NCBI GenBank assembly: GCA_017499595.2
Contig: CM039001.1
Span: 186,001 to 250,000 of the forward strand
Direction of reading: 5' to 3'
DNA length: 64,000 bases
From: Psilocybe cubensis
Taxonomy: Eukaryota
The notes under the pieces are model-generated. The model was not told the DNA's origin. It did not search any database and saw nothing but the letters and a program-made list of their open reading frames with translations. A program made the translations under genes and the position numbers. This document shows, in pieces, positions 1 to 64,000 of the stretch. Each line of letters begins with the position of its first letter. Position 1 is the stretch's first letter.

Positions 1-1249
1 CTCCGCCGCGTCATGTGACGGTTCCCGCGATCCGTTCACGGTCGCGTTTTGGAGCTTCTGCAAACCGTTTAAATGTTGAACGTGAACAGTGACCCCAGTT
101 CAATCTCGTTTAATATGGGTTGGATAGTAATGGGTATAATTATATCTTATTGTATGTACCAAACTCAATTTTAAAGCCTCAGACTTTTGCAAAAAAGACT
201 CATTAGAGCCTTCAAAAATTAATATTTACACCGGTAAGAAAGGTTTACTTCTGCTCTGATAGTACTGTATTCACTATGTACATGCTTTTGTGTGTATGCT
301 GGAGTGTGAACTGCTAAAGTATACATGCAAAGAGTGCATGCTGCAGTTGGCACATAAGATTGTATGCAATCTCCTCATTTCTTGGAAATAATTCAACTAG
401 TTATTGTTATGATCACGTTGACCCATGTCAGTACTCATTTAAATGGCTGAAAAGTGAAGTAAAAGTACAATCTACATCCTGAAACACAAATAATTCACAG
501 ATGAGACTCGGAATTTTGCATTTTCACCTTTAAATAAGTCATTTTATGCTCAAATTTAGGCAAGTTGATGCTTCCACTCCTTGATATTAGGCAAACGAGG
601 AAGGACAGATTAGTCTGACTATATACAAGAGTATAGTGTACTGATTTAGATGTTCTTGACATTACAATTTTAAAAAAATCTTCCAAATCATTGAAATTGA
701 TGGGAAGCGGGACTTGCAAGTTTTACTGCGGACCTCAAGTGAAGTCACAGACCTTTGTGACCTAGGGCCTAAATTTGGCGGGCGGTCACAAAAAGCTTGT
801 GACCGCACCTGTAGGAAGGCCACTGGGGTCTCCCTGTTCTTAAATTATCTGGTACTCACAGATCACACACATTTATTTAAATAAACATTTGATTTCAAGC
901 CATAATGATGAAACGTAAAAAAAAATGAAGAAAAATGAAGGTTATTGCGGGTCCCCCACAGCATGGGCCTCCCCTGTCATTTCTCCCCTTCGCCAGCGTC
1001 AGGTAGATGGAAGCACGATGATGGTTGTAGAAAACAATTGAACCAAAAGTCGAATGACATTTGACGTGCGTCTAGTCACGTGACTGCTCGCGTTGGCACT
1101 TGCCGTACCATTATTCGTTTCATTGCCGTCGCTGGAACCGCTCGGTATAAAAACTCGTCCTTTTACAAAGGACTCGTAACCTAGACAGTACCATGTATAC
1201 ATTGTTTTTGTGAATCAAAACATTGACTATATTAATTAAATTGTCAATG

Positions 1250-1436
1250 GGTGATACATATATTGAAAGCCAAGTAGAACTGTCTGTGAATTATTGTGGC
1301 TATATACATGATGAGAAATCTATGTGAGCTACAGAGGTGATACATAACATATTGAGAGAACTACTGGATTTTAAGTAGACCTGAGTGTGAATTATTGTGG
1401 CTACATACATGATGATAAATCTACCTGAGCTACATA
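1250..1436. repeat. Degenerate ~90-100 bp tandem duplication in AT-rich, probably TE-derived DNA
   Basis: gtgaattattgtggcta(t/c)atacatgatga(g/t)aaatcta..tgagctaca occurs at ~1287 and ~1387; ggtgatacata occurs at ~1250 and ~1337. Confidence 0.75.
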
Positions 1437-2140
1437 AACTACAAAGATGGCCACATAATCTACATAGACGGTGTAGCGCTACAGGCCTACACTAATAGCT
1501 GGGTTTCTACCGAAGCTACATAGCTTGGCAGGGGAACTCTGTAGAAAAATAATTTTTCCTGATGCGGCCGTGGCGCCCATGGGACTTGGTGTAAAACGGC
1601 TACATTTGATTGTGTGCATCGCGTATAACCTTGTAAAAAGCTCAGTATCCTTCACAGAAACATTATATATAGCCATATGACGCTTATAAAAACCCAATAG
1701 ACACTTTAACGTAGTTTTTGTGAAGAGATTATGGCTGAAACTGAGAATATAATGTATAATGAAGATTCTAGAATGATTCTCTTAATATAGATAAGGCGGG
1801 CACAGATGGAGCGTGTTTAAAGAGATGCTTCTAAGGTATAGGATCTGTTCATAGTATATAGAAAAATTGGCTCTCAGATTTCTCACATTGTTAGTAGCGA
1901 AACTTCTTGAATACACAAACTGCTGTTAATAAAGTATACTGACAGTTATATTCCAGTGCTTGTAGGTTTCTTGCGACTTTGAAAATACAAAATATGAGAA
2001 TGAAAATCTTGAAAGCAAAGATAATCAAAGTACTTGATTGGCGCATAGGGCTTTGGTGTTTGGTTCAACTCTCAGTAAATGATTTATTAGTTATTACCGG
2101 CGTGACACAGGCTGTGTGACATTTCGGCGCTGTACAGCAG

Positions 2141-2290
2141 TCTATGGTGAGTCCAGTCCTGGCGTAGTGGAAGTCACACGCGAAGTTTGGGTGCAAAAAT
2201 GTAATATTTTTGTCGCCACATCTCTTTCGCGTGGGGACACCCAGACTGACATGTGAAGTCTCGGTGAGGGTGTGTGCCCAGGCTCAAGCC
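2141..2290 (-). repeat. Split direct repeat B2 (150 bp), 3' terminus of the element
   Basis: Near-identical to 2666-2815 (tctatggtgagt...ggctcaagcc). Confidence 0.95.
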
Positions 2291-2399
2291 GGAACAGGCA
2301 AGTATATATACAAAGTAAACTGAGTAAAAAACGAGAATGAAAAGAACAAGACACAAGCAAAAAAAGAACGAAAAAGAAATGGGAAGTGGTAAGGGTAAG

Positions 2400-2665
2400 G
2401 AAGCAAAAAACAAGCTCTAGGCAGAGCCTAACGAGCTGTGTGAGTAAGAAGAGAGATGTAAAACGAAGTCTAACAAACCTAACAAGCTGTGTGAGTAAGA
2501 AGAGAGATGCGAAGACATGAAGAGAAAACGAGATCTATATATGAGCTGGAGAACAAAGGCCTTTAAAAAGCTGCAAGGCGAAATCTAATCTGATCAACGC
2601 ACCACATGCAATGCAAGAGATCCTTCCCTCTCATAGACCCGGATCAAATGAGTTTGATCTCCTCA
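2400..2665 (-). repeat. Split direct repeat A2 (266 bp)
   Basis: Near-identical to 8554-8819 (gaagcaaaaaacaagctctagg...gatctcctca); abuts B1 directly. Confidence 0.95.
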
Positions 2666-2815
2666 TCTATGGTGAGTCTAGTCCTGGCGTAGTGGAAGTC
2701 ACACGTGAAGTTTGGGTGCAAAAATGTAATATTTTTGTTGCCACATCTCTTTTGCATGGGGACACCCAGACCGACACGTGAAGTCTCGGCAAGGGTGTGT
2801 GCCTAGGCTCAAGCC
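2666..2815 (-). repeat. Split direct repeat B1 (150 bp)
   Basis: Near-identical to 2141-2290. Confidence 0.95.
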
Positions 2816-2879
2816 ACCGGGATAGCCCAGGGGAGAGCCAGCGGATCGGGAATTGGAGAAGGCGCAAGGGCCAAATGGA

Positions 2880-3850
2880 GACAAGAAGAAAGATGGAGTG
2901 TGCGGTCTGGAGGGGTGTCAATGTACAGTTTGTAACAGTTACTGCGCCAGCGGCCCAAAAGTTGAATCTCGAAATCCGAGTATCCTGCGCAGGCGGCGGA
3001 AGTAGCAGCGCCGCGTCAAAAGCTATGACCCGAATACTTGGACTCATCGACCCCAACAGCAGCCAGGCAGTTTTTAAGGGTGGAAATAAAAACCTGCCAT
3101 GACAATGGTGCGCCAGAAGCATCCGCAAAGAGTGGGGCTGTGGGTGCGCGTGGGTCTGCAAGGAATAGTGCCCTAAGAGCTATCACAGGACACGTAAGAG
3201 AGCCGCTAGGCGCCCGTGCAATGAGTATCGTAACACCAGAACGGAAGGGGTCAGTCTTGGAAGCAGGGAGAGTAAGACGGAGGTGGGTAGGGTTATCAAT
3301 GGAAGGGACAAACTCAATGGAGGATTGGGAGAGATGAGTAACAGGGTTGAATTTGGTATTATTTGGGACTGTAAACTCTCCGCAACGCAAGAAACCCGCC
3401 CATGCAAGTTTAATAGCAGCGTCAAAGTTCAAATTGTCAAGGAAGGCAAGGTTTCCGGCAGCGGAGGAGAGTCGCTGAAGAATGCTGAGGGTGATAGGGA
3501 GCTTGGGGACACGATGGTCGCCGTAGACTATTTTGATTCCACGAAAGACGTGCTGTGTAGTGGGCAAAGTAATGCATTCGGGGAAGAGTCCAGCATCAAC
3601 ATGCAAGGAACAAACACCGGACAAGTAGGATTTAATTGTCGTATACTTGAGCCCTCTGTCTGCGAGGGAGGCCATCCATTTGGCAATGGCAATGGGATTG
3701 GCAGGGAGGAATACACCGGGCTTTGCTTGGTATTTTGGGTTGAGGGTGACAAAGTCGAGATAACTTTTTTGGGCTGATGAATAGGTTTTGCGAGTGCTGG
3801 CAGCAAGGCCGTGCCAGAGGTAGAACGCGGCTCTACGAGAGAACTCAAAG
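2880..3850 (-). pseudogene. Tyrosine recombinase ORF of the retrotransposon; premature stop in the HxxR motif; boundaries approximate
   Basis: ORF 3016-3675 has TIKSYL, GFLRCGEF, SKTDPFR and YSGHSF. TGA replaces the Arg codon, and the frame continues RGAATSAACAGYSDFEIQLLGRWRSNCYKLY. Confidence 0.9.
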
Positions 3851-5744
3851 TGCGCTTTATACCAGTGATCTGGGACTTCGTTGATGAAGAGCTTCTTTTG
3901 AGCATCAGCCGCAGAAGAAAGAGACGGCTGTACTGAAAACGAGAAGCAGCGTCAGCAATAGCATTGGCACTGGTCGGAATCCAGACACAAGAAAAAGAGA
4001 AATTTAAGTGTGCCGCCAACATGAAAATCATCCGCACGGTGGACATAGCGGGAATTGACTGCCCAGTTCCCGAAGAAAGCCATTCCACAACAGCCTCATT
4101 GTCGACGTGAAAGATGACATGACAACCAAACCAGAGGTCGCCCCAACGGAGGATTGCGTGAAGCACTGCTAAAGCCTCCTTAAATTGAATATCGCACCCG
4201 CGGAAACGACGAGGACAGCGAGCAGAAAACCAAAGGTCCTCAAAATGCCCCCCCATACCCTTAGTCCCACTGGCGTCTGTGTAAATAGACACACTAGGGC
4301 GGGGTGGTTGCAGAATGCGTATGCCGTTCCAAGGCATGCAAAAAACAGTCCACCAGTGTAGGTCGACTCGCACCCCTTGTGACACATGGCATTGCTGAAA
4401 TGGTGAAGAGAATTTCATAGAGAAATTGATAATGCGGCGAATAAATGTGCGCGAATAAAGAATGACTTGCGAAGCAAATTACAGGAATCCTACCAACTCC
4501 TGAACTTCCCGAAGTGTAGCAAGAGTCTTTGTACTCCAAGAGCAAAGTAAGTCGCAGAGAAAGGCAAGTTTGACGGGTGGAAGGCGGGCTTCCATGAGCA
4601 ATGAGTCGAGTTCAATCCCAAGAAACTCAATCGATGTAGACGGCCACACAGTTTTTGCGTCCTGAAACTCCAAGCCAAGACAGCAACCGAGGCCCATGAC
4701 CCACTCCACCACCTGAAGGCATAGCGACCTAGGCATAGAGCTACCAAAATTAAGAAAAAAGTCGTCCAAGTAATGACGCAATTGAGCAGGTATATGGCGC
4801 TGGATAATCCAATGTAGTGCCTCTGCAAAAAGATTGAAAATGTAGGGCGCAGAGTGCAAGCCAAAAGTAAGCACCGTGCAGTAGTAGAAAAGACCCTTCC
4901 AAGAAAAACCCAAGTGATGCCAGTCGGCAGGGTGGATGGGTACGTGGCGGAAAGCATCTTTCAAGTCTAATTTTGCCATAAGAGAGCCTGGACCAGAGCG
5001 TGTAAGATCTTCCACTGCGCGCTCAAACATGTCGTAATGGATATGTGCCTCAGAGTCCGCAATGCCATCATTGATTGAAGATCCCGATGGATAAGACAAG
5101 TGATTGATTAATCAGTGCTTACCAGGGTCGTGTTTCTTGGAGATGGCGCCTAATGGAGAGCAGAAAAAGTCCGGCAGTGGAGGTGTCGGGAACGGGCCGT
5201 GAACTTGAGCATTATCCACCAGCTTAGCAACCGCAGCGTCCATGAAAGCTGAGTCTTCAAATGCGGAGCGCAAGTTAGAGCATGAGTGCTCCATGTTGGG
5301 CCCGACAAATCCAATATCTGTGCCATGCTCAACGATGTTAAGAAGTGACGAGACAAAGGTGCAGTCAGGATAATCACGGAGGAAAAAAGACCAGGATTGC
5401 AGCACAAGCGGGGTTGACACTCTTGAATGAGAAAAAGAATCATCATAGGAAGACAGTAAATTACAACGTGGATCTGTATTAGGGCAAATAGGTGGGAGGC
5501 ATGAAGCCGGTGGGAAAGAATTATGATGAGAAATACAAGAATAAAATTCAGACAAAGTGAAATTGACAGAAGCAGGGGAAAGAAGAGAGCTGGGGTGAGA
5601 CAATGGTGTTGAATCAACAAAATTAAACTTTGAAATAGAAGGAAGATTGGTCTGAGGGTGGACTACAGAATGGGAAAGAAGAGGAATAGAAGTAGAGCGA
5701 GCCTCCGAATGAAGATTAAAAGCAAAGGAAGAAGAAACAGACAA
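3528..5744 (-). pseudogene. Reverse transcriptase-RNase H ORF of the retrotransposon, broken by in-frame stops
   Basis: ORFs 5112-5744, 4479-5099 (KLDLKDAFRHVP, TFGLHSAP, YLDDF, FLGIELD) and 3528-4418 (YTDASG, KEALA, VDNEAV, NAIADAASR) share a frame and are separated by stops. Confidence 0.92.
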
Positions 5745-5768
5745 AGATTGGCTCGCCCCACCAAGTGC

Positions 5769-8330
5769 CTACCCGCTACGTGTGCAATCGGTCTTACTGT
5801 AATCATCTGCGCCACAAGATTGGCACTTGTGAAGACGTCCAGTTGGGCAGGGGAGAGTTTTGCAGGTACCACAATTGAAATTGAAACAGGTTTGCTGCGC
5901 CACCGGGGTCTTTGTAGAGAACGAAGATGATGAACCCGAGGTGCCTGAAGTGCTCAAATGACCTTTAGGCGCCACCGCTATAGCAGTGCCGCGGGCGTGA
6001 GGTGTGAGGCAAATGGCTTGCAGAGCAGCGTTGGGTACCATCCACCCAGAGAAATCACCGTGTGACATTTCCTTGGATCTGCGCAAAAAGAAACGCTGAT
6101 GATACGCAAGGATGGCATGCCAGTGATACGTTCTACTGAATGTGGTGATTTGTGCACAGTAGTACGCAAAGGCGGAAATTACTTCCCCGGTTGCCAACGC
6201 AGACCCGGATGACGCAGCGTACTGGCCCAAGATATTGAAGTAAACAAAGAGGGGTTCGAGCAAGGACTGCAGTGTAGGATAATCCTTAGCTGTGCCCAAA
6301 CGGGGCTTCACGGTGATATGTCTTGCTTGGGGTGACGGTGCAATTCCCAAGTCAATTGCTGCGACGTTTATGTTTGTCACTGGGAGGGAAGCAGAGCTAT
6401 TAACACACTCTACAGGAAAGCTTCAAATTTAAAAGATAAAATATGTGGGGTGATGTGCACTGTGCTGCACGTTGTTGCACTTGGTAAGAGTCTAATTCAA
6501 CTCAATTTCCAAACACAAAATAAGAGCGCTTGTTAGATTTGTGTGCGCACACGCTTCCTTCAAGTCCCTTCGGTGTATAGTGGTCTCGTTCAGAGATGAG
6601 ATTCTCTTATAGTTTGTTGGTGGACCCTCGAAGTCCCAAGTAATACGAAAACTGCAACCCTCGAAGTTACAGGTGCCCTCTTGGCTAAACAAATACGAAA
6701 CTGCGACCCTCGAAGTCACAGGTGCCCTCTTGGCTTAATCGAAACGGTGTAGGAGCTCTTCCCTCGGAGAAGAACTGGCGGACCTACGCCGGTGGCCTCT
6801 TGCCCTGGTCACTTTCTGAGAATTAACTCAGAACGTGTAGAATGATTGACTTGCAATATAAGAGCGCTTAACGAACAAGAGCGCTCGATATTCAAGTCCG
6901 GGTGAACTACACTCGGTCTTCCTTCACTTAGACGACGAGCTCGTCCGCAAAACAATTTATCACACAATGGGAACACGAAGATTTCAGAATAAATCTGTAC
7001 TCTCGATTCTTGGGTATGAGATTGCTTGGCCTTACACTACATGACACGGTTTAATTTATACTACAAGTACTACTGAGAAATGGAGACCTGACTAACTAAT
7101 ATTACATTATACAAACAAGAATTGGTAACAAGGTTACTGCGCATAACGAGTCAGACTCGCAAGGCAGTGGTTTTTATTCCTTCATCCGAGCGGTTAAGCG
7201 CTCTTGATTTGTCTAAGTCAGTGATTACATCAGCGATGCGCAATCACACGCTTGATCCAACGACTCATTCTGACTAGGAGCTCTTAATAATGGTTCCTTC
7301 ATTTCTCCGTTTCTTGGCATATAGGTAGCGTCAGACTGTCGGCTTTACACGCCGTCGTGCCAGAACGCTGCGTAGCAGCACTTGGAGAGTACCATACTGT
7401 TTCAGATAGATGCCTCGAGGCCGAGTGCTTAGTCATACCATCTGGTGACGGTTACTTCAATATCATTGGTTGGTCATTGCGGAACGCGATGAATTAAGGT
7501 TTGTAATTTGTCTTGCGCGCTAGGTCTAGGACCTATGTGATGCTTATTTCATCATGCACGGGAACCTACAGAGAACATGCGATTCCAGCTTCAAGGTACT
7601 AAGCAAGGTTTCTTCCCCATTGGGTAGGTAATGCCTAATTAGGTACTAGCGGTAAGAGCGCTTAGTGTGCGATCTCTTATTCACCGTTGCTGTTGCTTCC
7701 CCAAGTTCTCAGCTGTCATACGCATGCCTACTATAGATAGTAGTCTTGATTCGGCATAAATTACTCTGTACCCAGTTGTGTATAACTATATCAATAGCAG
7801 CAACACACCCTTCGACATCATAATGCGCGTCTAATAGATGGTTTCTCCCGTCCTTCGTACGTAAGAGCGCGTACTTGTATACATGAGAAATGCCAAAAAT
7901 TCAGCATTTACACGCGTAGACAATTCCTTGTCTCTTTAACGGTGATGTTGTCGTTTTCAAGTACAATGGAAGACCGCACATCGTGGACCTTCTCGTGTGC
8001 AGACAAGTCCAATTTGTTCAAGTTGAGAGGGTGGAACGTGAACTGGATGATTTCCAGGATGGTGGCACGAGGAACATTGGGGAAAAGATCAAGAAGAGAC
8101 TCACTGGTAGCAGAGCTCGACGCCGCATTGCTGATGAAAGTCGGGATTTGCATCGACGCAGCAACAGGAGCCACAGGCGGGGGTGGAGGGGGCGTTGGAA
8201 CCTCAACACAAGGTGAGCCAATCAGACCGCAATTGAGCAAAATCTCAAACTGCTTGTTGGTGAGTATGATCCCCCCTAGGCCTATGCCTGAAGAGGACGG
8301 AACACCTTCCCCAGAGTTCGATCCAGACAT
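5769..8330 (-). pseudogene. Gag-like ORF1 (~310 aa once rejoined), interrupted by a 1.6 kb insertion
   Basis: N-terminal half in ORF 7908-8567 (ATG at 8330), C-terminal half in ORF 5769-6380 with CFNFN..C....C...RLHKCQSC. Deleting 6318-7946 rejoins them in frame as ENDNITVKPRLGTAKDYP. Confidence 0.8.
6318..7938. mobile_element. Non-coding 1.62 kb insertion nested in gag, flanked by an 8-bp direct repeat; possibly derived from an LTR retrotransposon
   Basis: acggtgat at 6310-6317 and 7939-7946; internal ~50-bp tandem repeat at 6645-6740; recurrent aagagcgct motif; TGTCT(6319)...AGACA(7922) just inside the ends; no long ORF. Confidence 0.65.
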
Positions 8331-8553
8331 GCTAGAGCTCAATGATGAAAGGGAAGAAGGGGATGATGGTGTAGGAGATGAAAGGGAGATGCTCAGGAGG
8401 GCGGTTACAAGACTTGTTTTGTCGTCCGTTGACTGAACGGAGGGAGAAGAGGGGACCGAGTCGGTGTCGCTCTCAGAAGATGAGGACTGAACAGCGAGTG
8501 CGCCGGGGAGGAAACGGCCGCAAGCGTCTTGAAGACGAGCCGGAATGGCTAAA

Positions 8554-8819
8554 GAAGCAAAAAACAAGCTCTAGGCAGAGCCTAACGAGCTGTGTGAGTA
8601 AGAAGAGAGATGTAAAACAAAGTCTAACGAACCTAACGAGCTGTGTGAGTAAGAAAAGAGATGCGAAGACATGAAGAGAAAACGAGATCTATATACGAGC
8701 TGGAGAACAAAGGCCTTTGAAAAGCTGCGAGGCGAAATCTAATCTGATCAACGCGCCGCACGCAACGCGAGAGATCCTTCCCTCTCATAGACCGGGATCA
8801 AACGAGTTTGATCTCCTCA
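8554..8819 (-). repeat. Split direct repeat A1 (266 bp), 5' terminus of the element
   Basis: Near-identical to 2400-2665; contains an internal duplication of cctaacgagctgtgtgagtaagaa.agagatg. Confidence 0.95.
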
Positions 8820-8959
8820 ATTGCTCACGTGACACTTCGGACCAACTTCAGCAAAATGTCCGCCGTGTTGCAAGCAACCAACAACCAACGTCTAACCTTC
8901 AAGTTGAACCAACCACCAACCTTCAAGTTGAACCAACCACCAACCAACCAAAGACAGAC

Positions 8960-10247
8960 ATGACATCGCTGCCACCAAAAGTCCCTCGCAGACTTCGGCA
9001 TCTCGCTCACGTCGTAAGCGCATACAATGCGTGTCTGAGACTCGAGGCGTCCATTCAACAAGCCATTAACGACAATAGCGAGGATGTTGGGAAGAAAATG
9101 ATATACGCTCGCATCCTTGGATATCTTATCCATTATGTGCCCACAGATCAAGGACTGAAAACAATTGTCGACGAGATTGCTTCATGCAAAGACGACATCG
9201 CGTGTCTGCAGTTAGGAAGAATGTATTTCGAACATTTCATTAGGGCGTGTACGTTTTCCTAACTCTACCTGTTCAGTCTGTATCTAATGCAATTGGTTAG
9301 TTAGAGCGAGAAAAGGTCGCACATCAACACCTTCCAGTAGTGCATCTCGGCCCTCCTTCGATACGATACAAGACATGATCAAAGACACCTTGGTAGAGGC
9401 CCCCCAATCCCATAAGCAAGCTAAGCAACTGGTCGGTGTTGTTCTCCCTTTTCAAGCGTTCTTGCTCATCATTATTGTCAGGCCCTTATACGTGATGGTT
9501 ATCGTTGTGTTGTAACAGGGGGATACGATCGCAACTCAGTCCGCACTATCGCGGAGTTAAAGCGAAGAGTCACGTCGGACCCTAAGGGGGTGTCAGCGCT
9601 GACAGAGTGTGCTCACATATTTGCTGAGTCCACTAATGCTTCCATCGGCCCAGGCTCGGAGAAAGTATGCCGCCTTTTATCCATTTTGACACCTAATAAC
9701 AATATCCTCTAATAGCGCGAGTATGCTGCCAGTATGTGGGCAGTAATGACGCGCTTCGGTTACGAAAAACTTCCGGAGGAACTAAATGGCGCCCGGGTCC
9801 ACCGATTAGAAAACGTAATGACTTTGGTTCCAGCCTTTCATTTGGATTTTGATGGATTAGAAGTTTGGTTTGCCGCAACGGTATGTCCAATGTGCCGTTG
9901 GGCTCTTTGACATACAGCTAACATTTTGTTTACACATTCATCAGGAGGTCGAAAATAAATATAAACTCGAAGCAGTGGATTCCTTGACATTGCGAGGCTA
10001 TCCTGAATATGTTACATTTACGTCACCCGATCCCGCCAAATACCCCCTTCCATCGCCGGTGTACCTTGCAATTCATGCTGCATGCGCCAAGGTTGCTCAT
10101 CTATCTGGGGCAGCTGCATGCATCGACAAATACGACGAAGATTTGGACGACAGTACGACACTCGATCCGAGCGGCAAATCTGCAGACCTGCTTGAACACG
10201 CGCTTTTCAAGGGACTGCAGGCGTTGGCCGAAGTCCAAGCAGAATGA
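8960..10247 (+). CDS. Fungal HNH-endonuclease-domain protein (HNH_2-like), about 5 exons
   Basis: Spliced translation contains ALIRDGYRCVVTG, TECAHIF, HRLENVMTL...HLDFD and PLPSPVYLAIHAACAKVAHLSGAA. GT-AG introns lie near 9247-9300, 9432-9481, 9665-9714 and 9881-9944. Confidence 0.85.
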
Positions 10248-11088
10248 GAGCACGTTTGTGATAATGAAAAAGTAGGAACACCAGTATGGTATCCATCGGT
10301 TTTCCTCACATCAGTTAATTACTGCCTGTGGGTGCATCTTTACTAATCTTTGACCTTGTCTAATATTTCTCGCAGCTATCCGCGCAATATGGATCTCGTC
10401 AAATCTTGAGAATACCGTCGCACTTGTGCATGTTTATTCAAACTGGTCAGGAGCGTTAATTTATAGGACTCTTGCCACCCCGAATTTACAATGCCGAAAC
10501 TCAAGAAAGATTACGCTCGTGCGATAACGAAATGTCACGCCTTCTGTGAAGAGCGTCCAATTCTTGCAGTTTTTTTTTTCTCTCTTTCACTCTGACCTTC
10601 TCTGAATACATTCGGACACTCCACTATTATTCTGTACATTCGTTTGTCACAGAATGAGTTGAAATCGAACTTAATATGTTCCAAGTCTATACAATTGAGA
10701 ACATACATGAGAGAAGTAAGTGATGATGAAGCGACATTTTCAAGAAGATTGGAAGAAACGTATGGTACACTATAATATAATGCAGGGTATGTACAAGGGA
10801 ATGCAAAAGGGATGATGTAGATTAAAATCCGATATATCTAGTAGTAGAAAATAGTGCACGAGATGGGTGATATTTAACATGGTGAGATAGGATAGAAGTA
10901 GGACAAGCAAGAACAGGAACAGACAGCAAACGATAGCACTAGTTGAGTCGATAACACAGTATAGGCCGGGGTGTAGGCTGAACATTAAAACCAAAAAAGG
11001 GATGACCGAGATAAGAAAAAAAAGAAGAATTCGTGTAATACGCAAGGGCACATCTGTGTTCAAAGATCAATGTTTCGATGTTCATCGA

Positions 11089-14000
11089 TCATCGACCAGC
11101 CTCCCAAGCATCATCACGTGGAGAATGGGCGTCTAACGTATTCCCATCTGGATCCACCTCCCCCCGTCTCAAAGCATCCTCGTCACTGGATCTTTGCAGC
11201 TGTCTAGTTTGAGAACGTGCCACAGGATTGCTAGTGCGAGCAACAACAGCAGGACTGGGTCTCGTCAGCCCATAGTAAACATCAAGATCCAGGCATTCTG
11301 CATCAGGGTCGTCGTTAGCGTTTCCGTGGTCGTGCATAGGGCGTATCGCATCGGGATTGCGGTTCAGAACAGGATTGGGACGGGTGTTTTGAGCAGTTGG
11401 ATTAGGGCTACCTAGCAAACTTGCTTGGATAGTGCTTTGAAGCCGAAGCCGCCGTCGCGCATTAGCAGCTACCCGTGCCTCCCGGCCAGCCACAGCTGTA
11501 CGCAGTTCACCCGCAACTCCACCCGGCGTCGAACGCAACAACGTGTTGCCAGCATTCCCAGCCACACCCGCGCTAGTCGTATCATCCGCCTCCTGTACCC
11601 CACCAAGATACCGTTGTTCAAAAATGTTCAACTCGCGCTCCAAATCCGACGCCTGGCGCATCATCTCCGCCACCTCAATCGCCCAAAACTCCGATTGGCG
11701 AACAGCAATCCCTCTGAGGTGCTCGATGGACCTTTGCAGCGACGCAATAAGGGCGCGCACCATGACCATCTGCGGTCCTGCAGGCCCCTCTCCATTCCAG
11801 CGAATGTTCTCAGTAAGGCCGTTCAACAAGGTAAACATTTCGCGTTGCAATCTGTCTTGCTCCGCTTCCAACATCTGTATTCGGGGTTGATGTTGGGGTA
11901 ATGTTCTAATAGAGCCTCGGAGGGATGTTGTAATCTCACGAAGGGAGGTTTGGAGCATACGAACATTCCACCTTGGATCATCGGCCATGGAGACAATATC
12001 TCGAGTATCAGATTCAGGCAAGTTAAAGTGCCCCGCAACCATCGCTGAATCCAGATCTGCCACAACTCGCGTGAGCAAGCGCCGTAGCTCTGTACCAGGC
12101 GCAATAAAAGAGTCAAAAGACTGCCTCGTCAGCCCCGCCAGCTGCACGCTCTGTATGCGCAGTTCACGTTGGCGTTGTAGGTGTCCAACGAATTGGCGGA
12201 GGGAGTCTCGCAGCGCTCCGTCAAGGTGGCGGTCCTGAGATAGCGATGTTAACATCGCATTCAAGTCGGCGTACTGTTCGGGGTTTTCGACTGTCTGCTG
12301 ATTTGTTGGTGTTGTGTTGGATTCGGGCGGAAGAAGCGTCGGAGGCTCTGGTCCGGAGGAAGCTACAATGTTCTGGATTAAAAAACTCAAACGCGTAAAG
12401 TATAGCAGTAACCACTCTCACCTGGAGTACGTTCGCCTACATCACCTACAGTTAACCCAGATTCAGAATAGACCCGCATTTGGCGCCGTGGAACAGGCCT
12501 GTTACCAGTGTCAACATTTGTCCTTGTTGGTGTACCACCATCTCCGGCGTTCGCATTAGCATTAGAAGGCGTCAGCACCACATCCGCCATCGGAAGTGGA
12601 ATCTGTTCTGGTGATGCAACAACTGCGCTACCTCCTAAAACAGTAGGTACCACAGTGGGGCGGTGTTCAGAACCAACAGGGCGGCCATGGGCCAACTCCA
12701 ACTCCCGCTGTGCACGCTCACGCTCCTCCCTCAAGAATCGCAATTCACGGAGGGCTTCGTCGACATTGATAGGCATCACTTCTTGATCCACACCATGTAC
12801 ACTTTCCTCGTCATCACTGTCCTCGATGCTACCCTCACCCTCATCCTCTCCAACACCCACACCCACACCCACACCTCTACCCCCACCCGTTTGTACACTC
12901 GCATTCACATTCACACCCGAATTTACTCTCGCTCCATCACGCATATCCACACCCCTAACCACAGTATTCGAATTCGAATTCGATACAGCATCAGCAGCAT
13001 CATCAGCAGCAGCAGCCCGCCCCAGTCCAATAGCCGACGACCGCCCAACAGCGCTCACATTCTCCGCAAAGAACGTATAAACCACACGCGCATTATACCG
13101 CGGCGCACCCGTATGCGCATCATACGTCGTCGTCGTCGAAGGGTTCGGAAGCCAATATGCCGCGCCTTCAGGTGCGCGTATCCTGTTCCTGTTCCTGTTC
13201 CTGTTCCTGTTCCTGTTCCGTCCCAGGTCAACTGCTGTGGCGACTGTCTGGCGGTGTCTTTGTACAGGTCTGACACTGACATTGGGCTGGTTTAATTGTC
13301 GTCGGGCAGGGGCAGGAGCCTGAGGTCTGTTGGGCCTGTATGTACGGAACGGATGCACGTGCGCGTGCGCGTGGGGGGGATGCTGCCGCGGCGCGGTCAG
13401 CAACGGAATGCGCAACTGTGCTGCTGATCCCAAATGATTCTGGTGTGCGGGTGCCATACCCTCATTGACGGCCGTCCGAGTCGATGTAGAATTCGGCCCC
13501 GGCTCTGCATCCCCAGCAGCACTACTCGCGGAATCAACGGCGGCGGCGGCGGCAGCGGCCTCCCGCGCCCTCTGCTCGATCCGCTGCCTAACCATCCGCC
13601 CTCTCCGCGTCTCACTCTCATCTTCCCCATCCCTTCCTGTCATCGACCCTCGCCCTCCTCCCCCACCACTCATGCCCCAGCCCATATTCACCGGAGGATG
13701 ATGCGGAGGAAACGGTATACTCAAACTCAAACTCAACCCTGGGGCAGGGGGTGCATGCCTCGTTAGCTGTGGCGGAGTGGGAGGGGGAAGCGTCGTAAGA
13801 TCAATATCGATGATAACGTCGGGATAAAAAGGGCGGTGGCCGGGCGATGGAGTTGTGGGGTGCGCATGCGCATGCGCATGTGTATGCGCATGCGCATGCG
13901 CATGTGTATGCGCATGTGGATGTGCGTGTGTATGTGCGTGTGTATGTGCGTGTGCGTGTGCGTGTGCATGTATGGGAGCAGGGGCAGGAATAGGAATACC

Positions 14001-17000
14001 ATGGTACCCCAAAACGGGCGGGTGGACGTGCAGGGGCGCGAGTCCAGGCGCGTTATTAGGTAAATCGAGGTGTTCAGTTCGCGGTGGTACTGGTGTATGA
14101 CTCGGAACACTCCTTGTCGCTATCATGCGTGGTGTGTGTTCACGCTCAGCATTACCTCCCACACCCACTGAACGTGAACCTCCACCTCCAGAGGAACCCG
14201 CACCTACAGAAAGGAAAAAAAAAAAGAAACTATATCAATACCAACATCAGACCTGATCGCATCCGGACCCAAAAATACAAATAGACCGAGAGTAAAAGTG
14301 AAAGCGAAAGAGAAAAAAACAAAAAAAATCAACACACTTTCATCGCCTCGTGCCGAGCCCACAGACATCGCAGCACTCGTATTAATAGCCGGCGGTACAC
14401 TCCTACGCCGAGGAACAGGCTCCAACCTCCCTTGCGCATTATACCCAAAGTCAAACGGCAGCGTTGGCGGGCTCACAGGCTCGCCAGGAGCCGACATACC
14501 CATACCCAGACCGGGAGGATCCTGCGGTACAGGTATCCAAGCGCCATTATAGTACATAAGAACAGGCCAAGGCCATGCTCCGCTCCAACCTACCGATCCA
14601 GCTCCAGCTCCAGCACCAGCACCAGCCTGCATCGGACCCAACTCATGCTCAGGCTCCGGCTCATGCGCATGCTCCGGCCCAGGTCCACTCCTCATCAGCT
14701 CCCCCATCACCCAATCCACCTCCACAGGACCCACATCCCGATCCCACATCCCCAAATCACCCACAACCCCTCTCACAATCCGCTCCGCCAGCTCACGGGG
14801 CAGCGCATGGAGATCCATCGTTATTCCCGGGTGCAGCTGCTCTACCCGCTCGCGGATGATCGTTATCTCTTCAACTGTGAGGCGGTTCGCTGGCGGTGGT
14901 GGTGGTGGTGGTATATGCGGCGACACAGGGGGCGGGGATGGGGCGGGTTGCCTTGCTGTTTCCGTCGGTGTTCCCATTTGTCCAGCTGCAGTTGCAGTTG
15001 CAGCGGCACCACCACCACGAGTCATCCGCTCAAGCAGACTCTGCACCATTACCCCCCCAGAAGCAACCCTCTCAGCACCAAGCACCTCTCTCAACAGCGC
15101 CTCCGCCTCCTCTTGGGACAACGCCGCGCCGCCGCGCACCTCACGCACCTCACGCAAACGGGTCATGACGCGGGCCAGCTCTACCGGCGTTACCCGTCCC
15201 AACCCCGACCCCGTCGTGCGCGCATCTGACGCACCAAGCTGCTGCTGCTGTGGCGGCAGCAGGGGTGGTGGTGCTGGTGCTGGTGCTGGTAGTGACGGTG
15301 GCAAAGGCAGAGGAGGCCGCGGCAGGGTAGGTCCACCATCAGGAAAATACGCCCCGCTCTCCCAAGTCCACCCAGGATAATACCCCCCAAAATCCCGAAT
15401 CATCAATTGCCTCCTCGCCGCCTCGACATGCGGCCCACCGGTCAGCGCCACGTCCCGCCCCAGCACGTCCTCTATCACGCGCTGTGCCTGCGCGGCTGTT
15501 AGCCCGAGGTACATGGGGTCACGTCCTGGGTAGAGCGCCATTGCGCGCTGTATGAATTGTCCGATTGGGGCTTGTTCTTGTGCTTGTTGGGGGCTTGGCT
15601 GTTGCTGCTGTTGCTGCTGCTGCTGTTGTTGTTGTTGTTGTTGCTGTTGCTGCAACTGCTGCTGCTGCTGCAAGTGCTGCAAATGCTCCCACATCTGCTG
15701 ACGTCGCCGCAGCAGCTCCTGCCGATCCGTTGGAAAGCTGATTCGGGTGCTCAGATTTGGATTCGGATTCTGGGTAACCACGTTACCCGTGGTGGTGGTG
15801 GTGGTGGTGGTGGTGGTGGTGGTGGTGGTGGTGGTGGTGTTGTTTGAGTTGTTTGAGTTGTTGGCACGAGAGTGGACCGGAAATCGTGGTACAGACTCCC
15901 GAATAGCAGCGTAGAAATTCTTACAATAAAAAACATTCGACGCGCGCGCATCCGCACATGGCGTATACCGCATACCAAGGGTATTGCCACTATAATCAAA
16001 ACACAGAGTACATTGCATTGTCATGAGAAGATGTATTGAACAGAGAACAAAAGACGGAAGAAAGGAGTTGTGGACTCACCATACAGCACACCCGACACAT
16101 TCTCTTATACATCCACATACAGCTCTTATAGCCCTCCGTGCCGCTGCTCGATGTTCGCGGGTATAAGCTGGCTGATGCATATCGCGCTGCTGGTGCGTCT
16201 GCGAGGATCGAGATGAAGACGGGTCGGCCACAGGAGCGGGGCGAGAGGAAGACGCCGCCGCCGCCGAAGACGACGATGATGATGAAGACACATCTTCCAG
16301 GAAATACGACGCATCCATGGGGACAACGACACCTTCTGCCGGACCATCTGCAATATACGCGTACGTCGCGTCGTTTCCATCTCCTAGCGCATCCCTAACC
16401 CTGTCCCCAATCCCAATCCCACTACCGCTTGCATTTCCACTCGTGCTACTATCGACATCCACGCCCACATTCCTGCCTGGACCGACACCAACACCGACAC
16501 CGACACCGACACCCGTACCAACACCACTATCAACCCGCACCCCAAGTACACGCTGCTCTATACCCGCACGCGAAGGCCTAATAACCCCTCCAAACCCAAA
16601 CGCGTGCCTTGCGCGGGGTACACCACGAACATGGATAAACGCACCACAACCTGTACTTTTTTCTTCTTCTTCCTCTTCTTCCTCTTCGGTTTCTGTACCT
16701 TCATCTTTCGCCTTGCCTTTCCCTTTCCCTTTACCATCATGTTTTTCAGTTCCATTTCCCCGACTATCCGTTTTGGAAGTTTTGGAAGAAGAAGAGGAAG
16801 AGGGGATCGGCGCACCGCACACGAGGATGTACCCATCTTCCTCTTCTTCTTCCTCCTCCTCCTCCTCTCCCTCTTCCTCCCGCACCTCCTCTCCAACATC
16901 CCGTTGCACACCCATCCCCATCCCCACCATCCCACCCACAGCCCCCTCCCCGCGTCTTACCCTATTCGACATCACACCCACCGCATCCCACATCCTCAAA

Positions 17001-19471
17001 CTTTCCATCGCACCTCGCGGAACGGGTAGCGCGCGAACGCCCTGGTTCGGGGCTGGTATCGCGCTTGGGCCGGGATGAGCATGAGCATGAGCATGAGCAG
17101 CTGGAGGTGGTCCCGACAGGGCTGCTGTCGTCGTAGTTGAAGTTGAGGTTGGTAGTGGTGCTATAGCCGTTGTCGTTGTTGGTACCGTTGCTGTTGCTGT
17201 TGCAGCATCAGCTGCCAACGCCGACGCCGACGCGATCTCCCTATCCACATCCGCAATAAAGCTCCCAGTCGAACTGGAACTCGTACTCGCGCCACTAACA
17301 ATCGCGCGCACATCCATTCCAACCGTCCTCTCTGCGTCCAATTCATGTTCCAGCTGTACCTCACCCTCACTCTCACCTTCGTCACCATCGCCCTCGCCCT
17401 CATCATCCGCCTCACTATTCCTCCACTCATCCAACTCTACAAGCAGACGCCCAGCAGCCTGCGCAACGCGCCTATCATCCCTAGAAAGCAACGCACCATC
17501 ACCATCCCCCTCCCCCTCCTCCCCCGCATCTCCAGACTCTTCGTCCACTTGCTCTCTTCCCACAAACCCATCACGCGCACTCAAATCATCCCTCGATCTC
17601 GACCTCGACCTCGACATCGACATCGACATAGACCTCCCCAAAGCCCCCGGTATAAAAATCAGACTACCAGTACGCCTCCGCCCACGTCCTCCGCGCGATC
17701 TCAACCGTCTGATCGGCGCATTCTCCGCCGTATACCGCAAATGCGCTATAACATCCGACAAGGCGCTCTGCATCTCCTCATCATCCCCGTCTCCGTCTCC
17801 GCCCTCGCCCTCGCCCTCGCCCTCACCCGCACCCTCTCCACCTCCACCTCCGCCTCGAACTTCCACATATCCATTTTCACGCACAACAAAATCAATATCA
17901 ATCTCACTATCCCCATCCCCATCCCCATCCCCATCCCCATTAAAGGGGTCCAAAAGAGGCGGCTGCAACTCATCCAAATCAGCCGAGGGATTGGTGACGG
18001 CTGTACCTTCCGTGCTGCTAGGGTCGAGGTCGGTGCCAGAGGGCCAAGGCAGAGGATGCGGATGCGGTGACGGCATCGGCACCATCTCAGAGACAAATCC
18101 AATCGAACGATAAAATTCCGGCGACACCGACAACGTCGCTGACATCAGCGCCGCCGCTGCTGCTCCTCCTCCTGCTGCTGCTGCTGATGATGATGATGAT
18201 GCTGGGTCCGGCGACGACGATGGCAACATCGACGGCGGCGGCGGTGATGATGGTAATCCACGCCCATCCCCCGGATCGAGATGCCCATCGTCCGCCCACG
18301 CCCACGCATCGTACTCATACTCCGCCTCGTAATCCGGGTCGAATTCTCCTGTATACGCATCCTCTCCGCGCGCCCACGCCTCCTCCTGTCCCGCTCCCCG
18401 TCCCTGTCCGTGTCCATGTCCATGTCCCGGTCCAGCACCAGCATCCCACCCCAAGCTCACACTCACATCATCCAACCGCGGATGCCCCATAATCCCCGCA
18501 TTCATCAATATCTCCATCTCCATCTGAGTGTGAGCCGTAAATGGCCCGTCCACCATGTCCTGCTCATCTCCATGTACATGCTCATGCGGGCCCACGCGCA
18601 CAGCGCCGCGTCGGCGCAGACGGGACGCCTCGCCTGTCCGCACGAGGTCGGAGAGCACGATCGTGTCGTCTGCGTCTGTTACTGTTACTGCCATTGCGAC
18701 TGGGAGTGGTGGGGGCGGGGGTTGTGGTGTGATAGCTGGAGGTGGTGGGGGTGGGGGTGGGGGTGGCAGAGGGATAGTTCCTGTGGTTGAATTTGTCGTA
18801 TTCGTTAAAGAGTTAGCTGTGGATGACGCGTTTGTCGTAGTCGTAGAAGTAGTAGAAGTATGCGGGATGACGGGTGAACTTGATGACAGTGTCGATATCG
18901 ATGGTGGTAATAACGAAGCAGACACAGCAGGAGATCCATAACGATGCGACGAAACACCTCCACCCGCCCGTGCCTCGCCATCCAGCCACTCGCGCGGCCC
19001 ACCCACCCCTCCTCGCGACTCAAACAACCGCGGTGCGCGATCCTGGTCCCGGTCCCGCCCCTCCGACGCGCTGGACGACGTCGATGAGCCCGAGAGCGAC
19101 ATCTCCATCTCCACAGAGGAGACATATGAAAGTGCAGACTCCGTCGAGGACGAGGACGTGGACGTAGATGTGGACGACAACGAGAGAGACCTCGTGCGCG
19201 TCGTGTGCGGTCCCGTCGGGGTGGTGCTTCTGTTCGGCTCCTGTGCCTGCTGTCCGACGTGTTGTTGGTCTTGCTCGTGTCCCTGTCCTCGTTCGTCAGC
19301 GCGTCCCTGTACTTGCGCTTGTGCTTGTTCTTGGGTTAATGGGGTGCGGTCAATTTCAATTTCAGTGTCAGGTGAAAGCGGAGGGTCGAGTGATGTCGAT
19401 GCTGTCGATGTGGCTGATTCTGCTGTCGATGCCGACGTCGATGTTGAAAGCGACGGTAGTGGAAACACCAT
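11089..19471 (-). CDS. Giant (~2,699 aa) low-complexity protein with a dispersed Yippee/FAM72-like Cys-rich zinc-binding module; 4 exons
   Basis: Exons 19471-16080, 15989-14338, 14203-12422 and 12362-11089 join through GT-AG introns in consistent phase (total 8100 nt). Motifs: YILVCG, GCGAFIHVRG, VVVPMDASYF, CGCIRECVGCAVCGNTLGMRYTPC, YTFFAENVS. Confidence 0.72.
13181..13219. repeat. Coding (cctgtt)n hexamer repeat encoding RNRNRN
   Basis: Direct inspection. Confidence 0.9.
15789..15839. repeat. Coding (ggt)n microsatellite encoding poly-Thr; a poly-Gln tract lies at ~15600-15670
   Basis: Direct inspection. Confidence 0.95.
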
Positions 19472-20349
19472 CGCTCATCTGTGCGTGTCCTCTTGCGTCC
19501 TCTTGCGTTGCGTAGCTGATTCCAATAGAAACGTGTACAAGTGTAACGTGTAAAGCGTGTAAGACGTCCGGTTTATACTCCCAGTGATACACTAAGCGCC
19601 GAAAAGAAAAAAAAGAAAAAACGACCTGCTCGCGAATCGAACCATTACATCTCGTCGCGCATACATGCCCCAGCACAGAGCACAACATAGCATACGCACC
19701 TATTTTCCCACACCAGTCCTCCTCCAGCACCCAAAATCACGTCCAAGAATGTCAAGTTAACAGCGCTGTGTCGCGCGACGACGACGACGGCGGGAAGCGA
19801 AAAAGTGGGTGGGTTGGGGTGGTGAAAGGGATTTTGCATCCGCTTGGCATGAGGTTGCCCCATGGCACGTGTGATTACATAATAGATACTAAGATAGACA
19901 CTGAAGACAGGCGGAGTGTAAATGTGCGGCGTGTGCCGGACAACTTTAAGTTTAGTTGTTATCGCTGCGCTGATCATCTGGGGATGATAGCTGCGGAGTC
20001 AAGACTTTACTCGTTGGGCCTGAGAAGGTGAGATTGCATGTACGAGATTGTAAGTAAAAGCATGTTGAACATGACTAGTTGGCTGGTGAAAATATGTAAG
20101 GTTGTGAGCCACCGCAAACTCGCTGGAGAAGAGGATCTCGCATAAAGTATTTCTGATACACCTAAATTTGAATCAGCCGTCTCACAAAATCTGAGAGACT
20201 TCACCACCTACGTGTCTATCTATGCATGCCAATCACATTTTTTCGTTCAATACTTGCATGGACTGGCCGGTTCAAGAAAGTTCCTACTATGGCCATTGAA
20301 GACAAATAAGCGAACCAATGGACCATGTAGGCTTGCTTTGGATTCCAGA

Positions 20350-21300
20350 TGCCCCAAAAGGAAAAAAAAAAAATTGAAAGAAAAAATTGGCCGCTGCATT
20401 GTTAGAATCCGTCCCCATGGCCCATCTCCACTTTTCCTTACATTTAGCTTATCAGGCCACCCACTTGAGCCACACCACTCAAAGCGCAGATGTGCCATCC
20501 AACCCCCCTCAAATCCATATAAATAGCCACCAAAACCACCTCGCACACTCATCAACCCAATTCCACATCGCACCACAACACAACCCAACCCAACACAACA
20601 CAACCGCCTCTTAAATGGAGATTAATCTCCCCTACCAACCTCTCCACCAGCAGCAGAAGCAGCAGCAGCAGTACCCATCAAACACACACATCCCCAATCT
20701 TTCCAGAAGGTTTACACTCACCCCATCACCATGTCATAGGGTCCCAATCACCCAACCCTCTCCGCTCTTTCATTCTCAATCACCCGCCCGCCTCGGCCAG
20801 TGGAAGTACAACCTACCCACCACTTATAAACGCCTCCCACACGGCTGGATTTACAAGACAGAGTGGGCTGGAACGCTGGAATTGGCGTATGCAGTACTCT
20901 GAGAGATCTAAGCGGTGAACTAGGGCGTCTTTCCAGAAGGTTTATGGTGTCTTTCCAGAAGGTTTATGGCGTCTTTCCAGCAGGTTTATGGCGTCTTTCC
21001 AGCAGGTTTACACAATCTTTCCAGAAGGTTTACCGCCTCTTTCCAGAAGGTTTAGACCATCTTTCAAGAAAGTTCACCCAAAAACATGGACAAGGACAAC
21101 ACACCTACAAATTCCCAGCAGACACGATTGCCTGGGATGGCATTGATGTCGAGGATATCATAACACTTCAAGTTCATGGGGTTTATAATATCTAGTACAG
21201 AATCTTTCCAGAGGTGTATTGATATTTTGATATTTTAATTCACATGTACAATCAAATCTAATTCAGTTATTTATACTTACATCTCTGTGTGATAATTTTA
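20350..21300 (+). repeat. Copy 1 of a ~1 kb dispersed repeat (probable non-autonomous TE) with a 21-bp minisatellite; left boundary approximate
   Basis: Aligns by eye with ~24450-25375; tandem units of tctttccag(a/c)aggttta at 20928-21070. Confidence 0.85.
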
Positions 21301-21638
21301 AGAGCTGTTACAACTAGCAAAAGAATATTTACACTGGGAGGTCATTAATGTTGAAGATGTCATACTATTTCAGCAGAGTTGGAGGTGATTGTCTTTCCAG
21401 TAGGTTTACATCTACTATAATTCACATGTATACCCCATCTAACTCAGATATTCCAAGGTCTCTCAGTAACTGGCTCTATGCCATAATTTAAAATACTCAA
21501 CCATACTATATAACTGCGCAAAGCTCATAACAAAAAACTCATGATATCTCAAAGATTTGCTTTTTATTGCTTATTACTATCATGCGCTATCTTTACATTT
21601 TTTCTCCAGCCGCACATCATCTGGAGTGCATTAGTAGT

Positions 21639-21941
21639 TTAAGGCCGAGAACCAATGCTATTTGATGACCCAAAATTGAATGTACCCCCATTTCCAAAAT
21701 TGAACCCTCTAGTTCCACTGTTGTAAGAACCCGCGCTGAACGCCCCATTGAAAGCGGATCCTCCGTTATTTCCAAAATTGGATGCACCGTTGCCAAAAGC
21801 GGATCCAGCGTTGCCAGCATTAAATCCACCATTGCTGTTACCAGAGTAAGTAATACCCTGTGGAAGCGCTGTTGTCTGCTGCACGAGCATAATTGTGATT
21901 GCCATCATGACTGGCGAAATTAGTGACACAGTGGACTTCAT
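21639..21941 (-). CDS. Small secreted Gly/Asn/Ser/Phe-rich protein, paralog 1 (100 aa)
   Basis: Hydrophobic signal peptide ending TTA/LPQG; mature part GITYSGNSNGGFNAGNAGSAFGNG...; two paralogs nearby. Confidence 0.85.
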   Translation of the reverse strand: MKSTVSLISPVMMAITIMLVQQTTALPQGITYSGNSNGGFNAGNAGSAFGNGASNFGNNGGSAFNGAFSAGSYNSGTRGFNFGNGGTFNFGSSNSIGSRP

Positions 21942-23202
21942 TGTTTTTGGACTATTTGATAAGAGGGATGTGTCAATTAAAAACTGTTCTCCAATGATTA
22001 CTCTGAAATAGAAATACATACGGCACTCAATATATCTGAAGAGCGTTAGGTGAGTGAATGTGCCAACATATAATGTTTGGCTTACCAGAACTCTCAGTGG
22101 GTAGAAACCTGGTGTAGACGAATTTATACAATGTTCATTATATAGCGAAAATGGAACGGCCCAGAGCCTTATTTGAAAGATGTTAAAGCTTACATCAAGT
22201 GTTTCTTTGTGGAGATTCCGTTCCTGTTTGGGGAATTGGACATTTAGTCCGTACTATTTCTTCACTAAGGGATTTGCAAAGACGAAGTCACTGTGACAAT
22301 GACATGGCGGATACCACTGGCCCTGGCCTGAAGAAGTGCCGTAGGCTGTAGCTCGCTTTTCCTGGGTCTAAAACACCCGTAACAGCCTACATCATTAGCG
22401 ACTAGTTAAAGCATACAAACCTTATAGGTAATAGACCCTAGAATGTTCCTCCCCTTGTTTGATTATGGAAGGACGCTTTAAATAACTCGTCTCTTAGTGT
22501 TGCCTATGAAATATCTCAAAGATTGGCTTCGAAGACTGTCTACCCAAATTTTAGCTGAAGGAATTGCAACCGCTGGCGCTGATGAGTTAATGGTTCACAA
22601 ACTACGGCGACATTCATAATGTTGGTCAGCGTACTACGTTACCTAGTCCTCTCAGATTGTCTACAATAATCTAGATTCCATTGCTGAGATAGACTACCTC
22701 AGTACTTCCTGAATCTCATATATATTAGCAGACGTCAATATTAAACACAATACAACGTCTTAAAATCTGGAACTATTTGGGAACTTTTGGAAGTCCATTA
22801 ACTTGTAGTATTGATGGTTACGATAGGACCACTTATCAGCTTATAGCAATAATGTTGATAGATCGAGGTGACTTCGACATCAGACTCCATCTCAGTCATT
22901 GAGTTATTATACGACTAGTTTAACATTTGGATGGTTGCTCTTATCGGACCCAGAGGCAGAGGAAGAGTCAGAATCAGCATGCCAGTGCTTACTTTTGCTT
23001 ACATACTAGTTCCCTTGATAACGTAAGCATTATCAAGCGGAACTTGAACAACCTCGGCTGATTCCGGACAACTTGGGCAGATATGTACAAGTTCAAATCA
23101 AACAGTCTGAGATATTTTGAAACGATGGATTTTATATTGCTATATCATTCATATGCACTGTTTTAATATCCAGACGCGCATCATCTGTATGGAATCTCAA
23201 AA

Positions 23203-23505
23203 TCAAGGACGAGATCCAATGTTGTTTCCCGATCCGAAAGTGAATGAACCCCCACTCCCGAAATTGAAGCCGCCAGACCCACTGTTGGAGGTTCCGGCGT
23301 TAAATCCCCCGTTAAAGGCTGATCCACCGTTGTTACCAAAGTTTGAAGCGCCGCCTCCAAAGGTGGATCCAGCGTTACCGGCATTAAATCCACCGTTGTT
23401 GCTGCCAGAGTAGGTGATACCCTGGGGAAGTGCAGTCGTCTGCTGCACGAGCAGGATCAAGATCCCCATCGTGACCGACGAAATCAGCGACGCAGTGGAC
23501 TTCAT
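23203..23505 (-). CDS. Small secreted Gly/Asn/Ser/Phe-rich protein, paralog 2 (100 aa)
   Basis: MKSTASLISSVTMGILILLVQQTTALPQGITYSG...NNIGSRP; colinear with paralog 1. Confidence 0.85.
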   Translation of the reverse strand: MKSTASLISSVTMGILILLVQQTTALPQGITYSGSNNGGFNAGNAGSTFGGGASNFGNNGGSAFNGGFNAGTSNSGSGGFNFGSGGSFTFGSGNNIGSRP

Positions 23506-24449
23506 TGTGTACGGGATATCTTTGGTGCTATATGTCGATGCGACTTCGTCAGTCAGAATGGACATGGCATATAAATGTGTGGAAAAGGGCATACATACGT
23601 ATGGCGATAGGCTAGTGTATATCCGAAATTCTTTGGTAAATATGTGCGACTCTTGTAAGATGTATCTTACCTGACTTCTCAATAGGTAGAGTTCTGGGGT
23701 AGATAAATTCATACTATGTCCATTATATAGGGAAAATTGAGCAATGTGAAGTATTGTTAGAAAATGAAGCTTCCTTCAGGAGACTAATCACAGAGAGATT
23801 AAATGTCATATAAATTGATCTCTTCTCCAGACTTCCAATTTCGGAGTCTTTAGTTTGATTTCGTAGTCTCAAATTATGACTGGATTGGCAGGGCGTGTCA
23901 CTTTGAGAATGACATGAAGTTCGACATGGGTCCAGACTACTCGAGCTTGATTTGCCTATGGAACGCTAAGGACAGTGCTAATGCATGCAAAGTCAACGGA
24001 TCAAGAGTTAGACACCCTTTCCATGAACACACCAAGGATTCTCAACATCTTTCTTGATAATCGCGTTTCCTAATCTGCTTAAGAGAGTCCCGACGTGCAA
24101 CATTCAAGGAAGGGAGTCGAGACCAGGTCACCAAACAGGCTAACCTCATTCATTTTATTGTGAAATTCCATAATTGGACCTCAATTGAGCCTGGAGTTTA
24201 GTATTACTTCGATTCAACAGGTGGAAGATTCGATTGCGGTAAGTTTCTATCTGAATTTTACCAAGTCCGACGTGACAAAGTCAAAGCGGCAAAGGCATTC
24301 ATGTTGATAATATCATAATTTATAACACTGCATGACGATTAAAGTACAGAATCTTGCCAGAAGGCGTAATATACATGTTCAATCAAATCTAATCAAATTA
24401 CATATACTTACATAGGACCCTGGAAGCTCCCCTAGAGGCCTGTCTGGCC

Positions 24450-25375
24450 CAAAAGGAAACAAAAATTGAATGAAAATCAGTGGCCACTGCCTTCTTAGAA
24501 TCCATCCCCATGGCCCATCTCCATTCTGCTTTACATTTAGCTTGAAAGGCCACCCATTTAAGCCACACCACTCAAACCGCAAAGGTGCCATCCAGCCCAC
24601 CTCAAATCTATACAAATACCCACCTTACCCACCTCCCATACTCATCAATCCCACATCGCACCCAACACAACACAACACAACACAACACAACCACATCGCA
24701 AATGGAGATCAATCTCATCAACCAACCTCACAAGCAGAAGCAGAACCAGCAGCAGCAGCAGCAGCAGCAATACCCATCAAACACACACATCCCCAATCTT
24801 TACAGAAGGTTTACACTCACTCCATCACCATGTCATAGAGTCCCCATCACACAACCCTCTCCGCCCATTTATTCTCAATCACACGCCCGCCTCCAGTCGA
24901 AGAACAATATACCCATCACTTATAAACGCCTCCCACACCGCTGGATGTACAAGACAGAGTGATCTGGAATGCTGGCATTGACGAGCGTGGTGCTCTGAGA
25001 GGTTTAAACGGGGAAGAAGGGTGTCTTTCCAGAAGGTTTATGGTGTCTTTCCAGCAGGTTTATAGAATCTTTCCAGATGGTTTACACCATCTTTTCAGAA
25101 GGTTTACCGCCTCTTTCCAGAAGGTTTAGACCATCTTTCCAGAAAGCTTATCCCGAAAACATGGACAAGGACAACACACCTACAAATTTCCAGCAGACAA
25201 GATTGCCTGGGATGGCATTGATGTCGAGGATATCATAACACTTCAAGTTCATGGGGATTATATTATCTAGTACAGAATCTTTCCAGAAGGTTTATTGATA
25301 TTTTGATATTTTAATACTACACATGTACAATCAAATCTAATTCAGTTATTTATACTTATATTTCTGTGTGATAAT
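24450..25375 (+). repeat. Copy 2 of the ~1 kb dispersed repeat; left boundary approximate
   Basis: Aligns with 20350-21300, including the MEINL...QQQQYPSNTHIPNL ORF start and the 21-bp minisatellite. Confidence 0.85.
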
Positions 25376-25594
25376 GTTCAAGCATTGAGTTGTGGAATTG
25401 GAAATGATGGCTCTTGTGAAACAAACCAACATATCTGTGGATAATAATCCATCACATATTATTATAGTTGTTCAAAACTCAAGACAAGCATCCTGTGCTA
25501 TTTCCACGATAGATTTTTCATTTTTATTTTTCATTTATATGCGCTGTTTCCAAATTATTCTGCAGCCGCGCATCATCTGGAGTCTATTGGCAAA

Positions 25595-25930
25595 TCAGGG
25601 ATGATTGCCAAAACTGTTTCCTGATCCAAGACGAAATGAACCCGCATTTCCGACTGTCAAGCCTGCATTCCCACTTTTGTTGCTGCCATAGGATCCAATG
25701 CTATATGATCCTCCTCCATTGAAGTTTGATCCCCCTGCTCCCCCATTGCTATTAAAGCTGGACCCACCATTGAAGTTTGATCCCCCTGCTCCCCCATTGC
25801 TATTAAAGCTGGTCCCACCGTTGCTGCTTCCAGAGTACGTGATACCTTGAGGGAGCGCATACGCTTTCTGCACAAATAGCGCAGAAATCACTATCATGAC
25901 CGACGAAGTGAATGATGTAGTGAACTTCAT
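25595..25930 (-). CDS. Small secreted Gly/Asn/Ser/Phe-rich protein, paralog 3 (111 aa)
   Basis: MKFTTSFTSSVMIVISALFVQKAYALPQGITYSG...; internal 17-aa duplication SFNSNGGAGGSNFNGG. Confidence 0.85.
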   Translation of the reverse strand: MKFTTSFTSSVMIVISALFVQKAYALPQGITYSGSSNGGTSFNSNGGAGGSNFNGGSSFNSNGGAGGSNFNGGGSYSIGSYGSNKSGNAGLTVGNAGSFRLGSGNSFGNHP

Positions 25931-27409
25931 TGTGTGTAGTCTCGCTGGTGCAGAAAACTGGATAAAGTAATCAATCAGCATGGCTGTGGTATACAGTCTG
26001 AGCAGGTAAATGTATACGTACAGGCAATGTGCTGTAAAGCGATAAACCAATGTATATCTGAAACTCCACATTGAGCAATGACCTCATTCTGTATAATTAA
26101 ATATACCTGATTTTTGGGAGATAGAAGTCTGAAGTACATCGACTCACACTCTCACCTTTATATAAGAACTCGGAAACACTTACTGAAGAGACGCATTGTC
26201 TCGAAGCTTAGCTACAACTCGATTAGAAGCCATATCAAATGCTCCCTTCTCCAGGCTTAGATCTCTGATTTAAGGTTTGGCTTGAATTCCATGTCTACTA
26301 CAAGACCTCAAAACTAACGGAAATTATGTCTGTATGAAAATAGTGTGACATGGAACATAGACTTAGTCTGTAAGAGTTTAGTAAGAATCTAAGAATTCTC
26401 GGTCAAGACTCAACACAGAAACAAATTGAATTTTCTCACATTCAACACCGTATCTGAATGTAACACTACACCTCAAAACTCTTTCTCTTAAATTGAATTT
26501 TGCGCGTGCAGTTAACTTGATAATCGAGTATTTGATTTGGACCGGTGCCAAGGAACCAAAAACAGCCAGCATTGAAGTTCAATGCTGGCTGTTTTTGTTC
26601 TCAGGAAGCGTTCATCATTGAACGCTTCCTGAGAACGAGAGATACCGGTTAACATTTCAACTGCCAAAACACGGACTACACACCAAGGTGTTGGGTGGAT
26701 ACTATTGCGAGCATGGACGACAATATGGGACTTCCCGCTACCCCCGCCCCAGAGCCTGGACCCATTAGCAAATATGTAGTCCAATGGCATTGTAAGCGAT
26801 GACATTTGGGCACGAAACCGCCTTAAAGAGCTGTAAGCCACAACGCAGAAGAAACAAACGTACTCCGGGAACGACGTTAGAACCAGGTCAATGAGGGTTG
26901 AACCTGACTTTATCTACAAGACGAAAGGTATCAATCAGTAACTAGGCCTCCTGATCACAATCTTGAATGAATGGAAGACTGCGCATTGAAACTTAGAAAA
27001 TTTTTAATCTAGTTAACACCAACGTTGCACCTCATCTCGTTATCGCCGCCTCTTTATCGGACAAAATGTACTGAGAAAGAATGGTGTTGGTTCATTGATC
27101 TATTGACCAATTGGGCAGAGAATAAGAAGCGGCATAGAACTGGCGCTTCATATTCCACCTTCTGGACAGAATTCTAGCAACGTATTCTGTGTCACTCATA
27201 ATGTCTACCTCACGCAAGTACACAAAGTTTTTGCACTTGTAAAGTACATCTTCGACACTACTTAAGACTAGCCATAGATTATTAGTATACAATTTATTCT
27301 CACAAGAACGAATCCTTAAGACAATTAACTCTTAGATGGGGATTAATCTCTACAATCAGTCTCACTGCAGCCCGCAGAAGTAGCAGCAGAACCCAGACAT
27401 AAGGAAGTT

Positions 27410-29600
27410 TCAGGGGTCATCTACACCTCCATTCTGCACAGCGTACGATATTGGGCGCCTCTGGAACAACAAACGAACACTCTTATCAGGAATAACCTTT
27501 GATTCGAACCACGCCATCTGGGGTTTCTGTCTTGCTGCCTCAGGGGAGAACCTGAAATTATATGTTGTAAGTATGTATCCAAGCATCAGCTTGAGTTCTG
27601 CGACTGCGAAAAAGCGACCCGGGCTGTTCAACGGTGTCGATATATTAGTACATTAAATGTATCTGGTCACAGAATCGACCCACCAAGCTGGTCTCCCGTG
27701 CCCAAAAGCGTTGTATTCCAGAGTAGGGGTGGCCATGAGAGGCTGCTGATGGTCTTTGTGTTCCGATCCCCCATTCTCTGATACAGATGTGGTTATCCTT
27801 GAGAAACGAAATCCATCAAATACGTTTGCGGGTGGATCGTGATAATAGGTATCATCCCGATGATTTCCCCATGCATTGACGCAAAGATGTGTACCAGGAG
27901 GAAGGGTGGTCCCTTGCACGTCGGAAAATGTGAATGGCTTGAGCACCCGTCTACTAAGGAGGACTTGTGAAAGTAACTTTTCAGAAAACGGGATAAGAAT
28001 TCGGATTGAGAGTATGGTATACCTAGCCCAAGCCCGTTGTATCGTTGAGTTTCTCGAAGAAAACTATCCGTTTTGTACATTTCTCCCACAGCTGCTTTCG
28101 TCCACTTGCCGTGACCTATGTGTCGCATCACCGAAAGAGCTTCCTCTCTTAACGGTTGAACGTATTCAGGTCTGTCGCACAGCTCGTATAGTGCCTGTGC
28201 AAATGCCTAAAAACAATTAGCTATATCAAAAACTATAGAACAGTTATATAGACCTACTACAGCAGATGAATATGTCGACGCGAAGCTGAACACAACTACA
28301 CGCTTCGCCATGTTGCGCGGTGTGGGCTCCTCTCCAGTTGCTTTGGCAGAATCAAGGAGCCATGTTATGAGATCAGCCTAGGCAAATAAATTAAACCCTG
28401 TCAGCATGGAAATACGACGGGGGGCATACTGGCTTATCAGCCCATTCGCCACCATGTACTCGATCCTGTTCTAGACGGTATGCAATGATAGGTGCAAGGT
28501 GTTTCTCTATACCTGAAAGCACAGCGTCCACGTTGGTGACGAATCTGCCGACAGTACTGCCGTGCTGTATTTAATAACAAGGATACGAAGAGTACCAGAA
28601 GCTACTCACGGCCTGAGAAACACAGGGAAGAGATGCAGGAACCGACCTTTGACCAGCTCCATCGTCGATTGTATGCACAGCTTTCTAAATTCATTATTCC
28701 GGCCTATCAATCCGTCATACATTATTGTAATGATTTATGAGTAAGAATGTCGCACTTACATAAATCGATGCCGAGAAAAGCTCTAGTCGTGATCCTTGAG
28801 ATGACTTCAACAAGGCCCTCAAAGACAGGCACGCTCGTCCATTCTGACAATCAAAGTAAATGACATTAAGGAAACGATGGGAATTTCATTCATACCGTCG
28901 GCTTTGCAGGGTATCATATCATTCAGGGCCAAAACCATTTCGTCATGGATATCATTGAATTGGTTTGCTAGATTCCTGGTGAGAGGTCCACGGACGATGT
29001 TGATGTGGTACGGGTTGTCAGAAACATCTACGCCCAATGTATGGTCCCATTGGTAAAACTGTAGTTCATTCGGTGAGGCCTTCAGGGATCTAGAGGTCGG
29101 TAAAGACTTACGACAGGGTTGCTCCGAACACCCGAAAGTTGACTTTCGTTAGCTTTGCGGATATCTTCTACCCGCTCACGTCCGTTGGCGACAACGAGCC
29201 ATTCGTCGAACATAGGAAGCTTCCATACACCCCCTGGATACTGTGAATGATTGTCAATGAGCGTATGTAGTGCAGGAGTTGAGACCTGCCGTGCCTTGCG
29301 ATATCCCTCTTCCACAATTTCTCGACCAGACAAGAAAAACTTTACCGCAGATATGAATGAAAGAAATGGGGTCGAGTATCCGATAGTGGGTATGTGATCA
29401 AGCTGTGCGTATTGGTAGAGTGAGTAAGTCTTGATCGACCGTAAATTATGTTCCATAAGCATGCTTACCCTTCTATCACGGAACAAAATTCTACATGAGA
29501 CGAGCACAATAATGACAACCCAGTAGTCTGAAGTATTGAACGAGAGCATGAAGACTTGGAGGTACGAAGCAGGGTCATAGGGGAGGATTATATACCCCAT
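27410..29600 (-). CDS. Cytochrome P450 (CYP512-like), multi-exon; start approximate
   Basis: N-terminal membrane anchor, HIPTIG, ExxR (ETQR), FDGFRF and heme motif FGHGRPAC/PGRFFA, with the Cys codon split by an intron. Confidence 0.92.
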
Positions 29601-30837
29601 TATCCGGTGAATATGGGGACCTCGATGATGTAACGTACCACATTGGAAGTGCAAGGATGTGTAGCGAAGAATCAATTGGCAGATGACAGATTATGTATTC
29701 CCTAGTTTCAAAGGAATCACCTGATGAAGCAGAGATAGCATTTTAAGTCAGAGGTATTTAGGGCAGTTCAGACAAAGTACCTACTACGGTACATTCACAA
29801 ATGGATTTGATTGCCGCCGCCGCACACCAACTTCGCTCATCATGTCATAAATTAGTTCAAATAGTTTGGCCCTTTTCATAAAAGTCGACTGACAATATAG
29901 CATTGTAACACGCCCCCGAGTCAATGCTCTCCCTGAGAGTGTTGTCAATGGGAATGCAGTGGGTTGCTCGGATCTTTGGTAGATGAAGAATGGGGCTATT
30001 CGGGGCGATCCAGCGCTTCAGTGCCAATTGTCTTTGTTGGAGCGTTTTTCTTGTCACCTAAAAGAATATGTTCGATCAACAGGATATACAACGGAAGCTT
30101 GAAGCGCTGAGAAAAAACGTTGGAACGCATGGCGGTGGTGCTCGATGGTGGGAAAAAGGAAAAAATGCTGCTGAATATTCCCATCACGTGGTCAAGATGG
30201 GCCCCGCGTCTGGCAGAGATTCCAGCTTTGGTTTAAGACTATAAGTGTTACAGAAGTTAAACCTTTGATTGATGGGGCGAGTTTCCACTAGATGACGAGG
30301 GTGAAAGACGGGTGTATCTATTAGTAAATAAATAATTGCCGAGACCATATATTTTCTCAATGCGAGTGAGGGAAGGATAGGTGTCCTTCACTGACCTTTA
30401 TAACCCCAGATATACTTTTTTCCGGTTAATTAACACCATCCATCGTAGTCCATTCGGATTACTCTATTAAGTTCGATCCTGCCGTCATACAGCTATGGCT
30501 ATTAGAATAATTTAGCGCCCGTGATGTGCTTTCAAAAGCTCTGAATCGATATTATGCTGTTCGAGAAGCTGAGCCGAATGGTCTTATACATTCAACGTGT
30601 AACTGACTGCTGGGGTCAACGAACATCAAGCATTTCATTAATCTTCTTCCAGAAGACCCCATTTTTCAGCTCCAGAACTTCGTTTAGCGGAAATGTGATT
30701 CCTTGCTGGCTCATTTGTAATTGTCACTTGGCATCGATCGAGTCATATATGACCTACGTCATACTGTTATGGCTTCTATATAACATTTTTCTAACCGTCC
30801 ATAATTATCGCCTATTATCGCTCCAGACATACATCCA

Positions 30838-32220
30838 ATGACTATACTAGCTACGGAACTTAAACCGACCTGCGATGCTTCAATTACGCACAGCAACGAT
30901 GATGACTACCATACCGGGTTCATGGCTTCTTCTCCTCTCCTCCGTTTACCTTCACCTTGGGACGAATGGGAGGCCATCCTTGACGCCGCTGTCCAGAAAA
31001 AATTACAGCTTGGTGACAAACCTGATTTGACCGTGGCTGAGGAAAATGCTTCAAAACAATGGAGAGGGGATGTTCGTAAGGTAAGTGAAAGTTCCGATTG
31101 TGGAGTCTGGCTATCATATATAACATAGTCTTTAAAGATGAACACACTATCCGTCGCAGGACTCGAGAAATCGGAGGCGACCCTCCAGCGAGCTCACGTT
31201 GTTCTCACTTATATCCTTCACTTCTACATCCAGACACTTCCCGTATCTGAACCAATCTTGGTTCCCAGGACGATCTCAATTCCTCTTCTTTACGTCTCTC
31301 AGCTACTGGAAGTTCCACCAGTCATCACATACGCCGACAGTGTACTTAACAATTGGGAATATATCATTTGGCCTCAAAAAACCAGCGAACGCCCTGCAGC
31401 AGACAACCTACGATCTCAGACAACATTCACGGGACTCGTAGATGAGCACGAGTTTAATCTTGTCTCGGCGCGCATCGAGTTCCTTGGTAGCGATGCAGTG
31501 AAATTAATTGCCTTGATGATGGACCAACTGGCAGTCGGGGATTCGGACGCAACCAAACAAATCACCGAACATCTCCGTCAATTAGCTGGTGTCATATACG
31601 CCATGAAAGACGCTTTGCTAGACGTCATGAAGAGATGCAACCCCGATGTTTTCTATAATCAGGTGCGACCTTGGCTACGAGGCGAGGATTCTGCAGCCAC
31701 TGTGCGGAAATGGAAATTTGAGGGAATCGACGAGCATCCCGATCTACGCCAGCCACAGTATCTGTCGGGACCCAGCGCAGGACAGAGTTGCTTGATACAT
31801 TCCCTTGACGCCTTCTTTGGCATCGACCACGGTGCGTCAAATCACGGCAGCACCTCCCTCATGACGCGCATGCAGGAATATATGCCGAAGAAACACCGTG
31901 AGTTCCTGAACAACATCAAAATGTCTCCTCGACCGTTACGCAATTTCGTTCTCGCCTCCGTCGATGCGTGTATCCTAGCAGAGTTTAACCACGCAGTCGC
32001 TGCCCTTAAAGCATTCCGGGACGCCCACATGATCATCATCACTTTCTTTGTTTTGGGTCCCGCCAGAAGAGCTGAGAAGAAGGATCAGGCTGGTCACCCC
32101 TCAAACGTCGGAAACGATCCTATTAAAGGGACAGGTGGAACAGACCTTGTCAAATTTTTGAAGGAAACTCGGGCGCATACGACAGCTGCAATGATCGATA
32201 CCAATAGAAAGATGGATTAG
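30838..32220 (+). CDS. Indoleamine 2,3-dioxygenase (~441 aa), intron 31081-31137
   Basis: LQRAHVVL, PPVITYAD.VL.NW, FTGLVDE.EF.LVS..IE, P.VFYNQVRPWL.G, GPSAGQS, MQEYMP..HREFL, FRDAH (heme His) and KGTGGT. Confidence 0.93.
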
Positions 32221-32489
32221 GAGTAATGAGGAGAAAGCATACGTACATTTCCTTTAAATTAACAGCGATAGTAGTGGCGTCCAATGTACGATGCTTTGAA
32301 CAGATCACAATGATGCAATTTCTGCTTTAGGACCTCGTATAACGTTGGAGGTCACGTAATGGACTCTTCCATGCACTACCGGGCTATACGAGTCAAGGAA
32401 TAGTGATACTTGTTTGCATTGCCTATGCCATTGATAGTATCTATACAAACCGTACACATAAGCTCGTTGTCTAATGGAGCACTTACTAG

Positions 32490-34461
32490 TTATTCTTCCT
32501 GAAGTTCGGTATATGTGGATATGGTATCCCAGCTACGCCGCCTACGAAATGCGACCGCCCTCTCGACAGTTTCCTGCGAAATAGCTAATCTCGTATAATA
32601 TATCCCGTATTCTGTAGACATGGTGCGTGAAGAAGGGTATGAATATACGGAGGCGTCAGATAGATCTAGTGCAACGAGGGACCGATGGGCTGGGTCTATT
32701 GGCTCAAGGATGGAGGAAGCAGATGAAATAACCGACAATCTATGCGTCTGAACTGCCATTTGTACCAGATGTTGCTTGAACGGCGCCATCATCTCTACAA
32801 CGCGCTCGTTTTGGTTCTCAAGAGGGACTTGAGCCTCAGTAAACCACGTTAAAGTCTGGGTGGAGGTAACATAACCAGTTAGAAGTACACAATATAATTT
32901 GATATAAATTACCTGGTATATCGTGCTCGCATTCTGCGGGGTAACGCCTCTGGCCAACGAATCCAAAATCCAGGTCGCCCTCCGTTCGTCTTCCACTGTA
33001 GTGTGTGTCACTCCTTGTGCATGGAGCATTGGGTTCGTGATAAGGTTTGTCCACTCATCACAGTAGAAAGACGGTCTTGATTGTTGACAAATGACGTGAT
33101 CTAGTTGTTCACGACAGGATAAAATCAGCATTCTTACTGATTTGTGCCAATACGCTGATTCATCGAGTTGTAAAAGCGCTGTTTCCGCAGCAAAAAGAAG
33201 GGCCAGTGCGTTGCGTGGGGTAATCATTTCATTTAATGATTCTAGTAAAGCAGAGTGAACAGCCGCCGGCATGGATCCAAGCTCTTGTGTGCACCATTGA
33301 GGACCGAACATACCCACCAGGGCTCTACGCGTTCCCCGTTCCAGTATTAGATCTTGGATATCCGGCTCCATAGCGAATGCCAAAATTCGCGGAGCTCTAC
33401 GAGCGCAATGGCGGCATGAACAACCCCCCAACGCGACCATCTGCTTCCACTTTCCATCGATCAACCGAGCGTATGAGGATGCAGACATAGGGGCAGAGAA
33501 GCACCCATGCAGCATGTCAGCTATGGTGTATGACACTATTGCAGATTGCAATGTTGGAATTCGAAGATATTGCGATGCACGGTAGAGGGAAACCGTCGTG
33601 GAATAGTCAGCGGTAAACTGAGTGAGTGGAAATTGTAGGAGGCCCGTGTATATGAAACGTAACGTGAAGTCCACAGTCACCGGATTGAACGGAGGTGAAG
33701 GCAGAGGAACAATGAACAACTTCTGCGGTCGTTGATGAGCAGATTCACGTTTTTCAAGACGCGATAGAAGAATGTCGCGAAAGTAAGGCGACCGTGCCGC
33801 AAGAATCGACTTATGGCATGGAAAAACGCACACAACTCGACCTTCGTCATCGACATCACGACTGTGAGACGCGGGTACAACAATTTGCATATCCGAGAAG
33901 AGTCGCCATTGTAGCAAAAAATACAGGTCGTTACGGATCTTAGTTGTGCTCATTTGCCGCAAAAGAACTCGCTTTCCAGTGTACTGATCTGTAATACCCT
34001 TCCCAAAAGGTAGAATTAGGTTGGAATACTGAGTGCTCGTCCACAATCCCATGATTTCCCGTTCTGTTTCACTGGATATAAGAAGGTTGAAAGAATGTGA
34101 ACTTTCAGATGGAAATGAATCAAGGTAATCACGAAGTTTGCCGACACCAAGGGGTTCATTAGGAAAGAATCGCTCATAGGAGTCGGTCGTCGCTATAGCA
34201 TTAACTGACACCTGAAGTGCGAACTATAACAGTGGGCTTTGCATTGGGAAATAACGATCAACGCACTGTTCCAAGCTTGTCTCTCCTGTCCCCCTCGTCA
34301 GAAATCTCACTTTTGCTCCTTTCACGCGCGACAGTTTCCCAGATAAAGGGAGGTAGTGCGTCCTCTAGATCTTCCCTCCAAGTAAGCATCGCCGTGTCCA
34401 ATGCTGACTGGAGAAACTCCACAGAGATGCTGAGCGAGCCATGATCTTGAGCAAAGTCCAT
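32490..34461 (-). CDS. BTB/POZ-domain protein; 5' end uncertain
   Basis: LFSDMQIVV...FPCHKSILAARSPYFRDIL...FTLRFIYTG...LYRASQYL; upstream exon 34266-34461 splices in frame. Confidence 0.8.
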
Positions 34462-35014
34462 ACGTGGTAATGGTAGCACGTTAAGCTAGTTTAAAAACAG
34501 TTATGGCGAGAAAACTTACCTTGGCTTTTTATATCAGCCAGTACATAGCAAACACTCAATCACGCCAACCTTATTCACTGTATAGAAACCTATGCCACCA
34601 GTTTATGTTAGCGGTGTTCGTTCTGGCGAGTCACACAGCCCTGTCACCTGTTATTCGCCTAAAGCGCCTTTGTTTCTCGTGGGCTGTGTTTATAAAGACG
34701 TTACGAATATATACACACCTTCCATTGATATCGTTCTGGCCTGTATTTGCTAATAGAGAAATAAGATGACACTGGATGACAGACCAAATTCCGACAAATC
34801 TGTGGAGACGCTCTACCACTGCCAGGTGGATGCGGTCGATATTCTCAGCACGTGATATGGTTGCACTACGCGACCTCTTTGCTTTATTGAGAACAATGTA
34901 TGGCGCCGCGCACAAAATTGGAGATAACAGCAATAAATTACCATAAAAAACCCTTATGAGAACTACAGAAGATATAACCTATAAAAATGAACCCAGAGAT
35001 CGATCCTGCAATCA

Positions 35015-36391
35015 TTATACAGCATTCGCGGTCTTGTAATTCGAGCTTTGATACGACGACTTGTCATATTGAGTGTTCTCGGAGTAGTCCACAGAGTCGT
35101 TAATCGTTTCCATACGGAGAGAAACCGAAGTTCCTTTGCTTGCACCGAATCCGGAGCTTGTGTTTGTTGGTCTAGATGCAGCTTGGAATTTACTGCCAAC
35201 TGTCGTGGAGCGCTGAGTTTCTGACACGGTGCTTCCTGGGACAAGGTCTAGATGGACAACAAGAACAATCAACGTTGGAAGAATACCCTTGTATATCAAA
35301 AAGAATTATTAGGACTAAGCAACTATACTGGAGATGATTTTTAGGACTTACAGCCAAGGGTATTTGGAGGTCTAAGACGGTGTGAATACCGTTACTATGA
35401 ACATCATCCAGAATCAAATCAATGATCTTAAGAGTCTACATTAGCTATATGACCCCAGACATGAATGAAATAGTGTACCTGGGAGAGGGCGTAAATGGCA
35501 CCAGATTCGATAATAAGCAACAGAACACCCTGGTATTTATTCTGGGACCGTGTCGAGGGGGCTCGACCGAGAAGTTTGTTCATCTTCCATTGCATATACC
35601 TGAAAGAATTGTGATTAGAGAGAGACACTCATGATACTAAGTATACGAACCAAATCCTTCCAGCAATCAGAATTGTCGATAAAATTACGTTGGTGACGAG
35701 AAGTGCTGTTGCCACGTCTGCAATTCGTGGTCTATGTGCAAAAGTGGTCAACTCTGCTGCTTCTGCAAAACGGACACCTATGTACGACAATTAGTGATTT
35801 GTACTCGTATTGATGATCAAAACATACCGGCAGAGGAAAGCATTAAAAGGAATGGGATGGCAGCCGCTAAGTAGCTTCGACCCCAGACAACCCATACACG
35901 CCATATAATGATCATGTCGCCAATCATGAACTATGGATAATAAGTGGATCACATAATCAGATTAAGATCTATGCAATATTTGTTTGACTAGAAGCTGTAC
36001 CTGTATAGTTGCAATAGACGCCTGGGCTTGTGCATTTGGAATCGGAGTAACAACATGGGTGACTTGCTGGATGACGAGGCCCAAATGAACACACGACAGC
36101 GCCCACATCAAAATTCCGGCCAAAAACATGACTCGGTGAATCATGGGCATAGGCTTAGGTCGCCTGATATTTTACAGTTTGCATATTAGTTTCCAGATAA
36201 GTCAACGGATAATGTCTTACATCAGGAGCCAGAGGATTACGATGACCAATACGCAGTACATCCCTGAATAATTCATAATCACGTAAATAAGCATTAGAAG
36301 TATCAATGCTCAAATCCATGAACTAACCCTGCAGGATGGACTCGCACATGACCTCTATATAGTGAAGCTGAGCGGTATTGGGAGTGCCCAT
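35015..36391 (-). CDS. Multi-pass (about 7 TM) integral membrane protein of a family common in agaricomycetes, multi-exon
   Basis: Hydrophobic exons with ESILQG, GDMIIIWRVWVVWGR, LLIIESGAIY and GILPTLIVLVVHL, followed by a Ser/Thr-rich tail. Confidence 0.75.
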
Positions 36392-37270
36392 GACTATCGC
36401 GCTGAATTACCAGAGGGTGGCTGGAGTTGGGGATCAAATTGGCTTTGTGGATTCTGTGAGCGGCCGGCTTCTCTGTTATGTACTAGCTCGCGCCCTATAG
36501 AGAATCTATTCCCATACCATGTTAATGGATTGTAAGGAGGTCCGTACTTGACAGGGGCTTTCAGTAGGTATGATAGATGACATGAAATCACCGTCAGTCA
36601 GATAATCGTGTCTTGAATACTCTTCGCCAGGTAATGAGATAAAATGATCATCAAACCGTCTGTTTGCTCTTAAAATCTATTGATATGCACGATGGTGAGA
36701 GAGTTCGCCGCCTGAAAAGGATCCCGGGCGACATGTCATTCATAATAAATTTAGCGTGTGTATAGACATGGTACCCGTTAGGGAGATCGGAAGTACAGCG
36801 CCGTTGCGAGTAGAGGTGCCTGTTCTAGGCGACATCGTTGCTACTTTTATGACGTTGGTATATCATCCCCTCAGTCATTAGGCATCACGCTGGGAAATAA
36901 CTTCCACGAACTAAATTCATGTACATATCTACGATAATCTGCCTGAGTATATCCGGGGATTCATACTGCATAGTTAGCAGATAAAAAAGGACTTTTGGAT
37001 TCAAAAAAGGTTTATTTGCCATGTATGGATGTGTTCGGGAGAGCAAAGTGCGATCGTCACTCCGTACATTTTTTTTACTTACGATTTCTCACCGTATTTT
37101 GATACTTGCTAACTGATCTTTCAAACCCAAAATTACAGCTGCAATCTAATCAGCTGTCTGTCGATGATCACATGACAATTTCTTTCATGGAAACCTCATG
37201 TTCGAAGAGGGATTTACCAGTCCAACCTTGTCGCTCTTAGTCTCCTGTACACCGTGATAACTACTCAAGG

Positions 37271-39393
37271 ATGAGCACGGAAGAGACCCCACTTCTCCAG
37301 GACAGGGCCGCCAACCATGAGGACGTGTATAATCGATTTTCTCCTGCTAGAAAAAGGGCAATCATTGCGATGGTTTCCTGGTGCGGTCTTATTCCATGTA
37401 GGTGTTCCAAAGTGCATTTTTTTAACGAGAAAAACGGCAAATGTCCAGATTGAATACATCTTTCATAGTTTTTGTGACAGGAACTTTTACTCCGTCCATC
37501 TCTCAAATTGCCAAGGACCTTGATACCACCGGAACCGTCGTAAAGTAAGCTCCCCACAACGCTGTATCCAATTTGTCATTTAATCGTACTGTCGACGTGT
37601 AGTTACGCCATAAGCATATCGTGGATTGCAGCTTCATTGGGGGGATTGATTGGTGGCACCTATTCGACATTTTGTGAGTTAATACGACCTTCGTCGTCAC
37701 CTTGCTGAAAATCAACCTCTGCTAGATGGAAGGAGAGTGATTTACACGTTTTCTCTACCAATTGTCCTTGTTGGGTCGGCCGGGGTTGCATCCGCACAGA
37801 ATGTTCACACTCTTTTCTTTTGGAGATTCTTCCAGGCTCTGGGTGCTTCACCTAGCCAAGTTCTAGGAGCGGGTGTAATAGGAGATGTTTACAAGCTCGA
37901 AGAACGCGGAAGAGCTATGGCTGTTTTTTTCGCGGTACGTGCTTTCTCTATAAATAACTGATGCATGCAATACTGATTTGGGACTTGGCTCAGTAGACTT
38001 GCCTCCTAGGCCCATCCTTGGCACCGATAGCAGGAGGTGCGTGTACCTGGCAGTATAATGTTTACGTGCTATTTGAGCATTGGCATTTCAGGCTGGGTAA
38101 CCTTCTACTACTCCTGGAGAGTCATGCAAGGATCTATAGGAGCTGTAGCTCTTTTGTCCTATGTCTTCATGTTGATCTTCTTCCCGGAAACAAGCCAACC
38201 TGGTACCCGGGGGATAGACAAGCTTAGGTCTCAACAAGACCGGGATACCGAAAGCAATGGGGTCGGATTTGTGTTCATAAACCCTTTCCGACTTATGCTT
38301 TTACTGCGCAGTCCAAATCTTTTGTCAATCGTGGGGAATTTAGTTCTGAAAATGATCCTCCCTACTCACATCTTTGTCGTCTGTAGTCAGTTATACTGTC
38401 AGCTTCACTGATGACGGTGTTCGGTAAGTTCTTTGCTAGTTTGTATTCATTTCTTACACCGAGTGATCCGTCGCGCCTACTAAGTGACGTTGGTGCCCCT
38501 GGTTTACACAATCGTGAGCCGAATTTTTTATTCAACGCATGTGTACTCATCTCAACTTACTTGGGATTAGGGGGAACGATACAATATTGCGAACGAAGCG
38601 TTAATTGGATTATGCTTTCTACCCGCTGGCTTAGGCAACATAGGTGAGGGTTAATTGAGCAAGGTGAATGCCTTAAACTGTATTAACATATACAGTCGGC
38701 GCCATTGTGGTTGGCCGTATTTCGGATTACACTGTCATCAAATGGCGCAAAAAGCGAGGAGGAAACTGGTATCCTGAGGACCGGCTCAGAGCAGCCCTCG
38801 TTCCACTAGGCATTTTTGTCCCGGTTTCCTTGATAGCATATGGCCTCGTCAACCATCTCGTGGATGGGAAACTTGGACTAGCATTATGTCTTGTCTGTCT
38901 CTTCATAAGCGGTCTTGGTGTCAGTATTTCGCCATATTGTGTTGCTATTTCACGAGTTCATTGACTTATCGCGTTGTTCTATCAAGGTTGAAATGGCCTT
39001 TGGGCCATGTGCTGCGTACCTGGTAGACGTTTTACACTCCAGGAGCGCTGAAGCATTGGCAGCAAACAGGTGCTCATGTCTTCTCACATCACGGAGGGCT
39101 GTCACTAATTCCCCTATCCTCTGCACCCAAGTGGTCTCCGATCTATTTTGGTCGCCATAGGCATCGCCTTTGTCCTTCCCATGATTAATCGATTTGGGAT
39201 TGTAATCGCGAATACGATTTTCGCTGTAAATGCTTGGTTATCATTCGGGTGCGAAGCTTTCCTAATTTGGCCCCTGGAAGGCTTCTTAATGCTAACTCCT
39301 ACCACTCACAGGCTCTTGTGTACCCTCATCAAGTATGGTGATCGGATGAGGGCCTGGATTGATGTGGGATTCTCCACAGTCGATAATAATTAA
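37271..39393 (+). CDS. MFS transporter, drug:H+ antiporter-1 (DHA1) type, many short exons
   Basis: E.TPLL N-terminus, FYGRR, RFFQALGAS, GAGVIGDVYKLEERGRAM, LGPSLAPIAGG, FFPETS, GRISD and PEDRL. Confidence 0.9.
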
Positions 39394-40210
39394 CTCAATT
39401 CGCAGGAGTACTGTCAATCCCATCTTCCCGAATGCACATGCCATGGTCTTATTTTTGTTCTTTTACAATGTGTGAAAGGAGAACCGAAATCACTAGAACA
39501 AACCTTGCACCTTTCTGCTCATCGGATCCGTCCGTAGTTAGCTCGACCCATCTATCATTTGCCTAAATGTTTATGAACCTTAATCATCTGGGCGATGCTA
39601 CTGATAGTCAAGACAGACTTCCCCTAACTTGCAGCTATCTAAAGCATGTGTATCTATCGATGATTTTCTAGGCCTTCTGTTTCACTACGGGAAGTATGAG
39701 AACCACGTATATTTACAGGTCTGTTGCAATCATTGTAATCAGTTAGTTAACTACCCCGGCAAGTAAACGACAGGTACATTGAGCGGCAATAGGAATGATG
39801 TAGGTACCACGAGGATATCAACAGAACGGGGTGTGCTTTGTATCTTGATATTACCTCTCACTTAAAAAGACCAAACGTAATCGCGTACTTGATTACGAGT
39901 TTAAGCAAGCATCTAGGGAGCTCTTCTAGCCTGAAGGTAGATCCAGAAAAGGGAAGCAAAAACCTAGACAAGACTGTTCAATAGAGTTCTATACACAAAA
40001 ATGAAATTACATGCCCTCAAACTAGGGTGGCGTAGTTACGCCAGCCGCATGAATTTTTGATATCGGACGGAATCGTAGGATCTTAGCCGCTGTACACCAG
40101 TACCTGTATTACAAAGTGAGAGCCAGTTAAAGACGCGTACGAACATGCTGCTCTTTACCACTTGCCTGCCCAGGTAGTCGTTTCTCGATACCAAGTGTTG
40201 CTAACGTAGT

Positions 40211-40865
40211 ATGAAGGTTTCTTTCGTTTTGATTGCGTCATGCACTGCTACTGCTTGGGCAGCCGCAGTCACCAGTCCCACCACCGAAGCAACAATGAAG
40301 TTCATTATGAGCGGCCTACACGAGGTTAAATATCACTTCATGCACCTCGATGTCGCCATACACAAGTTCCCAGAGACGGGAACTAATGGCGCAAAGGTAT
40401 GTGAACGTGTGCATTCGTCTTCTGCTCCTTTCTAATCGGATCCATTAAAAGGCCATTCACGAACACGAAGCTGCCATCCATACTCTCTTCGGTGATTTGA
40501 ACACCAATCTCGCCACTCTTTCAAGACCCATTTCCCATGAGAATGTCAAAGAGATAGTAAAGTTGTATCAAAGCTTTACTCCCACCATAGTTCGTTCCTT
40601 CAACGGGATCGAAGCCAAAGCACCTTCTTTTGTCACCTTCTCGGCAGCAGAGACAATGAAACAAGACATGATACTCTCCTCTAATCAATGCAAGCCATTC
40701 GCCCAGCAGTTAATTGCCGTCACACCAGTCAGCTTCAACCTCCTATTTGACAATATAACTGATCTAAGCCACGTTGCGTACTAGCCCATTTTGACAGAGG
40801 CTGTCTCGGCCATGTTTGACGAAATCGATGTTGCACGGAATAACGCAATGGTAGCGTTCCAGTAG
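40211..40865 (+). CDS. Secreted hydrophobic-surface-binding protein A (HsbA)-like protein, paralog 1 (2 introns)
   Basis: Signal peptide; amphipathic-helical ~180 aa; FP.TG..GA..IH motif; homologous to the next two genes. Confidence 0.75.
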
Positions 40866-41953
40866 ATATCCGCAGAACCAGACCAATTAGAAACGATGAT
40901 AGGCCGGGTCCACACAGTTCGAGAACGCCTTGGGGAATACCGAATCATAGATGACTTGTATGGCATGATGGGATAGAGAACAATTTAACAACCAGATTTA
41001 CTATCCATCTCATACGGGAAGGTACTTGACATGACCTTAGCAAGGTAGAAGTTCTTTCCATCATGAGCATCGGTAGTCGTATTCTTCAAGGTGACGCACA
41101 AAGGCTCCGAAACACCAGATAGAGACACCATGATGCTGCCCATAGACTGCCCATAAATTCTATGAGGCACATACGTATATGGAACGTTCGATGAAGAGCA
41201 ATTTCCTTTCTGATTTGTGGGTGTTAAGGGGAGCGAGGAGGAAAATCAGAAGAAAGAGCTGTCACTCCTGTAGCTCGGTATGACTCGGAACAGTCTCAAT
41301 AATTACTGTCACGTGACTATATCGGCAACAAACGCGTCCTCTGCGAGACATATAGGGGTTACAGAGGAGCACTGAACGATAGAGAATCGTGTTTTAAACC
41401 CTTTTTACGAGTCATTCTTGACATTACATGTTTCAAAAATCTACAATATATGATACGCATTCCACTCCGATGAATATTTTACCATTCAAGAACTGTGTGA
41501 TTGCTAGATAGAGGACTTTGATGTGTGATTATTATTGTGTTCAGAATTTATGCATGGATTGAGCTTAATATAGATATCACTGATTAAACATAGCGGTGAG
41601 GTTTTCTACTGAAGATTTTACCCTTTCTTGGCAGTGGATAATTTAATTTATATGTGTAGTTGCCTATCAATCGAGTCAAAGAATTGTCAGATGCTGAGCG
41701 ATGTCCATGGGAGGGGCCAAATTTTGCAAATCAAAGATCGTATAAGGGTTATCGAAAGTTGGTCGCTCGTTGTACATTTTTATTCACATGTCACTCGGAG
41801 ACGATACCAAAGTTTATCCCAATCACCTGGGCTGTAACGCATGGAGGGTTGCATGAAAAAACATATAAATGCTAGATGGAAATTATGGTAATCTTTAGAG
41901 CTCTCAACGCACTCTTTTTCTTCGCCCATCGATCTTATTTTGCTCTGCCGAGT

Positions 41954-42675
41954 ATGAAGTTCTCCCTGGCAGTCGTTGCATCTTGCATTGCGGTGGCGTC
42001 AGCAGCCGCTGTGTCCACAACGGAGGCAACGATGAGATTGATAATGAAGGATCTATCTACGATTGGAGGACAATTCACCAAGATTGCCTCTGATGTTAGC
42101 AAGTTCCCTCAAACCGGTGCTAAAGGCGCAAGTGTAAGCGCAAATGATTTCTCCGCGACATATCTCTGCATCCCTTACCGTCTACTAGGATATTCACGCC
42201 GACGAGGCTGCAATCCACACGCTTTTCATTGACGTGAACAACAATTTGGGTGTTAGTATACCTACCTACTTGGAGTTCAAAATTCTGATCACTGGTCATT
42301 TATTCTACTCTACAGCTTCTTCCGACACCCGTGTCGGCAGAGAATATCAAAAAAGTTATTGACACGTACAATAGTTTCACACCCAATATCCTTGATTATC
42401 TCAACGGAATCACGGCCAAGGCATCCGACTTCAAAGCTCTGGGCCCAGCGGAAACGACCACCATGTCCACTGATTTACTTTCCTCTGCTGCAGTATGCAG
42501 AGCATTTGCCGGAACTGTCTTGTCAATGACTCCTGTCTGTGATTTTTACTTTATTGTGCTTATAGATAAACTGATGAGGTATAAATAACAGCCTGTTATG
42601 ACAGACGCTGTGAATACCATGTTCAATGAGGTCGATGCAGCCAGGGAGAGCGCATCCGCAGCTCTTAGCGCATGA
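41954..42675 (+). CDS. Secreted HsbA-like protein, paralog 2 (3 introns)
   Basis: MKFSLAVVASCIAVASAAAV...KFPQTGAKGAS/DIHADE...PNILDYLNGITAKASDF...EVDAARESASAALSA. Confidence 0.8.
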
Positions 42676-43795
42676 TTTTTGTTCATTATTCTCAAGCGAT
42701 GTTTATTAGCCTGTAGCATTTTAGGCTGTAGACCCTATACGTATTCACTTTCAAACATATTAACACAGAGAGATGCATATATTATTGCACAAAGGGTCTG
42801 AAAAGGTTGATTGAATGAGACGCGCACCACATGAAGATAACGGAGATAATGTGAACTTGTTCCACTTGCAAGGGGACAAGTAACTCTTGGTTTCTCGCAT
42901 AATCTGTGCCAGCAAAAGTCACGAACCTCGTGATTCATCCTTAGATATTCCACGATGACCGAGTAAATTTCAATTCCATGAGCTCAAACCTACAAGCCCA
43001 AAATAACCAACAATTTGAAAGCTAAATAAAAATGACGATCCCATTCACATAGTTCCTTTCGGCAGTATGGAATCTATATGAATGTCGAAAAGTCATGGTT
43101 CCCCTGTCTGTACAACTTGAACTTCTTTACCCTTCCCCCTCTTCATGTGTACTTCCATGAAATATATAGACATTGTAATGGGCCGCGCATTCAGGACCTT
43201 GGGCGCAGAGCTAGGACATAGCTGACAAGGGGTTCGTGAGATTGTTGATTATAAAAATAGTCTGTCCTGTCGTACAGCCTTTGCATTCTCAATCAGAGGA
43301 CCCCACGGCGCCGATCAATCGACATTACCGTGCTCGAGGAAGAGATCCGTCTTTACAGCATTAAATGCATAAACGAGCATATTCTGCCTACTCCCGAATA
43401 TACCTCAGGAACACGACATGGAAAGCTGATGTATTGAAGTTAGCTGCCTACCGGAGGGAGCAAAATCAAGCGCCGAAGTCAAATAAATTTACTCGTTATT
43501 TCTGTTTAACCTAGCTGAGAGAAATTAATGGTGTGCCACAACTCTTGTGAAAAGAAGATGGCAGACAATGTATGGCGACGATATTGTTGGACTGACTCCA
43601 CGAGAGGATTTGAAAAATCACACGTCAACTGGCATGCGTTTCATGTGGAATGGTTAGAGGTAACTATAGGCACCAGTATGTGCCTCTACAAGGGGCGAAA
43701 AGAAGTATTAAAAGCAACAGATTGTGACTCCAACTTTTCTCGTCGCTCAAGCTACATTGGATACGCGGAAACTCTTGCCAGTACTCTATTCAAGG

Positions 43796-44523
43796 ATGAG
43801 ATTTTCACTGTTCATTGCTGCCACTTCTTTCATTGCTGCGGCCTCGGCAGCTGCCGTGTCTACGCCGGCGGCGACTATGAGGCTGGTCATGAACGACCTG
43901 GTAAAGATCGGTAATCAGTTCACCAAAATCACATCGGATGTCAACAACTTCCCCCAGACGGGAGCTCAAGGAGCAAGTGTATGTTCTATCGCATTGTTAA
44001 AGCCATCATCATTTCTATCTGACCATTTCGCTATTCAGGATATTCACGCAGACGAGGTGGCAATTCACGCATTGTTCCTGGACGTAAATAAAAATTTGGG
44101 TGTAAGTCACAATCAATAAGCGAAAAACACTTGTGAAAGTAGCATCATTAAATCCATAAACCCTTAGCTTCTGCCACAGCCAGTATCGCAAGAGAATATC
44201 AAGAAGGTCGTTTCTACATACAATAGCTTCACACCCAACATTCTTGCATACCTGAACGGAATCACTTCCAAGGCCGCTGATTTTAAGGCCTTAGGCACCG
44301 CCGAAACTACCACAATGACTAATGATTTGGCCCTATCTGGCGATGCGTGCAAAGCATTCGCCACCACAGTGCTCTCGATTACCCCGGTAAGTCGCATAGA
44401 TACTATATAATGCGTTAATTCATTTACAAACTTCTGACACAGCCTGTTATGTCCGATGCTGTCAACACGATGTTTACCAGCGTCGATGCGGCTAGAGAGA
44501 GTGCTGTAGCCGCTTTTGCTTAA
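43796..44523 (+). CDS. Secreted HsbA-like protein, paralog 3 (3 introns)
   Basis: Highly similar to paralog 2, with the same intron positions. Confidence 0.8.
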
Positions 44524-47295
44524 TCGATCAATTATGTAGGATACAGTGTAGTTGACCAGGGATTTTTTCAGTGTAATTTCTGCCTTGCATTCATGTTCAC
44601 ATAGTCTCGTTATTAAATTCAGACATGTTTTCGGAGGAATATTTTGGTACATGAATCAGCATTATTTAGTACAAACGAAGTGAGTTGAGCGTAAACGCCT
44701 TGGCAACTGTAGGTGTAGTCATCGCAAAAACCGAACTCACAAGCGCGAATATAGTAATAAGCATTTACCAGATGGACGATAGGTATCTTCAGAATTGCGA
44801 GTGTGCATTCATGCAATTTAATTAATGAAATAAAGTAAAAATGTCTCACAGGGTGTTGTTTAGTCTATAGTGATGGGTTAAGAGCTGAGGCGCTGAGGAC
44901 TTCAAAGGTTATCGTGCAGTGCGGAGAAGCCGCCAAGGCCAATGTAATCACACCGGCATGTAAAACCCGATAGTTTCAAGTTCATGCCGCACCGGGTACG
45001 TGTTCAGCGGAAGGGAGTCATGATACATGTTACTCTATCGTCAGTACTCAGTAGTAATTATGCCATTTTTCAACACCAACCAAATAATGCAGCAACTTCA
45101 AACGCCGGGATAACCCAAGTGGATACGCCATACGTGCTTGTACAGCGGGAATCCGGAAGAATTCATAGTCTATTTGGCAGTTCTTCACCACATGGGCTGT
45201 TCCATCAATGCCTTTTTAATCATATATATGACAAAATGTTCCGCCAAATTAAGTCATTCTCTGGAAATGTCACTTTAGAGCCAGTTCTACGATAAGGAAC
45301 CTCTGCAGCAGGAGGCGTATGGTGTTGGTTAGTTGTGTCTTGGTGTATTGGTCCTTCACCACAAAAGGGTTTCTACTAGGGAGTCCCTCACCGGTTTATG
45401 ACCCTGGAAACCTGAATGAACACTGATGCTACAGCTACAAGGCGATACTCACGGGAATGGTAGTGTTTTGCTTGTCTGTTTCATCAACTTCAGTGCTCGT
45501 TTATGCCTATGATGCTCTGGAAATCTACAACATCTAGGCAGCTACCGGTCTTTCCCTTCATTCTTGGCGAACACAGATGCAATATATAGAAATTTAAAAT
45601 CGACAGTTCCCATCCTTTGGTGGATTTATCGGGATTCTCGGTATAGCTGCAACACATCCGTTCCGGATGGGCATGTCTTTAATAAAATAAATAGTCGTGT
45701 CATTGTTTGTTGTTTATATGCAAAAGGATATCATGGATACACGGTTAAGGTAAATTCATGAGTTACTACAAATATTACTATTGAGCTATTGAAATACTTC
45801 TACAATGCATAGTAGTACATTTAAGCTTAAAAGTAAATCTTTATGAATCGATTTTACACTGGGGAAGAAAAGGCAATTTGGGGGAAACCTACCATTGAAG
45901 CTGGCTTTGTCCCAGAAACAAAAGCAATTTCTGCACAATATTTCTTAGCAGGGAGCACCCGAACAGTTTGACGATGAGTGTCGCACCACGTGATGTGGGC
46001 GCTTACTTACGGGGTCCTCATGGCGGTGGTTATGGTAATGCAAAGACGAAGGATAACGAGATGCACTTCAGAAATATTTTAAAGGCGTAAAATACTAATT
46101 ACTACCTGGGTACATCTGACTCCCGCCTTCTGAGCAACTCCTGAGTCACCGTCATCAATTCGTCATCCTCGCTCCGAAAATGTGATTACTAATCTCACAG
46201 ATGATGAATGCTGATGCCAAAAAATAGGCTATCTCTACATATTGTCAATAATCCAGGAGAAGGGACTTGGCCACTCAATTTTGAAAAATGGGTACTTATG
46301 TCGTTAGATTTCTAGTTCATTCTGTGTCTTGATCAAAATGTCGGTTACATTTATATGATGGAAACAGGCATGAGTCGTGTACTTGGTTAGGTACTAGTAC
46401 TCCGGTCCTTTTGCACAAGAGAATAATCAAGGGCGCGCCTGGACCAGAAAGGCTAGGTTAAGAGCATGGAATAAAGTGACCAGACATTGAGGCGAGCATA
46501 TGATATCGGGTCCCGACCATTATCTAATATCACGGATTTATTGCGTTTCAATATCAGCAAATGTTTATTAACGACTCGGAGATATGCGGATGAGCATGGG
46601 CTACTGGGTTGTTTGATAAAATCTAGAACCCTCGAAAACAAGGGGAAGTGTAAGCGGAGGTGCTTAAGACTACACGGTGGCACTGTATACAACAATCCTC
46701 ACTGCGAGATTATATCACAGAAACGTTGAAGGTAGAGATGTTGGGCGAACGTTTTGGCAGATGGCCCTAAAAATGCAACAAGAGAGTCACGACTAATCAC
46801 TTGAAAAGAAAAACTGTTTATACTCAAATAAACCAATTTTCTTGGCATCAAGAAGGAATATGAAGAGTAATATTTGAAAGAGGTATCACATACCTTTCTC
46901 GACAATTATACAACTAAACGTATTGTCCGACCACAAGCACAGCGGCTCAACAAAACCTGACTAACTACACGCTATGGTGCTTGGTAGGAGGCTATGAACC
47001 CGGTGATAATACCACCAGGATTGGTCGAATTGATAGGGATCACGGTAATTGTGAATCAGAAAGAGGTTGTTTTCTGATACCATTTTGGATAATCCAGGTC
47101 CAAAGCGTCATCATTATCTTATTCAGTGCAGAGGGCTGGGCTGTTAATATGCTTGGAGGACACCTATGAAAGGTATAAAAGGGGGCATAGGTCAATGAGA
47201 AAAAGCAGGCGAATCCACACCTCTTCTCGAAGTAAGCAAAGCTACTACTCAATTACACCTACCGTTTTCTTACTTACATGTCTTTATCTCAGATC

Positions 47296-48300
47296 ATGCT
47301 TACCTCCACGAAACTTTTGACATGGTCCGTATTCGCAATCCAGCTTATTGGGACCCTAGCATCTCCCGCTGTTCCTTTACCGTTAGAGGTAAATAAACGC
47401 TACAATGAATTTTTAGTAGAAGACTAATACCTAAAATGAAACATATAGGTTGTTCACGCTGAAGTGGCAAGTGCCTCGGAGGCAGAAGAGCTCGTACTTA
47501 CGCCCGCTGGAAAGTTTCCCAAGTCCCAAGTCCACGAAGTACCAGGCGGTGGACGCGTCGAGCACGACGGTGAAACGGTCCATATTTTATCGGCCAATGG
47601 AACCACGGTTTCGACTGCTGAGTTTGCTAATCTCAAACGTAGCACCCTCGAGCGTCGAAACCTTCCAAATGGCTATGTCGTTCTCGCATACTGGTCCGAA
47701 GGGAGCATTGGCAACCCCATCAATCGGTTCACCAGCACTTGGACTGTCCCTGATATTCCCCAGAGTATAACCGGTCAGACTATCTTCATCTTCAATGGCC
47801 TCGAGCCATCCGTCGGTGATGCCATCCTTCAGCCTGTACTACAGTGGGGTCCATCTGCAGCTGGGGGCGGTAACTATTGGTCTATTGCGTCTTGGTGGGT
47901 CGGCCCCGCTGGAGTTTTCTACACGACTCCCCTCGGCGTCACCGTCGGTTCATCTCTCACTGGTGTCATGACCCTGGAGAGCATCACCACTCCAAATGGC
48001 GTCACTACCTATAACTACAACTCTGTCTTCAGCGGATTCCCTCTTTCATCGCTCTCAATTTCTTCCACCCGCGAGCTCCCTCTTGCGTTCGAAGCTTTGG
48101 AGATTTACAACACTCAGTCAGCGACCGGACTTCCCCGAGGACGCACAGAAATGAGGGATATCGACATCGTCAGACGCGATGGTTCACGACCATCAGTCAG
48201 CTGGGTACCAACCTCCAATAGTGCGAACGGATTTGGAGTGCAGATCGTTGCGAATGGTGTTCCTCATGGACGCGTCGACCTTATTTATCCTAACCAATAA
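47296..48300 (+). CDS. Secreted pre-pro-protein (~314 aa), beta-sandwich, distantly like glutamic peptidase G1/concanavalin A; intron 47389-47448
   Basis: Signal MLTSTKLLTWSVFAIQLIGTLA; pro-region VLTPAG...LKRSTLERR; mature part has W.VP..P, FNGLEP, ILQPVLQWG.SAAGGGNYW and AFEALEIY. Confidence 0.75.
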
Positions 48301-48498
48301 GCGTTAAACTTCATCTCCTAATGTTTAGAACAAACATAATATTTAGTGACCAGATTATCACTTGTATTTAGATTTTGTTCTCTTGTACAGGTTCCTGAAT
48401 GCAAGTAAAAAACAAATTTTCTATTGCGATAACTCATATCTAAGTATCCTACGATCACCAAATGTTCCCCATTTGACCTATCACACAGTCGAAACTAA

Positions 48499-49096
48499 TC
48501 AAGCATTGATGGTAATAGGGACCGACAACTTGGTCTCTACCAAGACACTGCTTCCATCAGTACCATCAATCGGGTAAACCATGTTCAAAACAATATTATA
48601 AGGCGCTCCAGCAACAAATGGCCCATGAGGAATCTACACATTAAACCAAATTAATGTCAATACGAGTTCTTAATGTGCCTGAAATGCAATGTTTGCTTAC
48701 CTGGACTGTGAAATCATCCATAGGCTGAATGGTGCCAGGGACGAACGTGTACGTTCGCCTTGTGAGGACGATCGGTTGCTCATTCCCATTATTGCTAGCT
48801 TCTGGCACCTCAAGAGTGTAATCCAAAAATTGGGGGACGATTCCAAATTGCATAGTTGGGCAGTTCAAGCTAAGACTGACTGAGATATCCTACATGGAGA
48901 AATATGACGGTTAGATTCTCGTTTACTCAGTTGTTATAAACAAACCAGTACTTACATCGCCTGCGCTAGCAGTGAGCGGAAACACGCTGAGCGTTCCAAA
49001 ACGCGCTGCCTCTGGGCAATTGCGCTTTTCAATAGTTGCAGATGCAACAATGCCAGAGAGGGATAGGAAGGCAGCAGAGATAGCGAAAAACCTCAT
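48499..49096 (-). CDS. Small secreted protein of unknown function (3 exons)
   Basis: Signal MRFFAISAAFLSLSGIVASA, then a KR site and CPEAARFG; exons splice to ...TVQ/IPHGPFVAGAPY...PITINA stop. Confidence 0.75.
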
Positions 49097-49585
49097 TGTA
49101 AATGGATGTAGTAGCAAAGTTGCGAAGGCTTTCACTGGTTTTGTTTAGGGCGGATGATGATTTTACAGACATATTCAAGTGGAGTTTTTATACTCATCAC
49201 CGTTTGTTAGTCCATATGCTATCCGACGTGGTATTACCATCGGTACCCGAGAATGGGAGGCGGGCGTACAACTCCGCCTTTTTTTAGACGCCCGTTGACC
49301 TTGGACCGAATGTTCTCCGCTGTTGGATTGGCTGGCCTGCCCATGACAAGCGGAAGTAAAACATGTCATCACGCGAGCTGGAATGGGTGCCCGGTACGAT
49401 ATTGCAGTTAGTCTTTGTACTTACAGTGATCTCTTGGACACTTCGTCGAGTAGCCAATGATACAATCCATTGCCCAAGGCTTTTACAATCCAACATTCAG
49501 AATAGCTTTACCAATTTCACATACACATACACGTTTTGATAAGGGTACAGCACAATAGAAAAAAATGCAGGTAAAACTCAATTCA

Positions 49586-51920
49586 TTACCTCTTCCTGAA
49601 CCACAACTTTGTCGCAACACCCATCCCTGCCTTCTTGCCCTGCCCAGCATCTTCATCGTCAGGCAACACTTTCTCTCCAGCAAGTCTCATATGCACAGAA
49701 TAAACTCGCCCATCAGCACCGTCATCATTATTATTCTCCAACCCATAGCCTTTCCGATGATCATTGCCACTACCTTGTTGCTTCGAATTGTGATTTCCAC
49801 TCCCGTTCTTGTCAGTAGGATTGTGCATGCTAACATCGTATGTCATAAGGACATGTGCGACCATCGTCTTGAGCTGATAGACAGCAGAGAACCTCCCCGG
49901 GCTGCTCAATGGAACCCAAAGAAATATTTAGTAACAAAGAATATTACGACAAGGGAGAGAACGCACCAAGCATGTTTGCCATACCCGAAGGCATGATAAT
50001 CCAGAGCAGGCTTGGCCAGGAGCGGCTGCATAAAGCTACCAGTCGGCAGGTCCCTTTCCTTCCCTGCATTGAGACTGCCTTTCTCATGGACACCCTCGTC
50101 CCCAACACCCTCTCCATCCATCACATACCTAAACCCTTCAAAGTTCCCCGCTCTCCCAAACCTCGCTTCATCTCTATACATAGCATGTGAGTTCGCATAC
50201 ATGGTCACGCCTGGAGGCACGAGTGTCCCATCCGAGAATACGAACGGTTGGACTGTCTTTCGCGAAACGTGCACTTTTTTCGCCGGTTGCAAGGTGAAAT
50301 GTTGTGATATGAGCAAGTAAGTCGAGGCGGGAGGGTGAATAAATAAATAGAGAACAGACTCACAAGGCTGTATATCAAAGCACCGTTGTACCTCCCTCAA
50401 CAAGCTGTCCAGGAGATACATCCTCCCCACAGCGTTTTTTGTCCATTCTAATCCTCCGCCATCCCTACCTTTCTCCGCCTCCTCGTCTCCACCGGCCCTC
50501 AACACTCGTTCCAGCTCCTCACGCAACGGGTAAAGGTACTCCTCTGGCGGATGACACGCAATAATCCGAAGCGCGTTTGTCAGCGCCTACATGCAAGCCA
50601 AGAAACAGGTTGATATTAGAGACTCAACACAAATATATAGGTACCACTCACAACCGCGATGTCCTCCGAAGCAAACGATAAGAAATAAACCCTTGTCGCC
50701 AAATCCAACGGCGTGCGCTCGTACCCGATCCGCTTCGCCTCGTCCATCAACCACTGCAAGACGTCGTTCTGCAAGAATCGGTAAACATGCATAGTATTGG
50801 TGAAAAGCAACATGAACTTGCCGGCTTCTCAGTCCATTCTGTCCCACTCGCGATGCATTCCGCCTCCTGCTCAAGCCTCTGCTTCACCTCGGGCTCAATC
50901 AGCACCGCCATCCGTCGCAAATCCTTCTGCACGTTAATAAGAAGTCTCGACGCAAGTCTGGCCAACCATCAGTTGTCACAGAATGGGATAGCCAAAGCGC
51001 ACTCACGGTCTCATAAATTTTGGAAAAAATCTCAACGCCCTCCCTTTCACGAGTGTCCGCACCGCACGGCCACAGAGCTCTTTAAACTCTTCGTTCTCAC
51101 CTTGACGTCCAAAGGGGATAAATGTCAAGAATGAAGAGGAGCTGTGTGGACTTACATAGAGGATAGCCCACAGACATCCGCGCCATAATCTTTCGCACCA
51201 ACTTGATTGTCACATCGTACACCGGTACCTGGACCCACTCCCCGACCTCTCCAGTGCCCTTCCTCAAGCCCTCGACAGCGTCATCATATCCGCGCACTAC
51301 TTCCTCCCGGACGACTCCAAACTTTGCCGCAATATTCCTCGTGATCGGTCCACGCACAACGCTGACATGGTACGGGTACTTGGTGACATCATGTCCGAGT
51401 GTATAATCCAGCTGTAAGAACTAGGCAAAAGAAAAAATAAGGGCGTGCAATAGCCATGAACAGCAGTGAATGCACCTCGGAGAATGCGAGAATGTTCGAT
51501 ACAACGTCCACGGGCGCCTTGCACATCTCGTCGACAGCTTGTGTGCTGTTCACTATGACCTCCCATGAAGTCAACGTAGGGACTTTGAATAGTTTGTTTG
51601 GGTACTGTGTGCATGTTTCCGTGAATATATAGCGAGGGTCTGTGAATAATCCACACCTTGCGATACCCTTCCTCAATCGTCTCATAAACATATGCCGGAT
51701 CTCGAAAGTACCTCCACGCAGAGATATACGTGAGCAAGGGGGTGGAATAACCAACAGTCGGAATGTGAGACAACTGACGAACAACGATCAGAATTTATTC
51801 GTTGGTAGTATTTTGACTGACCTTGTATCGTTTGGAATTGACATACACATAGTGTACAAGGCCGATAAAGGCCACCAGGGCAGAAAAGAGATGATACTGG
51901 TACATGTAGGTGTCAGACAT
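49586..51920 (-). CDS. Cytochrome P450 (CYP512-like), multi-exon, with low-complexity loop insertions
   Basis: Membrane anchor, SHIPTVG, PLREE, DSLLREVQR, FEGFRY and heme motif FGYGKHAC/PGRFSAV. Confidence 0.88.
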
Positions 51921-52699
51921 GCTGCCAGCCAGCAATGTCCGCAGTTAAAGATTTAAGAGAGCCGAAGTCAAAATAAAAGGCAACTTCCATATCACGATTA
52001 TGCGCATCGTGTCTCGGAGATTCGACGATGGGGAAAGAGGGGGCAATGTGGTGGGAGTCGAAGCACCAGTCTTGCACCTGCCATCAGCTATTATTTTGTT
52101 ACGTCATCAATAAAAACATACGACATTCTGACAAAAACGGTTTCGGGGATTTGTGGAAGTTGAATGAGAAACATCGCAGTTGCACGAATCTTTTAGGAGC
52201 TGCTGTAATGCTTGATTTCCCGTAAGAGAGAGCTGTCTTCCTTGTATAAATCTTAGCTAACTCTGTTTCTATATAGAAGATAGATACAATTGTTGATCAG
52301 GACTGCTGGTCTCGAAATACGACGATGTTTCTGCCAAAATTGGCAAACTGTAGGACATAAAAATCCGAGAGAAGTGGACAACGAAATTGAAATCACCGAC
52401 TTTTACGTTTTGGGACTGAAATCCGTTAAAATCGGTACATGCATGAGCTGTGCCTAACCCGGCAAGTGTACGGCAAGTGTACATAGGAGCACCCAACCCA
52501 GAAAGTGATAAGAAGAGACCATACATTGCAAGATCATCTTTCCAGATCAATGATTTACATCGGAAAGGTGGAGAACTACAAGGTTTATCATATAACATAC
52601 TTCATTTTTGCCAATGTCATTTTATACTCTCCCCGTTGATTCGTCACTTCGTGATCCTTGCCTCTGTACATGGTGACTACTTTGGAAGACAGTGAGGCA

Positions 52700-53396
52700 A
52701 GTCTTGCTTGTATTATGGCTAAGAAGACCACTCTTGCCATCGCAAGTGCTCGCCTATATTTCAGAAAACAGACTCAGCACCTGGAAACGGAAAATCGATG
52801 GATCTACTCCCGTCAAAAGGGAATATTTACCTTCGGTTACATCATGGAGGAAAGCCGCCCATCGAGTAAAGATTATACTGGAAGCTGTTGGTTCAAACTC
52901 ACGGACAAGAGGGGTAGTAATATGACGTGGATGTTTCCAGCTCATTCAAATTATTTGCTGGTTCATTCGTTTTTTCATGTCTTCCACGGTGAAGTGAGTA
53001 TCCATTAGTGGCTTTCTGACATTGAAACCTAATGATCCATTTCATGAAGAATCAATCATATGGAATTTTGTTTGAAGAGGACGGAGAAGCACTAATTTTT
53101 GGACACACTGTCAGACGGTATCTCTCAGAAGACGGCCTTAGGTAAGTCGTATCGCCAACCAAGGCTTATAAGACGCTCATATGTTTGGAAGACATTGTTC
53201 AGAATTCCTTAACCTTCCTATGAGAACATTGGACAATATTACAAGAAATTCACCAAGCGAAGACAGTCTTGAAACTCATACAACATACTCTTACGCGTCG
53301 TCTCGGACGACGTCTACGAATTATGGAATGTGTTACAGAAGAATGGTTCTATCTCAAGAATCAATAACACTCTTTATAGTACAAGATGCTAAGTAG
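52700..53396 (+). pseudogene. Decayed paralog of the BTB gene at 32490-34461; boundaries approximate
   Basis: YSYASSRTTSTNYGMCYRRMVLSQESI matches YSYPSSRTMSTEYGIYYTRLAISQETV; FLDTLSDGISQKTA matches ILDSLARGVTPQNA; frames are broken. Confidence 0.65.
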
Positions 53397-54459
53397 CACC
53401 TTTCTCCCCCTTAATTTTGAATAGCAACTTGCAATTATCGTTGAAGATTTGTAGATCTAAGATACTATTCAATCTTCAGGGATGCTTTTGTGGATTGGAC
53501 TGACAATCAGAAAGTCTCCAACAAGAAGTCAAATGTCGGGGTATACGTTCTCACGGAATCCGTAACCATAAAAGCAGTTACAACTTGGTGCAATGATGTT
53601 TCTTTTATTATCCATTTTTTTCCATCGCTTCCTCTTTGGGATACTCACCTATATGAACGGAAAACCCAATAAATCCTCGGATTCATCAATCATTGAACAT
53701 TTCCATTGCTTCCGCACATAGCCTACTGTCTTGAGTTCTAGATTTCGCGCCCGTTATCAGTGAGATTTCGGATGGGTTGTATAGATATGGTTATTGATGG
53801 CCAATCATATAAATAATCTCAGGGTACCTCTTCAGATAATCAAAACTGATTAAATATTGCCAATAATTGTGCTCCGAAACTCTCTTGTGAATTTTTTGAG
53901 AGCGTAAGATTTCGTACATTAAATTTGTGTAGCAAACATGTGAAGCGTACTATATGATTGAATATAGCGTGCAAAGAACTTCTGCTCAATTCTGCTTGCG
54001 GAGATGGGCGTTGTCGTATATTCATCCAATTTTGTTTGAATGTATGGATAGAAGGCCAATTATTTCATGCATGTAATTTCTATAGTTTCAAAGTGGGCAA
54101 ACTCGACTTTTTCGTCAAGTTTGGTCAAGTTCGGCCGTTTAGCACTGTGGTCGGACATCACCGAAGCTAAACCGTTGCCGATTCTAGTGCCGAAGCTACA
54201 TATGACCCCCGCCACTTTGGAACATTTTCTTCTTGAATTTTCACGTCAAAAGTCTATTAATCTCAGAGTTCTATGCAGAAATTTCCTGATTATACTGAAA
54301 GCCTTTATTGCGCGGCACAACATTAGACATCCATTGTACTAAAATAATAGTAATGCTCTGCCATCAGGCTCAAGGATTATGACAGTTTGAAACGTTTGTA
54401 CGTTTCTATACTGTTGAGCAGACTCTGCGTAATGACACCGCCACTCATCACAAATAAAC

Positions 54460-54949
54460 CTATAGTCGGCAATAGCTTTCACTGCCAATAGATCATTTTC
54501 AATCATGCTCACAGCTCAGCCTAGGTCATAAACACTCACCGTCCAGGATAAAGGTAGCACGTCTTCACTCCTTGCTCGGTGATATAGTATCCCGAAATAG
54601 AACCATATTCTTTCAACGCGCACGAGCCAATAGCAACCAAAGCGCGGCGTACGGCATCATACGGAATAACAACATCCTCTGGAGAATTTGGCTCGCCCGT
54701 ACTCGTGCTGTTGCAGGTGGTGACAATTGAGCACGCCCCTTTAGTTATTGTCGCGCGGTTGTTAATGCAGGACACTACGGTATGGTCATCGTCGAGATTC
54801 TCGCTAATGAGTGCAAGACAGTCGTGTGGATCGGCGCCTGGGTACGGGTGGCAAGGTCCGGGGCCTGCTGTATAGTTTTGTGCGAAAACGAGATGGCAGA
54901 GGAAGAAAGCTGTAGAGAGACTAAAGATTAACGAGCGAACAAAAGTCAT
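54460..54949 (-). CDS. Small secreted cysteine-rich protein (~143 aa, 8 Cys in the mature part)
   Basis: Signal peptide ending VFA/QN; intron 54539-54482 adds the C-terminus ESYCRL. Confidence 0.8.
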
Positions 54950-55696
54950 TTTGATTGATCTATATAAACCAGACGTCAGGTTAGATCATTCGTTAAGGCG
55001 TTATGTGTTTAATAAGATATTAACATACAAAAGATAGTGGGTAAGCCTATGGGCTTTGGGTGTATGATGGCTGTGACGTTGAAGGGGAATCCTGCAACGT
55101 TGCAATCCAGAAGACAATGCCTGACCTTTTATAAGTATCGGATATACGTAGGCACCCCACTTCACATTAAGTCGCTAACTATATCGAGCTAGGTCGAGGG
55201 GAATACTGTCAAACTTTTGCATGAGCCGAAACCTGTATATTACAACATACCGTACGTCGATGTTACATCAATGGGCTCTCTTGGCGCCCTCGAGCTCTGT
55301 TGCATGCACACTTGGTTTTTTTAAAAAAATTTTAAAGAAATCAGCAATTGCATGCACACTTTGTCTACTTGGCCATCTACCGAGCCGGACTGTAGCCTCA
55401 ATGTTATTCAATGCCAGTTAGCAGGACAATGTGAACGTTTGACTCTGAGAGATTCATCGTTGACATCTTTTGTTGCCAGCAACTTTGAAAGTGTTTGGGC
55501 ATCGTCTCCGTTGCTGGACGGTCAAGATGGATGGGACTAGACGGGGAAAACTTTTACTAAGTGATGAATGGCCATGCTCATTATGTATAACATGGGAATG
55601 GTCGGGATTTGGTAACGTCGAGTTTAGAATGTTATCACACTACTGAATTATAACATAAGTTTATTTGCAGTGCCACCTTCACAGATTTACCGCGCG

Positions 55697-56734
55697 TTAT
55701 GTGATAACACACTTTGTGTGCGTAGCCCTCACACGTCTGGCAGAAGGATTAGCTGTAAAGATACCGTCATATAAGCACTAGAAGCCTATTGACAGACTGA
55801 CACCTACCTGCAATCCTCATCGCTTCCTCAAATACATCTTGAACTCCGTAGCCTGCTCGAGCAGAGCACTCCATATAGCAAACCGCACCAATGTCTTTGG
55901 CCATCGCATACCCTTGATGATGCTGTAACATCGTGATCCGTCTAATGGTATATCAAAGATGAAGTGAAATGTAGAAAATGGTTCATGTTCAACACTGTTG
56001 ATTAAACTTACCGATCGTGTAACAGGGCCACTGTCGCGGCGTCATCTCGTAAATCAATCTTGGTACCCACTAGCAAGATAGGAGCGGATGGGAAATGATG
56101 CGCTGTTTCTGGATACCACTAAGAATGAGCAGAGTGAGTACACAATAGTCCAAGTATGGCCCAGTTTGAGAGACGCACCTTTGTTCTAACGTGTTCATAA
56201 CTAGACGGATCAGCTACGCTAAAACACAACACAAAGACGTCGGTCTGTGGGTACACGAGTGGGCGTAGACGATCGCACTCTTCTCCGCCCACAGTGTCCC
56301 ACAGCGACAGGCAAACATTTCTGCCATCAACCTGACGAATTGTTGCATACGATTCATACACTGGACTCGAGAGGTCAAATTTTTCTACCTCTTGAATGTC
56401 CTCCGGTGAAAAAATATATACCTGCAGGAATGTACAAATTCTCCTGTAAGATGGACATTCGAATGCATGAAAACTGCGAATGGTGCTGTCAGGATGAAAG
56501 GTTAAAACATACCGGATATTTTTGTGTCGTATAGGTGATGAGCAAGCTCGTCTTCAGACGATTATAAGTATCAGACGTCGAGGGAAACATATCCATTTGC
56601 TAGAATGCGCTCACTTTGCCTACCCTATTGTCTCCAATAAATACAACTAAAGAAAGCATTCAGTGTGTGAGTCGAGTCGGCTCTGATAAACTATAAAATG
56701 GACTACCTTTAAGAAAATGAAAGGGATCGTCCAT
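55697..56734 (-). CDS. Atypical Rac/Cdc42-like Rho GTPase A (8 exons, CAAX = CVIT)
   Basis: Spliced: [28 protein letters not shown]...LYIPAVYESY...[23 protein letters not shown]...VGTKIDLR...YMECSA...KCVIT. Confidence 0.85.
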
Positions 56735-57328
56735 CTCTGGTGGTGAAGGGTATAGAAGTATGAGGGTGCCGGTCTCTCTGTTGTAGGAAAGGGAGTGAGA
56801 GGAGCATTCTCTTGATGATCTATTACTGCGGTTATTAATGATATAAATGCATCTGGGGTCATCGTAAATGGCAATGTAGTCCCCAGCATTTGACTTCTTC
56901 CTGAGTCGCGATCGTGAGTGGCCAGAATGTTGATCAATTGATGATCACATTACTATAATTAATAATTCCCGTTGATCCTAGACGAAAAATCAGCGACACA
57001 AAGCAAACCGGATTATATCCATCCTGATTCGACGGTCAACCAACAATCATCGCTGTCGTGATCAAAAAATTGAGGCAATTACGGATGCCTTTGGAATTGC
57101 AAATGTATTTCAGCTTGGTCTATTAACGAATTATATGGGCACTAACCAAAGCTTTGAAGTAGTAGAAACTCACTTTTATTTAAAGAAATAAACAAATAAT
57201 TGGTTTTCTTTGACGAAGCAGACCAGATGTAGGTTTTTTTTTGTCACTGAGTACGGCTTGGCAGAGATGCTTCCAGTATTAAGCTTGACACATCTTTACA
57301 CCTTTGGACGAAAACAGTGTAGGCGATA

Positions 57329-57356
57329 TGATGATGATGATGATGATGATGATGAT
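57329..57356. repeat. (tga)n microsatellite, intergenic
   Basis: Direct inspection. Confidence 0.9.
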
Positions 57357-58565
57357 GTGAGGATATGTCATTGAACGTTGATTAAAGAGTTATAACTCTA
57401 CAGCCCCTTAGTGACAACAACGTACGCGACGCGTCGCAGGCATTGGTCACATGATGGAATGAAAAGGGGGCCTTCCGACTTCGTAGCTTTGGCTCTGATT
57501 GTCTCGTGAGAAAGAGTGTGGGTTTGCAGCAGAATGAAAGCGCACAGATGTTTTCTCATTAGGTGACTGGAGACCAATTCGGCTCACAATTAGACTGAGA
57601 GAAAAAAAATGAAATCGGTACTGACAATAGCCATGAGAAGGAAGTTTGAGGAATTTGAAGGGTGTTTTTGCCACTCACTGGAAAACCACAATCTGCACGT
57701 CTTGTGATTAGTGATGTCTGTGCTCCAGGATTTCTGTAAGAAGCACTGAGTGCTCTCAACGTGTGTGTAGACAACAACCTTTCCGACTCTGTCATCCCCG
57801 TGGGCTTGAAAGACCCGCCGATTAGCCCGTTGACTAGCACACGAAGTGTGCGATTGACAACAATGAACTCACATTGAATGCTTTCGGTCATAATTTTTAT
57901 GTCACAGGAAACGCCTCCACAGAGGAAATGGCTGATAGTTTTAATTTCGCTTTCTCTGGTGTCGATGGTGGCAGAACTCGGAGGCCTCTAGAATCGAGTC
58001 ACGTCGAGGCTATGCATGTCAAGTCGCGCGTGTGTCGTAATTTCATGATAATGGCGTTGAAGAGCATGTCGGTGTTTATGGCTAGATATCAGCTCTAAAG
58101 ATCTAAGCGCTGGGCATGATATGTTTTGGGATTGGATCGATGTAGGATTTCGTTTGTTAGGCTCGAAGCGTGCGTGATAACCTCCCCTGAAGTGCAGAAC
58201 TGGTCACGTTGTAGCCCCTATCCCCTGTTCATGTAATATCTCACCTTTAAGGAGATCTAGGATACCTTGGAATGTTTTTATCAAGCTTTCAGGGATCATG
58301 CATCAGTTAAAGTAGTACTAAAAATCTCTTGTAGAAATTCAAACCATCTCACATAGGATATTTTACTTTTTCTATCGCGTCGCGTCGTGTCTACAGTCGT
58401 GTCATGTGATAGTCACCGTGAATAAAGGGGTGGTAGGGACTTTCGAGCTAATACTCCCCTCAGAATCGTCTCTTTTAAGTGAGACTGAGGGTATTTGAAG
58501 GTATCATTTCCCAAATACTCTGCCTTTGATGGTCTATATGGCGAGCAACACGGAGGTTACTATTT

Positions 58566-59586
58566 CTACATAATCACACACCTCCGCGGAGATTCCGGTA
58601 CTTTCCTCTCAGACGAGCTCACTGTTTACCATGCAAACGCCCTTCATCAATATCCCAATGCCCTTCATATGAAATAGACAGAAAATAAAATTCTCACCTA
58701 CAAGTTTAATTGCTTCTTCAAATACAGCTCTAATCCCGAATCCAGTGCGCGAAGAACACTCAACATAGCCCCCTGCACCTATTTCCTTGCACAGGGCCAC
58801 TCCCTGTTGACGTTGGATGGGCGCTGTGTGTCTCAATCGGACAGTCAAAAAACAGATGATTCTGAATCACCGGATACTCACCTGTCATGCAACGCATCAA
58901 GGGTTGTTGCGTCATCGCATAAATCTGTCTTTGTTCCAACGACGAGGACAGCTGCGGAAGGAAGATGGTGAGCTACCTCAGGTGCCCACTATAGGATCAC
59001 CGAAATTTGTAAGAATAGTGTTTATCGTTGAGCTAACGATACTTTTATCTGAACGAAACAACGCGACCCACGATTGTCCGGATGTTTTCAAAGCTGGCGT
59101 GTTCGACCACAGAAAAGCAAAGCAGGAATATGTCGGTTGATGGGTACAACAAAGGACGAAGGCGGTTGTAATATTCGCCTCCGCTAGCATCAAATAGGTC
59201 AATATGGTACTCGTCAGTCTTATTAACCCAATGATGTGCTGTATGGGTGTCGAAAACTGAGAAAGGAAGACTATGAGCGGCCTGGAGTAAACCACAGGAG
59301 ACTGTTTTCCGAGGCAACGTACCAGTGGGGATATAATCAGTCTATACAATCGAAACCAGTTCGTCCGTGAAATAAATTTACGACAGACAGGGAAAGCGCA
59401 CTGGAAAGATATTGGTTGTATATTTTATGAGAAGGGATGTCTGTGCGTACGCATTTAGTTGTATGACAACTTGAAGTACTCCACAACTATCCACACCTTG
59501 CCCACCGCGCCATCTCCGAGAACTACCACTAACATCCATCCTAAGGTTAATGATCATCAATGAATTGGCCATCCCTTACATTTCAT
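58566..59586 (-). CDS. Atypical Rac/Cdc42-like Rho GTPase B (8 exons, CAAX = CVIM)
   Basis: Spliced: [21 protein letters not shown]...DYIPTVFDTH...[23 protein letters not shown]...VGTKTDLC...YVECSS...RRCVIM. Confidence 0.85.
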
Positions 59587-60285
59587 TGGAAACGGAATGG
59601 CTAAGGAAGAGGTAATGGAGGATACCAAGTTGAGTAACAGAAGGGCAGGAGAAAGGCAGGCGACAACTACCCTATCCCCCGAGAATAAAATAAGGACTCA
59701 AGCACAGCATTGTAGTGGACGCAACACCATCCCCTCCTGCCTTGGCCCATGACACCTGCTTTTTGACAACTTGATGCTATTCCTCTAGACATGTGCATGA
59801 AGGAACGTGTAATTGTTGATCATTCAACAGTTACACGTTCTGGTTATCTAGCAGTTGAGGAGACTATTTGTCAGCATTCAGTACTTCTCTCTCTCTTTTT
59901 CCCATGGGACTGTTGAGTTTGAACCAGATTGTAAGTAATATATATAGCATGAGTTCAAAGTACTGTTCAAAGGATTTAGATGCAACGTACGTGCTTATTC
60001 AAGTTTCGTCTCCACATTCTAGTGCAAAGGTCACTATCCACGAGGAACATCCAAAAAAAAAATGCTACTCTCGGGAAAAGGTTGCCCAGCCCTAGGTTCC
60101 TACCTGATACAATATCACTGAGTATACGCCTGGTTGTAAATAGTCACTGTTCATAGTACAATCGTTCGAGCTTGCTTCGGAGCATTAAGCGCTAAGGCAT
60201 CAAGTCAAAGAGTTATAAAGAACAAATGTTGTACTCCATCGATAGTTTTATTCTGCAGTCGCCGGTTACCTACGGCAGGTACTTA

Positions 60286-61719
60286 CTATAGATTGAGAGT
60301 GGAGATGGCACCCATCATCTTCAGATACGACGCTGGCGAGCTAGCAACACCTTTTCCTTTAGGCCCGACGAACGTATCAAGAAGCGCCGCGCCTCCGTCG
60401 CGGCCAGCCATATAATCCGCCAAGTATTTGGCAGCAGTCGCCTCCTTGATCCCGCTCAGCCGCGCGACGTCTCTGCTCAGCCCCAGTTTGTCCAGTCCGC
60501 TGGGGTGTGCTGCAACGCAGGCATGTAGCACGCCTAGAAATGTCTGTGCGCGGCCATTTACGGTGAGCAGGTGTGGACGCGAGAAGAAGCGGTATCGTTT
60601 GGGGAGGAAGCGGATGCGCGGATGGAGAGGGTGAATTTTTGTGTTCGTTGTCCCCGGATGCGAGAGTTCAAGCCCAATGCGTGGTGAGTAGTATATTGTA
60701 TCTGCTTCTACATTATCTGCCTTAGCAGTGCTAGTGGTGGATATAGGTTTGAGGAACAGCGCTGTGGACTTCGGCGTGTTCGACGGGGTGTCTGCACCAT
60801 CAATTTTAGCTTCGGTCGGCGACGCGAACACGAATGCGGACGTGTTCCCAGCCCAATTGTTAGAGTCATGGACAAGTTCCTGTATGCTACCCACACCGCT
60901 TGCAGCAAGGATACGGTCAACAAGCAAAGACGGGCCAGAGATAATTTTCTTGCTCTTGACCTCGCGGATGCTGCGAAGAAGGATGCCGCCCATGCGCTGT
61001 GGCTCGTTGTTGATCGCCGGGGCTCTTGAAGGCGATGCGGATGTTGGGCCTGAAGAACTGGGCAATTGTGGGGCCAGGGCCCCACCGAATGTCAAATCCA
61101 GGCCTTTGCGCGATCCACCACGGTATTCAGTAGTGCTCGTCGCGCTACGCGTCGAGTCTTTAGAAAACCGTGGCGCGCGATGAAAGTACCTGTCCAATTT
61201 CAGGCACCAGATATAATAACACACTCGTTAACGTGATGCAAAAAGGCAAAAGCGAATGTCGAGGTGAAGAGGTGGGATACAGGATACATATATAAGTATA
61301 CGTGAATGCACTCACCAGCGCCCGCTGACTTTCTGCTCTTCACTTCCATGCGTGAATGGGTCTTCGTGGCAGCCATCCAGCCGCAAGTAAAACTCAGCCT
61401 CCAAAATTTGGAATTCCACGTCTTCAGGTGGTGGTTCATCCCCAGATTTGGTAGGAGGCCTGACGACGAGCCGGAATTCGTGCAGCAGCGCGCGTGCGAT
61501 GCGGTAAAGCCGCGTAGCTATCTCATCTTCACCCTCGACTCCGCCTCCGACAGAAGAAAAGTCGAGCAGCTGCTCGAACTCACGCAGAAGCTTGTCGCTC
61601 GTCACGGCGTCCAGCGTCGTGGACTCTGTCGCATTGCTGTGCGACGCTTCAGGCGCGTTAGGCTTCGTCCTTTTCACGAACATTGGATAGACTTTGTCCG
61701 ATTTCCGTTTTTCTGCCAT
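60286..61719 (-). CDS. Protein with a 3-methyladenine DNA glycosylase (MPG/AAG)-like fold; intron 61315-61190
   Basis: QILEAEFYL....EDPFTH, WYFH, GLDLTFG, GGILLRSI, SGPSLLVD, SPRIGL and YRF parallel the MPG motifs (E.EAY..D.A.H, VLLRA, GP.KL, PR.GI, RF). Confidence 0.7.
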
Positions 61720-62725
61720 GACCTTGGACCATGCACTCGGAGGGAAAGGATATGTTGGGTTTGGGGACGTCTCTGGTGACGGTTCTTTGGCAAGGCTATA
61801 GCGCTGTCAGGGTCGCGATAGATGACATCGTGATTTAGAAGTCGAAAGCGTGGTGCGTGGGAACACTGCTTTACCACTCCGTGTAAGGAAAGTCTACGAT
61901 GTGCTACTACATAACTTGGTCGCGCCACCTGCGTTATGGACATCTCTGAAGTAGATATTTATGCGCCCCAGAAGTACACTTGTACTTTTGTGCAACTTAA
62001 AAACCCTGCCGATTATCAAAGTAAAGTCATCCGACTCTCAAGCGTCATTGTGTTGCTACGACAGGGGTGTTCGGGAGCTACGGTAAAATCTTTGTAAAAT
62101 TCACTAAATTTTATTGAACTTCAGTACAGCCAATTTTACGCTCGATAAGCATTATGTACTACATTTCTCACCGGAATTGTACGGCACAAATAAAGAAATC
62201 CACAGAAAACTTGCGCTAGCTCCATCTCAGGCGACCGGCGCTTAATGAGAAAGATCACGTCCAAAAGAGGAGCGAACGCAACCTAAAATGGAGTTTGTAG
62301 AATGGAGATGGCTACATAGTGTCACACCTACCGCAAGTATAATTTTTATACCTGGGTGGCTTGCCATTCCTCTGACAGGCTCGCGTGGACCAGCCAAATA
62401 CGTGATTTTTGCACTCAGGTCGTGCGAACGATCCTAAAGCTATATTGTTTTCACCAATGCGACAATGAATGCAGCACAGCATAGCGCAATATAATACCAC
62501 TTCCTATATTGTACGCCAGTAGTTTTGACAGCCGTGTCGAAAAAGGATATCTTATATTGCTTGCCAACCTATTCGGGCTACTGGTGGCACGAATATGAGC
62601 GAGCTGGGACACACATGTCGCTCCTGTCCTGTATAAAAAGCCAGCTTCATACCTCATCGTGCACAAGACATTCCACATACTCACAGAACAAAGATACCAG
62701 CTAAACTTCTTACATCTAACCTAAC

Positions 62726-63373
62726 ATGTACCAACCTGCTTCCAGCAACTCAACCGCAAACAACACCCAACAGGCAGATGCCGGCGCCTCCGAATCTCCC
62801 AGTTCCACAGTGATCGCAGCATTATTTATCTCAGAGCTTCTCCAACAAAACAGCAAAGAAACCGAACTCTACTTCTTCACCCTCGTCCGCTGCATATCCA
62901 ACCTCCGATCCGAGGTAAAGAACACCATCCAAAGCTTGACAACCAACGGCGACGACGACGATGTGGTGGTATACGGTGCATTGCTGCTGCTGCTCCGCTG
63001 CGCCAATTCCAAATCCCGCTTCCACACTTCTATGATCGATGGCTATGACCTATTCCGCACAGCGTACACAGTTGCGTTAAAGGCGTTCGCTGACAACAAC
63101 AATTCCATCGCCGGTTCCTACCACCTGCTAATGACTCTACCAAGCTTCTACACTGACGCCGTACTCTTCGCCCAGCGCGGGAGCGAAAAGAAGAAAGCCA
63201 AGTACACTGAGATCATGAAGAACATACGCGAAAGGATGGAGTCGGACGTTACCCGAAGCTCAGATACTATCCGGGGGATGATCGTTGAATTCCGGGGTAT
63301 ACTCGAAGATGACTTTGCTACGAAACATCGCAGGACGAGGTTTGGTTACCCGAGGAAGTTTGAGGCTGTTTGA
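62726..63373 (+). CDS. Intronless 215-aa protein, possibly a divergent Pho85-cyclin (Pcl)-like cyclin box
   Basis: TATAAAA at 62632 upstream; VVYGALLLLLR...YDLFRTAYTVALKAFADN resembles the Pcl pattern ALxyL.R...RLFxxAxxxAxKxxxD. Confidence 0.5.
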   Translation: MYQPASSNSTANNTQQADAGASESPSSTVIAALFISELLQQNSKETELYFFTLVRCISNLRSEVKNTIQSLTTNGDDDDVVVYGALLLLLRCANSKSRFHTSMIDGYDLFRTAYTVALKAFADNNNSIAGSYHLLMTLPSFYTDAVLFAQRGSEKKKAKYTEIMKNIRERMESDVTRSSDTIRGMIVEFRGILEDDFATKHRRTRFGYPRKFEAV

Positions 63374-64000
63374 TTATGATGGGTTAGTGATAGTAGTACC
63401 CGTAGGCGCTGGCGCTGTATATCAGGTATCAGGGATATCTTGATGGAATTTAAACAAGTAATTAGGTACCGTAGATTTTGTAGATAGAGCCGAGATTCTT
63501 TTTAATCAATTAATAACTGTTTATATCCCGGTATCAACGACATTGAATGTACTATTGTATTAACGATGATTGACGAAGCCTACGGAAGAAAACCAAATTG
63601 AACCGTCAATCTCTCAGTTGCCCATTGAAATAGCCCTCAATAATGCCTCTGAGCGTAATTTTACCCACCCCGAGAGACCGCAAGTTATATCATAACACGT
63701 ACGCAGAACTCCCATCTGGAAAGTCACTGACTAGAACCTACCTGATTCCAATTCCAAAGTATGTGTGGTGTAGTATACCTTGAAGTAGACTCACGAGGCG
63801 GACAAAGATGATGGAGAGAGATGCGGGAAAGAAGGTGGGCGTTTCCATTTTGAATAAGAGAAAAAAGAACAAAAATGAAATTTAATCTTGAGCCTGAAAC
63901 CTGAATCTCAATCTCAATCTCAAAGTAGGGTAACATAACCGCGAAGCATCAACAAACGAAGCATCAAAAAACGAACAACGAAAAAAAATCAACCCAACCA

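Follow-up and report, generated by a model that had tools for sequence, protein, structure and literature searches.

Three tandem genes of Psilocybe cubensis encode secreted, cysteine-free Gly/Asn/Ser/Phe-rich peptides: an orphan family of possibly self-associating extracellular chains

Three paralogous genes, called g1, g2 and g3, lie in tandem on the minus strand of the 64 kb stretch of Psilocybe cubensis DNA analyzed (the window). The family is very probably real and secreted, and an orphan against the protein libraries and the metagenome searched. In the best reading, tentatively put forward, the products are extracellular self-associating peptides of the "sticker-and-spacer" type, which could coat hyphae with a cross-beta or gel-like layer. 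Three minus-strand paralogs featuring a signal peptide and the motif LPQGITYSG were found where the original prediction had placed them.

The g1 coding sequence (21639..21941) encodes 100 amino acids plus stop, and codons 1-25, corresponding to the signal peptide, span 21941-21867. g2 (23203..23505) also encodes 100 amino acids plus stop, and its product is 79% identical to that of g1. g3 (25595..25930; 111 amino acids plus stop) is a divergent paralog, sharing about 50-56% identity with the other two. Start codons were set at the conserved MK(S/F)T. g3 hosts a tandem duplication of 51-nt units (25713-25763 and 25764-25814, minus strand), which are 96% identical at the DNA level and encode two 17-aa units; this is the 17-aa duplication previously noticed in the third paralog. 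By unfiltered tblastn and a six-frame motif scan, exactly three family members were counted in the 64 kb. A weak hit of g2 (tblastn, E 0.25) at 8271-8438 was dropped, as the local ORFs lack a signal peptide and are not G/N/S/F-rich. A 4.1-kb segmental duplication, involving g1 and g3 each with a 950-bp downstream element, was also considered. It is doubted, because the element is 84.5% identical whereas the synonymous sites of g1 and g3 are about 70% different. The downstream element is either younger, homogenized or constrained.

All three products start with a signal peptide of 25 residues, with K at position 2, a hydrophobic core of 12 residues (mean Kyte-Doolittle value 2.2-2.5) and T/A or A/A at positions -3/-1; the n, h and c regions fit. 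The cleavage site was deduced from the -3/-1 rule, and a helix modeled by AlphaFold2 at residues 10-25 falls within the signal peptide. LPQGITYSG is located at the predicted mature N-terminus and is invariant in the three copies; in the alignment six of its nine codons differ synonymously, and none non-synonymously. The mature chains are 75, 75 and 86 amino acids long. A length of 75-85 residues had been assigned to the region following the start motif; the figure is right, if referred to the whole mature chain, nonamer included. G accounts for 27-32% of residues, N for 16-19%, S for 16-21% and F for 7-12%, and G, N, S, A, F, Y and T together make up 86-91%. Sequence entropy is 2.85-3.03 bits. 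As anticipated, Cys is missing and charge is almost nil: each chain has no Asp or Glu, 1-2 Lys plus Arg and 0-1 His, for a net charge of +1 to +2. A C-terminal motif fitting the consensus (F/L)x(F/V)-G-x-(G/A)-G-x-F-x-(F/L)-G ... G-(S/N)-(R/H)-P (21642..21704 in g1, minus strand) is kept in all paralogs.

Phe dominates among the aromatic residues, and the ten aromatic positions of g2 are all aromatic in g1. Aromatic residues are more evenly spaced than in composition-preserving shuffles, the observed evenness being reached by 150, 859 and 416 of 20000 shuffles (values not independent, as the chains are paralogous). The regular spacing originally described is thereby upheld; the actual gaps (2-12 residues in g1 and g2, 5-18 in g3) are somewhat wider than the interval of 4-8 residues given there.

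The ratio dN/dS is 0.10 for the pair g1-g2, 0.19 for g1-g3 and 0.33 for g2-g3, with dS ranging from 1.1 to 2.0 (1.18 for g1-g2), so that synonymous sites are near saturation. In the low-complexity mature part of g1-g2, taken alone, dN/dS is 0.08. Differences between g1 and g2 at codon positions 1, 2 and 3 are 10, 14 and 45, respectively (chi-square p = 1e-7). Coding sequences are 62-77% identical, more than the 5' flanks (48-60%); indels involve whole codons throughout, and the stop position is conserved. The paralogs are old and subjected to purifying selection along their whole length, and conservation operates at the level of residues, not of composition.

Flanking DNA is conserved at discrete sites. 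A TATATAA box is found about 200 nt upstream of the g1 ATG (22138..22144, minus strand), and boxes at 23723-23729 in g2 and 26158-26164 in g3, on the same strand, fall in the same column block of the alignment. The start-codon context is common to the three genes. A conserved candidate splice donor, GGTA(A/T), follows the TATA box by about 50 nt (22084..22085 in g1, 23669-23670 in g2, 26105-26106 in g3, minus strand), which suggests a putative 5'UTR intron, the splicing of which would remove the non-conserved upstream ATGs. At 15-22 nt past the stop codon, an 18-nt block, CCAGATGATGCGCGGCTG, is found at 21607..21624 (g1), 23171-23188 (g2) and 25563-25580 (g3), minus strand. It shows 0-2 mismatches among the paralogs despite the near-saturated synonymous sites, and matches three times in the window, against 0.02 expected by chance. 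The block could make up the 5' side of a 6-bp ATGCGC/GCGCAT stem, the six pairs of which are kept in the paralogs with no compensatory change; a conserved 3'UTR hairpin was considered on these grounds, and a structure is not established.

The protein libraries feature a gene model for g2 only (P0004, 120 aa), which takes as its start an upstream ATG (23565) that is not conserved. That a single gene of three has a public model, and that the same low-complexity DNA also has overlapping ORFs in other frames, could denote chance ORFs or decaying duplicates. This is hardly credible, since the selection tests contradict it (low dN/dS at near-saturated dS, differences biased by codon position), as do the lack of frameshifting indels and the preservation of stop position, TATA box and start context. 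g1, g2 and g3 are taken as real genes because of the dN/dS values, the codon-position bias, the in-frame gaps, the shared TATA box, start context and 3'UTR block, and the one public model.

No family was assigned to the three products by searching Pfam (E up to 10) or NCBIfam, and a profile search of PDB sequences retrieved only ficolin-2 chains with E of 6 or more, regarded as noise. Among 5.8 billion clustered proteins and 1.84 billion representatives the g2 model itself was found, and no accepted relative. The same model was the one candidate out of 19 returned by the g2 homolog search, and again the one out of 901 obtained with a three-sequence profile; among longer proteins, none of 8000 scored was a homolog. 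HMMER detected in the 1.84 billion representatives the same model and a single bacterial repeat protein of 3145 aa (E 8.6e-06), the latter regarded as a chance match, aligning only at an ALPQG(V/I)TY stretch. The best ESM Atlas score (0.75) was under the lead threshold, none of 120 pattern matches in a metagenome scan was confirmed by tblastn, and nothing relevant on the family or its motif was found in the literature. The initial impression that no known family is involved is borne out by these searches. In sequence terms, g1-g3 are a new family of a familiar general kind.

AlphaFold2 predicts a disordered chain (mean pLDDT 48.3), without a confident fold; the sole element outside the signal peptide is a weak hairpin over the conserved FNF-GNGG-TFNF tract (strands 80-82 and 86-88, pLDDT about 50). 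A complex of four mature peptides, predicted without controls, scored 0.03 (mark 0.32), and is given no weight for or against self-association. Self-association is tentatively favored because of the lack of Cys and acidic residues, the low charge, the G/N/S/A/F/Y/T make-up, the even and conserved aromatics, and the disorder. According to this reading, the signal peptide would be cleaved and peptides of 75-86 amino acids would act outside the cell as self-associating chains, in which the evenly placed aromatic residues would serve as stickers. Short alternating strands, I-T-Y at the N-terminus and FxF-turn-FxF at the C-terminus, may stack between molecules, and the G/N/S spacers, rich in potential NG and GG turn sites, would allow kinked cross-beta or gel-like contacts. 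Hyphae would in this way acquire a hydrated coat or matrix that does not depend on hydrophobins. The whole-length purifying selection fits better with a packing that engages all segments than with a fast-evolving defense peptide. Against self-assembly, the peptides are short and the genes only three, and Asn/Gly-rich chains may stay soluble and disordered. Moreover, weak positive charge, lack of acidic residues and tandem paralogs suit glycine-rich antimicrobial peptides equally well, and mushroom genomes already have hydrophobins for surface coats.

Class I hydrophobins are small secreted fungal proteins forming amyloid-like surface layers; their hallmarks are eight conserved cysteines paired in four disulfides, and a Pfam domain. 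Unlike these, g1-g3 have no Cys and no Pfam match at E up to 10, and the surface-layer role is here proposed. Closer in make-up are LARKS, kinked cross-beta hexamers of G/S/N and aromatic residues such as GYNGFG and SYSGYS, in which FG-repeat nucleoporins are enriched by prediction (10.1101/153817). Aromatic patterning is a recognized determinant of the phase behavior of low-complexity domains (PMC11820118). The likeness to LARKS and FG domains drawn in the original prediction is fair on composition. As LARKS-rich, prion-like and FG domains (FUS, hnRNPA1, FG nucleoporins), g1-g3 are Gly/Ser/Asn chains with evenly patterned aromatics, near-zero charge and predicted disorder; local G-aromatic-N/S-G strings resemble the published hexamers, and the traits by which LARKS/prion-like sequences are recognized (low-complexity G/S/N/Q plus aromatics, predicted disorder) are present. 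LARKS and FG domains, however, occur inside the cell as portions of large proteins, with Tyr or FG predominating and no signal peptide, whereas g1-g3 are secreted, low-complexity over the whole mature protein and Phe-dominated. The likeness is compositional, without sequence homology. A more specific and rather unlikely version of the self-association reading makes g1-g3 the secreted counterpart of such cohesive domains: free peptides would undergo phase separation, or assemble into reversible gels of the kinked cross-beta type, to give a cysteine-free hydrogel or fiber coat, with LPQGITYSG and the C-terminal hairpin as nucleating ends. If true, an extracellular functional low-complexity assembly of the LARKS/FG type would be described in fungi for the first time.

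A fungal precedent for peptide coats had been seen in the Rep1 repellents of Ustilago maydis, and according to PMC3133707 these are indeed secreted peptides forming amphipathic amyloid fibrils on aerial hyphae. g1-g3 are similarly small, secreted and Cys-free, and a hyphal coat is here proposed for them. They differ from Rep1, as repellents are described there, in being three separate genes, each encoding one peptide without Kex2 sites, and no sequence similarity to Rep1 was found in the protein-library searches.

The main rival, somewhat doubtful, is that g1-g3 encode glycine-rich antimicrobial or defense peptides acting on bacteria, fungi or grazers, like nematode NLP peptides and caenacins. 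The original prediction had named an antimicrobial role, a fiber system and a peptide precursor with no preference among them. The products show the general traits of the antimicrobial class (small, secreted, Gly-rich, net cationic), with a low charge. The tandem array of diverging paralogs, one with an internal duplication, and the lack of acidic residues are in keeping with it. Nematode NLP and CNC peptides are Gly/Tyr-rich antimicrobials encoded in recently expanded clusters, and those of the NLP-29 cluster and the caenacins share with g1-g3 the layout of a signal peptide ahead of a short, weakly cationic, Cys-free Gly/aromatic peptide, and the tandem paralogs (PMC2453101). Against this, the chains carry very little charge for their length, and neither an amphipathic helix nor any other membrane-active element was predicted by AlphaFold2. 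Asn at 16-19% is not known as a feature of glycine-rich antimicrobial peptides. The low dN/dS of the mature part contrasts with the positive selection reported for the nlp-29 cluster in PMC2453101, where the peptides are Gly/Tyr-rich; g1-g3 are Gly/Asn/Ser/Phe-rich and under purifying selection, and homology is lacking.

Disorder could also be the functional state. A soluble or wall-associated spacer or protectant, possibly O-mannosylated, would hold water or lubricate without any ordered assembly. Ser plus Thr amount to about 20-24% of the mature chain, N-glycosylation sequons are 0-1 per chain and mean hydropathy is negative (-0.44 to -0.58), all consistent with such a role, as is the predicted disorder. 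Assignment to the GPI/PIR wall-bound class finds no match in Pfam, and C-terminal GPI signals and PIR repeats are absent; chains end with ...IGSRP or ...FGNHP, without a GPI-type hydrophobic tail. As conserved, evenly spaced Phe is unexpected in a purely hydrophilic spacer, and conservation concerns residues rather than composition, this possibility is quite unlikely.

The invariant nonamer directly following the signal peptide, with its silently changed codons, invites yet another reading, that of a precursor giving rise to shorter products: a RiPP, a repeat protein cleaved by Kex2, or a hormone-like peptide with the N-terminal nonapeptide. An N-terminal Leu-Pro followed by Gln would suit dipeptidyl-peptidase trimming and pyroglutamate formation, and a cytochrome P450 gene is located about 1.5 kb upstream of g3 (roughly 27.4-29.7 kb). 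Mushroom genomes abound in P450 genes, so that adjacency weighs little. Fungal RiPP precursors (dikaritin, MSDIN, borosin) have tailoring enzymes nearby (UstYa/DUF3328, prolyl oligopeptidase, methyltransferase) and a short core with leader or follower; ORF-level Pfam scans of the window did not reveal this arrangement at g1-g3. Scanning 13 + 7 + 75 ORFs across the window detected only P450, IDO, BTB, RT, Ras and a weak HsbA, though intron-split genes may be missed by an ORF scan; prolyl oligopeptidase, methyltransferase and UstYa were absent among the 20 neighboring and 75 further ORFs. KEX2-processed repeat proteins (KEPs) of Agaricomycetes are small, secreted and of largely unknown function (PMC9769878). 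g1-g3 share with KEP and Rep1-type precursors the signal peptide, and differ in that dibasic [KR]R sites are missing in all three mature chains and core peptides are not repeated. The peptide precursor option of the original prediction is weakened by the lack of Kex2 sites, by the absence of RiPP-type enzymes among the neighbors scanned, and by purifying selection spanning the entire chain and not a short core; it is improbable.

Fungal genomes encode thousands of orphan small secreted proteins, few of which come with a testable mechanistic hypothesis. g1-g3 are an unusually clean case, free of cysteines and acidic residues, and combining a secretion signal and residue-level purifying selection with a chain composition otherwise known from intracellular phase-separating or amyloid-like domains. 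Should they be neither self-assembling nor antimicrobial, they would be one more lineage-restricted secreted family; if antimicrobial, they would represent a new class of glycine-rich mushroom peptides. Self-assembly, if it occurs, would extend sticker-and-spacer/LARKS behavior to the fungal extracellular space, add a third hyphal surface material to hydrophobins and repellents, and provide a short, easily synthesized model peptide.

The genes g1, g2 and g3, encoding small secreted peptides rich in Gly, Asn, Ser and Phe, are three paralogous ORFs arranged in tandem on the minus strand, at positions 21639-21941, 23203-23505 and 25595-25930, and specify products of 100, 100 and 111 aa, respectively. 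The tandem family originally predicted at 21639-25930 is thus found as described. Coding bounds were set by choosing the start codon that all copies share, together with its sequence context (ACACAATGAAGT), so that the proteins begin with MK(S/F)T. Exactly three copies were recovered from the 64-kb window by an unfiltered tblastn search, by looking for PQG[ILV]T[YF] in all six frames and by a scan for G/N/S/F-rich frames. The g1 and g2 products are 79% identical, while g3 shares 56% (MAFFT alignment) or about 50% (tblastn) of residues with g1. The 17-residue duplication noticed in the third paralog corresponds to two 51-nt units in tandem, at 25713-25763 and 25764-25814, that are 96% identical.

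Judged from their sequences, g1-g3 are genes. Nei-Gojobori dN/dS ratios are 0.10 for g1-g2 (dS 1.18), 0.19 for g1-g3 (dS 1.96) and 0.33 for g2-g3 (dS 1.09). In the g1-g2 comparison the ratio is 0.08 in the low-complexity part (alignment columns 35 onward) and 0.13 in the signal peptide plus motif, and the former is therefore constrained at least as much as the latter. The 69 differences between g1 and g2 are distributed 10/14/45 over codon positions 1/2/3 (chi-square p = 1e-7), and all the gaps separating the paralogs span whole codons. As read from the alignment, six of the nine codons of the invariant LPQGITYSG vary among paralogs, and all the variation is silent. Identity is higher in coding (62-77%) than in upstream regions (48-60% over 250-280 aligned bases). 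The alternative, that these frames are not genes, is barely tenable.

A TATATAA box is found in all copies 203-234 nt upstream of the ATG, and is followed about 50 nt downstream by a conserved GGTA(A/T) resembling a splice donor. From this candidate donor we infer a 5'UTR intron in each gene, the removal of which could eliminate non-conserved upstream ATGs in each copy. The only public gene model in the trio (P0004, 120 aa) covers g2 and starts at one such ATG, while annotation seems to be lacking for g1 and g3. Past the stop codons, at a distance of 15-22 nt, the three genes share an 18-nt block, CCAGATGATGCGCGGCTG, with 0-2 mismatches (21607-21624, 23171-23188 and 25563-25580, minus strand), which does not occur elsewhere in the window. 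Its conservation looks striking, given that synonymous sites are near saturation. Another conserved block, about 25 nt downstream, can base-pair with it over 6 bp (ATGCGC/GCGCAT); no compensatory changes in the putative pairing were found among the three genes, only one-sided ones. The 18-nt block may serve in mRNA stability or localisation, or act at the 3' end.

After the g1 and g3 stops, at distances of 340 and 217 bp respectively, lies a noncoding element of about 950 bp (20350-21299 and 24445-25378). Over 968 aligned bases its copies share 84.5% identity, whereas synonymous sites of the genes are far less alike (about 30% identity). The copies differ by indels of 1, 5 and 22 nt, which argue against coding. 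The element may be a repeat or transposon fragment of younger age, a segment kept alike by homogenisation, or a regulatory block under constraint. It includes arrays of a 22-nt tandem unit featuring TCTTTCCAGAAGGTTTA (20928-21076 and 25024-25150), found also at scattered sites. The unit has 19 matches with up to 3 mismatches, versus 0.2 expected, 18 of them on the plus strand. Its core TTCCAGAA is an inverted TTCnnGAA, a form that we take to be that of heat-shock-element or STAT-like sites.

Four consecutive long open frames (442, 615, 623 and 1132 codons) with no Pfam match lie on the minus strand at 11089-19474; GC content is 56-58% at 12-20 kb versus about 43% around the trio. The translation of one frame (16076-19474) is of extreme low complexity, acidic and rich in Ser, Gly and Pro, with Ser/Thr runs, poly-Pro, poly-Glu and GD, GE, HA and VG dipeptide repeats. 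A reverse-transcriptase fragment (4482-5111, minus strand; RVT_1, E 1e-13), embedded in a series of long minus-strand frames spanning 2.7-6.4 kb, is probably part of a retroelement. On the other side, a cytochrome P450 gene (27410-29690, minus strand; exon fragments matching PF00067) directly adjoins an indoleamine 2,3-dioxygenase gene (30805-32220, plus strand, tabulated as 31129-32220; PF01231, E 6e-100), so that an oxidase and a tryptophan-catabolic enzyme are encoded beside the trio. Further along are a BTB-domain gene (32490-34223, minus strand), a second P450 fragment at about 50 kb and two Ras-family exons at about 56 and 59 kb. A weak, sub-threshold HsbA-like match (40449-40781, plus strand; PF12296, E 2.3e-4, scoring 22 bits where the cutoff is 33.5) would, if real, place another gene for a surface-active secreted protein about 15 kb from the trio.

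The first 25 residues of each product make up a predicted signal peptide: Lys occupies position 2, the hydrophobic core reaches 2.2-2.5 (Kyte-Doolittle mean of the best 12 residues), and the invariant Leu of LPQG is preceded by T-x-A or A-x-A; AlphaFold2 models a helix at residues 10-25. By the -3/-1 rule, cleavage is inferred to occur before LPQG. The shared signal peptide and invariant LPQGITYSG start had both been predicted, as had the lack of Cys and near lack of charge, and these features hold in all three proteins. Mature chains, 75, 75 and 86 aa long in g1, g2 and g3, contain Gly (27-32%), Asn (16-19%), Ser (16-21%) and Phe (7-12%), with no Cys, Asp or Glu, one or two Lys+Arg and at most one His. 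Their mean hydropathy ranges from -0.44 to -0.58, and they carry 0, 0 and 1 N-glycosylation sequons. A hydrophilic spacer of the wall or matrix, possibly O-mannosylated, is a distinctly unlikely role; the proteins have no hydrophobic C-terminal tail, hence no GPI signal, and differ from GPI/PIR wall proteins in having neither anchor signal nor repeat. That the chains are precursors of processed peptides is less likely still; dibasic sites are missing in all, and unlike KEX2-processed repeat proteins (KEPs) and repellent precursors they lack Kex2 sites and yield a single peptide per gene.

The aromatic residues of each chain have more even spacing (gap coefficient of variation 0.41-0.49) than those of its shuffled versions; among 20000 shuffles, 150, 859 and 416 were as even for g1, g2 and g3, in tests that are not independent of one another. 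All ten aromatic positions of g2 are aromatic also in g1. The C-terminal third features in all proteins the motif (F/L)x(F/V)-G-x-(G/A)-G-x-F-x-(F/L)-G, and the chains end with G-(S/N)-(R/H)-P. The mature chain is best described as predicted disordered. In the AlphaFold2 model, built on the three-sequence alignment, mean pLDDT is 48.3, pTM is 0.15 and no residue exceeds 70; outside the signal, its sole element is a weak hairpin that strands 80-82 and 86-88 form over the C-terminal motif.

The original prediction recognised no family for these proteins, and the searches agree. No family was found in Pfam (E up to 10) or NCBIfam, and a PDB sequence profile search returned only noise (E of at least 6). 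A word-indexed library of 5.8 billion clusters yielded only the g2 model itself (1 of 19 and 1 of 901 candidates), and no longer forms were present among 8000 scored. Run in full against 1.84 billion representatives, HMMER retrieved the g2 self match and a 3145-aa bacterial repeat protein, regarded as a chance hit, as the match is limited to an 'ALPQGVTY'-like stretch. The best ESM Atlas score (0.75) was under its lead level, none of 120 patterns matched in metagenomes was confirmed by tblastn, and literature searches turned up no description of such a family. Composition filters and short protein length limit the sensitivity of these searches. Since paralog dS exceeds 1, orthologs are expected in related species, and their apparent absence from the libraries searched probably reflects small genes left unannotated rather than true restriction.

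Known classes do not accommodate the trio. Besides differing from KEPs and wall proteins, the products lack the Cys residues of hydrophobins; RiPP-type tailoring genes were not found near the trio in an ORF-based scan of the window, of a kind that intron-rich genes can escape. Only general class features are shared with glycine-rich antimicrobial peptides, and the same is true for LARKS (kinked cross-beta low-complexity segments) and prion-like domains. The trio is therefore a new sequence family.

Each product is a real, secreted-type, predicted-disordered, uncharged Gly/Asn/Ser chain, with evenly spaced aromatics and residue-by-residue conservation. By analogy with known systems we tentatively propose, as a possibility short of probable, that the peptides self-associate outside the cell. 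Phe and Tyr would act as stickers binding the peptides to each other, short alternating strands, I-T-Y towards the N-terminus and FxF-turn-FxF towards the C-terminus, would stack, and G/N/S spacers rich in NG and GG turn sites would serve as linkers. Hughes et al. solved LARKS segments, G/S/N-aromatic hexamers such as GYNGFG, SYSGYS and STGGYG, which adopt kinked cross-beta sheets; FG-repeat nucleoporins are described as enriched in predicted LARKS (10.1101/153817). The patterning of aromatics is reported to be among the accepted factors that govern how prion-like domains behave (PMC11820118), and secreted repellent peptides are described to form amyloid on Ustilago hyphae (PMC3133707). The main competing view, that the trio encodes glycine-rich defence peptides, is rather unlikely. 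The gene layout is comparable to that of nematode NLP/caenacin clusters, described as Gly/Tyr-rich, clustered and positively selected (PMC2453101), but the trio has very low charge and is under purifying selection. Purifying selection over the whole length fits better a packing role, as self-association would entail, than an arms-race role.

The general kind is familiar: small secreted peptides that are rich in glycine and of low complexity, or small secreted proteins of fungi that are orphans. Mushroom genomes commonly hold orphan secreted families. What is unusual in the trio is that a secreted protein has a G/N/S/F composition free of acidic residues, that selection acts so strongly on a low-complexity chain, and that a UTR block is conserved.
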